Below, piece after piece: positions 1 to 64,000 of a DNA stretch of 64,000 nucleotides. This DNA comes from Amphiscolops sp. MND2022 (Eukaryota). How positions within the stretch are numbered: position 1 is the first letter of the stretch; the number at the start of each line of letters is the position of its first letter. The stretch spans positions 1,364,001-1,428,000 of the forward strand of contig OZ076409.1 of assembly GCA_964187785.1 (NCBI GenBank). The letters run 5' to 3'. The notes under the pieces were generated by a model. That model searched no databases. It worked only from the letters and a program-made list of their open reading frames with translations, and had not been told where the DNA came from. Made by a program: the position numbers and the translations under genes.

Positions 1-1630
1 TTTTAGTCCACGTTCGTCAAGTGCAATTTTCGCACTTTCGTCTTTTTTTACCGTTATCACTACTCGTTGTATGAATTCTTTGTCAGTTACCTCTATATCG
101 CGTTGTATATGTCCTTCTTCTAATAGTTGTCTCTATTTCCTTTTGCACTGCTTCTTGCAGTTGCATAGAATACCTTCTACCCTTTTGCTGAGTTGTTTTT
201 GCACTTGGTTTAAACTCAATTTTTACTTCGTGGCCTATTAATTGTCCTTGTCTTTTGAACAAGTCTCCGTTTTTTGTTCCTTCAAACCAATTTGTCCAAT
301 AATATCGTTTTGAGTGTCCACTTAAATTTCTTTTGCCACTTCACTTGGTTTGCCTAATTTGTTTGGCTGCTAGCAATTTGTAGTAATTCTATGAAATGCG
401 TGATTACCACTTTTCTGATTGGGTGAGACAGACTTGTAGTTGCGAGCATTGAGCCAATCAGTGATTTCGATCTTTTCTCTGTATCCAAAATCCGGGCCTG
501 CTGAAGATTGCTCTCGCCTACTTCTAGTTGACAGAATCCCAGTAAGTTGAGTTTTCGTCAGTTGAAATCAACATATTTTACTTTTTTGGGCAGTTCTCGG
601 GATAAATAATATCTTCCGTTTCATTATCTCATTTTTCTAACCGATTTTAAATATAGTCACGTGTAGTCAACCAATGGATTTCTGTTTTTTCTTCCGGACT
701 TCGTGAATTCGGCGTTTTCGTCTTCCTAAATGGTCAGCACTATCTTGTCTTCGTCAGTCACTGATTCATTTTCGTTGCTGCTTTGATCGCACTCATCGAT
801 TCTCTGATTTCTTTGTGGTGGTTTTATTACTTTTCTCTTCCATTGTTCCCTGCACCTTTAGTCTGGCAACATTTTGCAATTTATCCCTTTTTTCCGCATT
901 TCATCAATCCGATGGCTTTACCTTCTTTTAAATGTTGTGGGGCAAATTTTCCTTCATAAATGAAGCATTTTTGTTTGGGGCCCATCTTTTTGCCCCTTGA
1001 TAAATGTTGTTTAATTCAATTACTTCCGTTTTGATGTTTGGCTTCTCCATCGTGTTGAACGACTGCTGTCTGAGTGCCTTTTTCACAGGCGATGGCGAAC
1101 TAGATTGTTTCGGGCACTGTTCCTTTTAGATCAGTGTCCAATTTCTGCTGAACTTCTTTGTTTACCATGTTCACAGTGAAAACGTCTTTAACAAGACTTT
1201 ACCTTATTCGCCAAATTTACATTTTGGCGACAAACCGTTCAACTCGTTCCAAAACTTTTGCGAACTTTCTTCCTCCTTTTGCTTACAACTGAGAAGTTTG
1301 AATACGTCCAAACTTTCGTTCTTTGGCTTTTCGAAACAATTTTTGTAAATTCTTGTAACGTCAGTAAGACTTACCCTGGCGATTTTGGTTGTTGCAAGTT
1401 TATCTGCCATTGTTTGTCAAGCTAATGTTCCCAAGGCCAGGTGCAGTACATTGATAGCCTTTTTTTGTTGCTGGTATTTCATCCATATCGTGCATTAAGC
1501 TCTTATTTTTCAATCCACTAGTTTTGGTTAACTCGGATATAAAAACATTGCGTTTTGCCATGAGAGCGACTTCGAAGACATCTGTCCATTTCCCCCTCAA
1601 GTCGTAGTGATTTTGATGCATCTGTCCAAT
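1..1630 (-). pseudogene. Decayed Ty3/Gypsy (Mag-like) gag-PR-RT fragment; runs off the window start
   Basis: ORF 1400-1621 KWTDVFEVALMAK..ISELT resembles KWLDLFQVAVMAK..ITELT of the 47848 ORF. ORF 1204-1410 FWNELNGLSPKCKFGE resembles FWHTLNGLAALCDFGE. Bases 1-60 on the minus strand read VITVKKDESAKIALDERGL vs VITVKKDKSVKIALDARAL. Multiple frameshifts and stops. Confidence 0.85.
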
Positions 1631-2349
1631 AACTGGGTAAGTATGAAGAAATGATGCTAGAAGGGTATTTATAATTCATTTAACTTCGATAGATCATACC
1701 CTCTTCTTCAAAACGATGCAACCGATAACACTAAAGGTGTTTTTCTTTCGAAGCCTTTTTTTCGTAAACGATCTCTACAAGGAGCCAAAAATAAAGCAAC
1801 TCATAAAGAAGGAGACAAAACAGTAAGTTCAGTTTTAGATTCTCTAGCTCTACAGTTGAGGCAGGAAATGTAGATCTTCGTGAACAGGACAAAGTGCTCT
1901 CTGTGCCGTTCAATTCAAACTATTCCAGGATCGAGTACTGCCTGCTGGAAAGTTTTACAACTGCGTTGAAGGAGGAAAAGATACAAATCTTGATAACCCA
2001 ATCTCTGAAGGAACTCTTCAAATTGCTTCAGCTCGGAAACAGCAGAAAAAACATCAATTTCTCAGAAAGCGGTGACGAAACGCTAACCGAGAGTTTATTA
2101 CCCCAACAAAATCTGTCCTTCCTTGCAACACCCAAAACAGTCTATCATAACGTTAGCCCGTAAGAACGGTTAAATGCCTTTTTTGTTTAAATATTGGACC
2201 ATTTTTCCCATTTTGAAGCGAAGATTTTGGAAGAAACAGAACTTTCTGGAGGAAAAGTAGTCGAAAGTCTACCGGTCTACCAAAAAAGCAAGTGCTAAGT
2301 TGTCATAGGCTATGAGAAAAAGTGTTCAGGTCAAAAAATTTCAGAAATT

Positions 2350-2449
2350 ACCAGAAAAATTTTATACTGGCGAATTGCTTGGTTTATGCGGTGCCTATGA
2401 AAAATGATGAGAAGTGCTTTGAAATTCGCCAGTATAAAATTTTTCTGGT
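2350..2449. repeat. Short foldback (27-bp perfect inverted repeat)
   Basis: accagaaaaattttatactggcgaatt at 2350-2376 and its reverse complement at 2423-2449. Confidence 0.85.
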
Positions 2450-2543
2450 GAAACACGCAGTAGAACTTTTCAATTGCTCTAGTAACTGCAAGACGTAAAA
2501 AATTAGTGACGTGCCACCACTTAACTGGAGAATATTAGGAAAC

Positions 2544-2785
2544 CGTCAGAAGAACAGTAATTTCTAGATAATTTCACCTAGCCCCAGCTCATCAAATTCA
2601 TTTCCATGATTTATGACATGATTTACGATGCAGTGCGCAATGCATGAAATGAAACCATGCTACATGTACGGTTTCTGTGGAATCTTTTTCCCCAGGAAAT
2701 TCTGAATACAGGTAGAATCTGTCGTAAATGAATTTGATGAGCTGGGGTTAGGTGAAATTATCTAGAAATTACTGTTCTTCTGACG
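2544..2785. mobile_element. MITE-like element with ~60-bp TIRs
   Basis: cgtcagaagaacagtaatttctagataatttcacct... at 2544-2603 is inverted at ~2726-2785; no clear TSD. Confidence 0.6.
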
Positions 2786-4980
2786 AGACACTTTCGAGAA
2801 ACTTTCCCTTGGTAGGCAATTTTATTCTCTTCCTTCATGTCGGTTTCCGCATGTTTTCACAGCGGTGCTAATTACCTTTCCTCATAAAGCGTATTTGGCT
2901 GTTTGAATCTGCTAAAAGACAGTTCTGACACTTTTCACGAAGCGAGCTGCGGCGATGGAAACACGATTTTAATGGATCTAACATTTTCATTCCCGGATTA
3001 CGTTTGAAATATGTAGAAATATCTCCTGTTTAGACGGGCGCTAAGCTTACAACATTTCGACCGCGCATTCCGAATTTCTCTGTGAAATTAAGATATTTAT
3101 TTGCAAAACGAAATGCATTCTCAAACAAGATATATCGGTGTTTATATTTTTTCTATTGACAGCATGTTTCCGAGAGATCAATGTTCTCTTTCAATTTAAT
3201 ATATTCTTGTGAGACAAAGCGGTCAAAACAAATTACAAGGCTTAACGAAAGACGTTTCAGAGCGAATATCCTATTTTTTTGGTTTGGCTAATGAAACTTG
3301 ACATACATGTAAATTCGAACATTAATTCTACATTTGCATTCGATAAAAAAGAATTGGCTTTGTTTTCAAGTTTGTAATTCTTGATAATGAACTGGTTTGC
3401 ACTTAACTGTAAAAACTGTTGTGATATAAATTAATTTGTATTTAATGTAAGACTTGTACAAGTATATTGTATTCTACTTATTGTTCCACTATACACGATG
3501 GCGTTGTAAGTTGCGGAGGAAAGCGTGGAATGGTGTTGTATGGTAAGTATATGGTAAGCATGGTGTTACCATAATGAAAATATATATTGGTTACAACGCG
3601 TACCAACAAGGACTGTCAGTTAAAATAGGAGCTAGCATGGCGCTGTTGGCTGACGTTCATTTCGCGTAACGTACCAGTTAGCAGGCAGGCAAGTGAATGC
3701 CAGTGTTTACAAGCCAGTAGTCTGCGCCTGGGATTTTATCCGGCAAATGCTACCGCTGGAATAAATAACATGCCATTCGCAAAACTGATCAATCTATGTA
3801 ACATTTGTTTACCATTTATCCCTGCTTGCGCCTTGCGTTGCTGCAAAAACAATAGGAATTAAGCACAATAAAAGAAGTAACGGAAAAGGAAATGAATTGT
3901 CATGTAACCCATTCGCCTGACATGCGCTATAAAGGACATCCGTGAACCATCATGGCATGGAACAGAAAAATTCAAGGAACATACCCCCACAGTTACAAAT
4001 ACTGCAACTCTTCGATCCAAAGACGATTCCAGTTTTTATTCACTTTATTCACTTTTTATTCACTTTTTGTTCACACTTAGCTCCGTGAATTTTCACACTT
4101 ACTTTGTTTGTCACTATTTATCTTCACACTTCGTTCACATTTGTTTTACCGCCAAAGCCGTGAGAAAAAAGTGAGAAATTCGTGTTTTGTTTTTCATGAC
4201 GTAATTTACGGTTATGCAATTCTGGATGCTTGAATTTACGTCATGGTGGCATTATACATTTTGGCCATGATTTCCAAAAAAGAGCAGTTTTATTTCAGGT
4301 AAGCGTTTTATAGAGACAAAGTATTGCAGAATGTCTTTGAAAAAGCAGCCCAGCATACAGTCAAATATTTATTTTAACCTAGTTAACTACAAAAAGGAGC
4401 CATTTAAAGCCCGCCTACTACTGAATAACCAATTTAATTGGTTACAGACCTTTTCTCGGGAAAGAAATTATCTTGGTCTCTTACAAAGGAAACCAAAAAT
4501 CTTGGCTTTATTAAAATCTAATATGGTCCCAATTTCATTGAAAATTGAAGAGTCGTGGAGGTATTTGCGAAATCATTGTTGGATTTCATATGTCACTACT
4601 AGAATTACTAGTTTGTTTAATTCATTAACAGATTTTTCCATCTGCTTTAGACTGAAAGTGAATTGTTCGAATGAATGAATTAACTCCACCGTCCTTGAGA
4701 CCGGTACCCAATTACTGTTAATTACCGTCTGGTGATTGGTTTGTAGGGGATACAGTTAGATAAATAGATAGACATTGCACAGTCGAGATGGCTTATTTTC
4801 CTAGGTGAACCAAAAAAAAACGAAACGCTTTAAAATTGTTTGAGCTTTCAAAGTTTCAAATATTTGTCAACAAATATTTCAAAACACTGGCATCTTGTTT
4901 GAAAATGCCACCGACAAGTTTATGGATACCCCGTCCACAAAAAATGTATTTCGGATCTTTAGCGTGAAACTCGATGGGTA

Positions 4981-6460
4981 CCCGGGTCAACCCTACATGG
5001 ATATCTTAGTAAGATCTTGGAAAAATCTTAGCTAAGATCGTGACAAGATATTGCCAAAAATTGCAAGATGCCATGGTAAGATTTTATCAAGAGAGCCATG
5101 TTTCCAAGAAAAATCTTACTAAGAAGCCCAATATGGCAAGAAAAATTTTACTAAGAAGCCGAATATGGCAAGAAAAATCTAACTAAGAAGCCGAATATGG
5201 CAAGAAAAAATTGCTACGAACTGCTTGATATCGAGAAAAAGTAGAATCAGAAAACCATTAAATTTAAAGCTATTGAAAATCCAAAACTCACTTAAAACGA
5301 TAAAATACAAGACTTTCTTCAACCATTAGAAAAACCTCAAAACAACTGAAATATATTTTTAATGTCACCAAAATAAAATCTAACATCTAAAAATCACTGA
5401 GTTTATTTAAAATTCACAGGAATAAGATCTAAAACCACTGGAATAAGAACTGAAATCACAGGAATGAAATCTGAAACCACTGAACTGAAAACCGAATGAA
5501 CAGCAATATACATGGAATAAGATCTAAAATTCCGCAAAAAGTCATATTCTACAATCTCATTCGTAAAAAGTCAAAAAATGGACAAAAAGCCGCGTACGTC
5601 GGTTTTCATTTTAATCTAAAGCCACTGGAATAAGGACTAAAATCTCTGGAAAATCTAAAATTCAACAGAACGACGATATTTTCTGTAACATAAGGAAAAC
5701 CCCTGAAAAACCTTGTACTTCGGTTTTCATTTCACAGGAATAAGATCTAAAGCCACTGGAATGAGGACTAAAATCACAGGAATAAGATCTAACACCACTG
5801 AACTGAGAACCGAATCCATCGAATGTCGTTTTGGGGAATTTTCAATCTTATTCCATGTATATTGCTAGGAATATACATGGAATAAGATCTAAAATTCCCC
5901 AAAATGACATTATCTCCAATTTCATATAGAAAACCCCTGAATGGACCAAAAACAGTGTACATCGAATCTCATTTCAGTAGATTAGGATCTGAAACCACTG
6001 ATCTTTAGAATAAGGACTCAGATCTCTGGAATAAGATCTAAAAGTCCCCCAAAATGTCAATATTTTCGCCAATTTCACCCCAAAAACCCTTCAAAATTTC
6101 CAAAAAACCTTGTAGGCGGTTCTCATTTCACTGTTGTAAGATCTAAAACCACTGGAATAAGGTTTGGATTCACAAGGAATTTGAATCTTTTCAGGAAATC
6201 AAGGTCCAGGCTGAGAAATCGCGTAAAGACTCGGCAAAAGAATTAATATACGAATGTAGCTATTTTCAGCACTCTCGATCGAAATTTTGAAATCTTAGAA
6301 TATTTTCTATCTTAGTAAGATTCGATCTTGGAATGATGATACATCTGGGTAAGATCTTAGTAAGAATCTTGCCATGGGATCCATGGCTGCCAAGATGTAG
6401 TAAGAAATTGGTAAGATCTTGCCAAGGCAGCCAAGATGCTAGTAAGAGGGTCAACCCATT
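4981..6460. repeat. Probable non-autonomous DNA-transposon derivative with AAGATCTT-rich ends and internal GGAATAAGATCTAAAA repeats
   Basis: Starts TA|CCCGGGTCAACCCT. Both ends have dense aagatct motifs, and ~30-bp tandem units lie at ~5105-5210. The ggaataagatctaaaa motif recurs at 5400-6150 and again at 31090-31200. Boundaries approximate. Confidence 0.5.
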
Positions 6461-8093
6461 ACCCATAAGAGGGATGAAATAATAACTCAACTGAGTTAGG
6501 TTTAATTAACCAAAATTAGTTTCGATGGGAGTTGCGGAAGGCTGAGAATGCAACAGGTTGAAAATGCCAACGGTTGGAATTGCAGAGTTTGAAATTGCAT
6601 AGGACGAAATGTCTTGTAACCGAAACGTATTGTTCTATTATGAATTAAAAAGCCAAATAAGGAGCTTGAAACCGTTTTTCGGTACAAGGATTCATTAATC
6701 TGAAACTCGAAATGGAGGAAAGCTCCGCAAAAAATTTCCCTACATTTCACTGAATTTTCTAGCTCTGTACTAGGTGAAAACTTCCCGCAATATCAATTTA
6801 TACTTGTTGCAATTAAATTGGCGTTCATTCTCCATAAAATAAGTTTTCTGATTGTTAATCAAGAGTCATTTCGGTTAGTTTATTTTCTCTAATGTAAGTT
6901 TTTCCATGCCACAAACATCAAATTTGGTTCACATGAGAGATAAAATTGCCGAAATGACCTTAATTTCAATTTATTATTGCATGGAATTATATATTCTGTA
7001 ACAGCATATCTGAACTGTTGATGAATATAGATGTAATTGCATTTTCTTCATACATAATTGACAGAAAATCCAATTGACTTTTCTTTATGTAGCGACCAAC
7101 GGGGCAAAGCGTTTCGAAATTTCGGCAGAAAAATCAATTCTCCGATCAATTTTTATGACAGTTTTCGCGACTAAAAATGAAAAAATATAGTCAAACACCC
7201 ATCAAAAAGTTTTATAACTTTTTTCTTTGTCATATTCATTGCTGATCTATAGACATCCGTTCTCCATTTTCAAAACAATCCACTTCGTGAACTTCTGATT
7301 TTTTCTTTTAAAATTCTCAAACTATCTCTACCTCCACTTAACTATTGTTTGCTATTGTCATATTTTTTCTTCTTTCTTTCTTTTTTTTTTCACTCTACCT
7401 TCTTTTTTTCTTTACGAGCCACTGTAATTGTTACCTGTGCTTTGCAGCGTCTTCATTCAGCAAAGGTTGCTGCATAATTTTGCCGCGCTTTTCCCAATTT
7501 TTACCGCGCTTTTCCGTACACATGCATGGATAATAACAATAGTTTTGGTCAGTCTCCCATCAATTATTCACACCAGCGGTTCCACCGTGAATATTTTTCC
7601 AACTTAATTTTTGTCGGACGACCGTGAACCAAAGTCCACTGCAGTTAAATACGCCGCATATATGGTACAAATCTACACACACATAAAAAAGAGAACCACC
7701 GCATCAGTAGTAGTAGAAGTGTCACCGTATTCCTAACTAAGCACCATTTTACCAATTTTTCTTACCATTTTTCTCTCAGTTCATTGGGAGCAGCGGCATT
7801 GTTTTTATATATTATTATATTTTTTCTATATCCCCTCTACCTATCTGTGAAAATTCTATACCCCACCTTATAAACATCCTCTCCCGAATTTACCAATTAT
7901 CTGATCGGATTGCTTGAATTTCCAGCCTTTCCCGGATTTACTGGAAATTTCATTGACTAAAAAGTAGAATACGCAAAAATCATCAACTAAAAAGTTGTGC
8001 AGTCTAACTGATGGTAAGTGTTTAGAAATATAATATTGCAATGAGCAAGGTTAGATATTAACCTAATCAATTAAGGGCTGACCGAACAACCTA

Positions 8094-8656
8094 CAGCAGC
8101 GTTCTAAAATATCGAAGTTTTTTCCGCAAAGTGAGTAGCTTAGAATTATTTTTTTTTCATTCGGAGACTCCCTATAATATCCCGAACCTACTGAATTGTC
8201 TTGATCCAGAATTTGTTTCGGATCAGGAAAAATGCACTATTTTTTGTGTCTATGAGCACTGAAGTACATGTATTAAGATAGGCTATAAAAATTGTATTAA
8301 GACAAATGTTGATTTTTATTTGAAATCGAAAAAGTTTTCCGATTAAATTATATTAACATCCTCAGGAGATTTGGGGGCAAATGATTCACTGAAAATTTTT
8401 CAAAACTATTCTTTCAACTTTGTGAAAATCAAGAAAACCTGCAAATTTGATGAAATTTTGTCAAAATTTACAATTTCTAACTTTTGTAATTTTTGTCGTA
8501 GAAATTTCAAACTAACATTTTTGTAAACTAGATAAAATTCTCAGAAACTTTCCTAGCTGGCAAATGTTTGTATTCGTGACAGTTTACGAGATATTTGGTT
8601 TTGAATTTTGCCATTTTAAGCGATGAATGGAGTTGCGATATTTTAGAACGCTGCTG
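8094..8656. mobile_element. Tc1/mariner-type MITE
   Basis: 21-bp TIR cagcagcgttctaaaatatcg (8094-8114 / 8636-8656) flanked by TA on both sides. Confidence 0.85.
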
Positions 8657-9646
8657 TAACACTTGTTATTGAATGAAGGTGAAATAATTATCTCTGGATC
8701 TTACCTCTAACGGACCTCGAAATCTCGGATCTATCTCTGGCGCGTCGACCCGGGTTTTTGGGTATTGTAGCGAACTAAGTTTTTGAAAAGCTAGATAATA
8801 CTAGAGTAAAAAATGAATTATCTGCTACTTAAAAATCAAAATTTGAAAATAAAAATGATCTGATATATTGATTTGAAAATTCTCTCCACTAAATATTAGA
8901 TAGAGACCAACTATTTTGGTAACTTTAGAAACCACAAACACAGAAAAAAAAGAGAAAATCCGGAAAAAAGAGAATATGAGGCAAAGCAATTATGAGAACA
9001 TAAAATGAAGAATTCGAATGCTCATTCATTTGATCAAAATATAAATTAAAACAGTTCCAAAATACGCAGATTGCTTTCATGACCGCTTTATGCTTTGTCA
9101 TTTGACCTCGTTCAAATTAAATTCTGATCAAACTGAAAGTCTTTGAATTTTCATTCATCAAAAATTGTCGGCCCTGCTTCTGTTTCGCAATAAAAATGCA
9201 TCGGGAATAGTGCAAAGGGCTTTAATCAGTTACAACAGGCGCCAAAAGTCGTAAAAACGAACAATTATTTACCTTTTTACGATGCACGCGCGCAATTCTG
9301 TAATCACATTCGAATTTTTGAATCTTTGTCCGAAGCACTCCAAAGAGGTTGTTACTGCTTTAGTCGCCAGGAGACCTGAGCCTTTAACTTCTGAAATCTC
9401 CTTTGACATTTCATCCTCACGTCCATATAAGCTTCAATTGTAGCCCAAAAGGTCTTGTTTCGGTTGAATCTTTGAGTAATTATCAACATTTCCCATTATG
9501 TTTTTGGAAAAATGAATAATGATGGGGACCATGTTTCTTAGTAACCCCCCCTCCCAGGTACACCTTGTTTCTTATTTCCCCGTATTTTGAGAAAACAGCT
9601 TTTATGACGAATCGGCTTTTATTATTGAAAAAATTCTTGAACAAAT

Positions 9647-9703
9647 GAAAGAATTTGATATAGTTACAATTAAAACCTTGAGGATTATCTCTATAGCTCT
9701 GTT
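9647..9703 (+). repeat. Left copy of 57-bp direct duplication flanking the Polinton
   Basis: gaaagaatttgatatag...ctatagctctgtt; 56/57 identical to 24784-24840. Confidence 0.95.
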
Positions 9704-9873
9704 AGTAGTATAGGAAATCCCGATACGGGCCACAAAAACCCCAAAAATTAAAAGTCCTCAAAACCATTGATTTTAAGCACTTTTTAGAAAACAAATCATC
9801 GCGAAAGCTCCCGCAAAATAGTGTTTTTACCATGAAGCAAAATTCACTAACCTCTATAGTTTAATGTCAACGT
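9704..9873 (+). repeat. Polinton left TIR (170 bp)
   Basis: agtagtataggaaatccc...aatgtcaacgt; 9707-9873 is the exact reverse complement of 24617-24783. Confidence 0.95.
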
Positions 9874-9904
9874 CGCACACACAACAATGAAAAATAACTA
9901 ATAA

Positions 9905-10336
9905 ATGGCGCGACAGCTAACACAGCTTCACAATTACCTCTCATTCAAAGACTTTGTTGAAAAATATGGATTAAAAAACGAAGCAACTTCCAATGTAAAA
10001 ATAAAAGAAATACTTAATGAATTAAATATTCCCTGTGGAATATACATGAGAGATGATAAGTTTAACACTACCAGTGGTATAGTTAACTTACATCCCTCAG
10101 TGGGAACACATTGGGTTATGTGTACAAATCAAAATTATTTTGATCCATATGGATGCCCACCCCCAACTAATATACTTAATCATATTAAAAATGGTATTTA
10201 TTCAGAATATCAAATTCAGACCAACGACAGTTATTGCGCGGCGTATTGTTTATACACACTGTATCTCACAAATAAAATTGGGTTCAAAAATGCAGTACTA
10301 AATTTATACTACCAAACTTTCAAACTTAATAAATGA
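9905..10336 (+). CDS. Adenain-like (adenoviral-type) cysteine maturation protease
   Basis: GTHWV (His), YFDPYG (Asp), QIQ (oxyanion Gln) and YCAAYC (Cys) in the order typical of the Polinton protease. Confidence 0.92.
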   Translation: MARQLTQLHNYLSFKDFVEKYGLKNEATSNVKIKEILNELNIPCGIYMRDDKFNTTSGIVNLHPSVGTHWVMCTNQNYFDPYGCPPPTNILNHIKNGIYSEYQIQTNDSYCAAYCLYTLYLTNKIGFKNAVLNLYYQTFKLNK

Positions 10337-10539
10337 AGAAAATTAGTAATTATTCAACTCAATATAAAATTATCTCGCACAGCTCCACAGAACAGCTTCA
10401 CAATCAAAATCATGGGAAAAATACAACAAATTTGCAGAAGCTATCGCGGAAGCTATCGCATAAGAAAACATTATCAAAAGATAGACAAGAATTTATAAAT
10501 AACATTTCCGCTAGTGGATTCAAACAATTTAATCTATAA
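10333..10539 (+). CDS. Small basic hypothetical protein (possible core/DNA-condensing peptide)
   Basis: 68 aa, Lys-rich, ATAAATG start, packed between protease and penton. Confidence 0.6.
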   Translation: MKKISNYSTQYKIISHSSTEQLHNQNHGKNTTNLQKLSRKLSHKKTLSKDRQEFINNISASGFKQFNL

Positions 10540-10542
10540 TAA

Positions 10543-11850
10543 ATGGATCTATCCACCTTCGTAACATATGATAAAAAAGAATCTCTTCTTTTAAGTATTG
10601 CAAAATCTAATCAAGAAATTGTTGAAAATACTCATTCTAAACCACAAGAAACTCTAGAATTTAAAATGACTAAACAAAAAGAATCTTTCTCATTTGATGT
10701 TCCGTTACTACTGCCTGAAAAATGGATGATGGGAGTAACAAGTTTAGAAGTATACAACACTGTATATAACATTACTGAAAAGAATAACAAACTACAAATT
10801 ATTCTGAATGATCAACAACTCAAAGAACTTAAACTTGATAGTGGATTAATACTGTTTGTTGAAGATTTATACGTTACTTATTTTGGTAAACCTTACACAC
10901 TTAGTGAGAATAATGAAGTTGTAGAAAAGGCCAATAAACTTATTACTAATAGTTATTCTAAAAAGAATAAACTTACTAGAATAGATTTTGATTATTTAAC
11001 AAAGATAGTTAAATCACTCAATGAAATATACAACAATCGCCTCAACCAGGAAACAATAAACCAAGAAAAATTAAACCAAGAAAAACTAAATCGAGAAAGA
11101 ATAATTAAAGCATACAAAGATCACCTAAAACAGGTAAAAATAAATTGGGAAGAAATAAAGTGGGAGGAAATAATTTTGGAGGACGCGAAAGCTACCGCGA
11201 CAACTAACACAGCTTCGCAAACAACCCAAGAAAATCACGAAGATGACAAAGATGACGAAGATGACGAAGTAAACCAAGTAAACCAAGCAAACCAAATAAA
11301 TCAAATAAATTTACCCCCTTTTGACATTGTTGAAAACGATTTCTTTGAAATTTATCTAACACCAGGAGTTTATGAACTAGTTGATATAAATAATGCTATT
11401 AAACAAAAAATTAATGAAAGTGATTATGATTTCAAATTTGATTTAATACCTGACACAATATCAATGAAATCAGTTTTAACAACCTCAAACAAAATTCAAT
11501 TTAACTCCAAACTTAACACAGTCTTGGGCTTTACACACACAGTATACCCACCCGGAACTCACACTTCAGAAAAACCAGTCATGATAACAACCACCGACAA
11601 AGTTCATCTGAAGTGCGACTGTGTAGATGGTTCAATTGTTAATGGTATACGAGAACAAATTTTATTTTCTTTCAATTTAAGCGCACCTCCCGGATATAAA
11701 ATTATAAAAGAACCCACAACTGTTTTGTACAAATCAATTAACAAAACACGACTGGACACCATTCAATTTTTCCTTGAAGACTCTAATCATGATTCAGTTG
11801 ATTTCAACGGGGAGACACTCACCTTCACAATTCAAATTATCAAAATTTAA
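10543..11850 (+). CDS. Minor capsid protein (penton, single jelly roll) with large internal insertion
   Basis: C-terminus CDCVDGSIVNG..ILFSF..PPGYKI..P..LY..IQFFLED...VDFNGE is typical of Polinton pentons; the N-terminal YNITEKNNK and LTPGVYE..IN motifs are separated by ~180 aa. Confidence 0.85.
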   Translation: MDLSTFVTYDKKESLLLSIAKSNQEIVENTHSKPQETLEFKMTKQKESFSFDVPLLLPEKWMMGVTSLEVYNTVYNITEKNNKLQIILNDQQLKELKLDSGLILFVEDLYVTYFGKPYTLSENNEVVEKANKLITNSYSKKNKLTRIDFDYLTKIVKSLNEIYNNRLNQETINQEKLNQEKLNRERIIKAYKDHLKQVKINWEEIKWEEIILEDAKATATTNTASQTTQENHEDDKDDEDDEVNQVNQANQINQINLPPFDIVENDFFEIYLTPGVYELVDINNAIKQKINESDYDFKFDLIPDTISMKSVLTTSNKIQFNSKLNTVLGFTHTVYPPGTHTSEKPVMITTTDKVHLKCDCVDGSIVNGIREQILFSFNLSAPPGYKIIKEPTTVLYKSINKTRLDTIQFFLEDSNHDSVDFNGETLTFTIQIIKI

Positions 11851-11868
11851 TACTTTTAATAATAATAA

Positions 11869-12387
11869 ATGAGTTATAATAAATTTATAAATAATTCATA
11901 TTGTGTTGGTGGAAAACATTATTCTCCCACCAGAAATATTTATGGAGATATTACAAACACTGGGATGCAGATGGGCAGGCCCGTAAAAATATTACGTGGC
12001 AACTGCGTAACGTGTAACAGAAACAAGAGTCTAATTGTATCTGACCGACCAGTAGATGCGGAAGGATTGGGAGACTTTTTCAAACATTTAGGTTCTGCAG
12101 CCAAAAATGTTGGAAAGAAAATACTCAATAACCCAGCAAGAGCTCTAGAAGTAGCAGCAAATATTGGAACTGCAGCAGCAAGTAAAAATCCACGATTAAT
12201 TGCCGCAACTGCCCCCGATGTTATTAAATTTGTTCATCAAGGGAAGGGCCTATACAAAGCTGAAGCATTGTCGAGTAAAGGCAGCAAAATAGGCAACGCA
12301 AGCGGCAGCAAAGCAGCTAACACAAGCAACACAAACAGAAAAGCAAGAACTAATAGTAAAGGCCTTTATCTGGGGAAAATCCACTAG
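11869..12387 (+). CDS. Putative core/virion protein: Zn-ribbon-like N-terminus plus amphipathic helix
   Basis: YCVGGKH...LRGNCVTCNRNKS, then EGLGDFFKHLGSAAKNVGKKIL; basic; GxGL-like motifs. Confidence 0.7.
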   Translation: MSYNKFINNSYCVGGKHYSPTRNIYGDITNTGMQMGRPVKILRGNCVTCNRNKSLIVSDRPVDAEGLGDFFKHLGSAAKNVGKKILNNPARALEVAANIGTAAASKNPRLIAATAPDVIKFVHQGKGLYKAEALSSKGSKIGNASGSKAANTSNTNRKARTNSKGLYLGKIH

Positions 12388-12413
12388 TTATATGCATTAA
12401 TTATACTTAATAA

Positions 12414-13523
12414 ATGTATTCAATTCACACCCGAGATGATTTAGAAAAATTAAAAAAATTACAAGAAACAAAATCTTTAGTACGCAAAGAAAGATTAAAA
12501 GAGAAACTAGGGAAGCAAGACTTTCATTATGACCTTGAAGAAGTTTTTGAACCTGTTACTACAAAGCAGGTGGAATCAAATGAAAAACAACTACAAGCCA
12601 TTGACAAACAAACCCAAGGGGTTACACAAGCCATTGAAAATCAGACAAGAGCAATAGAACACAATAATAATACTCTTCAAAATTCTATTAAAGAAGGAAT
12701 AAAACAATATAATGAAAATACAAATCATATCAACCAACTTCTTACAAGTCTTGTTAATTCCAACCAGGTTGATTCTAGTATTGTAAAAACAGTTTCTAAT
12801 TTACTTAATGACAAAAACAAAAGTCAATTTAGTTTAGAACCCATAGAAGGTTATCCACACAGCTCCACAAATTTATTCACAATTAATCCCCATAACCCAC
12901 AACAAGTACTAATCAAAGGTTCAACAATAACTTTCGAGAATGGGAATTCATACAATTTAAATGACCCAGATCTTCAATATTTTATAGCTAATACACAATT
13001 TGACAAACAAATAAATAACTGGGACTCAATTTATAACTTCTTAAATGATATGAAATATGATCTAAATTATGGAGATAAAAAATCAATCAGATATCAATTT
13101 ATTAAAGAATTATACTCTCGCTTTCAATTGCAGGGCTACACGCAAGGCTTCGCGCAGGACTACACGCAAGGCTTCGCGGGGAGCTCTGCACAAGCACATG
13201 ATTTGCAGGGCTTCGCGGGGAGCTCTACACAGGGCCAATCACGCGAAGCTACGCAGGGCTTCACAGGAAGTGGATTGCGAAAGCTATCACGAAGCTACGC
13301 AAATGGCGAAAGCTCCACACAACAGTACATTTTCCTCCCATCTGACCCAGACGAATTAGTGGATCAATTGAAACTACTTTATTTTGAAAAAGTTGGAGGA
13401 AATGATAGTTTTTTGATTATTGAACAAATTATTGCAATTATAGACAAGTTATTGGAGTATGAATGCATATCACCTTCTCAACACCAAAATATACGAAGTT
13501 CCACAATCTCGTTAATTACTTAA
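12414..13523 (+). CDS. Conserved Polinton protein (coiled-coil N-terminus; C-terminal DPxELVxxLxLL..GN motif)
   Basis: LEEVFEPVT, GSGL and YIFLPSDPDELVDQLKLL..KVGGND..IIAIIDKL resemble a recurrent Polinton gene of unknown function. Confidence 0.75.
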   Translation: MYSIHTRDDLEKLKKLQETKSLVRKERLKEKLGKQDFHYDLEEVFEPVTTKQVESNEKQLQAIDKQTQGVTQAIENQTRAIEHNNNTLQNSIKEGIKQYNENTNHINQLLTSLVNSNQVDSSIVKTVSNLLNDKNKSQFSLEPIEGYPHSSTNLFTINPHNPQQVLIKGSTITFENGNSYNLNDPDLQYFIANTQFDKQINNWDSIYNFLNDMKYDLNYGDKKSIRYQFIKELYSRFQLQGYTQGFAQDYTQGFAGSSAQAHDLQGFAGSSTQGQSREATQGFTGSGLRKLSRSYANGESSTQQYIFLPSDPDELVDQLKLLYFEKVGGNDSFLIIEQIIAIIDKLLEYECISPSQHQNIRSSTISLIT

Positions 13524-14565
13524 AGGATCAGTTTGTGGATTAAAGATCTTGTAATTTGGATTAGATTCATTACAAATCCTGTACCTACTCCCATTTTTAT
13601 CTTCCAATCTGTTTATTAAAAGGTAGTTGAATTTTTCGTTCCATGCTTCTCTACACAAACTTTTGAATTCCTCATAAGACAAATCAAAACCTGATATGTC
13701 CCTATGAATATGTTCTACATCTTTCAGTGTTTGTTGAAATAAAATTATGATATTACTATTGTTTCTAACTGTCTTTTTTGGTGCATCAAAATAACTCTGA
13801 CATAAATAATAAACATCACAAGATTTGTGCCTTCCCCTAGTAAAAAATGGATCAATCAATTTCTGGTTGGAGTCTAACATATCATCAAATACTACACAAC
13901 ACCCCCTATACTCTTCCAAATCCCCCACATTTTCTTCCACTTCTATTCCTTGCGAAGCTCCACTAATATAAAGCTCCACATCCTCATATTGTTCCGGACT
14001 CCTTGTAATGATACGAATTTGTTTCTCTGGATCTTCCAAACGAATCAATCGTAATTTATTCAACAACAAATGAGTCCTACCACAAAATGATGGCCCAACT
14101 ATTAATGTTCTATTAGTTTCGTTCACACCACTATTAGCATTAGCTCCCGCGTTAGCTCCCGCGTTAGCTCCCGCGTTAGCTTCCGCATTATTATTATTAC
14201 TGTGTGAAGACACGCCTCGTGGTAACTCTCGCTGTAGCTCTAGTGTTAGCTGTCGCGATAGCTGTCGCGGAAGCAAATCACCCCCAGTATGCTGATTATA
14301 GTGCTGATTATAATTATAGTGTTGTTTATAGTGTTGTTTTTTAAGGTGTGACCTTAAATAACTCTTATTTAATTCCTTATTACAAAATTCACACCTCACC
14401 TTTTTATTAAAACATTGAATGCATGAAGAGTATATTTTACCATTTTTGTATGAATAAAAAGTATTACAATTCTTCATAATATTACAGTCTTTACATCTTT
14501 TTTTTATTACTACAATCATCACACAAACTTTTTTCACTACTTTTATTACAAATTAAGCAATTCAT
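13512..14565 (-). pseudogene. Zn-finger-fused FtsK/A32-type packaging ATPase 1 (apparent +1 frameshift; Walker A K>R)
   Basis: Walker A GPSFCGRT, Walker B VVFDD, FFTRGRH..YLCQ. The true start is likely the ATAAATG at 14565 (MNCLICNK..LCDDC), which joins the 13512-14537 frame if the 8-nt homopolymer at 14498-14505 is 7 nt. N-terminus has CxxC pairs and a C2H2 finger. Confidence 0.85.
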
Positions 14566-14579
14566 TTATTTAGTAAAAA

Positions 14580-14860
14580 ATCACTAATTTCCTCTAATAA
14601 TCACTATGTAATCACTATGTAATCACTATGTAATCACTAAGCAAATTTCACTAAATCACTAAGGTTTCACTATGTGTCTCTAAGAGTATTCATTTCTCTA
14701 AGATTAAAGATTATAGTGAAATTTAGTGAAAATAAATGCTCTTAGTGAAACCTTAGTGATTTAGTGAGAAATTTAGAGATTCTTAGAGATCACTAAATTC
14801 CTCTAAGAATCTCTAAATTTCTCTAAACTTCTCTAAACTTCTTTAAGAATCACTATATTT
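14580..14860. other. Intergenic repeat and double-hairpin region between the two ATPase genes
   Basis: tcactatgtaa repeats; 25-bp perfect IR 14648-14672/14743-14767; 23-bp perfect IR 14766-14788/14801-14823. Confidence 0.75.
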
Positions 14861-14889
14861 TTTTTGTTAATTTCTCGCGATAGCTTCCG

Positions 14890-16107
14890 CTAATTACCCA
14901 GTTTATTTTTAGTAAAACTTTTTGCCTGATCATAAATTAAATTTTTAAAGTTCTCTTTAAATGAATCACTAATCAGTGGTTTTTGCATGCGTTGTACGTA
15001 GTTGTCTATTTTGGATTCATTTACTCTGATGTTATTTTGTTTGCAATAAAACACATAATAATAAGCTATGTTGAGTGGTGTTATTTCAATTGTCTGGTCG
15101 GACATTTCCTCTAAGAAAATTTTGAGTCTGTTGTATTCATCACCAGTGAAAAAGTAACTTTCATAAGCAACGAGTTGTTCTGGACCCCATTTACTTCGTT
15201 TGCTCGAATCATAAATTAACTTGTACTTGTCGTTTAGAATCTTGTATTTCTGACTCCTTGTGTCAAATTCAATTATGCCATATTCTAACTGATCCCGGTA
15301 GTATTTCCAATTAAGCCCATTAACTGCGTCTTTGATCCCATAAGTTTGTACAATCGACTCGAAGAAATTATCTGGGTTATTAATTGTTAAGTATATTTTG
15401 AAGCAATTTTCCCTCACGACTGGAAGAACATCCTTTGCATAGTGAGCAAGGTATATCACTTGAATACCCAAGTGTCTACCAAATCGGAAAAGGTCTTCTA
15501 CTTTTGTTTTAAGACTCTTATATGCACCTGCATCATCCAGTACAACAATTTTATTAGCAAGTGATTCAATGCATACTTTTTCCAACTGCAGTAGCGGTAC
15601 AAAATTTTGAGAGGGAAACTCACGTTCATCTCGCCCGAAAACTACGTAAGTTCTTTGCCCTGCAACTTGTGCGTTAGCTATCGCCAAATAATGCTTTAAA
15701 AAACTTGTCTTCCCAGAGCCACTACTACCATAAATTATGAAATGCGCGTTGCAATGAGAGATATTATGAGATGGGGATTCTTCATGCATAGCTTCTTGTT
15801 CACGTTCCTGGTTTGTCAGATGAGAGTATTTGAACCCTTCAAATTGTAGTAGTTTTTTATAAATTGTTTTAAACTGTCTAGGGCGAATATAATTCCAATA
15901 TATTACAACAAAAATACCTATTAATATAATTAAACATACAATAAACATAGGATTTGTGATTACTTTATAAATTTGTGTTTTCTGATACCAATACAGTTTG
16001 TTGGCTCCTGCGGTAGCTTTCGCGCCAGCTCCATCACCTGTGCTAACTCCTGTGCTAACTCCTTGATCATTATTTCTATAGCTCTGGAAGCAATAATCAA
16101 TATTCAT
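14890..16107 (-). CDS. Second FtsK/A32-type ATPase with N-terminal transmembrane helix
   Basis: TM MFIVCLIILIGIFVVIYW; Walker A GSSGSGKT; Walker B VVLDD; LFRFGRH..IYLAH. Confidence 0.85.
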   Translation of the reverse strand: MNIDYCFQSYRNNDQGVSTGVSTGDGAGAKATAGANKLYWYQKTQIYKVITNPMFIVCLIILIGIFVVIYWNYIRPRQFKTIYKKLLQFEGFKYSHLTNQEREQEAMHEESPSHNISHCNAHFIIYGSSGSGKTSFLKHYLAIANAQVAGQRTYVVFGRDEREFPSQNFVPLLQLEKVCIESLANKIVVLDDAGAYKSLKTKVEDLFRFGRHLGIQVIYLAHYAKDVLPVVRENCFKIYLTINNPDNFFESIVQTYGIKDAVNGLNWKYYRDQLEYGIIEFDTRSQKYKILNDKYKLIYDSSKRSKWGPEQLVAYESYFFTGDEYNRLKIFLEEMSDQTIEITPLNIAYYYVFYCKQNNIRVNESKIDNYVQRMQKPLISDSFKENFKNLIYDQAKSFTKNKLGN

Positions 16108-16130
16108 TTATTTATAAAAAATTGTTATAA

Positions 16131-17075
16131 ATGAACATGAATCAAAAGGCGAAAGCTGGCACAGGAGACGGCGCGGAGCTTCGCGATAGCTCTCGCAAGA
16201 CAGAAATTGTTAGAGAAATATTCTCGCCTGTAATCAAAAAGTTTCAAAGAATTCAAATACAAACTCACTATAAAGATGAATGTTGGAGTATCGATTTAAT
16301 TGATCGCTCAAACTTAAGCAAATACAACAAAAACTACAAGTTTATTTTCACAATAATTGACAATCATACTAAATATGCATGGGCGATTCCTCTTAAAGAT
16401 AAATCAGGAAACAGTAGAACAACTGCATTAAAAAGTCTTATCGAAAAAACAAAAAGAAAACCACACAAAATATGGAGTCATAGAGGTAAAGAGTTTTACA
16501 ACACAACATTTTTACACTATTTAAAAGAGCAAAGTATTCAAATTTATTCAACGAATTCAGATTTGAAGGCTGTTTTTGTTGAACGCTTCAATAGAACACT
16601 TTTGGACTTAATCAAAGAACCAATGTATATTGAGGGTAAAGGTAACTGGTTGAATCACATTGATGCTGCTTTACAAAAGTATAATAATCGTGTCCATACC
16701 ACAACCAAAATGACACCTTTTGAAATGAGTTTTAAGAGCGCAATACCACGGAGCCACGCGCGCAGCTTCGCCAATCTGATACCTAATATTAATAAATTGC
16801 ACACAGCTTCGCCCAAGTTCCAAGTGGGAGTTTTTGTAAGAGTTCCTGACAAAAGGAACATTTATTCAAAAGGTTATACAACAAATTGGAATAGAGAACT
16901 TTTCAAAATACACAGCATCAACAAAACAAACCCAGTAAAATACACTCTAAATGATGAAAACGGAGAAATTATTCAAGGAAAATACTATGAACAAGAACTT
17001 TTAAGAAGCATATTCGACTTTGACTCTAACAACAAAACGTTAGAAAGTATGAATATTTTCCACAGGTTTGAGTAA
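16131..17075 (+). CDS. Retroviral-type (RVE) integrase; second catalytic Asp appears replaced by His
   Basis: WSIDLID, IIDNHTKYAW, KIWSHRGKEF (usually SD/TD-xGxEF), VERFNRTL, YNNRVH..MTP, KGYTTNW; no chromodomain. Confidence 0.92.
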   Translation: MNMNQKAKAGTGDGAELRDSSRKTEIVREIFSPVIKKFQRIQIQTHYKDECWSIDLIDRSNLSKYNKNYKFIFTIIDNHTKYAWAIPLKDKSGNSRTTALKSLIEKTKRKPHKIWSHRGKEFYNTTFLHYLKEQSIQIYSTNSDLKAVFVERFNRTLLDLIKEPMYIEGKGNWLNHIDAALQKYNNRVHTTTKMTPFEMSFKSAIPRSHARSFANLIPNINKLHTASPKFQVGVFVRVPDKRNIYSKGYTTNWNRELFKIHSINKTNPVKYTLNDENGEIIQGKYYEQELLRSIFDFDSNNKTLESMNIFHRFE

Positions 17076-17134
17076 TTTTCGACGTAGTTTCGCGGAGCTT
17101 TCGCGATAGCTTTCGCAATATTTTTTTATTATAA

Positions 17135-18367
17135 ATGAACACAGATATGTTTTCTTTAAAAAATAAATACACACTCGAAAAACCTATTCATAAAATTGAT
17201 TTCATAAAGTATAGTCCAAGTAGTTTGGCGACAGTCAATAATAATAATTCAAATATTTCAATCAGTTTACCAAGAGAAGATGCATACATATGTTTACAAA
17301 ATAGTTTCATAAGTCTAGAATTTGAAGTACTTAAAAACAATAATACAAGATTTGCTGATGGTGATGAAATTGGATTGGTTAACTTTGGGCCAATCTCTTT
17401 ATTTAGTGAAGCCAAATTAACAACTTCTAGTGGGAAACACCTAGAAAAAGTTGACAACTTGCACTTGATTTCTTTAATGTATAAACTTCTGACAAGCACT
17501 AAATCCACAAGTCAATTAATGTATGGGTTTGAAGAATATACTACTATCAGAAGACAAGAACTAACAAACAACAAAAATGAGAAAGGAACCTTTTTTGTGA
17601 GAATAAAACTAAAAGACTTGTTTGGATTTGCTGATCAAGAAAAAATAACTTATGGGTTGGGCTACACATTAACTCTCAAACGGAACACTAACAATGACGC
17701 CATTTTAAGAAGTGTTGGAGTGGATGCTGCAAAAGTGGTTATTAAAGACATTGGTTGGTATATTCCACACTATGTTCCATCACTGGAAAACCAACAACTT
17801 GTCATGGACCAAATTTTAAATAAAGATCCAACCGAATTGAGTTACACAGAACGAATTATTTTTAGAGAAGATGTTAACACAAATTCGAATTGGACATTTG
17901 AATTAGGCAGCTCGGGTGAGTCCTGTCCAACTTTTGTGATTGTTGGATTTCAAGCTAGAAATAAAATTGATTCTCAGGTTCATGATAATGCAGTGTTTGA
18001 CCGGTTGCCAATTAGTAATGCTGTTTGTAAAATAGGATCAGAAAAATATCCCGATGATGGGATAGAATGTGACTACGACCGTGACAAATATGATCAAGCA
18101 TACAGTGAAATTGAAAACTTCTATCACTTACATTCTGAAACTAGCTTACTCAATCCATTTATTGATTTGCATAAATTCAGGACAAATTACCCCCTATTTG
18201 TATTTGACCTCAGCAAACAAAAAGACCAAATAGCTTCTCAACCAATCCGTTTAGAATTTAAATTTAATGCTGCCATTGATGTAGCAGATTATATAGCTTA
18301 TGCGCTAGTCCTAACACCTAAACTGATAAGTATCAGTAGTGATGGGCAAAGGCATTTTTTGGTTTGA
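17135..18367 (+). CDS. Major capsid protein (double jelly roll)
   Basis: 410 aa, beta-rich; DAYICLQNSFISLEF, SLFSEAKL, PTFVIVGFQ and YPLFVFDLSKQ resemble the Polinton MCP; position within the element. Confidence 0.88.
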   Translation: MNTDMFSLKNKYTLEKPIHKIDFIKYSPSSLATVNNNNSNISISLPREDAYICLQNSFISLEFEVLKNNNTRFADGDEIGLVNFGPISLFSEAKLTTSSGKHLEKVDNLHLISLMYKLLTSTKSTSQLMYGFEEYTTIRRQELTNNKNEKGTFFVRIKLKDLFGFADQEKITYGLGYTLTLKRNTNNDAILRSVGVDAAKVVIKDIGWYIPHYVPSLENQQLVMDQILNKDPTELSYTERIIFREDVNTNSNWTFELGSSGESCPTFVIVGFQARNKIDSQVHDNAVFDRLPISNAVCKIGSEKYPDDGIECDYDRDKYDQAYSEIENFYHLHSETSLLNPFIDLHKFRTNYPLFVFDLSKQKDQIASQPIRLEFKFNAAIDVADYIAYALVLTPKLISISSDGQRHFLV

Positions 18368-18547
18368 TATGATAGGAATGATGAATCATAGATTAAAAAC
18401 TATAATTGATGTGATAACTAACGTGATAACTAACGTGATAAATGATGATAATAAATGATCATAAAATAATTATAATTAGCGTGTGTGCGAGAGCTAGCGC
18501 GAAAGCTATTGCGAAGCTACGCGCCACAATAGTTATCACGATAGTTA

Positions 18548-21500
18548 TCACAAAAAATGGGCCCGATCACTTATCAGATTTAAAAGATCTTGATGATTCA
18601 ATTTTTCTTTCAGAGTCCAAATGTTATAGTATATTTCTTCATCTGGGAGGCTTGTGCCATCCCTTGTGCTCAGTTCGGTGTAATACAAACCAACTAACTT
18701 TATACAAAGTATACAAGGACAATCACCTTTTTGTGTGTGTTTATCCCATGATAAACTTTGTATTGGATTCAAGTACATACGCTTGTCATCAAAAGGATTC
18801 AAAGCTAGCTTATCTTGTTTCTGAACAGTTAAGTTGTGAGCATTACTTCTAATAGAATAATTAGTTGCCGTAGTTGTTTCAGAATTAAATAATGAATTTA
18901 TAAATTGTGAATAAATTGGTGTATGTTGTATTCCTTTTTGTTTTGACTTCTGTGTTACCTTCTGAACTGAGCTTCCATAGCTAAAAGAATATGATTTAGA
19001 TCTCAAAGCTATGAAGTTGTCTAATTCAATAATTGGTGATGTTTCTATTTTCATTTTACCTATAACTTTCTTGTTAATAGAATTGTACAACTCATGACTT
19101 GGGTCAAGCTCACTAAAATCAAAATCATCTTTGAAGTATTCCAAATCATTTATAAGGTCTCCAGTTTTAATACTTAGAATGAATGAGTCTGTATCCGTGT
19201 AATGCAGTTTAATGTTTGCATCGCTGCGCGAACTGTAATATGGTTGTAATTTGTGATAATAAAACTCATACATTAACAATTTACTCAGTTCTAAAACACT
19301 AAACCCCAAGTATATTGGTTTATCAAAAATTACTTTTTCCTTATCAAACTTGTAAACACTGAATTCGGAGTAATGATTAGTGATTCCTTTAAAGTTTAAC
19401 TTCGATTGTCTTTTTATTATTTGATCAATATTGGTGTGGGGGATAAACTCTAAATTAGTCCGGTCTCTAACATTTTCCATAGTCTTCCCAAAGAAAGCGT
19501 TGTTCATTAATTTGTACAAGTCTTTTTCAAATTTTGTTTTTGCTTTGGTGCGTTTTTGTGTGTTATGATTAATGTATTTTTCTAACCAAAGTGATTGTTT
19601 GAACCGGTAGATTGTGTGAATCTTTGTTACTTTCATCCCCAAATTCGTGTAAAACTTGAACATCCTGTAGTGCATCATATAATTATATTTGTTTGTTAGG
19701 TCACACATAAGTTTCTCGGTTGGTTTGTAATTGGGCTGTTTTACTTTGTTCATGTATTCTGAGAAAAGATTTGGATCGGTTTTTGTTTGATAAGGACAAA
19801 GTGGAAAGTTTTCGGTTTTTTCTTTAATTTCTGCTGGATATTCTAAATCGCATTCTATAAAATATCCAAATTCATTGTCATCTGGTGTATTCAAAATGTC
19901 TTCTTTAATTTCATTCATCAGTGCAGAATCAGATTGCATAACTTCGCCGTGACAGTTCTGCGCGAAGCTACGCATCTTTTTAAAGTCTCCAATAGGAAGG
20001 TATTGACTCATTGCCCATCCATAAAGATTATTTGCATCAATGTACAAAAGTTTCGGACTTTCATTTGACTCAATGAATCTGGGTCCCATTACACTTGAAA
20101 TTCCACCACGAATATTATTTTCAAGTAGTAATAATAACTGTTTGTCTTTTATGAAATCTAATTTAATTTTAGTAAGTTTTAAACCAGCTTTCCATGTATA
20201 ACCAGGTAAAGAGTAACTGTACAACGGATTGATGCCGTACATAAGCGTGCTTGTTTCAACAAAGTTTTCGAACACGTCAGTGAGTTGTAGTACATCCATT
20301 TTTAAGTACAATTCTGTTAGTTCTTGTGCTGTTGTAATGTTGTAAGTGTCAATCAATTGTTGGGTTCTTTTTATATCATCCTCGCATGGGTAAGATTGAT
20401 TCAGTGTTGACCAATAGTCCTCTTTTGTTAGATTTAGTGGTTCATGCAGGTTGTTAAGATTGAATTTTTCGTATGGATAAGCTAGTTTTTTCTTAAATAA
20501 ATCATCAGTTAGGCCCTCATTTTGCATATAAGGAAAATCATTTAATGATGTTATAAGTTTTTGTAGACTACTACTCAAAAATCTGTATGAATCTAAAAAC
20601 CTTAAACAACCTACTTGCACACTTACATAATTTTCCAATGACTTTGGTATAATATTTATTGGTAACTTTAGATTATAAGCTGATGTTAAGAGTTCTTCAA
20701 AAATTAAATGACAATCATAACCACTGAAATTATGGAAAAATATAGGAACAAACGAACTTGACTTTTTTTTACAATTTAAATTACATTTGTTGTGGGCTGC
20801 TCCTCGGTACTTGCCTGTAAGGTGATCGTGGTCTCAAACTGTATCCTCACCAAGTGGATTTTCACAAAGCCAACACACTTTGGATTGTTGAAATGATTTT
20901 TCTTCTTCGGGGGTTATTTCAAGAGGAATATTAGTTTCGAAATAAATATTTGCAATTTTTTCTAAAGTCAACATTTCATTTACAAACCATGTTACACACG
21001 ATTCACCAAAGTATGAGCTGTAATTATTACCAAATGGTGAAATTATATAAAATCCTACTGCAATTGGAATTTGTTTAAATAATACTTTGGGCGCGATAGC
21101 TACCACAGCTTCGTGGTCATTTGTGCGAAGCTCCGCGGGTTGTGAAACTGCGTGATTAATGCATTCAAAATCTGCATATACTCTTATTGGTACGGGAACT
21201 TTCATATGATAATCTTCGAACTTTAAGTCATCCTTCCAACTGAATGTGATATTAGTTGGTTGTTGTTTTTGACAACGGTCAATGTGTTGATTGAGAATAT
21301 CCTCAGAACTAAATGCAGTTAGACATCTTCTACACACCCATTTCATGTGCGAATCCTTATTTAGTAAGCAATGCAATTTTGTTATTAGACAATAATGATT
21401 TTCAAATAGTACCAAGTCAATTTGTGATTGTAAGTAATTTTTGTTAATATGAATTGGTGTTAAAACTGTTTTTGTAAGTTCAAAAACATTTACGTTTAAA

Positions 21501-22462
21501 TTATTTAAGTTTTCGAACTTGGGAATATCTTTAATTTTCATGGGGAATTCTAAACCATTAAAAATGAGTTTGTTCGTGTGCATTGAATAACTTGATGTTC
21601 TATTTTTATGATCCTCAACAGGAAAAAGGTGTGCTAGGATGCACCACAAAAAGCAAAATTGATCATCATTTTTTATATTTATAAATGATTTATTATTCTT
21701 ATATTTTTCTGGCAACTCAACCCACGAAGAAGCTTGAATATCATTAACTTTATAAATTTCTAATATAACAGTGACAATACCATTTAACACAAAACCTGAT
21801 CCTTCTAATTGTTCATCATCTAATTTCTGCATTAATGTGTTATGCTGTGTGCCGAAGGCAATCTGTGTGCGAAGCTGCGCGTGATTGTAATTAAAATCTG
21901 ATTTAACCCATTTGTGAAATACAACTTCCTCATCATTAACTATTTTTGAAAACTTAGCTAAATAACTCAATTGGAACTTGTATCGGGGAAAGTAATTTTT
22001 ATTTAGTAAATCATTAATCTGTTCTTCAAGATGATTTGTTGGATTTACTCTCAGTTTAATGTATGTTTTTTCATTCACAATTATTTCTACGTTAGTTCCT
22101 ACGTTAGTTCCTACGTTAGTTCCAGAATCATGTAGTGTATTACCAAATGTGTTTTTTGTAGCGTTGCGATAGCTTTCGCGGTTTTGACTTCTTAACGTGT
22201 GAATTTCACTTTGGAAATGTCTTGAATTACTTATATATTTACCACAATCTTCACACCAAATTTGTGTAGCTTCGCGTTGTTGTTTGGTTTTGTTTTTATG
22301 TTCATCTGAATTTAGATGATTAGACTTGTCAGACAATGGCATAAATGTATTACATTTTTTACAATAATATTGATTTAATTTTTGTAAATGTTTTATTGAT
22401 TTTAGATGATCAGACTTGTAAGCTTTTTTATAATCAGAATTACAAATACTGCAGTTCTCCAT
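18548..22462 (-). pseudogene. Protein-primed family B DNA polymerase (~1304 aa) with one in-frame TGA at 20834-20836
   Basis: ORFs 20834-22462 and 18548-20638 are in the same frame. Read-through gives EDTV*DHDHLTGKYRGAAHNKCNL (EndoVII/HNH-like insert) and FFHNFSGYD (ExoII). Also ExoI YADFE; Pol motifs YIDANNLYG, KLMNNAFFGK, YTDTDS; vOTU-like NDDQFCFLWC..HYCLI; N-terminal C2H2-like fingers. Confidence 0.95.
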
Positions 22463-22574
22463 TTATTTATAATAAATTTATGAATTTAATAGAAGCATAT
22501 TTTTCAATAGTATATTTTTCAATTATTAGTGTTAATTTTTATTTTATTTTTTAAGTTAAAATTGAATAAATTAA

Positions 22575-23251
22575 TTATAAAAAATTGTGTGGTTTAAGTG
22601 GTATTGTTGGTGGTGTGTGTGAAGCTACTTGTGATTTTGTATGCGAAGCTGTGTGCGAAGCTGTGCTCGAAGCTGCGCGTGATTTTGTGTGAATTTCCTG
22701 TGAAGCTACCTGCGAAGCTTCGCGATAATTTTCAAATTGAGTCACAAATCGGTGATATTCTTTTTCATCTATATGATTATCTTCTAGGCTGGCGACATAA
22801 AGTTGTCTAAAGTCGTCAAGAGTCTTCTGAATAATAGTGTACTTAAGTTTATAATTTTGCTCCTTTTTCTTCAAATAACTAGAACAAATCTTAACAAGGA
22901 TACCAGTTGTACAACCAACTCCTGCAGCGATTGGAACAACTATAATACCCACACCAGTAATACTTAGTGAGATTGATGCTGAAGTTGTTCCAATCACTAT
23001 AATGCCATCGAGGGAGTTAATTAGGTTATTTATTAGCTTGTATTTGTTGTATTTCTGTTTGTATTTATTTTCTTCCATTTCAAAATATTTCATCATTAGA
23101 CTAATGTTTTGAATAGAATTATTGAAACTATTTACTTTTTGTAATTCGCTCTGCAACGCGCTATGCAATCGCTTATTTATCATTGATTCTACATCATATG
23201 GTGCTGGGGGAGAAGCCGTTGGGGTCAGGGGGGATAGAGTTTTTGTTCCAT
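22575..23251 (-). CDS. Membrane protein (hydrophobic hairpin, coiled-coil flanks); N-terminus apparently frameshifted
   Basis: Hydrophobic GIIVIGTTSASISLSITGVGIIVVPIAAGVGCTTGILV. The ATAAATG at 23251 joins the 23183 frame if the 6-nt run at 23228-23233 is 7 nt, giving MEQKLYPPLTPTASPPAPYDVESMINK. Confidence 0.7.
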
Positions 23252-23254
23252 TTA

Positions 23255-24082
23255 TTAATCATATAAAATGAAATTTATTTCCGTTGGTGTTAATTTCATT
23301 CTGTGTTTCATATCAACAAGGTCTTTATAGGAATCTTTTTTCAATGACTCCAGAATTGATTGTCTGGTAGAATATTCTAAATCAGACAGATAATATTCAC
23401 CATCTGAAGTAGGTATTGTTTTTCCATACTTTTCCTTTAAATAGGATTCGCTAAAAGTTAGATAATTTGCAAAAGCTTGATCTTTATTGGGAAAGGAATC
23501 GAACAAACCTTTGTCATAAAGCAGTTGAATTATGTTGTTAGTTATAGTAATTTTATTTTGATCTAGGCTATTAAAAATTTTATTAATTTCATCTTCATTT
23601 AAAATCATTCCAGCTTGACCCACCTGACTCATAAACTTTAAATTACGGACTGTTAACATTTCAAAACTATTGTTGTGTATTAAATTTAGTACCTCATTTA
23701 CTAAAACAGTTCTTTGTTCGGCGAAAGATTTTTTCATACTTTGTTCTAAATTATTTATAGTTTTTGAAAGGTCTGAAAACTGGGAATAAATATCATTCAT
23801 TAACTTTGTGTTTAATAAAACATTTTGAATTTCCTGGTGGTCTAGTGTTTGATGCGCCTTCGCGATAGCTACCGCGGAAGCTGTCACGTCTAGCATTTTT
23901 TCTTCTACTTGATTTTCTATGTCTTTTTCAAAATCGCGTTGCAAATCTTCTTTTAATTTGGAATGTGTTATTTGGGCTAATTTTTCTTGACTTTTTATCA
24001 TGTCTTTTAGCTCTCGATATTCCCTCAGTTTTAGCTGTTCACTAGAATAACCAAACTTATGAAGAGACGGAGTTTCATACAT
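23255..24082 (-). CDS. Hypothetical helical/coiled-coil protein
   Basis: 275-aa ORF with ATAAATG start inside the element; no recognised domain. Confidence 0.7.
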   Translation of the reverse strand: MYETPSLHKFGYSSEQLKLREYRELKDMIKSQEKLAQITHSKLKEDLQRDFEKDIENQVEEKMLDVTASAVAIAKAHQTLDHQEIQNVLLNTKLMNDIYSQFSDLSKTINNLEQSMKKSFAEQRTVLVNEVLNLIHNNSFEMLTVRNLKFMSQVGQAGMILNEDEINKIFNSLDQNKITITNNIIQLLYDKGLFDSFPNKDQAFANYLTFSESYLKEKYGKTIPTSDGEYYLSDLEYSTRQSILESLKKDSYKDLVDMKHRMKLTPTEINFILYD

Positions 24083-24122
24083 TTATTAAGATGAAAAAGT
24101 TGAAAAATACGCGAAGCTACGC

Positions 24123-24381
24123 AAAACCCATAGGCATGCTCATTTGCATTGGTATATGCATTGACATGCCTATGGTAAACTCAAAGCCCATCGGGAGTCC
24201 GTTCCACTAAGAGTTTCCACAGCAGGGATTATCCTTTTTAAGAACTGTGCCATTGGTGATTATTCTCCCATAGCATGTAAGTTGTAACAAAGACTGGGGG
24301 ACGTTGGATAGAAGTGAACCCCAAACACTCCGGCCGAAGCCTTAACTTTAGTCAATGCTATAACCACTAAGCTATGGGAGA
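24123..24381 (-). ncRNA. Candidate Pol III structured RNA (tRNA-like/VA-RNA-like)
   Basis: Minus strand: TATATAA at 24408-24402, A-box TAGCTTAGTGG at 24374-24364, GGC-UUCG-GCC at 24341-24332, B-box-like GGTTCACTTC at 24320-24311, 11-bp stem 24381-24371/24274-24264, first T4 at 24126-24123. Confidence 0.45.
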
Positions 24382-24426
24382 CGAATCAATGTTAGTTGTA
24401 GTTATATAAGAATAACGTATGCGCCG

Positions 24427-24614
24427 GTACATTAACGTTGGCTGTACATTAACGCTGGCTGTACAGCAACGTTGGTTGTACATTAACGTTGGTTGTACAT
24501 TAACGCTGGTTGTACATTAATGCGGGTTGTGCATTAATGCTGGTTGTGCATTAATGCTGGTTGTGCATTAATGCTGGTTGTGCATTAATGCTGGTTGTAC
24601 ATTAACGCTGGTTG
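24427..24614. repeat. Subterminal 17-bp tandem array (~11 copies) next to the right TIR
   Basis: Unit gtacattaacgYtggYt with gtgcattaatgctggtt variants. Confidence 0.9.
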
Positions 24615-24616
24615 CA

Positions 24617-24783
24617 ACGTTGACATTAAACTATAGAGGTTAGTGAATTTTGCTTCATGGTAAAAACACTATTTTGCGGGAGCTTTCGCGATGATTTGTT
24701 TTCTAAAAAGTGCTTAAAATCAATGGTTTTGAGGACTTTTAATTTTTGGGGTTTTTGTGGCCCGTATCGGGATTTCCTATACT
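24617..24783 (-). repeat. Polinton right TIR (167 bp; lacks terminal ACT)
   Basis: Ends ...gatttcctatact rather than ...ctatactact. Confidence 0.95.
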
Positions 24784-24840
24784 GAAAGAATTTGATATAG
24801 TTACAATTAAAACCTTGAGGATTATCTCTATAGCACTGTT
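24784..24840 (+). repeat. Right copy of 57-bp flanking duplication
   Basis: gaaagaatttgatatag...ctatagcactgtt. Confidence 0.95.
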
Positions 24841-25549
24841 GACACGCTCTCAAAAATATACCTCGATTGTTGGATATTTTCGAATCAAAATAGCAACATT
24901 TCACGCCAGGAAAAAACCGAAATTGTCTAGAAGGGCCATTATTTTAACGGCATTTCTCTCTGCCATTATATAAAAAGCAACTTTTAACTCGCCGTCATAG
25001 CAAAACATAAGAGCGACTGCATCTCGCGCTTGGCTTGGAGCAGAAAGGTTCAGGGGTCTGCAGAAGGTGCTCCGATTGGTTTATATTCCAGGACCCAAAA
25101 CCTTTTGAACTTATCCAGTCGCAGATCAACAGTTTTTGATGAAGAACTAAAAAAAAACAGAAAAAATTGAGAAAAATGAAAAACTGCGAAAAACATCCTA
25201 GTGGTGAATGGTCAGAAAGTCGGATGTATTGTTTTTCGCAAACAAAATGAAAATACAAACAGAAAAAATTACATTGAATAACGCGAAAGTCGAATGTTCC
25301 GAAGATATGAAATAGTTAGGGGTTTATTTTGCTCATTGTTTTACCTACTAAGTTGAAATCAAAATCGTGTTCAATCAAATGGCTACATCTAAATAATTTT
25401 TTTACTCTTTCCATTCCACATTAAGCGAAGAAAGCAGACTCCTTGTGCTCAAAACTCTGATGAAGAGTGTCACAGTCCGCGCCCGGACTGGATTGAATTA
25501 AAAGCAAACTAAAACTAATATAGGTCACCGCTTCGCCAATACGATTGAA

Positions 25550-26110
25550 TTTGCGTCGCGACTACGCTACGTCACAGCTATGGCAGCTAGCTAGAATTTC
25601 ATTCCAAAATGTGACGTCAGCATGTCGTCTAACTTGGCAGCCAGTCAGAAATTCATTCCAAAATGTGACGTCAGCATCTCGTCTAACTTGGCAACTAGCT
25701 AGAAAGTATTCCAAATCAGACGACGATATGACGTCACAGCTATGGCAGCTAGCTAATTTTCATTTCAAATTTACGTCCACTATATCGGCGGACTAAGTCT
25801 AATACTAATACGTACGTCCACGTTACGTCGCAGATCCATCAAAATAGCTGTTTTAATCCATCCAAAACACCTCATTTACGTCCACGCTACGTCCACTATA
25901 ATGGCGGACTAAGTGTAATACCAAATTTACGTCCACTCTACGTCCCAAATTTATAAAATTAGGCGTTTTAGTCTGTATTAAATTTAAAAGAAGCTTTATT
26001 TTACTACGGTAAAACTAATCGAAGCTAGAATATGAATCAACGTCAACACTACGTCGCAATTTAACTAACCAAACCAAATTTTGACTCTACGTCAGTATTG
26101 CGTCGACTAA
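25550..26110. repeat. ACGT-core (TACGTC/TGACGTCA) degenerate tandem repeat region
   Basis: Repeated acgtcacagctatggcagctagcta, aattcattccaaaatgtgacgtcagc and tttacgtccac units. Confidence 0.65.
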
Positions 26111-28844
26111 GATTCAATTCGAACGGAATATGGTATTTAAGCCAGGATTTTTCAGATTTACTTAAAATAACAGTGTTTTAATACGATTTACATTGAAAAG
26201 TCACAGTTTATATTCAATTTGTGTTAATAAACTGAAGTCCAAGCTGGATTTTAAATGTACGTTTTGACTACCTAATTTCATAAGTTCATATGCTGTTTGA
26301 CGATGTCACGTCGTCTTTTATTGTTGCTCAAAGGTGTTGCTCCTAACTTTAATCAGATAAATAATTATCAATTGTTGAAAGATATAATTGTTTAGCCTCA
26401 TGTAAATCAGTCACTCTCTTAGCATCACCAAATTGCCTAAATCAAGATAATTAATCATAATTTTCTTCAAGTTGAAATTCAAAATCAGGTATTAGTTGTT
26501 CACGTCAGCGTCATCTCCGCGTCGGTTTCTTACGAACCAAAGCAGAAAAACGGGGAAGTATTTCCGGTTTGACAGACTGAAGTAATATCTACTTCCTGCT
26601 TGGGAGGAAACAAAAGGACGCCGGAATGAAATGATATGATCATGATTGATGTCTAATACTAGATTAGAATTGCCGTGTCTCAAAAATTGACAAAATGCTG
26701 ACGAAGATCAAAGTTTTGCCGCAAAATTACAGGAAGTGACTAATATCTCGATGGAAATTAAAGTACGCGAGTATGAACAGATGATGCTAGGAGGGTATAT
26801 ATAGCTTGTACCTGTAAACTTATTCATTCAATTTCAATTTCTGATTCAATCTGCTGTCTTGTATCAAATTCTACTTTGTTTTGTTAAAACAATTACTCTG
26901 CAAACTTCAATTCAAAATTGATAAATCCGAAAATCTTTTCATCAAGAGAAGCTAGAAAAGAAGAATGTCCTTCAAAAAAGGAACAAAAATGATCAAAAAT
27001 GTACAGAACAACGACCCTAACAGGAGTCGTAACAAAGAGCATTTTGAAGTATCCTTGTTTTAGTCGGCTGAGTCCCAAAAAACTCAAATTTTCTCTGGAG
27101 AGGAACTTAGCTCGACGGTGAACGTTTGTTTTTATCGGTCAAAATTCCAAAGATCGTCTGATTTGAAATTGAAGCACAGTATCTTCGCTGTTCGTAATTT
27201 TCTTGACCTCAACACATTTAACTATCTACGAGAATGTAAAATTAAAGAGTTGACTGCTCTAGATGACAATCCCATCTTATCTTCAATAAAATAGTCTCCA
27301 ACTTCTTCGCCTAATTTTTTGTCTTTCAACATCTTCGACGCCGAAAAATTTCTTTTTTCAAGCGCATCGTTTCCGTTTGGATCTTTTTGCCCAAAACTTG
27401 AATCGAAACATCAGAGTTTCAAATAGAAATTGGGAGAGATGTATCTTTTCAAAATGAGAATGGACCTAGCACTTAATTACTATTTGAATTGCATGGATTT
27501 TAAATTCTAGTCTCCATATACGAAGAAGTCTTCATTGCCTAGTATATGATTCAATTGATTTCTACACTTGCATCTTTCATGATGAATTTTATCATCAAAT
27601 TATGGAATTCGGTGTTCTTTTACAAAGTACTACTTACTTATTCCAGTGCCACGTCATCAACGAATTCAAGTTTAGACTTATCGTGAGATGTTGTTGCAAA
27701 TTAAAGATTTGCGATTGAACGCATACCGAAAGATCTCGGCAAAAAGTTTAAATATGGATTTATTTCCGGATACCCAGCGAAAAACAAACGCTCGCATTAG
27801 ATGACAGTGAAAACCTGATTCTCATGCTTGAGAATTCTTTTTGATATCCATTGTGTTGCACTTATTAGTTCAGGGGTTCGAATCATACCAGCTGCAAAAC
27901 TTTTTTTCCAATTTTTGAAGTCAAGTATAATCTGCATACTCACTCAAGTAGTACTCCAGTTTTTCGGAGGTTCTTCGAAACGTCAATTGATATTTGTACC
28001 GCCACAAATCATTGCGCTTGGAAAAAACTCGCAAAAGTAGTACTTATAACTACAACTGATAGTTTTTGGTATAAGGATCAAAACTTGTTGTGACTTATGA
28101 ATTTTTTCCTTGAAAAGTTACCCGTTTTCAAGTTGTGTCCAGTTGCTGAAATGTTGAAAACTTGCATTTTTTTGACAATTTGAGGGAAATTGGTAACTTG
28201 AGGAGTGAAGAACACTCCGCCTATGGAAACGTTTCTATTCCCCTCGAACGAGTAAAGGCGGGAAACGTGAAGTGGGTTGCAGTGCGTTGTTCTGCAGCAG
28301 CAAATGCGAGAGCTTTTTCCGGGTATTAGTGTAATAAATTATCACAGCCCAGGGAAATGTCAGCTATGGAAGGGAGGCGATACCTGGTTGAATGAACATT
28401 TATCATAAACAATTTTCACTTGACAAATTCGCTGTTTTCTAATTCCGACCTTCTTGTCAAAGAACGCCCTTATAAATACTTTCGGAAAAAGGGAAGAACG
28501 TTTATGTTTCCATCATCAAAATTTTAAAAACATTTCTTTTACAAATATAAGCGCCCTTTGAAGAGGATAAAATCTCCTGAGTTATGAAGGTTCGATTAGC
28601 ACTTCAAAAAGATGAACTGAAATGAATGCTTGAATAATATATATTCAGTACATTTTGTATTTCTGGTTGTTCTCAAAAACAACTGTTCTTATATTTTTCT
28701 GCATTGCTCGTTAATGTTTGCTCATATTTCATTTATAAAAAGAATATATGCGTGTCGGCATTTTTTTCGGGCTTATTACGGTGTTATGAAAATTCTGACG
28801 ACAGTTCACTGTTTTGACTAAATATTTATACTCGCTTCCGAGTC

Positions 28845-28885
28845 GCGAGCTTTTAACCCAAAAGGTTGGTGGTTCGAATCCCTCT
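28845..28885 (+). pseudogene. tRNA-derived 3-prime half (Lys-TTT-like loop plus B box); SINE remnant
   Basis: gagcTTTTAAccc...GGTTCGAATCC; no D arm or acceptor stem. Confidence 0.35.
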
Positions 28886-28913
28886 GCAGTCCACTTTTGT
28901 TGTTGTGGTTCAT

Positions 28914-29385
28914 TTTTAGTCGGCGCATTTTTCTTCAGACCATAGAACTCACACTGATCGGCCCACGTTTACAGAAACGACTAAAACTACCCAGGCCATG
29001 TCCGGCGTTTTTTAACGCAATCTACAAACAGGACGAGACTAAAGGGTACCTCTTTTGATATTTTTGGCACAGTGCGACTTTTTGAAATTATTTTAATGTC
29101 TCCAAAGGGTTCCCACTTCGAGTTTTTGTTATTTTGCAACAGAATGCATGTTAATGGACCCAAAAGGGCCCTCCTTTACTTTTTTCGGCACTATGCGACA
29201 TTTTCCGGAAAAAAAGTTTTTTGTTCCCAGCTGGTTTTCCAGTCTTATCGAGCATGAAAGGCACCCTTTGGGTGTCTCGAAACTGTTTTCAGAGTTTTTC
29301 ATAAATACGTCCTGATCATATTTTAAAAACATGGCGCTTTTTGAGCCTTAAATATAGCGCCTACTTTAGACGTTCTCGTTTTGTT
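28914..29385 (-). mobile_element. HINE/Helentron-like non-autonomous repeat copy
   Basis: Family ends AACAAG.. and ..GCGCCGACTAAAA; internal aaagggNccc blocks. Confidence 0.65.
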
Positions 29386-30341
29386 TAAAAAAATCATGAG
29401 GAACTTAAGTTCCCAAAATACTCGAATACCAATTCTGCATCCAGTTAATCTTTGAAAAACGTTTCCACGTATTACACTAAGTAACGCTAATCATTTTCCA
29501 TTGCAAACATTATATTGTTGTTTCCATAGTGAATAGTATTTTGGAATTCGTCACTATTTTTGTCTACTTCTAAAAAGAGCCGACGTCAGTTATTCTGCAA
29601 TAGATATTACACCATTTCTAAATTAGATGAACACAATTTCAATCTAGTTGAACGTCGTGCTTCTGGATTCCAATAATGACAATTGAAATAAATCAATGCT
29701 ATCACAATTCCAATGTATGTAGATGAATGAAAGCTTATTTTATTTGAATAAACAAGAATGCTTACAAAACTTGGCAGCCCATTAAAACAGAGTCATACCA
29801 AATTGTCATTTTGATTGAATAAAAAAATTTACTTGAATAAAATGAAAGGCCAAGAACTAAGCAGCAGTCGCATAAGGTAAACACAGCAAGTTCTCAGTCT
29901 CAGCAAAAGAAGGAGTTAATGGAAATTGGTGATTAATTCATCTAAAATGGAATTTCATTCAACTAAATTGAAATTTTGTTGCGTATTTAGTTTTATCGTC
30001 ACTCGCAGATTCATCTAAAATGAAAATTTTTCATTTAAATTGACACCGATCAGCGGGGACATGTTAATGGAGCGATTGCAACTTATTGGTGAATTCATCT
30101 ATCTTGAAATTTTGTTCATCTAATTTAGAAACGGTGTATATTGAGCGGGACAAAGAAGATTTTGAAATGGAACAAAATTGCCGCATAATTGTTCACACAT
30201 CAAGCAAGCGCATTAATCAAAGATAATTAGCACAACGAGATTACTAATTACGAAATTACAACAGCAATGTGTTGAAAGAAAACGCCACATTGAGTGTTTT
30301 GTTATCTCGGATGTTTTAACTCCGGATACTCTGTCTTTGAC

Positions 30342-30839
30342 TTTTAAGCCAGCGTTTTTCTAGTGAAAAGTGCCCGACTATTACAGTGGCTAGTTTTTTT
30401 TCTTTTTTCTTTTTCGTCAGACTACAATCTCACTCCGATTTGTCCACTTTTCTTACAACAGAAACTACTAAAACTACTAAGGCCGTAAGGCCAAGTCCGG
30501 ACAGCGGAAATTAGTGCAAAGGGCCCCCTTTCATTTTTTACTTTTTTAACGTAACCTACAAAACCGGACGACACTAAAGGCCACACTTTCGATTTTTTTC
30601 CGGCACTGTGCGACTTTTTTTCGAATTTTTTTCTGTTTCCAAAGGGCCTCTCCTTTCATTTTTTACTTTTGTAACGTAACCTACAAAACCGGCCGAGACT
30701 AAAGGGTCCCCCTTTTGCATTTTTCGGCACTGTGCGAAATTTTCCGAAAGAGAAAAATTTTCGAAAATTTCAAGTTTTTTCCAAAAAAACTAATTTGAGC
30801 CTTAGATATAGCGCCGACTTTAGACGTTCTCGTCTTGTT
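30342..30839 (-). mobile_element. HINE/Helentron-like repeat copy
   Basis: gagccttagatatagcgccgactttagacgttctcgtcttgtt end; shared internal blocks. Confidence 0.65.
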
Positions 30840-31803
30840 TGTCTGAAGTGTAATTAGATAATTGCATTTCGAAACGCATCAATGAAGTTGATAACGACTT
30901 GCTTCTATTCAACTATGTTTTTTGTTGTTATTTTCCGACCCCACATTTTAAAAATGGGGGGGGAATCTTGATCTGTGACGCGTTTTTTTCCAAATTTTGC
31001 CAAATCTCCACAATCTCCACTTTTTGATTACTTGACTTGATGAACATGATGCAAGTCTTCTCTTTCTCTCTTTCTCTCAGAATAAAAATGGGAATAAGAT
31101 CCAAAGAGAACAAGATCTAAAATTTCAGGACGGGAATAAGATCTAAAAGGAATAAGATCTAAAATCACTAAATTTTAGATCCTGTTTTTTAGATCCATTC
31201 CCCCTTCCCAAAATAGCTATGGCTCAGTTGGTGAAGGCGAACAGGGCGGAAAATATCCCGGTGCTTAGCGGGCGTCTTGTTAATAATGATGAAAATCGGC
31301 TATTTTGTCATGTTCTGAAAATCGACTGTTTTGTGCCGCATCTGCGATTATGAAGATATAACCTAATAGTCATCGCTTTATAGTGAACTCGATCAGGATG
31401 AATTTAGTATTGCATATGGTGGTTATCCACAAATAACCCCTATAAAAATGTAATGCCCTAATTTCTCTTGGTATGTAAAGTGAGTAATAAATGACCTGTA
31501 TTTACTGAGAAGAAGGTAATTGCCATTGGGAAAAGGTATTTATGATAATGATATGTTTCAAAATTCAATCTGGGATTTGTTTCGGATTGACCGGTTATAG
31601 ACTGTAACTAAATACTACTTTATGGTCATATAATGACTGTTTTTTCAAAATATTTATTATGATTTTCACGATTGTAGTATGAGTTTCATCTTTCTATATC
31701 AATAAGCAATCATAGGGCGTGAGTTCTGTTCACCCTGTGCTGAAACGAATTTAGGGGGAGGGTTAGAACATATACTTTACGAACCACTGTTTGGGTTTCA
31801 TGA

Positions 31804-31885
31804 GGAATTATTAGAAAAGGTCCTTGCACCCTATTTCATGATAGTTACCATGAAATAGGGTTCAAGGACTTTTTCTAATAATTCC
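31804..31885. repeat. Foldback (37-bp arms, 2 mismatches, 8-nt loop)
   Basis: 31804-31840 vs 31849-31885. Confidence 0.85.
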
Positions 31886-32387
31886 ACCACCGATTTAATT
31901 CCCCCAGTCAAGCGGTCAAGTGAAATTATCATCGAATTGATAGTAACAGCCAATCACATTGCAGTATTTTATAACTCTAACTGCTACTGAAACTCATCGT
32001 TCTCTTGGGGGGGGGGGGTTGGTTGTAAATTTTTCGCTCTTACTGCGGGGACAACTACCAGAAAAAACCCGGTTCAAATGCGAAACTTCAAGCCTAGCAT
32101 GATGAAGCGACATGAAGCACAATTGGAAATTTATGGAAACGGAAAAAAATCAATCTCAAAAGAAAGTATTTTGGAGTCAGAACATGGGAAAGTACATTAA
32201 ATATAAAGTAGTTTTCCTAATCGCGGCATAATCGAATTCTGATTATTGCGTCATGGTAAAAAAACTCATTAACCTTTCCACTAGGTAATTACTGAACTTC
32301 AGTTTTAATGGCTACTCAGAGTTTTGCTTCAAGTTGTTTGCTTCATTCGTTATGCATTATGAATGAGGCTCCATGAGACAATTTTGA

Positions 32388-32868
32388 TTTTAGTCGGCGC
32401 TTTTCTTAAGAAAAGAGTCGACTATAGTCATGACTTTTCGCCAGTGTTTTTTAATTTTTTTTTCGATACACCTGAAGTGACCAAAATAGTTCTACCAAAT
32501 GTTCTACAAAATTTTAAGAAGACGCCAAATTGTACCTGTTGGCTCAAGGAACTGAACCAAAAAGGTTTCCCGCGTAACGTACAACACCGGACGAGACCAA
32601 AGGGCCCCCTTTCAGTTTTTTTGGAATAGGGAGACTTTTTTCGGAAAAAAATTCTCAAAGGGTCCCCCTCAATTTTTCTTCAAGTTTTGCAACAGAATTG
32701 ATGTTGAAAAATCCCAAAGGGTCCCCCCTTTCATTATTTTTTGGCACTGTGAGACTTTTAAAAAAAATTTCGGGTGCTGTAGAAGAGAATACTTGTACAC
32801 TTTGAATTCCTTTAGCTATTTTTGAGCCTTAGATATGGCATCGACTTTTGGGCCGGTCCCGGCTTGTT
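32388..32868 (-). mobile_element. HINE/Helentron-like repeat copy
   Basis: ttttagtcggcgc ... gggccggtcccggcttgtt. Confidence 0.7.
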
Positions 32869-35675
32869 TATTTAATCATAGACGTGCCTAGCCTGTTCCG
32901 ATATGACCCTAAAATTCCTCGCACTTACATGCGCTTTAGTAGTTTTACTTCGGCTGTCGAAAATTTCAAACTCGTAGAACTATCTAAACTAACAATTTGG
33001 TCGTTTTGACCAAACTGAACCAGAATTGGCAGAAATTCATTATCAAAAAAATAGACGGTCTATGTGCTAAATGATTCAATCCACATGCTAAGCCATGTCC
33101 TAAAATTAAAAAAGAAGCGTACAAATATCACAAAGCTCAGAAACAACCGAAGTACGAACTGCGAATGGTAGACGACGTCGGAAATGGTTTGTTGAAAGCT
33201 GCTTCTTAAGTTTTAAGCAGGCTGGATTTCAATTTCTTTGAAAAGAGCTGAAAATCATATGCCGACATCATGAGAAATAAAATGAGCATTGGCCTCTTAA
33301 AAGCTCGTTCTTGTGCCTCCGCGGCGGATGTTGTTCACTTAAACTTCAACTTGAACTAATTGAATCTGCAATAGGTGCAATAGCGGAAAAGAGAATAGCG
33401 TCTGTCATAATTTCACCGCATGGTATCCTTGGACGTGCATTTCTTGCTACATTTCTACAATATGACAAGCATGTCTCACGTTGTGACATGGTGGATTAAT
33501 TTCCTCCACTTGCTAAGGTTTTTATTATTCCTTTTACGAGACCGCTATTGACACTGTAAGGAGGTTCTGCAGCTTGCAGCGAACATGACACCCTCATTTT
33601 AAAAATGCATGCCCTTGTTGCAACATGGGCTCCCCAGGCGGCTTATTTTTCAACAGGAACTGGGTTCTTATACTCAGGGTTCTTATTTAAAATAACCGTT
33701 TGCCTGTATTTCAAACAGCACCGACTGAAAAAAGGTTTGAATTGAACGTTTCCTGTTCTCTGTAGGACCCTCAAGATTTTCGTAAAATTTTAAATTTAGA
33801 TTTAATTTAGGTTGAGAGATTTTTCGAATTAGGGTATAATTTTTCCCCCAAATTGAAAGTTTTAGAGTGATTAGAAGGTCAAATTTCTTTTTGACTCTTA
33901 TTTTGGGCCTCTTCATTTCTGCATGTTTGTTTCGCAGAAGGTTTTTTGCCAATTTACTTGTGCAATTAATGTTGTGCAGTTCTGAGAAAAAGCCAAAATT
34001 TGTCCAAAAATGACCAAAAAACGACCATTTTCGAATTTTTCCGATTTTCTTAAGACTGTCTATACGATTGAAACGGAACTTTTTACAATCATTCTACATA
34101 CGAACCTTTTACGGTCTTTCATTCTACATAGGGTCCTATGTGTGCAATGACATCGAAATGGTGTGACTGGGATTTGAGAAACATGGCCAAAATTAGTACA
34201 AAAATGACCAAAAGACAAAAAGTACGTATTCAATATTTTAATCCGTTTCCAACTCCTTTACCGCACGTGCGGCTCTTGTTTTTCATGCTGCATCCAAAAT
34301 GCATCAAACTCTTTTCATGATGTTCAAACTTTTAGGTTGCAAACTCAAGTAGAATACAATTTTAAACGATTATTCGAAATAAGTGGTACGTTCACAATGT
34401 GGTATCATAACTTCATTTGAATCAAGAAGGGGAAAATGTGAAGGGTGAAAGAACATTTTAGAACATTTTTATGGAAGAAAACAGGAAGCAGGCGATGATA
34501 AGTAGGACGATCAAAACTGTCCCTCCCAACAATCTGAAAAGAAAGGGAAGGAAACTGGTAGATTGAAGCAGGTGTACTTTGCACTTTTTCCATGTGCCAT
34601 GCAAAATATTTCAAGTTCCTGCCAGCAACAGCGCACCAAGTTGAAGTGCGATCAATCTTTTTTCCCGCTGCACACATCCACTAGCACGTTATATTCTACA
34701 GCATAACCCCCCCCCCCCCGAGGTCTCAAAAAAGACACGAAAAAAGAAGAAATGCGAAAATGTGACACCTTTCTATGCACCAGGTGGGTATTTGGTATTT
34801 GTTTCAAAACAGGGTAGGGAAAGTTACCTAAAGGTAAATTAAGAATTTACAAGCCCAAGAAAGATATTGAGAAAAAGTTAAAAGAGACAAAGATGCTAAC
34901 TTTTTCAATTCACATCCCCCCCCTCCCTAAAAAGGTGACCCCCACCACTTGAGCCTTCGCAGCCTCTGACGTAGTTACCTTCTTTTACCAACATTAGCGT
35001 TGTAGTTAGTAGTGGTTTCAAAAGTCAGTATGCTTTTAAGCATTTAGTTTTTTGCGATTGTTATTTTTGAGAACTTTGGGTTCTTTGAATCCGGCAAAAT
35101 TGATATCATTTATGTTTTGTTACGGTTGTGTTCTTAATGGGCGGTGACATTTCAATCAAGCTGAGATATCTGCCAACATGATCTATGGAAAGGAGAGAAA
35201 AGACTGGTAACGTTGGTTCAATAGAAGCTTCTCTCTTCAAAATTGAATTTGCTGGGCGCTGAGATAAGTCGAGGCCGAGATGAACTTGATGTTCAAAAAC
35301 TGATCAATAACTCTTGGTGAACATTAATTTTTTGGTCCGCTCTGACGACAGAACTAATAACTGAAGACGTTTTATTCAGACATAGTTTAACATTTTTTGC
35401 TTGAGCGATTAAGACACTGACAGTTTTTCTTACAATGAACATCAAAAAGATTCAAACCAAAAATTATATTGACAACGAAAATTACATCCAAAACTACTTT
35501 CCACTAGAAACATTTCGCAAAGCGCCGCATATTCGTTAGAAAGGAACCATTTTTAACCCAACAAGACTAACCAGAAATCTGACGCATTTTCAGAAGTCTG
35601 AACTCTGCACCTTGCATTCAATTTTTGCTTGTTTCGTTTGATGTCGGAAATTGATAAAATTGAAATTCAGTTTTA

Positions 35676-36198
35676 AACAAGCCGGGACCGGCCCAAGTCG
35701 GCGCCATATCCAAGGCTCAAAAATAGCAAAAGGACTTCCAAATGTCAATTTACAGTACTCGAAAATCGAAAAGCCAAAAAAATGGACCGAGTGGCGCGCC
35801 GGGGCCCGCTAGCGCGAGCCCCTGGCGCGGTAAAAAGAAGAAAAATTTAGAAAAAAAATCTCACAATGCCGAAAAAAACTGAAAGGGGGACCCTTTGGGA
35901 TTTTTCAACATCTATTCTGTCGCAAAACAGCAAAAAAAATTGAAGGGGGACCCTTTGGGAAAAAAACAATTTCCCCAAAAAAAAGTCTCGCAGTGCCGAA
36001 AAAAATTGAAAGGGGGTCTCGCCCGGTGTGGTATGTTACGCGGGAAAACATTTTTGGTTCAGTTTGCTAGACCAAATAGTGCAATTTGGTGCCATAATAT
36101 TTCATAGAACTTTTAAGAACTATTTTGGTCAGTTCGTGTGCATTGAAAAAAAAGCCACTATAATAGTCGCGTTTCACTTCATGAAGCGCCGACTAAAA
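35676..36198 (+). mobile_element. HINE/Helentron-like repeat copy
   Basis: aacaagccgggaccggcccaAGTCGGCGC ... tagtcg..GCGCCGACTaaaa: inverted subterminal repeats plus terminal stem-loop, no TSD seen. Confidence 0.7.
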
Positions 36199-37389
36199 AT
36201 GCCGCCAGTTTTGAGTCCAAGTGGAATTTGACTGCACTCCCTTTTTTGGAGCACAATCGTCGTTATCGAAACAAGTGGTAGCAAGTCCATCTTAGCGACG
36301 CGCTTCGGCAAACTAACTTCTATGAAAACTGCGTAACTGAGAATTAATTATTGGAAAAGTAAGTAAGTAAGTTAATAACTGCCGAGAATACAAAAGCAGT
36401 TAGCTAGATACAAAAAATCTCATTTCTGGTGATTTAGATTGCTATGATGTACGTCATTCACTTAAAATTTTACCACTAATTCGAATCCAATCGACTTCTT
36501 GAACAGCAGATTTTCTACATAACCCTCCTCGAATCTGCCGGCAAGTTTTCCATGCTGCATTCATGCATGCAGGCTAATTTTTTATAAAACATGGAAAATT
36601 CAGGGACCCTGCATGGAAAAATTTTGTAAAACTTCCAAGCATTTTCTAAAATGCTTTAAGCATATCTATGCACTTTGAAAAAACTTCCAAGCATTTTACA
36701 GAACTTCTTATAAAAAAAGGAAGCAGCAAAACGAGTGACCCTAGACCTCCAAAGAAAAAATAATTCAAATTTCAACCAATCAAAACAGCCAAATTTTAAT
36801 ATTCCGTTCTAAAGTAGTTCTCTAAAAATGCCGTCTAGAACTTTGTTATGGAATTGTTTTAGTTTCTCCTAACCCGAAAAGTGATAAATATTGCCTATTC
36901 CGACAGTTTCATGCAAAACATTTTTTCCACCGAAAAAAATTCCAGTAATACGAAATTGTTTACCACACTGGCACACGTAAAAATTTTGTTTACATCTTAT
37001 GTTAGCGTCAGCACTCATAAATTTTGAGGTTTTGCCCGCAAAAACATGGAAAGGTTCGCGGGTTATTTGTCTTTAATTTCCTTGATGCTGCTCTGAAAAC
37101 CCGCCAAATTGTAGAGAAATCTTGATAAATACCTGAAAAATTAGTGACGCAGCATGAAAATATTGAGCATGAAAACTTCTCTGAGCAGCTCCCAAAAACC
37201 TAATAAATTAGTCTTGCAACCTATAAAAGCATGTAAAACTTTCGAGCACTTTCAACTAGGGAAGCTTTCCGTATTACTTTCCCGCCTCTCAAATTTATTT
37301 GTGTAAAGCGAGGAAAATCGCCATCTGTATTGCGTTTCTCAACGAATTTTGCCGAAAATCCACCTAGTGGTGAGATCATTAATTCAGTT

Positions 37390-37460
37390 ACTGTGTTAGC
37401 CCAGTTGGTAGGCCCTCCGCCTGCCAATCCGTAGGGCGCAGGTTCGAACCCGGGCATGAC
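37390..37460 (+). pseudogene. tRNA(Gly-GCC)-like SINE head or pseudo-tRNA
   Basis: A box TAGCCCAGTTGG, loop CTGCCAA, B box GGTTCGAACCC; stems pair poorly; similar ctgccaa...GGTTCGAGTCCC at ~54463-54486. Confidence 0.5.
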
Positions 37461-38272
37461 ATTTTTTTGCAATAAATTACGCCAATGCTTAGCGGGCGTC
37501 TTGCATGTTCAAAGGTTTGTCGCATTGGCTGATACATCCACATCATTGCAAGGATACTCTCCAATGGATAGAGATGAAAAACTTGAAAAAAACTTGGATG
37601 ATTCAGTGATCGAAGATGCAATTGAGCATGTTAGCAGAAATGAGAACATCTTGCAAGATTCTTTCAAGTGTTTAAAAGAAAAAAGAAAATGCACTCAAGG
37701 AAAAACAAACTAACCTGATGTTGATTCAAGATGCCTAACAAAGAAAATGAAAGTAACTTCAAAATGTGAAACCGAGCTCTGACATTTATTGACATGACCT
37801 TGAAGTGAAAAACGCTTCTCGATCATTTCGCAGAACTCTAAAACGTCATTGCCATATATGGTACGACAACGTTTTCATCTTTTTAGCATTTAGTAGCCGC
37901 ATTTCAAAGAAGCTTACCCCAACTACCAGGCAGTGATATTATTTTGTATGTAACTCAACGTGTTTTCTGCATATACACAGAAAGTACAAAAAGCAGAAAA
38001 AATTACCAAAAAAGTAGAAAAAGGGTACCCAAAAAGCAGAAAAAAGTACCAAAAAAGTAGAAAAAAAGGTACCAAAAAGCAGAGGACCCTCAGTTTGACT
38101 AACGAAAAATTTCAAAGCGAATGATTTTTGACACTCTCATTTACAAACAATTTCAGACGCGAAAGTCTCTCAAATTTCGATCAGAATTACAACTATGTTT
38201 TTGTTGCGAAGTCAAATCAAATTTTTAAAAATTATATTACATGGTTTTTTGAGGACGGAGGACACTTGTGAT

Positions 38273-38949
38273 TTTTAGTCGGTGCTTTTATTAATAAAAA
38301 AAGCCTGGCTATTACAGTCACTCGTTTTTTCTTTTGTTTTCTTTAAGACAGTATTGAATGCGACGAAATTTTTGTTCAGTTTGTTCAACTAAACGAATAC
38401 CTGGGAAACGCATCTAAGTTATCGCAAAGGGTCCCCCATTTCAGTTTTTACTTTTTAAACGTTACATACAAAACCGGAGTTAAGCGCTATATCCGAATTT
38501 TTGACGTTATATCCGAACGTTTGCGTTGAACTTAATGACGCATCATCTCAAAATCAGGTCAGAAGCAAAACTTCCCCAATCATATTTGCTTCTGACCTGA
38601 TTTTGAGATGATGCGTCATAGTCCCCCTTGACATTGTTTTTCACCATTTATAGTTAACAGTCCCTTAAAATGATTTCTTCTCCCTTACAGTATTTTTGGC
38701 TCTGTTTGACCTTTTTTTCGAAAAAAAATTCTTTTTTTTCACCGAAGGGTCCCCTTCAATTTTTTGATATTTTCCGACAGAATGGATGTTGAAAAATCCC
38801 AAAGGGTTCCGCTTTTAGTTTTTCGGCATTGTGAGACTTTTTTCAATATTTTTTTCATGAAAGGGTCCCCAATTGACCAATACTTTTGAAGTCCTTGTGC
38901 TATTTTTGAGCCTTGGATATGGCGCTGACTTGGACGTTCCCGACTTGTT
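38273..38949 (-). mobile_element. HINE/Helentron-like repeat copy containing an 85-bp foldback (38535-38619)
   Basis: Family ends; 35-bp perfect IR 38535-38569/38585-38619. Confidence 0.65.
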
Positions 38950-39255
38950 TTTTCTAGTCGGGACAGTAGCTCTGGACCTACACAATACCTAGCGTAAAAT
39001 AAACAAGCCGTGAATGGTCCACGACTTCAGGTTCAAGCAGAGTAAAGTACTATACCTATGCAAAAGAATACTATTTTTAACAAATTCTATCAAATTTACA
39101 GGGCCAAAAAACACCCAAAAGGAGACCCACAAGACTCGAAACATGAAAAAATCCGAATTTTGAAAAATAATTCAAAGTTTATTCTATCGAAAACATTTCA
39201 TAGTGACTAAAAACCCTAATGAAGACCATTGAAATTCGCTGTAAATGTCTGCTAT

Positions 39256-40152
39256 TTTTTAATCGGCGCATTTTAGGAGAAAATGAGCCCGACTATTACA
39301 GTGGCTAGTTTTTTTTTCGTCAGATAACAGAATGTATGCGTAGTGGACACTTTTTACAGAACAGAACTACTAAACTAAAGTACTGGATCGGCAAACGGGG
39401 AGCGTATTTAAGATAGTGCAAAGGGTCCCCCCTTTCAGTTACTCCATTTTTATCGTAAGATACAAAACCTGACGAGACAATAGGGTCCCCCTTTTGAGTT
39501 TTTTTCGGCACTGTGCGACTTTTTTTTCGAAATTTTTTTTGTCTCCAAAGGGTCCCCCCTTCAATTTTTTGCTGTTTTGCGACAAAACGGATGTTGGAAA
39601 ATTCCAAAGGGTCCCCCCTTTCAGTTTTTTTCGGCACTGTGAGATTTTTTTTCGAAAATAAAAAATTTTCATCCCTTCAATTTTTTGATGTTTTGCGACT
39701 GAATGGATGGTGAAAACCCCAAAAGGTCCCTCCTTTCAGTTTTTTTCGGCACTGTGAGATTTTTTCCGAAAATTATTTTCTCTCCAAAGGGTCCCCCTTC
39801 AATTTCTTTGATATTTTACAACACATTGGGTATTTAAAAATCCCAAAGGGTCCCCCCTTTCAGTTTTTCGGCATTGTGAGACTTTTTTTCGAAAATTTGT
39901 TTTTTCTCCAAAGGGTTCCTCCTTCAACTGCAACAAAAATGTTGACAATTTTGGAAGTGTCCCTCTTTTAGCGCGCCAGGGGCTCGCGCTAACGGGCCCC
40001 GGCGCGCCACTCAGTCCATTTTTTTGGTTTTTCGAAAAAAAAATTCGATAAAATTTCGAAAAAAAAATTTTAAGTTTTTTTTCAAAAAAAGTCTTTTACG
40101 CTTTTTGAGCCTTAGATATGGGGCCTTAGACTTTAGACGTTCTCGTCTTGTT
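39256..40152 (-). mobile_element. HINE/Helentron-like repeat copy with expanded internal tandem blocks
   Basis: Repeated ccaaagggtccccc...cggcactgtgaga units; end gacgttctcgtcttgtt. Confidence 0.7.
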
Positions 40153-40398
40153 CAAGAATGTATGGGTCACGTAGTTGAGACTGCTTGAACTTTTTACATG
40201 CTGCAGGTTTGCATGCAGGGTAATTGTTTTTATAAAACCTAGAAAATTCAGGAAGCATCCGGTGGTAAATCTTGTAGAATTACACTGCATTCTCCACTAC
40301 TGCAAGTAAATTTGAAATTATTTCCTTCTTCTTTACGGACATAATCGCGTTGTATTCACACATTAATTTCTCAACTACTCATTTGATTTAATCACTGT

Positions 40399-40800
40399 TT
40401 CTCAAACAGCCTTAGGAGACCTAAAAAGTTTCGAAAAAAAATCAAAAAATTAGAATTTTGAACAGTGTCACAATGCCAAAAAATGTAGAAGGGGGACCCT
40501 TTGGGATTTTTCAGCATCCATTTTGTTGCAAAAAGTTGAAACAATTGAAAGGGGTGCAATCAAAAAGTTTCAAAAAAGTCTTCAGTGCCGAAAAAATCAA
40601 ACTGAAAAACACCAAGATCCTTAAAGGGGATCCTTAGTAGCCAAAGGGGGATCCTTAGTACGTTTTCGAGGTTCCGGACGTCGGTTTTGTTTCTTTTTGT
40701 TTTGGACGAGGTTCTGTGGTTTCCAGTGTTTTGAACCTCTGTAGTTCAAGTTGTTGAACAAATGAACAAAAAAGTGGACCTTCAAAAGCGCCGACTAAAA
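40399..40800 (+). mobile_element. Partial HINE/Helentron-like copy
   Basis: gggggaccctttgggattttt block; ends gcgccgactaaaa. Confidence 0.55.
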
Positions 40801-41156
40801 ACAGACCTTCCGGCAAATGGTGCATAAAATCCAAATATGGACGCAAATAATAATTTATGAACTGCTCCCTTAAATGATCGAAACTGAAACTTTACAGCCA
40901 AATTTACGTCCACATGGTTGGAGATTTCTATTTTTTTGCGAAAACAAGTTTCACAAAGTTTTGAAAGTAATCTTTGCCACCGATCCTCTAGTGTTTGACC
41001 TTTTTCGAAGCCAATTGAGTCATGTCAAGAAGAGTTTTTAGGGACAGCTGTGTCAGTTCTGGATAACTTTCCCCCTATTTTTGACATTAGTCTAACAAAA
41101 AAACGTTCAATTGCCAAAGTAAATTGCCCCCTTATTTCCTGAAAATAAAGAGAAGT

Positions 41157-41559
41157 GGTGTCCGGACATTACGCCCAAAGACATTACGCCCAAGGACATT
41201 GCGCCCAAGGACATTACGCCCAAAGCGGACATTACGCCCAAATGTAAATTACGCACAAGGAAATTACGATAATGTAATCAGCTATGCTCACATACCCCTA
41301 GTGCCCTAAATGCAGGAGCGAAGCGAAGCGGAGCGACGTGCCAATATGGCCATGCCTCAATGTTGCTACTTGGCGAAGGGAGCGAAGCGACCGAGCCATA
41401 CAACAAACATGCTAACCTCTTCAAATAATAACCTGAAAAAAATCGCTGCTATTCTCTTTGAATAGCCTAATTTCCTTGGGCGTAATTTCCGTTTGGGCGT
41501 AATTTCCTTGGGCGTAATGTCCTTGGGCGTAATGTCTTTGGGCGTAATGTCCTAGAACC
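41157..41559. mobile_element. MULE/foldback-type MITE with tandem-repeat TIRs
   Basis: 9-bp TSD aagagaagt (41148-41156, 41560-41568); GG..CC ends; 15-bp gacattacgcccaag repeats inverted at the two ends. Confidence 0.85.
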
Positions 41560-41929
41560 AAGAGAAGTATTCTGTTTCACACCAGAAATATAAACTTTTT
41601 GGATTATTCAGCAAATTCTTGTTTTGCAACACGGAAAAGAAATATGAAGTATTCTGTTTCACACCAGAAAAATGAACTTACGTTGCTAATGTTTGAAAAT
41701 AAATTTCATTTTCATTCACGCTAGAACCTAGAATTACTATCAAACTTGATATCAATAATAATATCAGACATTTCGGAAAATCCGCGAGCCGTATATCTTC
41801 ATCTAAAAAAGTCAATTTTTTAAGCAAATAGTTAGACGTTTTTTTGGATCTGACCGGTTTTACCGAAAAGTGCTTTGTATAGTCAACAAAAAATCTGGGA
41901 GTTTTTTTAAAGAAAACATGTCCGGAGAG

Positions 41930-42634
41930 CAGTGAATTGTACGCGATACACGATACACCACAGGATACACGATTTTTTGCTTTTTCAAAACACGAACCTA
42001 CACGATACACGAGTTTTTGAAATATACACGAAAAATACACGAAATAACACGATAATTACATTGAGCGCGTGAATATGGCCATTGACCGTAAGAATTGCAA
42101 GAATTGATCCAAAAATTGATCCTTGAGATTTTAGCCATTCCAACAAGCTCAGGAGCAGTCGAAAGGCTATTTTCTCAATGTAACAGACGATGCGCGAATA
42201 GAAGAAACCGTATGTCGCCAAAAAACTTGGAAATTTTGTTTAAAATGAGTAAGATTAAAATCAAAATTTCGAAGTTCCCTATTTCATTTTTCAGAAAAAT
42301 ACACGAATATGCACGATTATACAGGAAAATACACGATTTTTTAAAATACACGAATACACGTAACTGTTTTTGCAAGTACACGAAAAACTTGATATAGTAA
42401 ACCCTCGATTATCCGCCACTAGATTATCCGCCACTCGATTATCCGCCACTCGATTATCCGCCACTCGATTACCCGCCACCTTAGGTCAACTGCCACAAAT
42501 CTACGGGGAAATTTTGCTATACCACCCGTGTCTAAGCTCCCTTAATTAACCGCCACTCTCACTTATCCGCCATAATTCGCGCTGGACCGATGGTGGCGGA
42601 CAATCGAGGGTTTACTGTACACGACAATTCACTG
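41930..42634 (+). mobile_element. Non-autonomous hAT element retaining the transposase C-terminal dimerization fragment
   Basis: TIR CAGTGAATTGT/ACAATTCACTG; 8-bp TSD ccggagag (41922-41929, 42635-42642); ILAIPTSSGAVERLFS..RRNRMSPKNLE at ~42125-42240; atacacg subterminal repeats. Confidence 0.92.
42395..42617. mobile_element. pogo/Tc1-type MITE nested in the hAT element
   Basis: TA|tagtaaaccctcgattatccgcc ... ggcggacaatcgagggtttactg|TA; 15-bp ctcgattatccgcca tandem. Confidence 0.85.
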
Positions 42635-44307
42635 CCGGAGAGAGATGTTTTGGCTATGTGAGAGCATGAAGATGAACAAATCTATTTTTTTCTTGAATAT
42701 TGGGTTGTTTGGCGCCAACCGAAGGGTGCGCTTGTATGAGTGCGAATGGGTGGAATTTGATTTGACGTGTTGGGTCGTCTATCGGAGGATAAGTAATTCA
42801 AACATTATCTACCCGAAATGACAGCGAGAAGGAAAGCAGGGGGAATGTTGAACGGAAGCGAGTGGGATCAATCGAATTACGCGGGAAAATGAAATCAAGA
42901 GTGCAGGCATATTACCTGTGAATGTCTTGCTGAAAGTATTCCACGTCTTTGCTTCCTATCATTTTGCTAGCATCAATATTTCAAGAGTTACCTCACCGCT
43001 ATCACCCCTTTTTTTACATCTGCAGCAGGTCCCCTCAAAGTGTGTGTCTCCCCAAAAAGTGGAAAAATGTGGGAAAAAACGATTTTTAGAAACCGGATTG
43101 AATCCAAATTGAGGAAAATTGGGGAAAATTGTGGAAAATTGCAGACGGCGACCCATTCACTTGTGTATACTTTATAAACAAGTTGTCTGTTTCAATAGAG
43201 GGTGAGCTTTGTTAGCTCAGAGTCAGGAGTGTAAGTTGGGATAGAAAACTAATCGATGGAATTCGCGGGAAACAGGAGTTTTATTCAGCAAGAGAAGGCA
43301 AAATTTGGGAGGCGATAGTATTTGCTAGCTCATACTGGTTGGTTGTGGGAGGCGGGAAATTGGGGAAGACTTGTTTTACTTTTTCGCCATCTTTTTTCTC
43401 CCGAGGGGGGGGGTAAGGATTTGCGCAGACAATAAGTAGGAATAGGCTAGCTGTGACTTCGGTTAGGATTATGCATTGGAATAATTATAACACATAACTG
43501 TTTGTGAAGTTAATTTTTTGTATTATCTCTCAGCCAATCGCGTCGCTTCATTCGTTCCACGACCAACGTGGAATCTTTTTTACCAACCAACTCTCTCAAC
43601 TGCAGCTTGCTGAAAATTGTCCGTGGCGGGAAACTGAAAAACAAACCAGTGGTTGTATCGGGAAAAAGGAAAAGAAGGAAAAGGGATTGGGACTAGAGAC
43701 ATTTTTCCTGGATTTCTTCTTGCTTAAGTGACGTGACCGTAGCCACTTTTTATTCGCCGTTTGATGCACATATTATACTACAAGCAAAAATTCATTCACA
43801 TTTCGTTCATACTGCTAGCCAAGCCCTGCGGGCGAAAAAATCATCCAGAATTTTTAAAAGACGGAAAATACCGCGCGATGGGAGGCATTTGCTTTTTCTT
43901 CCTACTGGAGCTGCTTCTATCAGAACAGTTATAAGTTATATTACCAATTATTATTACTAAACTTACTTTCCTTTTACATTTTGTATTCAATGGACCGGGC
44001 GCTAGGACAGTTTTCACAGTTATGAGCATATAAAAACGAAGAAAAAAGATCACTTTACCTTGCAGCAAAAAGTAAGTATGTTTAATATTATATATGTATA
44101 TGTATAATATTGGAAAGTGCGCTCTCTAATTCTACAAGTTTTTCCAGTGGGCTGCCTGAATTTTCTATATTTTGTTTTAAAAAAATACCCTAGTATGTAT
44201 GAAATCAGCATGAAAAAATTCCCAGCTGGCTCAACTAAGGTGTGATTAAGTTTTTTGAAAAAAAAGACCTTTTTGTATGTGAAGTTGAAATTTACGACTT
44301 TTTGGTA

Positions 44308-46518
44308 CCCTAGAGTTATAAAAATACAAACCTTGCAAAAAACTTGCAAGACTCTTGCAAGACCTTGCGAAACAATGCATTATTCTTGCAAGACGTCTTG
44401 CAAGAATCTTGTAAGAAAGACATTGACCTTGCAAGAATTTTGCAAGAAAGACATTGACCTTGCAAGAATCGTGCAAGACAGACATTGACCTTGCAAGAAT
44501 CTTGCAAGGAAGACAATGATCTCGCAAGGAAGACATTAAACTTGCAAGAATTTGCGGGAAAAAAGTCATTGAACAAGATTTAGCAGAGATTGATACAATC
44601 CTGGAATGATGCCTGAGTGAAAGTTTTTGATCTTCACGGTGTCAGAAAAGCTTCAAGTTCACGGTTCCTTTCGAGACAGTTCAAAATTTTTGATGGTTCA
44701 AAATTTATGCGATACCAATACCATGAAAATAAACTAGGATTGCGTTTGTACACTGAGATAAAAAGGTATAATCATGCAAATCAAAATGCTAAGAAGGGGC
44801 ATCTCAGGGGAGCCTTGTTCGATAATTCAGGAGAATAGCATCAAACTATTTGTCGCGATTGTTGTCACAAAGAAAGTAAGTTTCGATTCTGCAATTAACT
44901 TCTCGGTTGCGGCTTCTTTGTTGTTTCCCTGGGCTCCAGCATCAATTCTTCAAGATCTGAACAAAAAGAATTATTTAGATTGATAGAAGCTACACTAAAT
45001 ACCCTAAATAAACAAGGACTACTTGGTTGGCTTCTTGATGCATGGTCCTAAGTTTTTCACAGCGATTTTTCACTTAGTTTCTTCCTCGAAAAACAACAAC
45101 TCTCGACTTCGCCGAAGTATCATTTCAGTTCTCAAAACGAATGATTCGAGTTTACTCTTACAAACGTTTACTTTTACACAGTTAAACAAAGCTTTTTTGC
45201 CAGTCAGGAGTTCTCTCTTAACCAGAGTAATATTGGAAAAAATTAAATTGTTGAAAAACAACTTAGGCATTCTTTACTTAACGTAGGGTCTTCTTTAGCT
45301 GATGAAACTTGACTTGATCGAAATCGGCAGAGGAAAGGAACTGACTTCTAAAGCTAGTTGTTGGTTTGGTCTTTCCCTGTCTTCTTTAGACAAGCAGCAA
45401 TTCGACGTCAGAATTTATGTTTCTTCGCAGGCAACCAATCACTGGAAAAACTTCTGCTTAGTTGTGTGTAACGTTTTCAAAGATAAAATATAACATTTTT
45501 AAAGTTTGAATGTAAGGTTTTCAAAGTTCAGGTATAACGTTTTTGAAGTTTTGATAAAAATTTTCACAGTTCGGATTTAACATTTCGAAGTTCTGATATA
45601 ACGTTTTCAAATTTCGGATAAATTTTTTTAGAGAACGGTTGTAACATTTCAAAGTTCAGATATAACGTTTTCAATGTTCAGAAATAACGTTTTCCGAGTT
45701 CGGATAAAATTTTTCACAGTTCGGATGTAGCATTTCAAAGTTGTGATATAACGTTTTTAAAGTTCGGTTATAACGTTTTTAAAGTTTGGATGTGACCTTT
45801 TCAAAGCTCGGGTGTAAGGTTTTCAAAGAGCAACCTATTCGTCAGTTTTTCTTCTCATAAGGTATAATGGGTGCTTCGACAGCCATTTTACACTATATTA
45901 GAGAGTCCTAAATGCACACTTTTCAGAGAATTGTAAACCGGGAGGTGGGCGTCATTTTGCGAGTAAGCTTTTTGACTTTTTTGCTTTCAAAAAAGGAAAC
46001 AAAAGTGGTCTTTTAAAAAAAACGGTCTTTCAATTAGCAACCACTACTTTTGTGTAAGAATTTGGAAGTCACCTTGACTTTTCATTACTTTGTGGACTTG
46101 ATTTAATGACTGAAGTATGAGAGACTCCCAACTCGTAGTTCATCTGGTCAAACTTTTCCTCAGTCGAAACGAATACTTTCTTTAGCATTTGTAGTTCCTG
46201 GATTCCAAACCAGCTCCTCACGGAACCAATTCATCCGAAAGGGAAAATATTAAGAAATCCAAATCAGGAATAAGGTACGATGTGTAGTTCCTGGAATTCA
46301 AACCAGCTCCTTACGGAACCAATTCATCTGAAAGGGAAAATATTAAGCTTGCAAGTTACTTGCAAGACAAATAGATGTCTTGCAAGATTGTGTTTGTACA
46401 TCAACTTGCAAGAATCTTGCAAGGTTTCTATTGTCTTGCAAGAAACTTGCAAGAGATCTATTCTTCGCAAGAAACTTGCACGATTCTTGCAAGAGTTGTA
46501 TTTTTTTTTCAACTAGGG
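44308..46518. mobile_element. Probable non-autonomous DNA transposon with CTTGCAAG arrays at both ends
   Basis: TA|CCCTAG..aaaaatacaa and ttgtattttt..CTAGGG|TA ends; cttgcaaga arrays at 44330-44560 and 46348-46495; internal ~20-bp tandem at 45460-45830. Confidence 0.6.
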
Positions 46519-47649
46519 TAGCCTTGCTTTTTTTAATTCGCAAACGTATATGTTGAATCAGCCAATATTTGCCACAAATTTTGAATGCTATTTTTTTTCA
46601 AATAGATGGGGTGGTGATTTTTGAGACTCGCTTTTAGAAGATTAAATCTGCACAAATTAACTAAAAAAATGATGATGGGGTATATAAACTGACGTTACCA
46701 GGCCCTGAAAACATGAAACATACGAAAAAATAATTTTTCATATTCAACACAACATTCATTTACAAAAAGCTTTTTCTTTCTTTTTTTTTGCTTCTGAGCA
46801 GTCGCTTGAATTCTTTTTACATCCATTTTTCCATTGAAGGAAATTTCTTGGCGTTAGGGGAGCTTTGAGCCTTTTCCACAACCGATTTCAACATATGTCT
46901 ATTTAACATGTATTTTAAACAGTACAAAATGTATCTCCGTTCAGTCACAATATCTTTTCTTGCTCTAAATGCAAACAATTAGATGCAATAAGATTGTCAA
47001 TTGTATCTTCAATTCCATGATTATTACTGCAGCTTTTATTATATTATCTATATCTATCTGCTTTTATTTTAGAAAATAATAATGCCATGTACGCCAATTT
47101 CACCTTAATATTCATCACCGTGCATCAATTAACCTTTAAGAAAAGTATTATGAGATGCAAAAATAGTTAAAGTCGATATTTTTAAAATTCCATAATCGGC
47201 CCAGTATTTTTACCATTCGCATTGGAGAAATCTTGCACCGCCATTTCTCGAAATGTAGACAGCGAATTTTTTGTAATTGCAATTATTTCAACTCGTAAAC
47301 CTCTCTCAGTAACCAATTTGTGTGATATAAAAAAACCTTTTCGAGATCAAAAGTCTCTCTTTCTCAATGGTAGAATCTTGCAACATCTTATTGGTTGATT
47401 GTTTGTAGAACTGCGATAATAAGATCTTGCTAGTTCGATTACCAGCCAAAAAGAAGCAGTTATTATTTTAACATGAAGTTGCTGCTAAATGTGTTTGTCA
47501 TGATTTTACAAAAGTTTGACTGATTTTTCCATGCATTGATGAAGTTCTCTTTGAATTGACCTTTACCAAACAGTTTTGAAAACGCATTCTAAAAGTGGAA
47601 GCAGCCAATTTTGCAAACTTAAACATGCATCACTTTTAACTTTACATGC

Positions 47650-47848
47650 TGTAGTAGAGGTCATTGAAGTGTTTGTAAATACGTACTAACAACCTGTCAA
47701 AAGTCTAGCTCTAGAATTCTATGCTAGCATCAGTTGCCACGGAGCCTTGAGAGAAAACACGTTTGATAGAAAACATTTCAATTCAGTTCGATAATACATT
47801 CTTCATCCTCTCAACCTTTTATATTCTTATTCGAGTTCCACGTCAACA
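47650..47848 (+). repeat. 5-prime LTR
   Basis: tgtagtagagg...cacgtcaaca. Confidence 0.97.
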
Positions 47849-50800
47849 TGGCGCTGCGAGCAGAAAGCAGCAATTCTTCCTCTTTAACACTGTCAACAAC
47901 TGCAATGTCGCACCTCGTGGGGCTTCCAGTGTATTGGCATGAGGCCAATTCAACCCCTACTATGGACTGGGACAAGTGGCTGGATCTTTTCCAGGTGGCC
48001 GTCATGGCCAAATTCTCAATCTCAATCACCGAGCTGACCCGTGAAGCTGATCAGCAGAATCCAAGGGCACGAGCTTTATTGGGGGATATGGACGAAGACC
48101 CTGCCAACAAAAAAGTGGTTAGTGTAATGTACTTGTCACTTGGAGAGGCGGCAAGGAAGTTGTTCAAAGATAAATATCCCCACACGACCCTGTGGAATCT
48201 AAAGGTGAGAGAACTAATACAACTAGCCACGGACTGTTTCCAGATAAAAAGAAACCGAACTCTCGACCGGCACAAATTTTTTTCGAGAATGCAGCAACCC
48301 GGCGAGACGCTTCAACAATTTTGGCACACGCTAAATGGGCTAGCAGCCCTTTGTGACTTCGGGGAGATAACGAAAACCCTTGTATTAGATATGTTCATCC
48401 TTCACATGAACAATAAGAAGGTACAGGAGAAACTTTGTACAGAGCCCCGCGAGCCAGATCAAGCCTTAGAATTTGCAATCGCATTCGAGGAGGGGGTGAA
48501 AAGACAAAAATCATACGGCTTACAAACAACAGAAAACCCCAAAATTGCGGTGAAAACTGAGCCTGTGTATGCAATTGAAAAATCAGCTAACCAGAGGGAA
48601 TGCTTCAGATGTGGGGAATCCAACTTTACCCCGGATCACATAAAAAATTGTACAGCAACAAACTACAGATGTAAATTCTGCAAAATTGTCGGGCATTTGG
48701 AAAAATGCTGTAATAAGAAGTTTCCCCAACGACAAAAAGAAATGCTGCAGAGACTAAAATCCAGAAGCAGTAACTTTCAAGGAATGCGAAGAGTGAATTA
48801 CATTGATGAGGAAAGCGAGGAGGAGGAATCTGACAGTAACGAAGAGCAATTAGTTCTCCAAATCGACGGAAATGGAAGCAAGCCGTTCTACATGGAAGGA
48901 ACCATGTGTGGAAATTATTTTAAAGCTATCATTGATACTGGGTCCCCGGTATCTATTTTTACAAAACGAGATTTGACAAAAATCATCGGAAAAAGAAAAG
49001 TGGTTATCAGGGAAATGATAGACAACGAGCGGTATGTTGATTACAACAAGAAACCCCTGGATCTATTGGGCTATCAATTTGTACGCGTAGAAGTTGCTGG
49101 TGTTACTGTTTCGAAGGCAAGAGTGCTAGTAGCACCAAACAGCGGAAAGTCCATAATTGGCCGTGATTGGTTAATTGCTCTACGCTACAACATTAGCCAG
49201 CCAATAGAAAGAGGTGAGTGTAAAGTAAACACTAAAACGGAGGGTGACGCCGAAACGATAAATGAGATAAGTCCCCAAGAAAGTATCAGTCCCGAAGTTA
49301 AACAAATAATGAGGGAATTTCCAGATTTGTTCAAGAGAAAAGGTCGAGTAAAAAATTACGAAATTAAAATCGATATGAAAGATAATGCGAAAATTTCACA
49401 ACAAAAGGGCCGCAGAATTCCTATTCAACTACAAGAGCAAGTAGATAAAGAAATTGAAAAACTGCTAAAAGACGGCCATATCGAAAAAGTAGACAAAATT
49501 CAAGATGATGTATTCATCCAACCAACAGTCATTACGGTTAAAAAGGATAAATCGGTGAAAATAGCGCTAGATGCACGTGCCCTGAATGAATCAATAGCTA
49601 AAGACAAATACCAGATGCCAAACTTAGATAATTTGATAGATATGATAGCAGAAGAATTGGAAAAAAGCGAAGGGGAGGCCTGGTATTCGTCTGTAGATAT
49701 GACTTACGCCTACGGGCAAATCCCACTACATGAGCTAACAAAAAGACATTGTAATTTTCAGATAGTTGGAGGAAAATCAACTGGTACATATCGATTTACT
49801 ACCGGGTACTACGGACTTACAGTAATGCCAACTGAATTTCAAAAATTAATGGATTTAACGCTAGCCAATGTAAATAGTGTATTTGTGTATATAGACGATA
49901 TCTTAATTGTAACTAAGGGAACTAAGCAACAGCATGTAAATAAAGTGAGAGAAGTCATGAGAATACTGGACGACGCCAATTTGCAGCTAAAGGCGGGAAA
50001 ATGCATAATTGCTCAAGACAGCATAGAATGGCTAGGCTTCAAATTAACGCGAACTGGCATTTCCCCAATTAACACAAAATCCCAGGGCATAAGCGAAAAA
50101 CTACGACCAACCAATTTAAAACAATTACGCTCATTTTTGGGCGCAGTAAATCAATTTAATAAATTTATACCTAGTTTAGCCTCAATTAGTTTCCCTTTTA
50201 GATCCATTTTAAAGAAAGATGCAGAGTGGGAGTGGAATGAAGATCACGAAAAAGCTTTTGTACAAATTAATAAAGAAATTAAGAGTGTAGTAGAATTATC
50301 ACATTTCAAACGGAACCAAGAAATTAGAATAATTTGTGACGCAAGCAAAAGTGGATTAGGCGCAGTACTACAACAAAAACAAAGCAATAATGAATGGAGA
50401 CCAATTTGCTTTGCCTCACGTTTTTTAACAGATTTCGAAACAAAATATTCCATAAATGAATTGGAACTTTTAGCAATCGTATGGGCAGTCGAACATTTTA
50501 AAAATTATGTATATGGTGTACAGTTCAAAGTAATATCAGACCACAAAGCGTTGATGTCAGTTTTGAAACCAAATAGAGGGAATAAAACCTTTTCAAGCAG
50601 GTTAACTAGATGGGTAGACAGATTACTACCCTTTGATTTCGAAGTAGTGCATGTAGCCGGGAGGACACTAGGAATGGCGGATTATTTATCGCGTCATCCA
50701 ACTGAATTAGAGGGAGCATCATTAAAAGCAGAAGCACTGTGGAATGAATGGTTTACTGTAAATAGTGTAAATAGTTTGAAAGATGTTTTAGAAGACGAGA

Positions 50801-52554
50801 CACAAGTGAGCGGACAAAGCGAGAGTGAAAGAATGAGCATAAACCGCATAAATCAGACCAAAACACGCGAGCCAATCAGAAAGCAGGACAAGCGCAAATC
50901 GCGGGAACCAAGTAAGATTCATTGTGCAATCAATTCAAGCAAGTCAAGCATGAGTGAAAATTCCGCGATTAAATTGCTTAATGAAAAGCTATTGCCAGCT
51001 AATTACTTTGCTGACAAAACCATACAGCGCGTTATTGCAATAGTAAAAAACTATAACAAAACCGCAGTAAGCCGTCTTCCATCCCCGTGGCGGGAAAAAT
51101 TCCAGTCGTTCTCCACGGATGATCGAAATTTCTTATACATGGATAACCGGTTGGTTATTCCCCAATCAATGCGGGCAATGATAATGTGCTCCCTTCATTA
51201 TGGGCATCCCGGTCGCGATGCGATGTTAGCTATGGTTGGAGATATTTGGTGGCCCCGAATCCACCGAGAGGTGATAGACCAAGCTCGTCTCTGTGATCAA
51301 TGCTTAGAAGCAGGTAAGAATTTAAAATGCATCCAAAGTCAAAAAGAACTAGGAAAAATCCCAAAACCAAAACAGCAAAATGACGAAATAGCGCTAGATT
51401 TTGCGGGACCCTTTCAAAATGCGAGAGAAGGAAATAAATACTTACTGGTGTCAATTGATCATTTTTCGGGGTGGCCGGAAGCGAAATTCTTAAGATGCCC
51501 AACCACGAAAAAGGTAATCGAATTTCTAAAACACTACATTGCGCAATTTGGAGTTCCAAAGAAAATAAGAACAGACCCTGGCACGGTGTTCGTAAGCGAA
51601 GAATTCGACCGATTTTGTAGACAATTCGGAATAGAACACATAATCTGCCCGGTGCGCGATCACCGGGGAAATGGCAAAATCGAGCGACTAATTAGAACGA
51701 TCAATGAACGCTTGCGAACAAATAAGCAAATAATAGTAACAAAGGACCATTCAGGACTGTCGGAAATTCTGTACGCACTACGAATAAGTAAAAAGAAAGA
51801 TGGTAGTTCACCGTTCGAAAGGCAAATGGGAAAGGAACCAAACACGGTAAAATCAAATTTAGTCTCAAAACTCCTGGATATTTCAGAGCAGGACCCCGAC
51901 CTCCAATTCGACAACTCGGACTTCCAGGACGAACTAGATTCGACAGTTCTAGTCAGGGAAAGGGCCAGAGGAACGAAGCTGCAAGGTGCTTTCGACAAAA
52001 AGACAGGAAGAAAAATAAAGGAGTCAGCGCACACTATTACTCTCCTGCCTGAAGGTTCAAAAAGACCAAAAACCTACGCAAAACGGGACTTGGCCGCCGC
52101 AACTACAGAACAAAAAGAAAGATTTCAAAAGACAAACGAGCCCGAAAAGAAAAAGAAGAAAAGAGCAATAATCGACTCGACATCCGAATCAGAAATCGTA
52201 GAAAACAAAATGGAGAAGAAGAAGAAGCAAAAGAAAAAACCCCGGCGCATCATAGAAGTTCAAATCGATAACGAGGAAGAGATGAGGCCCCCAGTTATCG
52301 ACCTAACGGCGAGTACTAGCACGGAAGAAGAACCCAAAAGAAACAATGAAGAAGAGAAAAAGAGCATCCCTGATGAGAAGCCTGAAATTGTGCAAAACCC
52401 CGAAATTGCATCATTCCCCATAAAAGCCACAGCAAAGTGGGAACGAGAGGAGAAGCCAGCAGAAGCCGCTAAAAGATCCTCAGAAAGAGTCCGCATACCC
52501 ACAAAGAGATATGGAATTGATCTCATCCAAGAGAACAATCAACCCGAAGATTAA
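47848..52554 (+). CDS. Gag-Pol polyprotein (gag with two Zn knuckles, aspartic protease, RT, RNase H, integrase)
   Basis: CFRC..H...C and CKFCKIVGHLEKC; IIDTGS; YIDD; CDASKSGLG; HYGHPG..CDQC; ALDFAGP, RTDPG, IERLIRT. Real start may be the second Met (47905). Confidence 0.97.
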   Translation: MALRAESSNSSSLTLSTTAMSHLVGLPVYWHEANSTPTMDWDKWLDLFQVAVMAKFSISITELTREADQQNPRARALLGDMDEDPANKKVVSVMYLSLGEAARKLFKDKYPHTTLWNLKVRELIQLATDCFQIKRNRTLDRHKFFSRMQQPGETLQQFWHTLNGLAALCDFGEITKTLVLDMFILHMNNKKVQEKLCTEPREPDQALEFAIAFEEGVKRQKSYGLQTTENPKIAVKTEPVYAIEKSANQRECFRCGESNFTPDHIKNCTATNYRCKFCKIVGHLEKCCNKKFPQRQKEMLQRLKSRSSNFQGMRRVNYIDEESEEEESDSNEEQLVLQIDGNGSKPFYMEGTMCGNYFKAIIDTGSPVSIFTKRDLTKIIGKRKVVIREMIDNERYVDYNKKPLDLLGYQFVRVEVAGVTVSKARVLVAPNSGKSIIGRDWLIALRYNISQPIERGECKVNTKTEGDAETINEISPQESISPEVKQIMREFPDLFKRKGRVKNYEIKIDMKDNAKISQQKGRRIPIQLQEQVDKEIEKLLKDGHIEKVDKIQDDVFIQPTVITVKKDKSVKIALDARALNESIAKDKYQMPNLDNLIDMIAEELEKSEGEAWYSSVDMTYAYGQIPLHELTKRHCNFQIVGGKSTGTYRFTTGYYGLTVMPTEFQKLMDLTLANVNSVFVYIDDILIVTKGTKQQHVNKVREVMRILDDANLQLKAGKCIIAQDSIEWLGFKLTRTGISPINTKSQGISEKLRPTNLKQLRSFLGAVNQFNKFIPSLASISFPFRSILKKDAEWEWNEDHEKAFVQINKEIKSVVELSHFKRNQEIRIICDASKSGLGAVLQQKQSNNEWRPICFASRFLTDFETKYSINELELLAIVWAVEHFKNYVYGVQFKVISDHKALMSVLKPNRGNKTFSSRLTRWVDRLLPFDFEVVHVAGRTLGMADYLSRHPTELEGASLKAEALWNEWFTVNSVNSLKDVLEDETQVSGQSESERMSINRINQTKTREPIRKQDKRKSREPSKIHCAINSSKSSMSENSAIKLLNEKLLPANYFADKTIQRVIAIVKNYNKTAVSRLPSPWREKFQSFSTDDRNFLYMDNRLVIPQSMRAMIMCSLHYGHPGRDAMLAMVGDIWWPRIHREVIDQARLCDQCLEAGKNLKCIQSQKELGKIPKPKQQNDEIALDFAGPFQNAREGNKYLLVSIDHFSGWPEAKFLRCPTTKKVIEFLKHYIAQFGVPKKIRTDPGTVFVSEEFDRFCRQFGIEHIICPVRDHRGNGKIERLIRTINERLRTNKQIIVTKDHSGLSEILYALRISKKKDGSSPFERQMGKEPNTVKSNLVSKLLDISEQDPDLQFDNSDFQDELDSTVLVRERARGTKLQGAFDKKTGRKIKESAHTITLLPEGSKRPKTYAKRDLAAATTEQKERFQKTNEPEKKKKKRAIIDSTSESEIVENKMEKKKKQKKKPRRIIEVQIDNEEEMRPPVIDLTASTSTEEEPKRNNEEEKKSIPDEKPEIVQNPEIASFPIKATAKWEREEKPAEAAKRSSERVRIPTKRYGIDLIQENNQPED
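47849..47863 (+). promoter_or_regulatory. Primer binding site (tRNA-Ser-like)
   Basis: TGGCGCTGCGAGCAG directly after the LTR CA; complementary to CUGCUCGCAGCGCCA, a Ser-type tRNA 3-prime end. Confidence 0.75.
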
Positions 52555-52695
52555 AACAAAAACATGATTGATAAACTGTACTTTGTTATAACGTAAACTG
52601 TACTACCAGTTTTATTTTGAGTTGTTGTTTTTAGTAAAACATTGTTAAAGAAAACTGAGGATTGAAATTTGTACAAATTTCCCAAAAACGGGGAA

Positions 52696-52894
52696 TGTAG
52701 TAGAGGTCATTGAAGTGTTTGTAAATACGTACTAACAACCTGTCAAAAGTCTAGCTCTAGAATTCTATGCTAGCATCAGTTGCCACGGAGCCTTGAGAGA
52801 AAACACGTTTGATAGAAAACATTTCAATTCAGTTCGATAATACATTCTTCATCCTCTCAACCTTTTATATTCTTATTCGAGTTCCACGTCAACA
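52696..52894 (+). repeat. 3-prime LTR
   Basis: Identical by eye to 47650-47848. Confidence 0.97.
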
Positions 52895-53115
52895 CATGCA
52901 CTGAGAGCACCTTACAAATTCCAGCATCAATTCAATGCAAATCAACTTTGGTAACTTTGCTAGTTGCAAGTTTGCGTCACCCTCAGAGTGAAATTTGATT
53001 AGCGGTTATTCTATCTGATGAGTAGTCGAGAAGCGAAAGTGTTGAAACGAAGTGATTGTATTGGGGGTTTTTCTTATTGCTTACTCCAGTTAATTTTGAC
53101 CACCGTAGTTACAGA

Positions 53116-53595
53116 AACAAGCCGGGAACGGCATAATTCGGCGGCATGTATACGGCTCAAAAATATCAAAAGGACATGAAAGTGTCAAAAAAACTCAAAG
53201 TATCAAACTCACAAAAAGAGTATCAAACTCACGAAAAACCCAAATGACCGAACTGGCGTGCCAGGTGCCCGCTAACGCGGGCCCCTGGGGCGTTAAAAGG
53301 GCGGACCCTTAGGGATTTTTAAACATCCATTGTTGCAGAACATCAACAAAATTGAAAGGGGACCCCTGGAGGAAATTTTTTTCGGGAAAAAGTCTTAATT
53401 GCCGAAAAAAACAGAGGGGACCGCGCTTAGTCTACCGGTACTGTTTTTTTGGTTCAGTTCGCTAGGCGAAATGGTTCAATTTCATACCATAATATTTCGT
53501 AGAACTTTTGAAGAGCAATTTTGGTCAGTTCGTGTGGATTGAAAAAAGAGTCACTATAAAAATCCAGTTTCACTTCATGAAGCGCCGACTGAAAA
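53116..53595 (+). mobile_element. HINE/Helentron-like repeat copy
   Basis: aacaagccgggaacgg ... catgaagcgccgactgaaaa. Confidence 0.65.
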
Positions 53596-53789
53596 CTGAC
53601 GCAGGGACTGCTCACATACACAGAAGGTTACTGGGTAAGATTAATGGCCTCCCTACTCAATAATGCTGGATTGTTTTTATATTTTTTCAGTAAGTTTCCG
53701 GCAGTAAATCTCGTGGGCATTGCTCTGTGGTTTCCATTATTGAAAAAATGAAGGATTTTCCCACTTCGTTATCGACGCGATCACGTTGT

Positions 53790-54773
53790 TTTTAGTCGGC
53801 GCTTTTCGTAGAAAAACACAGACTATAGCAGTGACTTTTCTTTTTTTAACCCTATTTAGCATCGCGGTACGTATTTGCACCATTTAAGATCTGCTAACTT
53901 CTAAAGGCACCAGCCCACCGTTTGGTAAAAAAACTCGTGAATAAGATTTTCTGACAAAACAACATAGAATGGCACGCATTTTCACGGATTGTTGACTTGA
54001 TGTCTCCAAAATCAGAAATACGGGACCAAGAAAAACTTAAAAAAATTAGCGCAAAATTTCCTATTTTCCTGTTTTCTTGTGTGGCCACTTTATAATACTG
54101 GGGACAAGATTAGGTCAAAGGGGCCCTAGTATGTTTTGAAAAAAGCTGAACTGCAGCCAGAGACACCACGCGTGCAAAGTTTTGGCGCAAAGTCCGGAGC
54201 CAGTGCAGCCCTGATGCTCCTCTATTGAACGCTGTATAAATCGTTTGTCGGACTCGAATAGTTTTGGAGATATTGCGGTTTAGAGTTTAAATAGAAGAGT
54301 TTTGGATGCATCCAGATATTTTTACCTCCATTCCGGGTTAAGGCCAACAAACTGACAAATTTTATAAGCTTTATAAGTTGGCTTGCACTAACGCCAACTG
54401 TCAAACTACTTCTACTGGCACTTGGCATAGAGGTTAATTAGGATTTGTTGAGGTCTGCCAAGCAGACGGACGTGGGTTCGAGTCCCAACCTTGGCAAAAA
54501 ATTTTTGTGCAGGTTATTTCGGCTTTATGAGACTTTTTTCGCAATTTTTTTAATGTCTCCAAAGGGACCCCCCTTCAATTTTTTCTATTCTGCAAGAGAA
54601 TGGATGTTCAAAAACTCCCAAAGGCCTCTCTCTTACATTTTGCGGCACTACGCGACTTACCGGAGACCAAAAAAATCGAAAAACTGTAGAAAAGAGTAGT
54701 TGACTTTTTGAAGTCCTTTTGCTATTTTTGAGCCTTAGATAAGGCTTCGACTTAGGGCCGTTCCAGGCTTGTG
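53790..54773 (-). mobile_element. HINE-like copy apparently interrupted by ~650 bp that includes a tRNA-like SINE head
   Basis: tttagtcggcgc at 53790; family body 54510-54773; B box at ~54475. Confidence 0.45.
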
Positions 54774-54840
54774 TTACACTTTGACTTGTCATTTTTTTGT
54801 CTGAAGTGATCACCGCAAAAGCACGATGCAGATGACTCTA

Positions 54841-55510
54841 GTTAGTCGGCGCTTCATGAAGTGAAACGCGACTATTATAGTTGCTTTTCTTTTTTTTTCA
54901 ATCCACACGAACTGACCAAAATAGTTCTTGAAAGTTCTACAAAATATTATTGCACCAAATTGCACTATTTGGTCAAGCGAACTGAACCAAAACAGTTTTT
55001 TCTGTTTTCCCGCGTACCATACCATACCCGGGGAGACCAATGGGTCCCCCCTTCCAATTTTTTTTGGCACTGCGAGACTTTTTTTCCCGGAAAATTTTTT
55101 TCACCAAAAGCTCCCCCCTTCAATTTTTTGCTGTTTTGCGACAATGGATGTTGGAAAATCCCAAAGGGTCCCCCCTTTCAGTTTTTTTCGGCACTGTGAG
55201 GTTTTTTTCCGAAAATAAAAAAATTTGCCCTTTTCAATTTTTTGATGTTTTCCGACAAAACCCTTTCAACTGCGACAAAAATGTTGACAATTTCAGAAGT
55301 TTCCCCTTTTCAGCGCGCCAGGGGCTCGCGCTAGCGGGCCCCGGCGCGCCACTCGGTCCATTTTTTGAGTATGTAATTTTTTCGAAAATTTTTTTTTCGT
55401 AAAATATTCGCTTTTCGAGTACTGTAAAAGAGAATACTTGACACTTGGAAGTCTTTTTGCTATTTTTGAGCCTTGGATATGGCGCCGACTTGGGCCGGTC
55501 CCGGCTTGTT
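54841..55510 (-). mobile_element. HINE/Helentron-like repeat copy
   Basis: Close to the reverse complement of 35676-36198, with an extra internal block. Confidence 0.7.
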
Positions 55511-56399
55511 TTCAACTTTACTGTTAATTTAATCAATTCACGATAAAATGGCGTTAAAGTTTGTATTACTTGAGCGTTTAAAAATGAAACCTCCAACACT
55601 TTAGGGCTTCGAAATACCGCCAAATTCAGAATGTTTCTCTCAAGCGGCCTGAATAAAGACAAAATAGCGCGCAAAAATTAAAGCATAAAAGTTTCCGTTC
55701 GATTTTTAGACAGTGATAGTAAAAAATTCTGGTTCAAAACCTTCAAAAACATGGAAAAGTTTGAACTTAGGCATGCAACTTTGGCTGTTGATAAAACAAT
55801 TGCGAATCTCAAACATCCCAAAATTTACTTTTGTCAATCAATCTACAGTCTCCAACACTGTTGTTTTGTGTGAACACAATGTTAAGGAAGATCAACAGCT
55901 TGTGCAATAGTGAAGCATACTGACTTAGCAAGCATCAAACATTGAAGAGGAAGACTTTTTTTGCCAATAACAGGTAAATTAGTCAAGACCTCCACTCAGT
56001 AAAAAAGGGGGGACGTTTTTCATATTAATTGGAATAGCGGATCTTGTTATTTTACTGCCTTACTGCGGTTTATGTCTTCAACTATTTCTATGTGCACTTG
56101 CTCGCTAATTCTTGTTTGAGAAATCTCACCTTCTTCTCCGAAAAAAAGTGCAAAAATAACTTGAAAATGTCAATTTTTTTTCAATTTTTCGTGTGAGTTT
56201 TCGAACGTTTTTGAACTTTGTTGTTGAAGAAAATTTCAGAAGGGAATCTATTCCGGCGCTAAGCAGCGTCTTGATTCTTTATGTACCGTGAACTCCTAAT
56301 CTTTTATTGAAAACACTTCTGTTGTGTTTTATGACGGAAGGTTGAACTCCAGAATCTCTGTGATTTAGGTGTCTTCATGCATTGATGTTTCATCAATAG

Positions 56400-56832
56400 A
56401 ACAAGACGGGAACGTTTCAAGTCGGCGCCATATCTAAGGCCCAAAAAGCGAGGATTTGAAATATGCATAGGATGTTTTCATGAAAAACTCATGACTTTTC
56501 GGACCTCCGCCTCCTCCTTACAAAAACGCAAAGTAGTTCGGATAAAACGTCAAAAGTTCGGACATAGCGCTTTACTCCGGATATTACGAGCGCGGACTTC
56601 AATAAAATCTAAGGGGGACCCTTTGAAGACAAAAACATTTTTTCGAAAAAAGTCTCACAGTGCCGAAAAAAATTGAAAAGGGGGACCCTGTAGTCTCATC
56701 CGGTTTTGTATGTTACGTTTAAAAAGTAAAAACTGAAAGGGGGACTCTTTGCGATAGCTTAGATGCGCTAAAGAAAAAAAACGAGTGACTGTAATAGTCG
56801 GGCTCTTTTAATAATAAAAGCGCCGACTAAAA
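56400..56832 (+). mobile_element. HINE/Helentron-like repeat copy
   Basis: aacaagacgggaacgtttcaagtcggcgcc ... agcgccgactaaaa. Confidence 0.7.
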
Positions 56833-57976
56833 ATAGAGTTTACTGTAGTATATTCAACCGGAAACTAGTTTTTCTCCAGCTAACTTCCAATATATTTCAG
56901 AAACTAGACTTGGTTTTGTTCCCGGGTTGTAGCCTTTCTTGGTGCACTTTTTACTATGTAATTTTTGAAGCTGTTTCAAAGTTTAATTATTTTTGTTTCA
57001 GATCAGCAAAGCGATGAAAAGATCTGTATCTCCAGTTAATGCCGAATCAGTACCATAATTGACCCTTATGGAAAAATTATTTACAATCATCGACGTTATC
57101 TTTTTATTCCTTTATCACCAACGAGATGTGATGTAATTGGTTTATGGAGGAATTGTTAGCGTTATTTACCAAAACGTAGTTTACTTACCATCAGAAATTT
57201 TTATCCCTGAAGTTTGCGATGTTCTTCTTGACTGTCAGTTATCAGAACAACTTTAATCCATGTTTCTTGGATGGATGTTATGATCTTGAAAGCTATCGTT
57301 ATTTCCTCGTGACCAAAATCTGGTAACTGTTCCCTCCAACTTGCGGTGAGTAAATCATGAGAATGGCCAAAATTTTCAAAGAAAAAATTTTCAAAATAAA
57401 TTGAAGAAATTTTGTTTCAAATAAACAAAGTTTGGGCTTCAATTTTTCGTCATCTTAGGTTTGAAAAGTTTATCCAATGAATTTTACATGATTCTCGCAG
57501 ATAATATGCTTTTTTAGCAAGGATTTTGTAAGAATCCTGAAAGTCACGACAATCATTGAAGAACTTTATTTGACAATTTTTTCTTACTTTTGAAATAAAT
57601 AAGCGATGATGACTTTGTGTTTTGAGAGACTTTTGAACGCTTTATTTTCTCTTCAAAACGTTAATAGAAAGCTTTGAAAACCTTGTCCCGATAGTGAGTT
57701 TTCGGATTTTACTTTTGGGTGACGACATATTGGGATCAAGTTGAATTTAATGGGAGAGTTTCTCACAAAAAAATTCCTAAAAATTTCATGATCTATTAAT
57801 TCTTGCTAACATTCATTTGGAAAAATTTATTAGAAAATTTTCGGATAAAATTTGCATTCTGGATGCTCGTCATTTCACACTAAATTACGACTTTTCGTAA
57901 CATCAGAATAATTCTCAAAAATTACCGGAAAAAAGGCTGAAAGTTTGTTTTAGGAATAATCTTGAACGAGTCAAGT

Positions 57977-58305
57977 AGATGTCCTTCCTTTTCAATCTTC
58001 GGACAATATTTATTGTAAAGTATCTTGCCTTTTAGGATATAGGTGATTCCACTCAATCCGTCTGAGTTCAAATGAACGTTATCCTTTTTTAGGTGTTTCT
58101 TGCCAAACACTTGCCTGGAAATTCCTCTGAACTTCCAGCCTTCTTGACAAGAAGCAAGTAAAGAATTAACTTCTTTTGCTTGGAGAGGTTGAGAGTTGCG
58201 TAAAGGTATACCAAGAACGAAAACCTTTTTAGCTTTGGTTAATGAAAGATTTGCAAGATCAGATATCTGTCGAACCAAGTTTTTTGTCGTAGTGGCAAAT
58301 AGGTT
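57977..58305 (-). pseudogene. C-terminal half of an SGNH/GDSL-hydrolase-like ORF
   Basis: KVFVLGIPLRN..EVNSLL...HLKKDNVHLNSDG (block V DxxH). Confidence 0.7.
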
Positions 58306-60333
58306 GCAAAACTTTAACAAAATCGTGTTTCGTGGTCAGGAGAATCGGATGGCAGTGTTCAAAGCTCAAATTTGCATGTTTAATACGTCCGCCTACTCTT
58401 ATTATGCCAGTATTGTCAAAAAATGGAGAAAATTTTGCCAAATCCCCAACTTTGTTTGTCTTACCGAACGTTTGCTTTTCTTCATGAACTACCGGAAAGG
58501 TTTCTCGTTGAATTAGCTCGAAAACCCTTTCTTCCGCCCGTTTCAATTCACCGGGAAGTAAAACTTTGGGTTGACTTCCAAACTTCACACGTAGACAAAA
58601 TGCTATAACACGCACACATTTGGAAAAGCTACTAAATCTGCTCCAATCAACTATTGGCTCCTGAGTCATGCTTGTGTTGGCAATTACTGCAACTGCAGCA
58701 CTTTCGTCAGGCACAAAGTTAACTGGTTGCAGAGACAAAAGCCAATCGTCAGGGTGGTCTTTGAGCCAAATTGGTCCAGATAACCAATCGCTTTCGGTCA
58801 ATTTCTGTATAGTAATTCCACGTGTTCCAATATCTGATGGATTCAATTCACCTTTAACATGCTTCCAATCGTCAATTGTGAAATTTTCCAAGATCTCAGC
58901 TGCTCTGTTAGCTACAAAAACATTTTGTCTTTTGTCAGCTGAATGTAACCATTGAAGCACAATGACTGAATCAGTCCAATGAGTAACACTGTCAATCTGT
59001 AAGTCATGTTCTTGAGCAATCAAGGTTCTCAATCTTACTGAATACACAGCTGCTTGGAGCTCTAAACGAGGTATAGACAATTGTTTGATGGGAGCTATTC
59101 TACATTTGCCCAAAACAAAAGAGACTTCAACTCCATCGTTGACTTCTGCTCGAAAGTAAGCGACGATGCACATAGCTTCTAAAGATGCATCACTGAAGAT
59201 GTGCAGTTGATTATTTTTAGGACTATCGGGGAAATAATTCCGAGGAAGTGAGGTGTTTTTAATTGTTTGCATTTCTGTCACCCATTCCAGGAATACCTGT
59301 TTATCATCATCTGCAATTTTCTCATCCCATGATTGGCCAAAGCGAATCCAAATACTTTTCAAAAGTATTCTCATTCGCATAGTAAAAGGTGCAAAATTCC
59401 CATGGGATCAAAAACTGAGGAAACAAAAGATAGCACTACTCGTTGAGTGATATCTTGCGGACATTCTTTGCTAGGTCCTCGAAATATTTGTAAACAATCT
59501 TTATCGGTTATCCACTCCAGACCTAGAATTGGAGATGATTCTGCGTTCAATGTAAATTCGTTTGCTTCTAAACGATCTTCTACTGGGATTCTTTGCAAAA
59601 CTTCTGAACAGTTGCTGGCCCATTTCTTCAATGTGAAGCCACTGCGCTTCAGTGTTTCCATCAACTGCTGATAACATTCGATGGCCTCTTGTGTTGTATC
59701 AACACTTTTGACAAGGTCGTTCATATAGAAGTTTTTGTCTATTGTAGCGGCTGCTACAGGGGATTCGCTTTTGTTTTCTCTACCGCACTGCTGGAAACCA
59801 TAATTGGCACACGTTGGAGAACTCTTTGCTCCAAACACATGCCTGGTATATTCGAAAATTTCAATGTTATCATCTGGTTTATCTCGCCAGAGAAAACGTA
59901 AAACTCTACATTCTTCTTTCGGAACTGCTACTTGTAAAAACATTGACTCTATATCGGCAGTGATTGCTATCAGATGTTCTCTGAACCTGAAAACAATTCC
60001 CACTAAGTTGCGCAATAAATCAGGTCCGCTGAGAAGTTTGTCATTCAGCGAAACGCCTGTAAACTTCGAAGCTGCATTACAAACTCTTCGAACCTTGCCT
60101 GGCTTGTGTGGATGCTTGACAGGATGGTGAGGTAAATACCATTGCATGTCATTCTCTGTACTCACAACTTCTTCTTGTTCCAGTTTTCGTACAAAATGAT
60201 TTTCCAAGTCCTTCTCAATGGTAGCTTTGTAAGCTTCTTTCAACTCTGGATCCTTGCTTAATCTTCTCTCCATTGACAAAAACTGTTGGTAAGCAGAATA
60301 ATTGTTGTTCGGCAGAATAGGGTTGTCATCGGC
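58305..60333 (-). pseudogene. BEL/Pao pol: RT (YMND for YMDD), frameshift at ~59375-59400, RNase H, truncated at the start of integrase
   Basis: WYLPHHPV, SLNDKLLSGP, ADIESMFLQV, FGAKSSP; LHIFSDAS, IPRLEL, WTDS, FVANR, NPSDIGTRG, IRVGGRI, HPILL. Confidence 0.93.
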
Positions 60334-63300
60334 CTAGAGGAGTCCTACTTCAAATCGTTCACCGTTATGCTTGGTAGTTTTTTCCAAAATTGCTTGGGCT
60401 CTCAGTTCTTCCTTGGAACGTCCTGAGACATCACACACGGACGCGTATGTCTCCATGTCCCACCATTTTTTCATTTGATCCGCTAAAGGATCCGAAGATA
60501 CGGAAAAGTTACACGAAGCTGCCATACACTTCGTTTCTTTTTTGGGTAATGCCCCACTGACTGTCCATCCCAAGGAAGTTTTGACTGCCCAAGGCTCATC
60601 CCTACCACCTGACTTGTACTCAAGAGGTCTGATCAGGTGATACGCATCTTGACCGAGAATGACCTTGACATCAGCCATTGAGACCTTTATATCCGGCAAA
60701 TTGTTCAAATAAACATAGTTTTCTTTCATCTTCGTAAAGTCATAGATTTTGTCACCGACATTCAAGTTTGGATGACTGCAGAAGGCCAGTTCTTCCCCTG
60801 CAGTATCTGCTTCACTTGGACCAATTCTGGTGGTAACAAATTCAGTCTTCATTTCAGATAACCCATGAATTCCAGCTACCGACATCACAGATTCTTTACC
60901 TTTCAACTTCAACAGGTCGACCAAAGTTTTGTCCATGAAAGAAACTGTGGATCCAGTATCACAAAGAGCTATCGTTTCAACGCTTCGTTTGTCATTTCCA
61001 ATTGAAATTGGTATCAACTGTAGGAAACCACTGCTACCAGTTGAGAGCATTGAAGAACCGCCGGCTCTGTTTTGAGACGAGGGCTCCTCCGATTTCTTGT
61101 CCTTTTCAGTTTTGGAAGAATCTGAATGCAAAAGCTTGTTATGTTTCTTGGTGCATCCATTTACTCCACACACTCTGTCCGACTTGCAGTCTTTCGTCAA
61201 ATGCGAGTTTAAACAGCAGAAACAAAGTTTATACTTCTTCAATGTTTCGTATCTCTCATTAACTCCTTGTTGTTTGAACTTTGTACACATCCAAATTTTA
61301 TGGTCGCCATCCTTCAATGGACATTGTTTTGTTGGTGCAGATGTCGATTTGTTCTGCTCATTAGCAGCGAATGTTAAGTTTTCCACTTTTTCCGTGTTGC
61401 TGTAACTCTTTTTCTCTGGTTGAGACTTGAATTGTACTGTCATTTCATCGTGGACATAAGCAACTTCGTTCAGCCATTCGCTAAATCTGCAAAGATCAGC
61501 ATGGTAGTAGCCTTTGCTCTTCGCCAGGAAAAACCACTTGGTTTTCAATTCAGATGGTAACTTCCTCAACGCTGAATTCAAGACGGACTCGGAATACAAA
61601 TCTCCTGTGAAACCGAATTGTTTTAACACATTAACGCAGGTAGTAATCAACTGTGCGTACTTGATGATAGCCGCTGAGTCATGCGACTTGATGAGCGGAC
61701 TTAAATGGATTTGCTTCATCTGAGCATTCACAATCGTTTGTGGAGGTCCGAAATTAGTAACCAAAGCGTTCCACGCTGCACTGTACATGACTCCTGAGTA
61801 TCCGAGACCCGCAATAGCCGCCTTGGCTTTGCCTTTAACGAGTGTTTTCAAGTGACTCATTTTCGCATTGTCATCAATTGGCGCAATATGGATTGTAGCT
61901 GTGAACAAGCTGGACCATTCTGGCCATTCCAATGGGTCTCTATGAAAGTCAGATAATTTCAATTTAGGTAAGCTTGTTTGAACAAAATGTACAGGTTGCT
62001 GTACAGGTACTGCTGGTGTGAAGGAAGGATATTCGCTTTCTATTTTGAATGAAGGTTTCGCCAATTCATTTTAGGCTTTGGTTTCTCATTGCCTTGCTGG
62101 AGCAAGGTGTTTCTTTTCGGAAAAGTAATTCCAGTGTTTTTTTTGGGGGTGACTCGCCCGAACCTCGTCCTTGAGTTCTCGATAGTAGATTTTTGTGATC
62201 AAATGTTTGGAACTTCTGAGACGGTTCACTTGACTCACCTTTATTTCCTACTTCTCTGCTAGATTCCTTCGGTTGTGAGAAGCACTTGTCTAAGCCTTCA
62301 ACGCCTTGATCTAGCCAACTTTTGATATCGCTGTTTTTGTCCTCTTCAAGAGTAAGAGACATCAGGCTAGGACATATTGAAGAAGCTCGAAATGATCCTT
62401 CAGCCTCTTCTATTTGCAATCGCATTTGCTGCCTTCCAAAAGCTTTCTTGCGCTTCAATTCAGCAATTTCTGATTCTGCCTGCAACTCTTGGAGCTTCTT
62501 TTCCATTTCCATCTCCCTACGGGTCTTCTCTTGTTCCAACTCACGCTCACTTTTTTCTATTTCCATTTGTGATTTCTGATCCATCAGTTCAGCTTGTATC
62601 TCCAATCGTCTTCGTTCACTCATTTTCGAAACATTGGACCCTACTTTTGAACCGGCCTTTTTTGCTGGCTCACTCATAGCTAATGTTCGAGTAGGGGAGT
62701 AATCTGTCAACGATAGTCTTTTTTGGGAACCTGGAGTAGCCGATTGAGGTTGAAAAGATGGGTTATCGAAGCGGTCGTTAATTCTGAGGAACAGCGTTGA
62801 TTGATTTGCCTCTCTAAGCATTTTCAATCCTTTGTCAAGTGTTTCATTCGCTTTAGATTTTTCCAAGGCAGGAGAATGGTTCTCATCCAAGGCATGAGAA
62901 CGGTTCTCATCGTCTTTTGATAACTCCGAACTTTCAAACCCAGACACTTCAGGTGTTTCGATGTTTTCCAATGGATCGTTTGCCGCTGTATTGCAGCTAT
63001 CAATTTAATTCAGAGCGTCAGTCATTTCTTGTTGAATGATAGGGTTCATTTCTGTGACGACGTTTTCTGCGGTCGCAAGAATAGTCAAGAAATCGGATTT
63101 GAGAAGACTGCGCCTGGTTTCGAGACTTTTATCTAAAATGGCTTTGTTGTCTTGAAGTTTCTGAATAGCCATTTTCACTCTACTCGACCTTGCGCCTTGT
63201 TCAATTATATTGTCTATTGTAGTTTTTTCTGCAACAATTGCTCGTTTGGCGTCGTAAAACTGATCGCAGAGTTTAAAATACTTCATTAAATCACTTTCAT

Positions 63301-63736
63301 ACTTTAGGTGCGATAAATGCTTACTCACGCTCATGAGACTTCCGAAAGTTTTCTTCCAATTCTCAAAGCGTTTTTCGAGTTCGCTTTCTAATCTTTTCAG
63401 GATTTCCTTACGGTTGCCTTGGAACTTATCTTTCAGAAATGGAAGATGTTTTTCAAACTCCTTGCGCAGCTTGCTCTTTGAAGTTGTGTAAGTTACGAAG
63501 AACTTACCGACGTCTACCCAAACTGTTGGATCCTGAACTTGCAGACTTTGGAAATCCGAGTCTAAATTTCTGAGAATCAAAATAAGATCTGAGACACGTT
63601 TTTCGTGTTCTATCCATTCTTTCATTGTTGATGAATTTTTCAAGCAGTCAGTAAAATAGACTTTTCGTTCATCCCCACCTTTTGACGATGTCATATATGT
63701 GGGGTCCCAGAAATCGCTTTCATTGGATTTGGCCAT
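60334..63736 (-). pseudogene. BEL/Pao gag-protease, fragmented by frameshifts and stops
   Basis: LPKLKLSDF..DPLEW..F, KMSHLK..VKGKAK; CPLKDGDH..C, CFCCLNSH..C, CGVNGCTKKHNKLLH; ALCDTGS; TAG at 60334-60336 in VGLL*(W). Confidence 0.9.
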
Positions 63737-63775
63737 TTTGTACTTCAAGTGTTGATTGGATACAAAATAGTGCTT

Positions 63776-63793
63776 TCCCGGGTCGCGGCACCA
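63776..63793 (-). promoter_or_regulatory. Primer binding site (tRNA-His-like)
   Basis: Minus strand TGGTGCCGCGACCCGGGA resembles the complement of the tRNA-His 3-prime end. Confidence 0.75.
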
Positions 63794-64000
63794 AAATTTT
63801 ACGTCTGCAAGGTAAATTAACAAAAACACTTACCAAGTTTTACGACGGCCTGTTTGTCAACTGGAGGACAATTCTAAAACTACTTTGTCCAGGAAAGGCA
63901 CTTGCAAAATCCACTACACACAATAATTTCGAGATGTCCTTCCTCTTCAATCTCCGGACAATATTTATTGTAAAGTATCTTGCCTTTTAGGATATAGGTG

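Follow-up and report, generated by a model that had tools for sequence, protein, structure and literature searches.

The question raised by this locus is why a mobile element should carry the short motif GCG-N1-2-AGCT-N1-2-CGC at 26 places, within its genes as well as between them. A regular-expression search of the window (the whole 64,000-nucleotide stretch analysed here) recovered 26 exact matches at precisely the 26 coordinates listed in the preliminary description, all within 9801-24689 and none in the 48.9 kb of flanking DNA. The 26 motifs are probably copies of an ultra-short insertion unit, GC-rich and quasi-palindromic, whose length quantum is 12 nt and which has been multiplying within one clade ("lineage A") of the Mavericks/Polintons of this genome. 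The element and its genes are as follows.

9647..9703, + strand: 57-bp flanking direct repeat, left copy, outside the motif system (1 mismatch versus 24784-24840)
9704..24783, + strand: Maverick/Polinton element, 15,080 bp, lineage A member (TIRs; Pfam rve, A32 ATPase and DJR MCP; pPolB)
9707..9877, + strand: left TIR (171-nt arms, 99% complementary); the element end AGTAGTATAGG, an end word common to sibling copies, begins at 9704
9905..10336, + strand: ORF, 143 aa, no family found
10543..11850, + strand: ORF, 435 aa, no family found; contains unit 11185
11869..12387, + strand: ORF, 172 aa, no family found
12414..13523, + strand: ORF, 369 aa, no family found; contains unit 13243
13512..14537, - strand: Zn-finger and P-loop ATPase-like protein with a 12-nt unit array in its linker (translation; weak PHROG endonuclease/terminase matches)
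14890..16107, - strand: A32-like packaging ATPase (PF04665, E 5.6e-7, 29.7 bits versus cutoff 22.8); contains units 15671 and 16010
16131..17075, + strand: rve-type integrase (PF00665, E 1.5e-7, 32.0 bits, below the cutoff of 32.6); contains units 16173, 16183 and 16760
17135..18367, + strand: double jelly-roll MCP (PF21738, E 8e-24), without a unit in the window copy
18548..22462, - strand: protein-primed DNA polymerase B (pPolB) carrying Zn fingers at its N-terminus and an HNH/Endonuclease_7-like motif (homologue P0003: PF02945, E 5e-6); split in the window copy by one in-frame stop, 20834-20836; contains units 19962, 21125, 21869 and 22166
22575..23183, - strand: ORF, 202 aa, no family found; contains unit 22712
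23255..24082, - strand: ORF, 275 aa, no family found; contains unit 23862
24613..24783, - strand: right TIR (171-nt arms, 99% complementary), its end 3 nt shorter than in siblings
24784..24840, + strand: 57-bp flanking direct repeat, right copy (1 mismatch versus 9647-9703)

While this element is flanked by the 57-bp direct repeat, its sibling copies are flanked by 6-bp TSDs. At least 40 copies, 92-100% identical in the MCP gene, were found (1472 first-look candidates), and 13 out of probably several hundred were examined, 10 of the 13 having been picked for similarity to the window.

The abundance of the motif was not reproduced by composition. Dinucleotide shuffling of the element (1000 shuffles) gave a mean of 0.004 and a maximum of 1 match against the 26 observed, codon shuffling of the ORFs (1000 shuffles) gave a mean of 0.005 against the 17 observed inside ORFs, and Markov simulations of order 3, 4 and 5 gave 0.01, 0.1 and 1.2. 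Across the whole genome (1.07 Gb, an animal-sized genome) the motif was about 25 times commoner than its reversed control, with GCGNNAGCTNNCGC present 5326 times per strand versus 226 and GCGAAGCTNCGC 3642 times versus 138, and it clustered in Maverick copies. In the first 9 Mb of contig C1 all motif clusters and 1 of 3 singletons lay in Maverick-related DNA; the other 2 lay in unrelated, GC-richer DNA. The reported occurrence in both TIRs, in spacers and in the in-frame peptides MRSFAQ, HARSFAN and AELRTN was borne out. The MCP gene of the window copy does lack units, which on its own does not reach significance (P(0)=0.11); in two sibling copies a unit directly follows the MCP start codon. 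The motif is a DNA-level rather than a protein-level feature, as had been proposed, in that it occupies all three codon phases, both strands, spacers and TIRs, and it is element-specific. Non-coding DNA makes up 12.9% of the element yet holds 9 of the 26 units (P=0.004). The spacing of motifs along the element is irregular, and the earlier term "lattice" is therefore too strong. The exact units are listed below, with (1,1), (2,2) and (1,2) denoting the lengths of the two N spacers.

9801..9814: (2,2), left TIR, mirrors 24676; found in both arms of the window element and of copies 0, 3 and 4, in neither arm of the others
10446..10459: (2,2), spacer, chained with near-unit 10434
11185..11198: (2,2), in frame; 12-nt indel versus copy 1
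13243..13254: (1,1), GCGAAGCTACGC, encodes REAT; clean 12-nt indel
14149..14186: three (2,2) units in a tandem array of period 12, starting at 14149, 14161 and 14173, encodes (ANAG)n; unit number differs between copies
14255..14268: (2,2), in frame, same linker as the array
14877..14890: (2,2), spacer, adjoins the ATPase stop
15671..15684: (2,2), in frame; 12-nt indel versus copy 9
16010..16023: (2,2), in frame, ATPase N-terminus
16173..16196: overlapping (1,1) 16173 and (2,2) 16183, integrase N-terminus, AELRDSSR; missing as gaps in 5-7 of 10 copies
16760..16771: (1,1), integrase, HARSFAN
17092..17116: overlapping (1,2) 17092 and (2,2) 17103, spacer, 19-43 nt upstream of the MCP start
18487..18522: chain of 18487 (exact), 18499 (near) and 18511 (exact), where the MCP and pPolB genes converge
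19962..19973: (1,1), pPolB, MRSFAQ; 12-nt indel versus copies 8 and 9
21125..21136: (1,1), pPolB, AELR; missing in 5 of 10 copies
21869..21880: (1,1), pPolB, AQLR; clean 12-nt indel in 6 of 10 copies
22166..22179: (2,2), pPolB, RESYR; 15-nt indel
22712..22723: (1,1), GCGAAGCTTCGC, a perfect palindrome; clean 12-nt indel; in copy 5 this position is taken by three (2,2) units
23862..23875: (2,2), one of two units in an insertion of 23-24 nt
24111..24122: (1,1), spacer, 29 nt upstream of the ORF that starts at 24082
24676..24689: (2,2), right TIR, mirrors 9801

The sequence constraints on the units proved narrow. The AGCT centre, and with it the G..A requirement, was kept in 26 of 26 window units and in 206 cases in the 10 other copies, where AGCA occurred 5 times, TGCT 3 times and 13 other XGCY centres not at all. 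Independence of the two spacers was rejected, symmetric (1,1) or (2,2) forms accounting for 25 of 26 units in the window and for 199 of the 206 found in copies. In fact the (1,1) form reads GCGAAGCTNCGC (9/9 in the window, 78/83 overall), so that one unit type is this 12-nt sequence, i.e. GCGAAGCT-N-CGC, and the other is CG-NN-AGCT-NN-CG with a period of 12, which reads GCG-NN-AGCT-NN-CGC with its neighbours. A minor third 12-mer, GCGAAGCCCTGC, behaves in the same way as the two main types; it lies in the window at 13205..13216 (- strand), carries the mini-hairpin sequence on one strand only and occurs 367 times in the genome versus 9 for its control. Variation is confined to the hairpin-loop positions (N being A 20, G 10, C 3 and T 2 times in a tally of 35 distinct (1,1) sites), and 12 of 14 one-mismatch units represent decay by CpG transition. 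The near-units, each with one mismatch, are as follows.

9910..9923: near-unit, core mismatch (CpG transition)
10434..10447: near-unit, core mismatch (CpG transition)
13277..13300: two near-units, 13277 and 13289
13952..13963: near-unit (CpG transition)
14137..14150: near-unit at the head of the array
14243..14256: near-unit
16149..16162: near-unit
21093..21106: near-unit; gap in 6/6 lineage-B loci
22264..22275: near-unit, encodes REAT; clean 12-nt gap in 6/6 lineage-B loci
22655..22678: two near-units, 22655 and 22667
23874..23887: near-unit chained to 23862

GCGNAGC and GCGNNAGC are published mini-hairpin sequences, and the units match them with the G..A pair strictly kept, as the preliminary description had noted. 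The mini-hairpin did not emerge from standard DNA folding (z -0.1 to -0.5), and hairpin formation therefore rests on the published chemistry, by analogy with which the units are likely to be hairpin-prone.

Comparison of positions across copies argued against a fixed DNA code, as no site was exact in all 10 sibling copies. The 260 cells (26 sites in 10 copies) comprised 86 exact, 67 absent (a gap of at least 9 columns), 56 with partial or extra units, 26 with substitutions only and 25 unaligned. Alignments showed clean 12- or 15-nt gaps at units. Among 611 unique gaps between the 10 copies and the window, 98 were exactly 12 nt, compared with 11 of 11 nt, 4 of 13 nt, 13 of 24 nt and 6 of 36 nt; an exact unit was contained in 31 of the 98, a unit with at most one mismatch in 51 and with at most two in 61. 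From copy to copy, units are cleanly present or absent in steps of 12 nt (or 24/36 nt), with about 95 different unit positions across the 13 copies; they grow into tandem arrays and are themselves reshuffled among copies. No target-site duplication was seen in 13 clean (1,1) events, in which the gap could slide by 0 nt (5), 1 nt (6) or 2 nt (2). Orientation was random (11 sense versus 11 antisense; left half 6+/8-, right half 11+/8-), and TIR units were mirrored in both arms in 4 of 4 copies for which both ends were available. Backbone trees of the copies disagree between regions, and some presence/absence patterns (copy 1 versus copy 4) can be explained only by recombination or by precise loss, which leaves the order of gain and loss uncertain for some single events.

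The proposed code, selected to the detriment of the proteins, was not supported in that form: the motifs leave existing residues unrecoded and are instead separate 12-nt insertions, they are polymorphic among copies, they decay by CpG transitions, and a sister Maverick lineage is without them. In-frame units add four residues in variable protein linkers. In a model of the N-terminal part of pPolB, confident for its first 240 residues, unit-encoded peptides fall in the low-pLDDT segments 62-72, 83-122 and 194-201. As to polarity, the unit-encoded peptides RESYR, AQLR, AELR and REAT are missing from the 12 aligned homologues of 66-76% identity. Unit-type tetrapeptides were present in 33/38 homologues at 85% identity or more, 12/19 at 80-85%, 10/23 at 70-80% and 0/40 below 70%, with 1 in total for the reversed-peptide control. 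The sister lineage, lineage B, resides in the same genome, shows about 75% nucleotide identity, has the same gene order over the left half and carries a homologous HNH-pPolB gene. No unit was found at any aligned site in the six lineage-B loci examined, units 21093, 21125 and 22264 being gaps in 6/6, and there were no full units in 39.1 kb of lineage B versus 10 in the window's equivalent 6.9 kb. Of 60 control gaps in lineage B, 3 were 12 nt and none was a unit. Many lineage-B copies keep an intact polymerase reading frame. Because lineage B is without units, they are dispensable and lineage-specific. No lineage-A-specific enzyme was found in a comparison without the right end of lineage B.

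Among the three roles previously suggested, a self-propagating micro-repeat fits the evidence best, and nothing here shows protection or organisation of single-stranded DNA or binding of Zn-finger proteins. We favour, with moderate confidence, an ultra-short palindromic insertion that propagates itself, comparable to mitochondrial GC clusters or MUSE1, and that probably spreads during strand-displacement replication. Since TIR units are mirrored, gain would occur in the replicating, transposition-competent phase of the element. Copying or retention may depend on an intact mini-hairpin core, GCG-N(N)-AGC, because loop positions vary freely and core variants are almost only products of CpG decay. 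The most likely engine would be copy-choice: the strand-displacing, protein-primed polymerase would stall where single-stranded DNA folds into a very stable mini-hairpin. Arrays would then arise by slippage, and new sites either by template switching or by the capture of a fragment one unit long.

An adaptive role, as a single-strand hairpin protecting or organising DNA or as a binding site, including for Zn fingers, is possible as a secondary matter. Almost every spacer, the TIRs and the vicinity of several gene starts hold units, a distribution that is also compatible with a cis-acting role, and the strict conservation of the core may reflect functional selection instead of a requirement of copying. 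On the reading of a self-propagating insertion, the units would be mainly selfish passengers, tolerated where proteins permit, with any benefit to the element secondary. A 12-letter hairpin-prone unit that inserts repeatedly, even in frame inside genes, would be among the smallest invasive DNA sequences seen so far.

The window contig is 104 Mb long and nuclear, in a genome of 1.07 Gb, and a Maverick/Polinton element was delimited in the window from its TIRs and Pfam families. The carrier and its polymerase gene are as follows.

9704-24783, Maverick/Polinton element of 15.1 kb, with TIRs and Pfam families
18548-22462, minus strand, pPolB gene, whose homologues run on from the ORF into the polymerase

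The TIR arms of the window element are 171 nt long and complementary at 99%, and those of sibling copies match at 225-230 of 230 positions. While 6-bp TSDs were found in 3/3 sibling copies (AACAGG, TACAAA and GCCGAG), the window copy has in their place a 57-bp direct repeat at 9647-9703 and 24784-24840 (1 mismatch). The element ends fall at 9704 and 24783, the right end being 3 nt short (..CCTATACT as compared with ..CCTATACTACT in siblings), and the 57-bp flanks and shortened right end suggest a non-canonical integration or repair event. When the MCP gene was used as query, the family comprised at least 40 scored copies with 92-100% identity, out of 1472 first-look candidates.

With respect to coding content, the integrase matched PF00665 (rve; E 1.5e-7, 32.0 bits, slightly below the curated 32.6) and also PHROG transposases, the capsid protein is a double jelly-roll (PF21738, E 8e-24), and the packaging ATPase is A32-like (PF04665, E 5.6e-7). 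A second ATPase-type protein combines a Zn finger with a P-loop and gave nothing meaningful against PDB sequences; four ORFs of the element had no match in profile and family searches. The nearest Atlas clusters to pPolB hold PF03175 in 27-47% of members (score 0.97), and the N-terminal part of the protein has three Zn fingers followed by an HNH/Endonuclease_7-like motif directly ahead of the polymerase, which is PF02945 in the protein homologue P0003 (E 5e-6). In the window copy the gene is split by a single in-frame stop (20834-20836) directly upstream of this motif, and the fragment after the stop had no Pfam or PDB sequence matches.

The preliminary description had listed 26 matches to GCG-N1-2-AGCT-N1-2-CGC in the element and none in the flanks. 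A regex search returned exactly the same 26 coordinates and 0 matches in the 48.9 kb outside the element. Dinucleotide shuffles of the element contained a mean of 0.004 motifs, Markov simulations of order 3, 4 and 5 contained 0.01, 0.1 and 1.2, and codon shuffles within ORFs gave a mean of 0.005 as compared with 17 seen. The frequency of the motif is not explained by any of these controls, and the 26-motif set is confirmed as lying far beyond chance. Across the genome each strand held GCGNNAGCTNNCGC 5326 times and its reversed control 226 times, the counts for GCGAAGCTNCGC being 3642 and 138, and the matches were grouped in stretches of about 15 kb. Over the initial 9 Mb of contig C1 all clusters and one of three singletons lay in Maverick-related DNA, while the remaining 2 singletons were in unrelated, GC-richer DNA and were about as many as the control predicted. 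Over this interval the clusters were restricted to Maverick-related DNA, which upholds the proposed specificity of the motif for the element relative to the host genome.

Units were seen in both TIRs, in spacers and in coding DNA, as had been described, and they occupied both strands and all three codon phases. This use of all phases, both strands, spacers and TIRs marks the unit as a feature of the DNA rather than of the encoded protein. While 17/26 units lay within ORFs, non-coding DNA makes up only 12.9% of the element and held 9/26, a 2.7-fold enrichment (P=0.004). The element has a GC content of 32.8%, and its units account for 66 of its 310 CpGs within 498 bases. Two details of the original account fared less well. 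The MCP gene is indeed free of units in the window copy, but this is not a significant absence (P=0.11), and the term lattice does not fit sites that lie anywhere between 10 and 2058 nt apart and show no periodicity.

The unit itself has a strict anatomy. AGCT was the centre of 26/26 window units, and in 10 other copies AGCT was counted 206 times, AGCA 5 times and TGCT 3 times, with 0 for the remaining 13 XGCY centres; when the 15 other palindromic tetramers were placed at the centre in the same 10 copies, none was found save one AATT. The G..A closing pair of the predicted hairpin is thus kept, with 26/26 here and 206 against 8 single-step variants in the copies, and the core reads as the mini-hairpin sequence GC-G-N(N)-A-GC in every window unit (26/26). 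The spacers beside AGCT were symmetric in 25/26 window units and 199/206 units of the copies, numbering 9+74 (window + copies) for the (1,1) class, 16+125 for the (2,2) class and 1+7 for mixed units. The (1,1) form is GCGAAGCTNCGC in 9/9 window cases and 78/83 overall, and over 35 distinct sites its N was A at 20, G at 10, C at 3 and T at 2 (tallied from the site listing). The (2,2) form had 26 variants, with loop dinucleotides that were chiefly AT, AA, TT, GA, AC, GG and GT. Chained units show AGCT and CGCG in alternation, repeating every 12 nt.

A third 12-mer, GCGAAGCCCTGC, carries the hairpin sequence on a single strand only and was found 367 times in the genome as compared with 9 for its control. 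In the window it lies at the following position.

13205-13216, minus strand, third 12-mer GCGAAGCCCTGC, which is also in the TIRs of other copies at window-equivalent 9775 and 24716

It is inserted and TIR-mirrored as the main units are. According to the available text of PMC13037366, hairpins of GCGNAGC and d(GCGNNAGC) are extraordinarily stable and nuclease-resistant, only GNA triloops form among GCNNNGC sequences, GAA being the most stable, and standard folding models fail on the mini-hairpin motif. Nearest-neighbour DNA folding of the units gave -2 to -3 kcal/mol with z of -0.1 to -0.5, so that these standard parameters did not capture the hairpin.

Ten sibling copies were aligned to the window, each half separately, and 13 copies were examined in all, out of probably hundreds. 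Exact motifs numbered 12 to 36 per sibling copy, with the most (36 and 29) in the closest relatives of the window element. Over 26 sites and 10 copies, 86 of the 260 cells were exact and 67 were absent (a gap of at least 9 motif columns), the rest being partial or extra units (56), substitutions only (26) or unaligned (25). Comparison of positions across family copies, which the preliminary description had proposed as a check, did not yield a shared set, as no site was exact in all ten. Absences could be clean, as in CTGTGT/GTGATT versus CTGTGT-GCGAAGCTGCGC-GTGATT. Clean 12-nt gaps were found at 13243, 19962, 21125 and 22712, with a gap of 15 nt at 22166 and of 23-24 nt at 23862.

The spectrum of indel lengths had a sharp peak at 12 nt, to which 98/611 unique gaps belonged, as compared with 11 gaps of 11 nt and 4 of 13 nt; minor peaks at 24 and 36 nt comprised 13 and 6 gaps. 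Among the 98 gaps of 12 nt, 31 contained an exact unit, 51 a unit with at most one core mismatch and 61 a unit with at most two. By class, 19 of the 12-nt events were (1,1) and 12 were (2,2), with a few (2,2) events of 13-15 nt. Tandem growth was also seen, with GCGTAGCTTCGC three times over at one site and an array in the ATPase linker that varied in number, and identical 12-mers were present at isolated new sites. Distinct sites over the 13 copies came to 35 for the (1,1) form and about 60 position clusters for the (2,2) form. The units are insertions with a 12-nt quantum.

In 13 clean events no TSD or microhomology beyond chance was detected, the gap being fixed in 5 events and free to slide by 1 nt in 6 and by 2 nt in 2. 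There was no orientation bias with respect to transcription (11 versus 11) or between element halves. TIR units were mirrored in both arms in 4/4 copies for which both ends were in hand, so that these units would have arisen before or during a round of replication or transposition and not in a resident chromosomal copy. In one sibling copy (loci L019/L020) the TIR unit lay 217 nt from the end, versus 98 nt in the window, and the segment matching window 9732-9799 was found twice by BLAST, a tandem duplication within the TIR of both arms (230/230 identical). Inspection by eye for local templating showed new units adjoining decayed ones at 13243, 19962 and 22712, and isolated new units at 17139, 20845, 20902, 24111 and 24310; no rule was seen.

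Units also decay. Of symmetric units the window held 25 that were exact, 14 that differed at one core position and 15 that differed at two, while the same classes numbered 0, 0 and 15 in the flanks and 0.03, 0.03 and 1.3 in Markov-1 simulations. CpG transitions accounted for 12/14 of the single-mismatch units. The CpG observed/expected ratio was 0.92 and 0.95 in the host flanks, 0.60 in the element outside units and 0.49-0.70 in lineage B, the sister Maverick lineage of the same genome, a pattern consistent with methylation-type decay aimed at transposons. The repeat GTNVGTNVGTNV at window 22087-22123 (minus strand; residues ~114-126 of the pPolB N-terminal part) is coded by 12-nt units that resemble the ANAG-encoding array unit at 14149 after decay by transitions; judged from the sequence, it would be a case of old arrays dissolving into ordinary coding DNA. 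In a structural model of the pPolB N-terminal part, residues 1-240 were the sole stretch modelled with confidence, and within it the low-pLDDT segments at residues 62-72, 83-122 and 194-201 are those with the unit-encoded peptides, although the model was poor overall (pLDDT 44.8) and alignment gaps may partly lower confidence at inserts. The units form a 12-nt family that leaves no TSD on insertion, grows in tandem, spreads over copies and decays.

The direction of change was examined in protein homologues and in lineage B. The unit-encoded peptides REAT (residue 63), RESYR (96), AQLR (195) and AELR (443) were missing in 12 aligned pPolB homologues of 66-76% identity. Tetrapeptides encodable by the (1,1) form were found in 33/38 homologues of at least 85% identity, 12/19 at 80-85%, 10/23 at 70-80% and 0/40 below 70%, while the reversed-peptide control gave 1 in total. 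The suggestion that motifs sit in lineage-specific protein insertions was borne out by this absence of unit peptides from distant homologues. The distant pPolB group is lineage B, with 87-94% amino-acid matches to the homologue P0045. Lineage B was sampled as loci L061-L067 on contigs C5, C10, C1198, C7 and C1, at about 75% nucleotide identity; its copy number is high, with 4929 first-look candidates. In many of its copies the pPolB frame is open over about 1250 aa. Its left half is collinear with that of the window element, and its HNH-pPolB gene is homologous and of the same Zn-finger architecture.

The units at 21093, 21125 and 22264 were gaps in 6/6 lineage-B loci, and no unit was present in these loci at any aligned site. 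Over 31.5 kb of lineage-B pPolB loci there was no full unit and a single half-motif, and a further 7.6 kb had neither, as compared with 10 full units and 28 half-motifs in the equivalent 6.9 kb of the window. The indel spectrum of lineage B had no 12-nt peak (3/60 gaps, none of them a unit). Because units are gapped or absent in lineage B and in distant homologues, the differences are mainly gains in lineage A, the clade of the window element. Backbone trees conflicted between regions, and copies 1 and 4, about 1.6% apart, differed at three unit sites, so there must also be recombination among copies, or now and then a precise loss. As lineage B is free of units, they are neither a general requirement of Mavericks nor the product of host repair acting everywhere. 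The HNH/Endonuclease_7 motif was considered as the responsible nuclease, but lineage B and distant homologues have the motif and no units, so that by itself it does not account for them. In the left half, collinear with lineage-B locus L067 and the extent of this comparison, no gene specific to lineage A was found.

Protein-primed replication exposes long displaced single strands. The mirroring of TIR units would place the gains in the replicative phase, and the nearly free loop positions, together with core variants that are almost all CpG-decay products, point to a process in which only an intact GCG-N(N)-AGC core would be copied or kept. As the most likely engine, though at less than even odds, we tentatively put forward copy-choice at the mini-hairpin during strand-displacing replication. 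A polymerase pausing at the hairpin and slipping by one unit would give arrays, and template switching, or capture of a unit-length fragment at a break, would give new sites. A bolder and rather doubtful proposal is that the 12-nt sequence is itself mobile, which would make it smaller than any self-propagating insertion so far known from nuclear genomes, the mini-hairpin being its sole "machinery" with which it would hijack protein-primed strand-displacing replication, possibly followed by use of the hairpin by the element. The polymerase would stall, copy-choice or capture of a unit-length fragment would follow, and four-residue inserts would be written into viral proteins; the element may since have begun to use the per-strand hairpins as signals for ssDNA protection or priming.

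A role for the units as ssDNA hairpins or as binding sites would be compatible with an insertional origin, and each has evidence in its favour. In the case of hairpins, units would insert and selection would then retain nuclease-resistant GCG-N(N)-AGC on each displaced strand, where it may protect or organise ssDNA or serve as a priming or entry site for complementary-strand synthesis; we consider this unlikely. Mini-hairpins have precedents in the phage G4 and ssiA origins and N4 promoters, and the core follows exactly the rule stated in the available text of PMC13037366, namely only GNA triloops in GCNNNGC, and GCGNNAGC too. The G..A pair is broken by single decay steps only, each site offers one hairpin sequence per strand, both TIRs carry units, and the family is very successful by its 1472 candidates, and unit counts are highest in the closest relatives of the window element. 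Against this, lineage B has the homologous HNH-pPolB, the left-half gene order and many intact pPolB frames yet 0 units, no site is conserved over copies, CpG-transition decay proceeds without replacement at the same site, and a third 12-mer with a hairpin on one strand has also spread. In addition, the variable loop of the (1,1) form favours T, the least stable by the Tm order in the available text of PMC13037366. Judged from its form, the unit may instead be a duplex binding site for a Zn-finger protein of the element (pPolB N-terminus or Zn-finger ATPase) or for a host factor, acting in packaging, replication or transcription, although we hold this to be quite improbable. Dispersed repeated sites act so in other DNA viruses. 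The dyad symmetry, fixed GCG/AGCT/CGC blocks and equal spacers would suit such a site, as would the two element proteins with N-terminal Zn fingers, the non-coding enrichment and the position of the units, which occupy most of the spacers, precede the MCP start by 19-43 nt and the ORF start at 24082 by 29 nt, and flank the divergent ATPase and integrase starts. Purifying selection against genic insertions would, however, produce the same enrichment, most units (17/26) are inside ORFs, there are two spacing classes and a one-sided third family, positions and number vary among relatives, and lineage B has the Zn-finger pPolB architecture with 0 units. Both functional roles are weakened by lineage B, by unconserved positions, by unrepaired decay and by the one-sided third family.

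It is very improbable that the units are footprints or MITE-like derivatives of a cut-and-paste transposon targeting these Mavericks. Their palindromic form is what abutting terminal inverted repeats would give, and they are polymorphic in presence, but the 13 clean events had no TSD, the invariant centre with variable positions off-centre is the opposite of an excision footprint, tandem arrays have a 12-nt period, and the units are restricted to one Maverick lineage. It is scarcely credible that the units reflect nothing more than chance, composition, or a low-complexity coding repeat or minisatellite of the ordinary kind. Some units do lie in tandem arrays coding simple peptides such as (ANAG)n, but the isolated new sites with identical 12-mers and the use of three phases, both strands, spacers and TIRs do not fit, and for the whole set this explanation was refuted by the shuffles, codon shuffles and indel spectrum. 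The preliminary description had read the motif as a DNA-level code selected at the expense of protein sequence. A DNA-level motif of hairpin type stands, but a selected code, as stated, is not supported, as the units are insertions, polymorphic and absent from lineage B. They are best read as a lineage-specific self-propagating 12-nt insertion, not a selected code.

Organelle and bacterial genomes are known to harbour invasive GC-rich palindromes, and those of organelles are the closest kinds. Among bacterial cases, Ogata et al. are said to have described in 2000 Rickettsia palindromic elements, selfish palindromic repeats inserted in frame within genes at structurally tolerant places; these are about 10 times longer, bacterial and genome-wide, as compared with one mobile element here. 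HIP1 of cyanobacteria is a short GCG...CGC palindrome that is hugely over-represented, in genes too; it arises and is kept by substitution genome-wide, whereas the units here are insertions in one transposon lineage. The available text of PMC8811140 describes yeast mitochondrial GC clusters as polymorphic in-frame insertions in var1, with translationally bypassed "byp" clusters in Magnusiomyces. They share with the units a short GC-rich palindromic form in an AT-rich replicon, optional presence between strains or copies, location chiefly in spacers but also in frame in a protein gene, and a link to recombination. As described there, they are several times longer and organellar and carry terminal AG/TAG repeats that are interpreted as target duplications (PMC8811140), while the units here are 12 nt, lack a TSD, belong to a virus-like transposon of the nuclear genome and, being multiples of 3, are always translated.

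MUSE1 of Podospora anserina mitochondria (11 bp, more than 100 copies; PMC7218506 and PMC1864894, available text) is likewise a tiny invasive GC-rich element with many dispersed copies, found at recombination junctions. It is organellar and, in the available text of these sources, is not reported in frame within many genes; the comparison is by general description, not by sequence. Allomyces mitochondrial double-hairpin elements are, in the available text of PMC7218506, small, mobile, made of two hairpins and optional between relatives, but longer and organellar. With respect to the mini-hairpins of PMC13037366, the constant part of each unit is d(GCGNAGC) or d(GCGNNAGC) on one or both strands, and in the (1,1) unit the constant half is GCGAAGC, the most stable variant. 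The natural cases in the available text of that source are single, at phage and plasmid origins and N4 promoters, while here the predicted hairpins number dozens, dispersed and multiplying.

In the literature found on Maverick/Polinton palindromes, hairpins and in-frame inserts there was no description of such units, and five unit strings were absent from the relevant literature found. We found no report of invasive GC-rich palindromes in Mavericks/Polintons or other eukaryotic virus-like elements. A scan of IMG/VR for two-unit chains gave no environmental relatives with units; 19 loci of 53-70% GC, consisting of simple tandem Ala-type repeats, were set aside as unrelated.

If the reading as a self-propagating insertion is true, 12 nt would suffice for selfish DNA within an element that is itself selfish, and such DNA would have reached thousands of copies in a single genome. 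This reading ties the chemistry of the GCGNAGC mini-hairpin to an evolutionary process. The genome contains its own internal control, an invaded lineage beside a unit-free sister lineage, and the inserts are a natural experiment on the insertion tolerance of capsid, polymerase, integrase and ATPase proteins. The units are also sharp markers of subfamily history and of recombination among Maverick copies.

Follow-up and report, generated by a model that had tools for sequence, protein, structure and literature searches.

Start Signals of Related Viruses and Elements

In a review (PMC11980589), the late promoter of vaccinia virus is described as TAAAT, usually followed by a G so that it overlaps the start codon, with a conserved T at the 10th nucleotide upstream and AT-rich sequence that prefers T. 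The same text, for the late promoters of vaccinia and mpox, also gives further T's around that upstream T and one compact promoter for each of the tightly packed genes. The element described below is alike in all these points, the comparison being made against the wording of that review and not against poxvirus sequences. Poxviruses differ from it in supplying a multisubunit polymerase and late factors themselves and in being active in the cytoplasm, whereas the element has genes for neither and sits in a nuclear genome; moreover, the signal marks one temporal class of genes in poxviruses but stands on every gene of the element. Poxvirus-style initiation within TAAAT, with poly(A) leaders, is only putative for the element.

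Virophages and polinton-like viruses that depend on giant helper viruses are likewise small, polinton-related genomes without a polymerase and with one short upstream motif per gene, and their integrated copies can remain inactive as long as the matching machinery is missing. According to two reports, the promoters of mavirus resemble the late motif of CroV, by which integrated mavirus is switched on (10.1101/068312), and PgVV-14T bears the early motif of its helper PgV, AAAATTGA (10.1101/2022.07.28.501842). In these accounts the motifs are different from that of the element and lie upstream of the start codon and not, as in the element, on it.

Animal Polintons/Mavericks (polintoviruses, adintoviruses), whose target-site duplications measure about 6 bp, share their hallmarks with the element: inverted ends, 6-bp target duplications (in other copies), a protein-primed family-B DNA polymerase (PolB), an rve integrase, a double-jelly-roll capsid protein and an A32/FtsK-type ATPase, to which a protease candidate can be added. 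A literature search found no paper describing a TAAATG signal abutting the start codon in animal Polintons. The yeast cytoplasmic linear plasmids pGKL1/2 are unlike the element in encoding their own polymerase and capping enzyme and in their upstream motif. These plasmids are akin to elements with a protein-primed PolB, and the points of likeness include one short promoter per gene; non-templated 5′ poly(A) leaders are also reported for them (PMC6831550).

The Provirus and Its Genes

The window, that is, the whole 64,000-nt stretch of Amphiscolops sp. MND2022 DNA analysed here (contig OZ076409.1, positions 1,364,001 to 1,428,000), contains a roughly 15-kb Polinton/Maverick provirus (Table 1). 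The provirus is one of very many copies of an animal element and has decayed slightly. Its G+C content is 32%. Judged from the terminal triplet in other copies, the true left end lies 3 nt beyond 9707 (AGT). Both ends were located in 7 of 10 other copies, with a 6-bp target duplication in five of the seven, one of about 27 bp in another and none in the last; the window copy is atypical, being bordered by a 57-nt flank duplication (56/57 identical). A first look at the host germline genome gave 2848 capsid-gene candidates, and the 102 that were scored are 93–100% identical.

Table 1. Features of the provirus in the window; gene spans include the start module (from −14 to the ATG)
Feature	Positions	Strand	Start ATG	Start sequence and remarks
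Left terminal inverted repeat	9707..9877	.		171 nt, 99% complementary to 24613-24783
Adenain-like protease candidate, 143 aa	9891..10336	+	9905	ctaataaATG; −13 = A
Basic protein, 68 aa	10319..10539	+	10333	ttaataaATG
435-aa protein	10529..11850	+	10543	TAA TAA ATG
Cys-rich/basic protein, 172 aa	11855..12387	+	11869	taataaATG
369-aa protein, no assigned function	12400..13523	+	12414	ttaataaATG
A32-like ATPase 1, N-terminal Cys-rich region	13512..14579	-	14565	module 14563-14579, taaataaATG; Pox_A32 E 3.5e-4
A32-like packaging ATPase 2, 405 aa	14890..16121	-	16107	module 16105-16121, taaataaATG; Pox_A32 (PF04665) 29.7 bits, cut-off 22.8
rve-type integrase, 314 aa	16117..17075	+	16131	gttataaATG; −13 = A
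Double-jelly-roll major capsid protein, 410 aa	17121..18367	+	17135	tttttttattataaATG; PF21738 E 8e-24
Protein-primed family-B DNA polymerase, N-terminal zinc-finger part	18548..22476	-	22462	module 22460-22476, taaataaATG
Membrane protein, ~225 aa	22575..23265	-	23251	module 23249-23265, TAA TAA ATG; −13 = A
275-aa protein, no assigned function, first gene inward of right arm	23255..24096	-	24082	module 24080-24096, ttaataaATG
Right terminal inverted repeat	24613..24783	.		partner of 9707-9877

The protease candidate is 49% identical to L062:3414-3809 and 33% identical to L063 7464-7781; the latter has a weak Peptidase_C5 match below the cut-off (E 0.004), and the 143-aa protein of the window has no Pfam match. 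The 435-aa protein, which is 32% identical to L062:1148-1954 and has Atlas feature matches to unnamed Nucleocytoviricota clusters (score 0.95–0.96), may be a penton or minor capsid protein, and this is a lead only. The 172-aa protein is 36% identical to L063 3791-4249, whose start reads agtaaATG, and the 369-aa protein is 22% identical (E 1e-9) to L062:275-1144, whose start reads ttaataaATG. The integrase matches rve (PF00665) with E 1.5e-7 and 32.0 bits, slightly below the curated 32.6, and M1 of the major capsid protein is nearly invariant in 27 relatives. PolB of the window has no direct Pfam match, but a PolB of the same genome that matches PF03175 (4.7e-22) aligns with it over 740 aa at 32% identity (E 9e-115). 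Among the 12 proteins, Pfam recognised no RNA polymerase and no transcription or late factor, in agreement with what the earlier note had said of the polymerase.

Decay of the window copy is seen in three genes. The PolB gene has an in-frame TGA at 20834-20836, and in 2 of 10 other copies the PolB frame stays open for 1263 and 1278 codons, up to where the retrieved sequence ends. The frame of ATPase 1 is broken after the ATG at 14565 and before the long ORF (13512-14552) begins, and that of the membrane protein just past the ATG at 23251. Both of these starts had been predicted in the earlier note from the motif, and the other copies bear them out: of 10 copies, eight have an ORF of at least 337 aa from the ATG matching 14565 and nine have one of 209–246 aa from the ATG matching 23251, whereas the window copy meets a stop after 24 and 8 codons, respectively.

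The TAAATG Start Module

ATAA directly precedes the start ATG of all 12 genes, seven on the forward and five on the reverse strand, at every coordinate that had previously been reported; in its wider form the motif reads T[AT]ATAAATG. In the window, ATAAATG occurs 32 times; dinucleotide shuffles gave 19.8 on average, and 1 of the 100 had 32 or more. Of the 32 sites, 20 fall in 9901-24086. On both strands together, ATAA precedes 20 of 495 ATGs between the inverted ends versus 12 of 1530 in the flanks. Since the motif is found at only 8 of the 483 ATGs of the element that are not gene starts (1.7%), its presence at 12 of 12 starts by chance is of negligible probability; none of these eight remaining sites heads a conserved ORF. 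Sense-strand TAAATG occurs 13 times inside genes, with 11.3 expected, so that more than the hexamer is needed to mark a start.

The sequence ahead of the hexamer also shows a pattern. A T at −13, which is the 10th base upstream of TAAAT, is present at 9 of 12 starts in the element (the exceptions being 9905, 16131 and 23251) and at 11 of 11 in other lineages. G and C together account for only 10 of the 180 bases between −15 and −1 at the 12 element starts. T runs of at least 5 lie within −30 to −5 at only 4 of 12 starts versus 9% of control ATGs, and T makes up 35% of the same interval in the start sequences of other lineages. The likeness to the poxvirus late promoter that had been drawn earlier is thus strengthened, because beyond TAAATG it extends to the T at −13 and to a G/C-poor, T-rich stretch from −15 to −1.

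The register of the motif to the ATG is fixed. It had been claimed that the gaps between genes are often only a few bases; this is true of some, and the tandem junctions in full measure −4, 3, 3, 18, 26, 59, 112 and 324 nt. At starts 59–324 nt past the previous stop the motif adjoins the ATG, and it does so at the four starts without an upstream gene on the same strand (9905, 24082 and the divergent pair 16107/16131, 23 nt apart). At three junctions the stop codon adjoins or overlaps the next start: as ATGA at 10333, where the start module is embedded in the coding sequence of the preceding gene (the −4 nt junction), and as TAA TAA ATG at 10543 and 23251. AATAAA is contained in 10 of the 12 motifs and TATAAA in the other two.

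Conservation in Copies and Lineages and Comparison with the Host

In 10 other copies, TAAATG is retained at 116 of 117 aligned starts, and the identity of −14 to −5 among copies is 99.3–99.6%, compared with about 96–97% in flanking blocks of 20–30 nt. Copies with a 33-nt insert before the homologue of 10543 retain TTAATAAATG at the ATG. Moreover, the N-terminus of the integrase differs in 16 of 19 other copies and the variant start again bears ATAAATG, that is to say, the motif moves with the start codon.

Metagenome contigs with about 30% capsid identity have TAAATG at 5 of 5 gene starts; L060:74 seems to break this rule, but the gene there is truncated where its contig ends and the ATG is an internal one. 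A second, low-copy family of the same genome, which is also distant (about 30% capsid identity), has it at 7 of 7 starts. Orthologous genes keep TAAATG at 22–49% identity and in a different gene order, and the invariant part across lineages is TAA+ATG, while −5 and −4 vary (A/T, A/G, including TGTAAATG). The G+C content of the three lineages is 28–32%, and TAA is the commonest stop in such AT-rich DNA. A different Polinton family of the same genome (family B, with PolB, rve, A32 and C48 protease) lacks the signal, TAAATG being found at 0 of its 12 ORF starts.

That ATAAATG is a start context of the host, a possibility raised in the earlier note, is not borne out, as none of 27 unambiguous host starts (6 tubulin, 4 histone, 8 HSP70 and 9 Ras) has TAAATG. 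At position −3, 22 of the 27 host starts have a purine and one has T, whereas all 12 element starts have T.

Proposed Mechanism and Alternative Explanations

From these comparisons we infer that the motif acts in transcription initiation, and the probability that each of the 12 genes has its own compact promoter/initiator is put at about 0.55. Such a promoter would measure about 15–25 bp per gene, with the initiator overlapping the start codon, and would consist of three parts, namely the T at −13 (about one helical turn upstream), the G/C-poor, T-rich spacer and TAAATG. Transcription would most likely begin in or just ahead of TAAAT, and each mRNA would be monocistronic, its leader either very short or made of poly(A) by slippage; initiation at this place would explain why the signal stays fixed to the ATG whatever lies upstream. 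The module could be read by a host polymerase with a factor still to be found, or a poxvirus-like helper virus could provide the polymerase or late factor; a host polymerase seems the somewhat more likely reader because the germline copy number is high. The interpretation given in the earlier note is partly supported overall, and the shared start signal hints at an unusual switching-on of the element's genes.

Chance or base composition in AT-rich DNA, to which the G+C content of 32% and the TAA ahead of 36 of 495 element ATGs might point, is refuted by the counts: 12 of 12 starts stand against a background of 1.7%, the pattern is repeated in two lineages and 10 copies, and it is absent from host genes and family B. 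A 3′-end or insulator signal, with the AATAAA of the motif as the polyadenylation signal of the upstream gene and overlapping the next start codon because the genome is compact, is quite improbable. ATTAAA, AGTAAA and TATAAA are known variants of the polyadenylation signal, and all three are seen in copies or other lineages; together with the AATAAA or TATAAA in every start motif of the element, and with extra copies of ATAAATG past the stop of the capsid gene where no gene starts, they speak for such a signal. Across lineages, however, what is invariant is TAA+ATG and not the positions −5 and −4; the motif adjoins the ATG despite spacers of 59–324 nt and is present at four starts without an upstream gene on the strand; and the T at −13 would have no role. 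Inside genes, sense AATAAA is found 35 times with 31.6 expected, so it is not depleted and a dedicated copy would be unneeded. The poly(A)-linked signal offered earlier as an alternative is weakened by the same two facts, that the invariant part is TAAATG and that AATAAA is not avoided inside genes. Slightly less probable is a translation signal, in which the in-frame TAA by the ATG would aid reinitiation after termination, or the choice of the start, on mRNAs with several genes or with short leaders. It would need the fixed register that is seen, and the three touching or overlapping junctions suit it, but most junctions measure 18–324 nt, and no ORF precedes four of the starts on their strand. 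The T at −3 is also opposite to the purine preference of the host, and to our knowledge a conserved T at −13 with a G/C-free spacer is a feature of no known reinitiation signal.

A special case of the promoter reading is virophage-like dependence, in which a poxvirus-like large DNA virus infecting the same animal would supply the polymerase or late factor that reads the module, and expression would occur mainly in co-infection. This is unlikely, although several observations favour it: the three matches to the late promoter of vaccinia (the start codon lying within TAAATG, the T at the 10th nucleotide upstream and an AT context rich in T), one signal common to all genes of an element without a polymerase, the absence of the signal from the sister Polinton family of the same host, and the precedents of mavirus/CroV and PgVV-14T. 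In addition, no adaptation to nuclear 3′ processing is seen in the AATAAA count above or in that of ATTAAA (25 with 26.5 expected). On the other side, the numerous capsid-gene candidates, with the identities given above for those scored, suggest frequent germline activity and fit a helper-free element at least as well. Searches of the host assembly for NCLDV capsid (PF04451) and VLTF3 (PF04947), run without a positive control, gave no match. The virophages and polinton-like viruses described above have protist hosts and a helper with the same motif, whereas we know of no helper virus for the element. The likeness to poxviruses could reflect convergence or shared ancestry. It is conceivable, if doubtful, that the animal Polintons of this clade are virophage-like satellites of a poxvirus-like large DNA virus yet to be discovered, or that they keep a promoter grammar ancestral to poxvirus late promoters; either way, a slipping virus-type polymerase would read each TAAAT and produce poly(A)-headed mRNAs. 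If this is true, the thousands of integrated copies would be a dormant store waking on infection.

Apart from the start signal, the Polinton family of the window differs from other animal Polintons in having two A32-like ATPases.

The motif at the gene starts

All 12 genes of the Polinton/Maverick provirus (here, the element) begin with ATAAATG, and the claim to this effect in the earlier note is confirmed at every start. There are 32 copies of ATAAATG in the window, 20 of them in the 14 kb between 9901 and 24086; within the element ATAA precedes 20 of 495 ATGs, 12 of these 20 being gene starts, and in the flanks it precedes 12 of 1530. The remaining eight sites in the element are not gene starts. 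Extra genes were considered at 18442, 16861 and 18158 and rejected, as 3 of 11 aligned copies have an open ORF of at least 130 aa at 18442, 3 of 19 copies have a 68-aa ORF at 16861, and none of 19 has the site at 18158.

In ten other copies of the element, each a separate stretch, 116 of the 117 aligned starts retain TAAATG. Two starts, 14565 and 23251, past which the frames of the window copy are soon broken, had been predicted from the motif and proved to be real: 8 of 10 copies have an open frame of 337 aa or more from the matching ATG at the former, and 9 of 10 have one of 209 aa or more at the latter. With these two correct predictions, the motif offers a practical rule for locating true gene starts in the clade. 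Moreover, 16 of 19 other copies have a different integrase N-terminus, which begins a few bases downstream at an ATG that again stands in ATAAATG, while in copies with a 33-nt insertion before the homologue of 10543 the spacer still ends TTAATAAATG. That is to say, the signal tracks the start codon and not the position on the DNA.

Conservation in other lineages

A profile-free search gave 2488 capsid relatives, and DNA was reached for two distant lineages, which makes three lineages in all, every one AT-rich; no further relatives with DNA were found in IMG/VR (queried with the capsid alignment and two single capsid proteins) or in prokaryote genome contigs. The first lineage consists of three short contigs from a metagenome scan, with about 30% capsid identity and 31–32% G+C. 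Its starts read tatataaATG at the capsid gene and at the protease homologue, ctagtaaATG once and ttaataaATG twice, and the sole apparent exception is an ATG inside a gene that the contig end truncates. The second lineage is a decayed, low-copy family in the same genome as the element, and in one of its copies 6 of the 7 starts have TAAATG; the seventh start reads TGAATG in this first copy and TATAAATG in the second.

The signal is retained in orthologues at 22–49% protein identity despite a different gene order, and across the lineages TAA+ATG is invariant, with A or G at −4 and A or T at −5. In family B, another Polinton family of the same genome with PolB, rve, A32 and C48 protease and 37–41% G+C, TAAATG is found at 0 of 12 ORF starts. 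Judged from these sequence comparisons, the signal appears to be both old and clade-specific.

Likeness to poxvirus late promoters

According to the part of a review that deals with them, the late promoters of vaccinia and mpox viruses carry TAAAT, as a rule with a following G that overlaps the start codon, and a conserved T 10 nt upstream of TAAAT with less-conserved T's around it (PMC11980589). In the element, the 10th nucleotide upstream of TAAAT is position −13, and T is found there at 9 of the 12 window starts (all but 9905, 16131 and 23251) and, in both other lineages, at all 11 starts, whose positions −30 to −5 are 35% T; in family B the count is 5 of 12. From −15 to −1, only 10 of 180 bases at the 12 starts are G or C, and the region around −14 to −6 is T-rich. 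The best-kept block among copies of the window family is −14 to −5, with 99.3–99.6% identity against about 96–97% in the neighbouring blocks, figures which come from related copies and local alignments and are supporting evidence only. The three-part layout is common to the element and to poxvirus late promoters, the poxvirus side being taken from the review text, and the likeness appears to extend beyond the hexamer. The poxvirus early terminator T5NT is not avoided (8 observed, 8.5 expected).

What the signal does

With several other readings set aside, the signal is probably (at roughly 0.55) a compact promoter on each gene, whose initiator takes in part of the start codon. If the motif were a TATA box, transcription would begin about 25–30 nt downstream and the mRNA would lose the ATG; this reading is set aside because 27 capsid relatives share an almost invariant first Met and because conservation of the protease N-terminus sets in at about residue 5. 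A trans-splice or splice acceptor is rejected for want of an AG, with only 2 G's from −15 to −1 at the 12 starts, and termination–reinitiation is set aside because it fits only three touching junctions. At some junctions the motif is possibly the poly(A) signal of the upstream gene, as AATAAA lies inside 10 of 12 motifs. However, this explains neither the exact abutment to the ATG where the spacer is 59–324 nt, nor the four starts without a same-strand upstream gene, the variability at −5/−4 or the T at −13, and AATAAA shows no depletion within genes (35 occurrences, against 31.6 expected under synonymous shuffling).

The earlier note had also weighed whether ATAAATG might be a common start context of the host. 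It is not common at the 27 unambiguous host starts, drawn from four gene families (6 tubulin, 4 histone, 8 HSP70 and 9 Ras), where TAAATG occurs at none and −3 is a purine at 22 and T at 1. This count leaves out 13 tubulin hits with the ATG in another exon, 6 Ras hits without an ATG in the stretch, and 6 loci with two candidate ATGs each, none of them preceded by TAA. A host Kozak or translation context is rejected because the element starts carry T at −3. As a side observation, the core histone genes H3, H2A, H4 and H2B share one strand of a 3.63-kb unit that forms long tandem arrays on contig 4 and many small contigs, with 6411 candidates in a first look.

As to which polymerase reads the compact promoter, it is conceivable, though rather unlikely, that the element depends on a helper large DNA virus. 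This would agree with the match to poxvirus late promoters in all three parts, with the lack of a polymerase for transcription in the element and of adaptation to nuclear 3′ processing, and with precedents in protists: mavirus has promoters similar to the late motif of CroV, and integrated mavirus is induced by CroV (10.1101/068312), and PgVV-14T bears the early motif of its helper (10.1101/2022.07.28.501842). But the germline copy number is very high, no helper is known, and the host assembly gave no match to NCLDV capsid or VLTF3 families, which is weak evidence, as there was no positive control and the controls gave no signal either.

Promoter sharing of small polinton-like viruses with giant viruses is already known in protists. 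Very little is known about gene expression in animal Polintons/Mavericks, and none of them is known to behave as a virophage. The literature searched, which takes in few subscription journals, describes no signal of this kind for Polintons, Mavericks or adintoviruses. Within that scope, it is new that all genes in a clade of animal Polintons carry a late-promoter layout of the pox type. A uniform, conserved signal of this layout at the start codon allows a concrete test of the mode of expression by the position of 5′ ends. If it is read by the host, it would be a new compact promoter type in animal nuclei; if by a virus, it would give a first indication that animal Polintons and giant viruses are linked.

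The element and its other sequence features

The genes and features are collected in the table.

Genes of the element, and features of the element and its surroundings (window positions)
Feature	Position	Description
Capsid gene		double-jelly-roll; PF21738, 8e-24
Integrase		rve, 1.5e-7
ATPases		two, A32-like
Polymerase gene		~1300 codons; C-terminal 761 aa 32% identical (E 9e-115) to PolB elsewhere in genome
Protease candidate		small protein
Family-less proteins		six
Inverted repeats (provirus ends)	9707–9877, 24613–24783	171 nt, 99% complementary
Direct duplication of host sequence	9647–9703, 24784–24840	57 nt, 56/57 identical; flanks window copy
AGCT[TA]TCGCG word, examples	14148–14183, 14254–14269, 17091–17117, 23861–23882	often in 12-nt register (AGCTnnCGCGnn)
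Spacer before ATPase 1	14566–14889	324 nt; TTAGTGA/TCACTAA and TCTCTAA repeated many times in direct and inverted orientation
Hairpin	14753–14836	36-nt arms
Repeat after capsid stop	18410–18460	12-nt period (GTGATAACTAAC...), passing into repeated ATAAATG/AATAAA
Last gene to right inverted repeat	24083–24612	530 nt; no left-arm counterpart
tRNA-like stretch (by eye)	~24190–24390
Tandem repeat	downstream of ~24190–24390	~10 copies of ~20-nt unit (GTACATTAACG[CT]TGG[CT]T)
Gypsy-like retroelement (one 1594-codon open frame) and BEL/Pao-like element (minus strand)	47770–52554, 58259–63829	outside element

The genomic PolB used as reference for the element polymerase matches PF03175; in family B (L095/L096, contig 7), a related PolB (32% identity) shows the same zinc-finger/polymerase split, and start contexts are ordinary. 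In an Atlas look-up, a 369-aa protein gave no usable match and a 435-aa protein matched only unnamed giant-virus clusters. Outside the element the window carries the Gypsy-like and BEL/Pao-like retroelements, which mark the host as an animal. A first look at the 1.07-Gb genome gave 2848 capsid-gene candidates, and the 102 that were scored are 93–100% identical to the window copy, which is slightly decayed, with an in-frame TGA in PolB. Its right end lacks the terminal triplet present in other copies, where the flanking duplication is 6 bp in 5 of 7 and about 27 nt in one.

AGCT[TA]TCGCG and its relatives form a second, strongly over-represented word in the element (9800–24690): with at most one mismatch, 23 of 24 window matches lie inside, against 2.4 expected. 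The word occurs in each of the two inverted ends, in spacers close to gene starts and, in frame, within genes, where it encodes low-complexity runs. It is missing from both other lineages with TAAATG (0 TTTCGCG). TTTCGCG, which it contains, resembles an E2F site, and the word may serve as a binding site or represent a small mobile GC cluster. The stretch after the last gene has no ARAGORN or Rfam match. The number of repeats after the capsid stop varies among copies, and this repeat may be the 3′-end signal of the capsid mRNA. The hairpin gives weak, below-threshold scores against two miRNA precursor families, and the spacer that holds it may have a regulatory or origin-like role.

Follow-up and report, generated by a model that had tools for sequence, protein, structure and literature searches.

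The window, a stretch of 64,000 nt from Amphiscolops sp. MND2022, contains an integrated Polinton/Maverick-type element of about 15.1 kb (9704–24783). It is a decayed copy, recognized by its terminal inverted repeats (TIRs), AGTAGT left end and gene content. The left TIR arm (9707–9877, 171 nt) is 99% complementary to the right arm (24613–24783), which stops 3 nt before it would fully mirror the left end. The left end reads AGTAGT and the right end falls 3 nt short; the Polinton end motif is given as (AGT)2 or (AG)3 in the accessible text of PMC8097293. A direct duplication of about 56 nt flanks the element (left copy at 9647–9703 on the plus strand, right copy at 24784–24840). Its two copies agree at 55 of 56 positions, and a 30-mer taken from it occurs at just these two sites in the whole window. 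The 6-bp target site duplication that marks intact copies was absent from the element ends. Because the duplication of about 56 nt stands in its place, the copy was filed as Polinton-type by gene content and not as an intact Maverick.

About 11 genes lie in the 15 kb, with matches to integrase and double-jelly-roll (DJR) capsid among them. The rve integrase expected of a Polinton/Maverick is encoded at 16131–17075 on the plus strand (PF00665, E 1.5e-7), its score of 32.0 bits being 0.6 bit below the cut-off of 32.6. Another ORF expected of these elements (17135–18367, plus strand) matches PF21738 with E 8e-24. A probable protein-primed family B polymerase (PolB; 18548–22462, minus strand) was assigned by inspection from what we take to be PolB motifs; library searches gave no convincing match, and its ORF is broken by an in-frame stop at 20834–20836. 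A probable adenain-like cysteine protease (9905–10336, plus strand) was assigned likewise from His/Asp/Gln-Cys motifs, presumably those of that family, and a 435-aa ORF (10543–11850, plus strand) is a possible minor capsid protein (penton candidate) by resemblance only. Library searches with these two ORFs gave no match.

Two adjacent ATPase genes lie on the minus strand, where the earlier note had placed them. The ATPase 2 gene (14890–16107) is intact and encodes 405 aa with a predicted signal-anchor helix, an A32/FtsK-HerA motor and a helical C-terminal domain. The hydrophobic helix, intact GKT and long C-terminal extension noted before are all present. The predicted transmembrane helix (aa 53–71; 15895–15951, minus strand) is the single helix of this kind and has a Kyte-Doolittle 19-residue mean of 2.79; basic residues and an FxG motif, the latter conserved, come after it. 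Scored only by hydropathy, a hydrophobic helix is found in 120/120 of the close homologs listed and in 12/14 distant ones. Charged or polar residues make up 7 of the 167 non-majority residues in the helix, and F89 is nearly invariant among homologs. The C-terminal helical extension (aa 301–405, about 105 residues; 14893–15207, minus strand) has a majority-residue share of 0.94 in the 120 close homologs listed and is alignable in most distant members; its model pLDDT is about 50–60.

The motor domain of ATPase 2 (aa 120–300; 15208–15750, minus strand) carries GSSGSGKT, VVLDD, RFGRH, a histidine at the sensor position and RxN. Its predicted core aligns best with STIV2 B204 (Z 15.5, rmsd 2.7, 169 residues aligned). 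B204 leads both the Foldseek and the VIA matches, followed by VirB4, HerA, TcpA and FtsK, and the matches at ranks 1–19 are all of FtsK-HerA type, judged from their entry titles. A PDB sequence search gave matches at the level of the Walker A motif only. As modelled, ATPase 2 has the B204/FtsK-HerA fold, and it matches PF04665 above the cut-off. Both proteins are of the A32/FtsK-HerA class, so the objection that ATPase 2 might belong to another P-loop class fails. The RxRH region that had been reported for both proteins holds for ATPase 1 (TRGRH) and shrinks to GRH in ATPase 2. The sensor histidine is found too in the A32-type proteins P0415 and L001, so it is no mark of inactivity.

The wider ATPase 2 family includes 14 near-full-length distant representatives with 24–47% identity, and all 14 keep Walker A, RH and the H sensor. 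Among 47 family members, PF04665 matched 45, PF01580 3 and PF05707 2, and in the Atlas the closest clusters are those of viral A32/packaging ATPases. Nothing was found in viral contigs scanned with five ATPase alignments or in a scan of prokaryotic genomes; one viral-contig scan gave an ordinary virophage-like ATPase (L001), and a motif scan gave four unrelated phage genes. ATPase 2 apparently defines a family without prior description. Every close homolog is an entry in ENA, and most of them lie on long contigs, with copies 69–96% identical; they probably come from one or few host assemblies and therefore are not independent. This origin, together with searches that favour intact copies, would suit a functionless passenger, that is, a captured gene spread by a recent burst of copies. 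Such a passenger is very improbable, since motifs and helix are conserved far above the linkers across these copies (0.99 at motif positions versus 0.62–0.69 in linkers) and the ATPase 2 architecture persists down to about 24% identity.

The ATPase 1 gene (13512–14565, minus strand) encodes a zinc module, a low-complexity linker and an A32-type motor domain. Its open frame as found is the ORF 13512–14519 of 335 aa, with three CxxC pairs plus HxxxxH, which bears out the CxxC pairs and further finger seen before, and with Walker B VVFDD, TRGRH, a Q sensor and RxN. The zinc module, CxxC-F-CxxC-CxxC-H, occupies aa 9–63 of this ORF (14331–14495, minus strand) and is similar to the N-terminal part of phage endonucleases (phrog_2340, E 1.3e-4). 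In a fold search, the N-terminus matched zinc fingers only weakly (Z at most 3.7). The predicted model of ATPase 1 has a pLDDT of 39.7, its best 19-residue Kyte-Doolittle mean is 0.7, and its PF04665 score is just under the cut-off.

An upstream frame of 24 codons (14491–14565, minus strand), with a TAAATG start and two further CxxC, matches the N-terminus of sibling ATPase 1 proteins. An MNCLIC-like N-terminus opens 68 of the 120 ATPase 1 homologs listed, and the window encodes its counterpart in another frame from 14565. The TAAATG context is found at all 10 other gene starts examined and at ATG 14565, and ATG 14519 is without it. From the sibling N-termini and this start context, the ATPase 1 gene is taken as 13512–14565, slightly longer than first noted, and the same evidence rules out an unshifted gene, which the open 335-aa ORF by itself might suggest. 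The frame breaks at or near an A run (14498–14505) ahead of that ORF.

The Walker A of ATPase 1 is GPSFCGRT, with the Arg codon AGG (14073–14096, minus strand). At this lysine position, none of the 120 homologs listed has Arg, 119 are canonical and 1 has Glu, and a similar shifted start occurs in 1/120 (P0233). The arginine and the frameshift of the earlier note are thus both real, and each is specific to this copy or rare; judging from the homologs, they are damage of this copy, by mutation or assembly error, and not family traits. The ATPase 1 family keeps Walker A, Walker B, the arginine finger and the Q sensor in 116–120 of the 120 listed at key residues. ATPase 1 as an inactive regulatory subunit was therefore ruled out: Arg is confined to this decayed copy, and the reading as a catalytically dead partner fails. 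The alignments indicate that both ATPases keep all catalytic motifs across their families, and that the ATPase 2 helix and the ATPase 1 zinc fingers are family traits and not accidents.

The two ATPases are distantly related. A profile match gave 24% identity over 118 columns with a probability of 98.4%, and BLAST between them gave no significant match, which rules out a recent tandem duplication as the origin of the pair. They fall in separate groups in two trees, where ATPase 1 groups, weakly, with single-copy Polinton/PLV-type ATPases; a single clade of both was unrejected by the AU test (p 0.12, five outgroups). The two homolog sets share 44 contig sizes, from 144 and 147 distinct values, whereas the jitter control gave a mean of 0.04 and a maximum of 2. 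Over 24 pairs, the distances are also correlated (rho 0.55, p 2e-4). As read from contig sizes and not from the DNA of the siblings, possession of both ATPases is the norm in sibling copies.

A stand-alone zinc-module gene was newly observed directly beside the membrane ATPase in 3/3 distant metagenome loci (L002–L004). The zinc ORF is on the same strand, abuts the ATPase gene in L003, sits up- or downstream, is without an ATPase domain and has the same architecture as the ATPase 1 zinc module; 10 other CxxC-rich ORFs are without this architecture. A profile of five distant zinc repeats retrieved ATPase 1 with E 4.4e-7 among 252 ORFs (next best E 0.06), a test that is partly circular because the pattern choosing the repeats came from ATPase 1. 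When the ATPase 1 zinc module was searched forward, only L004 was clear (E 7e-4), and L002 and L003 were above shuffles and not significant. Two control loci (L009 and L011) have zinc-finger ORFs of another type near an ordinary ATPase.

These results bear on how the two ATPases might work together. A heteromeric ring, suggested in the earlier note, in which subunits of both make up one motor that reads DNA through the zinc fingers and is anchored by the helix, is improbable. The genes are adjacent and co-inherited, and both proteins keep the arginine finger, which acts on the neighbouring subunit (accessible text of PMC11703096). Against such a ring, the cores are only 24% identical, and the neighbour of the membrane ATPase in all three distant loci is a zinc module without an ATPase domain. 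Moreover, specialized ring subunits often lose catalytic residues, and neither ATPase shows such a loss. A similarly low probability is given to a reading in which ATPase 2 is the true packaging motor, serving a particle with an internal membrane, and ATPase 1 binds DNA as a regulator or loader. In its favour, ATPase 2 belongs to an old, conserved family, passes the PF04665 cut-off that ATPase 1 just misses, and is the sole ATPase visible in the distant loci, whose contigs of 1.3–3.3 kb are too short to reveal a second ATPase or a capsid gene and so do not exclude one. In contrast, it is ATPase 1 that has the more canonical RGRH-Q-RxN set and that groups, if weakly, with the single-copy ATPases.

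We tentatively favour, at somewhat less than even odds, ATPase 2 as a membrane-tethered DNA pump that is handed DNA by the zinc-finger module fused to a likely ordinary packaging ATPase 1. ATPase 2 would be a single-pass signal-anchor protein with its motor toward the cytosol or nucleoplasm, and would form its own ring. It would hold or move the genome at a host-derived membrane, the site of particle assembly, while ATPase 1 would select and package the genome. The zinc module would bind element DNA, possibly at element-specific AGCT-N-CGCG palindromes. The palindrome was absent from L002–L004, which leaves a connection with the zinc module without support beyond the family of this element; the module, resembling the zinc fingers of mobile endonucleases, could instead act in gene regulation. 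As to origin, an old two-gene unit of membrane ATPase and zinc protein may have arrived upstream of a packaging ATPase gene, which then would have taken up the zinc module; with the AU test at p 0.12 and five outgroups, this acquired unit remains a proposal, beside an ancient duplication. The division between recognition and translocation proposed in the earlier note fits the way in which the zinc module recurs beside the membrane ATPase, and a catalytically dead ATPase 1 drops out because the Arg is copy-specific.

Less probably, and rather unlikely on balance, the genes for the membrane ATPase and the zinc protein were taken together, as a cassette, from another virus-like element and have a task other than packaging; for instance, they might move or tether DNA at the nuclear envelope or at a helper-virus factory. 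The zinc module would then have been fused to ATPase 1 by local chance, with a useful or harmless outcome. This would agree with the membrane-anchored coupling and conjugation ATPases among the fold neighbours of ATPase 2 (VirB4, TcpA, TrwB and EccC), with its place apart from ATPase 1 in both trees and with the stand-alone zinc module on either side in distant loci. Zinc fingers are also often fused to Polinton ATPases in the Atlas clusters, where a second ATPase was not noted. However, in structure ATPase 2 best matches a viral packaging NTPase, the Atlas clusters closest to it likewise consist of viral A32/packaging ATPases, and its gene lies between ATPase 1 and the integrase-capsid genes.

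Polinton particles are so far unseen, according to the accessible text of 10.64898/2026.06.19.733378. It is a doubtful suggestion that a Polinton-like lineage assembles particles on a lipid membrane, or with one, by two motors, a signal-anchored A32-type pump from a family without prior description and a zinc-finger-guided soluble ATPase reading genome-wide palindromes. If true, ATPase 2 would be the first packaging ATPase of a DJR virus to bring a membrane anchor of its own, and would be the viral counterpart of FtsK. Descriptions of membrane-containing viruses present their A32-type motors as motor-only, so the anchored family and its zinc partner offer a testable handle on where the packaging motor sits and what loads it in Polintons. 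A32, which is used as a Polinton phylogenetic marker, is also not always single-copy. A search of the accessible literature for two-ATPase Polintons found none. The claimed novelty holds to this extent; it is weakened by the zinc-finger-fused A32 proteins of the Atlas clusters and by the several A32-like genes of giant viruses.

Compared with known systems, the A32-like ATPase (PF04665) of Polinton/Maverick elements (adintoviruses) is alike in element context, motif set and Pfam family, and ATPase 1 fits it best. One ATPase per element is described in the accessible texts of PMC4028283, PMC8097293, PMC8502044, PMC10748475 and 10.64898/2026.06.19.733378, and Table S1 of PMC4028283 records whether an ATPase is present and does not count copies. 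The present element has two ATPases: one carries a predicted anchor and a C-terminal helical domain, the other a multi-CxxC zinc module. STIV/STIV2 B204 and vaccinia A32, from internal-membrane DJR viruses, share the ATPase 2 core fold, Walker A/B, arginine finger and a polar sensor. They are essentially motor-only, whereas ATPase 2 adds an N-terminal helix and has H instead of Q at the sensor. With this helix, predicted by hydropathy, it departs from the canonical DJR packaging ATPases, which have no anchor of their own.

A transmembrane domain is named only for filamentous-phage ATPases in the accessible text of PMC11703096. Inovirus gp1/Zot is, like ATPase 2, a viral FtsK-HerA ATPase with a transmembrane segment, and the Zot N-domain is among the fold matches. 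The gp1/Zot helix comes after the ATPase domain, opposite to ATPase 2, in which the helix precedes the motor, and PF05707 is found in just the 2/47 members. FtsK/SpoIIIE and the coupling proteins TcpA and TrwB have an N-terminal membrane anchor before a DNA-pumping motor, as predicted for ATPase 2. FtsK has a separate sequence-reading domain, and by analogy the zinc module may play this role. Cellular FtsK/SpoIIIE has a multi-pass N-terminal domain, in contrast to ATPase 2, which has a single helix, is much smaller, matches PF01580 in only 3/47 family members and sits in a eukaryotic virus-like context. Giant viruses have several A32-like genes, with two entries each in Medusavirus stheno and Gaeavirus. 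Theirs are large genomes, whereas the two ATPases here lie within a 15-kb element of about 11 genes.

Both ATPase genes lie within a 15.1-kb Polinton/Maverick-type element (9704–24783) bounded by 171-nt inverted repeats, and AGTAGT at its left end is like the Maverick end motif of PMC8097293. Its integrase (rve) and double jelly-roll capsid protein were identified by library matches, while ORFs with PolB and cysteine-protease motifs were recognised by eye, without a confirming library match. This copy is decayed, because the polymerase has an in-frame stop (20834–20836) that splits the gene into 542- and 761-codon frames, a second gene is apparently frameshifted, and a direct duplication of about 56 nt on both flanks (9647–9703 and 24784–24840) replaces one of 6 bp. 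The second gene, a 227-codon frame with a hydrophobic stretch (22575–23258, minus strand), looks frameshifted since translation from the TAAATG at 23251 would run for only 8 codons. The long duplication and a right end that is 3 nt short suggest aberrant integration or subsequent repair. Eleven copies of a 17-nt unit (24427–24614) lie immediately inside the right terminal repeat, with no left-end counterpart, and the gap between the ATPase genes (14520–14889) contains 10–11-nt tandem repeats as well as an inverted repeat of 25 nt without mismatches (14648–14672/14743–14767). An intact-looking LTR retrotransposon pol frame of 1594 codons (47770–52554, plus strand) and a fragmented Pao/BEL element (58259–63829, minus strand) are also present in the window, and these retrotransposon genes mark the host as eukaryotic. 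All element gene starts examined (9905, 10333, 10543, 11869, 12414, 14565, 16107, 16131, 17135, 22462 and 24082) have the context TAAATG, which is reminiscent of poxvirus late starts.

ATPase 2 (405 aa, 14890–16107, minus strand) was described in the earlier note as a membrane-anchored packaging-type motor. Its hydrophobic segment (aa 53–71) reaches a hydropathy of 2.79, compared with 0.7 at best in ATPase 1, and the C-terminal extension adds about 105 residues. Walker A and B are intact and RxN is present, but GRH replaces the RxRH claimed. The sensor position carries H in place of Q; the sensor is described as "mostly glutamine" in PMC11703096, and H is present in other A32-type proteins as well. 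The predicted model (pLDDT 62, higher in the core) matches STIV2 B204 best; further matches are to A32-like proteins of viruses (BFVD) and to Atlas clusters of viral packaging ATPases. PF04665 was found in 45 of 47 aligned family members. Sequence and model thus assign ATPase 2 to the A32/FtsK-HerA class, not another P-loop class, and it is a member of a wider family.

The homolog search returned 281 proteins, the best 120 at 69–96% identity. The helix was found in all of these 120 but in none of the 120 best-listed ATPase 1 homologs, and conservation among the siblings was 0.99 at motif positions versus 0.62–0.69 in linkers. Beside these values, the reading of ATPase 2 as a mere passenger is very improbable. 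Of 284 hits in a representative search, 150 were listed, for the most part fragments, and the 14 longest distant members among these shared 24–47% identity. Walker A, RH and the H sensor were present in 14/14 and the helix in 12/14; one of the other two starts past the helix site and one is weakly hydrophobic. An additional search found 33 proteins with uninformative names, 14 of them distant family members on short contigs.

ATPase 1 (13512–14565, minus strand) retains its zinc motifs, Walker B, RGRH, Q and RxN, and Arg (codon AGG) does occupy the Walker A lysine position. The frameshift noted earlier is real, but lies upstream of the 335-aa ORF (13512–14519), not inside it. The N-terminus with which 68 of 120 homologs begin is present in the window in another frame, from 14565; this position shares TAAATG with 10/10 other starts examined, whereas 14519 does not. 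Arg was found at the lysine position in none of the best 120 of 1163 homologs (E up to 0.001). By this sequence comparison, Arg and frameshift are damage or assembly error in this copy, so the reading of ATPase 1 as a dead, DNA-reading subunit does not hold.

Homologs of the two ATPases shared 44 parent-contig sizes, from 144 and 147 distinct values, where 0.04 were expected; the comparison took in members of three clusters for ATPase 2 and of two for ATPase 1. On this basis the pair is the norm among sibling copies. Sequence distances of the two proteins correlate (rho 0.55, p 2e-4) over 24 pairs, namely the window and 23 of the first 25 shared sizes after two ambiguous ones were dropped. Close homologs of both are all ENA proteins, mainly on long contigs, and probably derive from a single host assembly or a small number of them; therefore family-internal constraint is shown, not independent origins. 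The two proteins are 24% identical over 118 columns and were placed apart in two trees, although a test did not reject a single origin (p 0.12). A heteromeric ring of both, with which the correlated distances would be consistent, is improbable. ATPase 1 groups with ordinary Polinton/PLV-type proteins (support moderate, branches long), and it is just as improbable that ATPase 2 is the true packager.

In each of three distant loci from one metagenome scan (L002–L004), the ORF next to the membrane ATPase on the same strand contains CxxC-F-CxxC-CxxC-H once or twice and lacks an ATPase domain; it is located upstream in L002, upstream and abutting in L003, and downstream in L004. The ATPase 1 zinc-region profile matched L004 (E 7e-4); matches to L002 and L003 were not significant, scoring above 200/200 and 199/200 shuffles, respectively. 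Reciprocally, when 252 ORFs were searched with a profile of the five repeats from these loci, ATPase 1 scored E 4.4e-7 and the runner-up E 0.06; the selecting pattern was taken from ATPase 1, and the loci number only three. This architecture was absent from 10 other CxxC-rich ORFs, including the element's polymerase and ORFs of two control loci. Zinc-finger genes also occur near the ordinary ATPase in control loci, and the module is similar to mobile endonuclease fingers. Three control loci have one ATPase each in the stretch covered, with no hydrophobic N-terminus by inspection. These comparisons link the zinc module to the helix-bearing ATPase, as a neighbour or fused to the adjacent ATPase. 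TAAATG precedes 3 of 5 starts in L002–L004, and an ORF start in L002 (1–282, minus strand) has a repeat reminiscent of viral fibre proteins, a hint that L002 derives from a virus-like element. Separately, the source contig of L009 (11351–17800) is mirror-imaged about ~14335, L009 and L010 being this one contig read from its two sides; either the end is a hairpin or the assembly is at fault.

A candidate site for the zinc module is AGCT-N(1-2)-CGCG, with 42 sites on both strands in the element (within 9800–24690) versus none in 49 kb of flank. It occurs in the terminal repeats, intergenic regions and variable linkers, including that of ATPase 1 (14140–14270), often at 12-nt spacing, and is absent from L002–L004. 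Peptides of the type it encodes were found in 95/120 ATPase 1 and 64/120 ATPase 2 homologs (best 120 each).

At the family level both motors are intact, and one has a conserved hydrophobic helix. This helix may serve as a signal anchor, with its motor left on the cytosolic or nucleoplasmic side; the zinc module would bind DNA and hand it over, and its fusion would couple the packaging ATPase to the motor at the membrane. We favour this two-motor scheme tentatively, at somewhat below even chances; that ATPase 2 is an accessory motor unrelated to packaging is unlikely, though less so than the other alternatives.

One ATPase per Polinton is reported in PMC4028283, PMC8097293, PMC8502044, PMC10748475, PMC11161782, PMC11296320, 10.64898/2026.06.19.733378 and 10.1101/2024.03.25.586562. 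In line with the earlier note, which held a single soluble ATPase to be typical, our search of mainly open-access literature found no description of two-ATPase Polintons or of a membrane-anchored ATPase. Fusions of A32 proteins to zinc fingers are not rare (Atlas clusters), and multiple A32-like genes occur in giant viruses (BFVD matches). What appears new, judged from sequence, is the predicted membrane-anchored ATPase family with its zinc partner.

Follow-up and report, generated by a model that had tools for sequence, protein, structure and literature searches.

Polintons are related to adenoviruses and, as abundant integrated relatives of these viruses, raise the question of how hundreds of near-identical copies spread despite silencing. 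The adenovirus VA RNAs are RNA polymerase III (Pol III) transcripts with A and B boxes, for which an origin from tRNA genes has been proposed and which load Dicer and Exportin-5 (PMC6599070, PMC4378190). The TMERs of MHV68 place hairpins and a poly-U end downstream of a tRNA-derived head (PMC4378190), the Pol III pre-miRNAs of BLV and foamy viruses have type 2 promoters with degenerate B boxes in the viral genome (PMC12498455, PMC4378190), and protist Polinton-like viruses carry tRNAs and other Rfam RNAs (PMC12220804). For Polintons themselves, the literature that we searched, which lay outside subscription journals, repeat-database reports and supplements, yielded no Pol III or VA-like RNA. 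By combining predicted folds with the comparison of genomic copies, we describe here a unit on the minus strand of a 64-kb window (the whole stretch of DNA that was analysed, numbered from its first letter) that is, as judged from its sequence, real, Polinton-owned and structurally conserved.

Like VA RNAI/II and EBER1/2, the unit is small and structured, carries an internal A box and a B-box-like motif, ends at a T run and opens with a stem at its 5′ end, and it belongs to a DNA virus-like element of the adenovirus-related lineage. Unlike them, it would give an RNA of 250–290 nt or longer instead of about 160, its 5′ stem is already closed at +118 in a total of about 255 nt and is followed by three further hairpins in place of a long apical stem, and it has an exchangeable 3′ half and resides in terminal repeats, often twice; PKR, moreover, is to our knowledge absent from invertebrates. 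The preliminary description had proposed a VA-RNA-like Pol III gene, of which a conserved, structured unit of Pol III type belonging to a Polinton survives; the likeness of architecture does not, as the long stem fails to join the 5′ to the 3′ end and the 3′ half is swapped between subfamilies. No Rfam family matched, and the VA model itself found nothing up to E 10 in 23500–25000 or up to E 1 in loci L092, L154 and L139. Judged by its boxes, the unit combines an A box that 97 of 100 heads preserve with a B box that bears one fixed mismatch at the invariant A, 54 nt apart from start to start. By analogy, then, it appears to resemble VA RNAs and EBERs in promoter type and probable role and not to be a member of the VA family. 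The tRNA genes of protist Polinton-like viruses are likewise tRNA-type Pol III units in Polinton-related genomes, but those are recognisable by ARAGORN and Rfam (PMC12220804), whereas the present unit lacks an anticodon arm and a cloverleaf. Contrasting with the retroviral pre-miRNAs of BLV and foamy viruses, it belongs to a DNA element and places a long conserved head before its hairpins.

The host of the unit is a 15-kb Polinton with the features by which Polintons/Mavericks are recognised: terminal inverted repeats (171 nt, 99% complementary, 9707–9877 against 24613–24783), an integrase, two A32-like ATPases and a double-jelly-roll capsid gene. Measured from the right terminal repeat core, the unit begins 230 nt further inward, upstream of a gene for 275 aa. 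The protein-primed DNA polymerase B by which Polintons are also recognised may be represented by two ORFs at 18548–22462 (542 and 659 aa, no Pfam match), which look by their motifs like a split polymerase. The setting comprises:

9704..9877, plus strand: left terminal inverted repeat core; the RNA unit is absent after it in the window copy, unlike in many sister copies
24613..24783, minus strand: right terminal inverted repeat core, 99% complementary to 9707–9877
24427..24614, minus strand: 17-bp tandem repeats from the terminal repeat core to the unit, variable between copies
23255..24082, minus strand: first downstream protein gene, 275 aa, no Pfam match, probably outside the RNA

The right end of the element is 3 nt shorter than the left. 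On either side of this copy lies one member of a direct duplication of 57 bp with one mismatch (9647–9703 and 24784–24840), in place of the short, 6-bp target duplication typical of Polintons, which perhaps reflects repair-assisted insertion.

The unit itself, with +1 at 24381, reads as follows:

24402..24408, minus strand: TATA-like element TATATAA; AT-rich TATA-like 7-mers lie at −28..−22 in most of 100 heads
24382, minus strand: G at −1 after a pyrimidine, the likely Pol III start; G in 98 of 100 heads
24264..24381, minus strand: conserved 118-nt tRNA-derived head, an interrupted rod
24381–24371/24274–24264, minus strand: stem P1 of the rod, 11 bp
24365–24356/24289–24280, minus strand: stem P2 of the rod, 10 bp
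24353–24350/24295–24292, minus strand: stem P3 of the rod, 4 bp
24364..24374, minus strand: A box, which fits TRGYNNARNNG (PMC12498455); TRGCYYAGTGG is kept in 97 of 100 heads
24332..24341, minus strand: 3-bp hairpin with a UUCG loop; stem kept (94.8% of cells paired), loop variable in other forms
24311..24320, minus strand: B-box-like motif, unchanged in 92 of 100 heads, with C where tRNAs have the invariant A58
24176..24263, minus strand: mid body of forms A and D, two predicted weaker hairpins whose predicted folds differ among diverged copies
24128..24175, minus strand: terminal hairpin with a constant basal stem of 11–14 bp and a hypervariable apex
24094..24126, minus strand: tandem T runs, the likely Pol III terminator (T4 at 24126–24123, T5 at 24107–24103 and T5 at 24098–24094)

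All elements named in the preliminary description were read where it had placed them, among them TATATAA upstream of 24381 (24408–24402), the A box at +8 (24374–24364), the one-mismatch B-box-like 10-mer 54 nt after the A-box start (24320–24311), the 11-bp stem of +1..+11 (24381–24371 with 24274–24264) and the final 11-bp hairpin (24175–24165 with 24138–24128). Its terminal TTTT is the first T4 at 24126–24123, and because two T5 runs lie downstream, the RNA could end as much as 30 nt beyond it. Over its 259 nt the unit folds at −91.2 kcal/mol (z −5.2; none of 200 shuffles folds as well), the head alone at z −3.6 and the body alone at z −4.1. Neither the box pair nor a T4-free stretch of 250 nt is rare by chance, so that conservation has to carry the argument: the A box together with a one-mismatch B box is expected 0.28 times per shuffled 64 kb, and 11 of the 174 T4-free gaps on the unit's strand of the element reach at least 250 nt. 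A second match to A box plus B-box-like motif occurs in the window at 54423 on the plus strand, within an abundant host repeat, and is at chance level. A 12-bp motif that lies at 24111–24122 in the window is inserted at many sites across the family, including after the terminator, inside the head and in hairpin loops; a 7-mer on one of its strands presumably forms an unusually stable DNA mini-hairpin.

The genome search leads us to regard the unit, very probably, as a structured part of the element itself. A 28-nt core of the unit has 423 exact matches in the 1.07-Gb genome and its reversed control none, and a DNA search returned 704 candidate copies, of which 40 were scored. The first 30 core matches by position all lie in Polinton ends: 28 have both the terminal repeat and a terminal gene, one the gene only and one the repeat only, with 18 right ends (the window included), 11 left ends and seven pairs of inward-facing units spaced 14.3–14.8 kb apart. 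When copies were picked instead by the right-hand gene (23255–24082), 29 of 29 others carried the unit, and among left ends picked by the left-hand gene it was present in 10 of 30 and absent in 20. The unit thus belongs to an extended terminal repeat, of which it is a constant component on the right and an optional one on the left. For diverged copies we used search patterns that omit the 5′ letters of the window; these found 16 and 24 loci, from the latter of which three unrelated chance matches (L137, L148 and L151) were dropped and five duplicated the set of 16.

These data bear directly on whether a host tRNA-derived SINE inserted once in an ancestral Polinton and has since been a passive passenger. 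A tRNA-derived SINE joins a tRNA-derived head to an unrelated body, and the unit has that layout, including a tRNA-related head with A and B-box-like motifs; host repeats also hold other tRNA-like heads, and one degenerate head among the pattern matches (L153) has no detectable Polinton flank. The unit differs from SINEs in that it is not independently dispersed, all 30 copies taken in order of position lying at Polinton ends, that an A-rich tail and a target duplication are missing around it in the window, and that it is conserved with covariation, better than the adjacent genes in 23 of 24 cases and with compensatory changes; the host tRNA-like units, moreover, share only the D arm with it. 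We consider the passenger explanation largely refuted and the least credible of those weighed here, the insertion of a host SINE at this site having been one outcome that the preliminary description had named as fatal to its proposal.

A second such outcome, boxes and stems that fail to persist in related elements, did not materialise either. Four sequence forms occur: form A of the window, form B with a different body, form C from another organism (a single 531-nt contig of depth 3.25) and form D with a window-like body. Across 26 diverged copies, head positions +35..+106, which lie outside the search patterns, are 0.905 identical to the window, whereas the adjacent gene reaches 0.82 and the terminal repeat 0.77, and the head exceeds the adjacent gene in 23 of 24 copies. 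Inside form A, however, there are bins of the gene that vary no more than the head does. A head-pattern search of the genome returned six Polinton heads of known forms and seven short host tRNA-like units and no fifth form. Public relatives were found neither by the capsid protein in viral contigs, nor by the protein of the 275-aa gene in metagenomes, nor by head patterns in metagenome and viral contigs, and a protein search gave 541 matches, of which the 120 listed were all at least 83% identical, so that distant families are absent among the matches listed.

Comparison and modelling together indicate that the head keeps a rod-like fold on the minus strand. We aligned 32 of the 64 distinct heads from 100 head-bearing loci, leaving out copies with larger indels and near-duplicates of form A. 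Under a rod model with P1 (11 bp), P2 (10 bp), P3 (4 bp) and two small capping hairpins, 92.9% of 1048 cells pair; two-sided change affects 31 cells in this alignment versus 10.9 in shuffles (0/500), and covariation is 0.144 versus 0.092 shuffled (0/500), with slid-partner controls at 0.026–0.055. Measures robust to kinship are not significant, whether they count pairs with two-sided change (5 versus 3.6 shuffled, 97/500) or pair types (24 versus 23.2, 186/500), and the independent changes number about five when counted by eye, by form only across the four forms and not on a tree. At P1 +6, the pair is C-G in form A, A-U in B and D and U-A in C, with U-G intermediates in the genome; P1 +7 and +9 are A-U, G-U or G-C, the latter with a G.G mismatch fixed in form D (8 cells), and one P3 pair is A-U in 22 heads and U-A in 10. 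In form C all 11 P1 pairs hold while P3 and the outer part of P2 are broken, and P2 has fixed mismatches of A.A (14 cells) and A.C (7 cells). RNAalifold recovers P1–P3 but favours a G4/C4 helix near the B box, and a modelled hairpin around the B box is uncertain. Since the D-arm sequence pairs over long range, the head appears to form no cloverleaf. Similarly, an anticodon-like ttgac/gttaa stem that had been pointed out earlier is present as letters (24355–24351/24346–24342) and probably not real as a pairing, its bases being paired over long range; we rejected it because form D breaks it and keeps P3. The C(UUCG)G tetraloop fared better as a hairpin (24341–24332) than as a loop, which is not conserved across forms.

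An excess of G-U cells (93) over A-C cells (19) points to folding on the unit's own, minus, strand. A separate suggestion is that the fold acts in single-stranded DNA, where it would signal replication, panhandle formation or packaging close to the 5′ end of each displaced strand, a reading that we regard as improbable. Replication by strand displacement, the mode expected of this lineage, would favour such a signal, and the two ends of the element carry the unit within the extended terminal repeat in opposite orientations. Its strand also folds well as DNA (z −4.3), G-T wobbles forming in DNA too, but the DNA centroid loses P2 and P3, and such a signal leaves the A box, the B-box-like motif, the start G and the terminal T runs unexplained, as well as the dispensability of the unit at many left ends. 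UUCG and GNRA loops are, in addition, RNA-type motifs, although the retention of GNRA in this family is weak.

The promoter signals of the unit differ from those of host tRNA genes. The B-box position of the invariant A is C in 92 of 100 heads and A in 213 of 215 contexts of host tRNA genes, which have a TATA in only 1 of 215 contexts and end mostly at T5 (161) and sometimes at T4 (27). In 29 of 30 copies of the unit, a T4 at +239..+262 is followed by T5 or longer, from which the RNA would be about 245–290 nt. Degenerate B boxes also occur in Pol III units of BLV (PMC12498455). As to origin, the D arm of the head resembles host tRNA-Lys and short host tRNA-like units, which share only that arm with it; an Rfam tRNA search of the genome found mainly Lys and Arg arrays, and a pattern of D arm plus canonical B box matched a single Polinton copy and, apart from it, only the tRNA-like head of one unrelated repeat. 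The unit itself gave no ARAGORN gene and no Rfam or tRNA match above noise, and a functional tRNA gene was rejected on account of the missing cloverleaf, 7-nt anticodon loop and A58.

Among the host tRNA genes, those for tRNA-Arg(TCT) and of the tRNA-Lys(TTT) type form large arrays in tandem (L107–L136; G000:C7 at about 5.23–5.34 Mb, C8 at about 47.9 Mb, and C1504), in which many Lys bodies have a changed anticodon (Glu, Asn, Thr, Arg or stop). Short degenerate tRNA-like units (L226–L231, L233, L235 and L192) have a T run at about +75, are ARAGORN-negative and lie in part in a 1587-bp tandem repeat.

The expression material comprises contigs of two runs, with word shares of 0.08 and 0.22. In a metatranscriptome from another source, six short contigs of depth 2.5–4.5 fall on the unit, the run having been chosen by this stretch and DNA being a possible origin of the contigs; one of them extends 12 nt past the first T4. 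The terminal repeat and the gene are left uncovered in this run, a gap to which we attach no evidential weight. Contigs on 24279–24362 include several head variants with differing 5′ and 3′ loose ends, which suggests more forms in a related organism.

That one contig crosses the first T4 is what would be expected if the unit were a structured 5′ leader, or a trans-spliced outron, of a Pol II transcript running from the TATA element or the terminal repeat into the first gene, an alternative that in its 5′ UTR form had been raised earlier. The TATA-like element stands at Pol II spacing from 24382, the gene lies on the same strand with its ATG 41 nt from the first T4, and the unit precedes the right-hand gene in 29 of 29 copies. 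Against these points, a 299-nt leader would hold 10 upstream ATGs with short open frames, the unit stands before two unrelated genes, of which the left one lacks it in 20 of 30 loci, 97 of 100 heads retain the A box, and T runs close two unrelated bodies. We therefore find a Pol II leader quite unlikely, and return to the Pol III unit.

Downstream of the head, forms A and D have a body of three hairpins and form B an array of hairpin repeats, both ending at T runs, so that, on sequence grounds, the head is best described as a constant cassette and the hairpin body as exchangeable cargo. The terminal hairpin of forms A and D ranges from 24 to 75 nt across 110 loci, which were not de-duplicated, and is 48 nt in the window allele and 35 nt in the common allele (29 of 110 loci). 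The form B body has from 1 to more than 28 repeats of 41–49 nt, each a hairpin, and a form B unit folds at z −6.1; two G-U pairs are kept in 80 and 72 of 82 repeats, and the loop is GAAA in 58 of 82, with 15 of the 24 variants still GNRA, a retention that is weak at locus level (9 of 18 variant loops). A run of T4 or longer follows the last repeat by 11–63 nt in 12 of 13 form B loci, and a premature T4 occurs in 4 of 13. In one form B copy (L139; repeats L193–L222, G000:C2:6654419–6658365), a 48-nt hairpin repeat has grown to an array of about 3.7 kb, perhaps an instance of a Polinton RNA unit giving rise to a satellite.

The variation at the 3′ end also speaks to the possibility that the unit is a tRNA-microRNA precursor of the TMER kind, in which a cloverleaf head would be cut off by RNase Z and a 3′ hairpin would yield a microRNA. 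The sequence of tRNA-derived head, hairpins and poly-U end matches the MHV68 layout (PMC4378190), the hairpin of the window allele is 48 nt, and an unpaired stretch follows P1. The freely varying apex of the terminal hairpin argues against a fixed microRNA. Unlike in the TMERs, the head is a rod, as covariation supports, and not a cloverleaf (no ARAGORN gene, no Rfam match), the hairpins vary in length instead of keeping to that of a pre-miRNA, and form B has no such hairpin at all; on these three grounds we rejected TMER membership, and we hold a microRNA precursor to be very improbable.

We favour instead, with a probability of roughly 0.5 for the reading as a whole, that the unit encodes a Pol III RNA by which the element sets a double-stranded RNA decoy against host small-RNA silencing. 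Host Pol III would transcribe the unit into a non-coding RNA of 250–290 nt; TFIIIC would bind the internal boxes, the upstream TATA-like element perhaps compensating for the weak B box, and Pol III would start near G24382 and stop in the T4/T5 runs ahead of the protein gene. A captured tRNA gene, refolded so that its D arm pairs over long range, would avoid tRNA processing, and the head might then serve as a promoter-plus-scaffold cassette for a 3′ body of exchangeable short hairpins, which would titrate host proteins that bind double-stranded RNA or hairpins, such as Dicer partners or Exportin-5. That a discrete Pol III transcript arises from the unit seems to us rather probable. That a silencing decoy is its main job is tentative: stems of 11–16 bp are short for Dicer substrates, which counts against a decoy. 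Equally speculative is a more specific picture of a modular terminal-repeat cassette in which a tRNA-derived rod would be promoter and scaffold, and swappable cargo, arrays of identical GNRA-loop hairpins included, would dampen silencing by the host in the manner of a multivalent sponge.

At either end of the element the unit stands inward of the terminal repeat and ahead of the first gene. This placement, together with the replaceable sequence of its body, would also fit a DNA barrier, bound by TFIIIC and Pol III, that shields the genes from heterochromatin and makes RNA only as a by-product; tRNA genes and B-box sites do serve as TFIIIC-dependent barriers (PMC12409998). A barrier requires a good B box, however, and that of the unit is deviant; it has no need of long-range pairing held by two-sided changes and G-U pairs, and the unit is missing from 20 of 30 left ends picked by the left gene. 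We judge the barrier unlikely and retain the RNA decoy as our working model. Were the picture of a modular sponge correct, it would represent a first RNA-based counter-defence among Polintons and show, as a living model, how VA-type RNAs arise from tRNA genes. A cassette with compensatory changes offers a precise test of whether Polintons encode RNA tools as adenoviruses and herpesviruses do, and the four forms, G-U intermediates and swapped bodies would trace a route from tRNA gene to viral non-coding RNA such as has been proposed for VA (PMC6599070).

Elsewhere in the window, 47650–52894 and 58259–61860 hold BEL/Pao fragments and a Gypsy-like LTR element that is young, its 199-bp repeats being identical, and has an ORF of 1568 aa.
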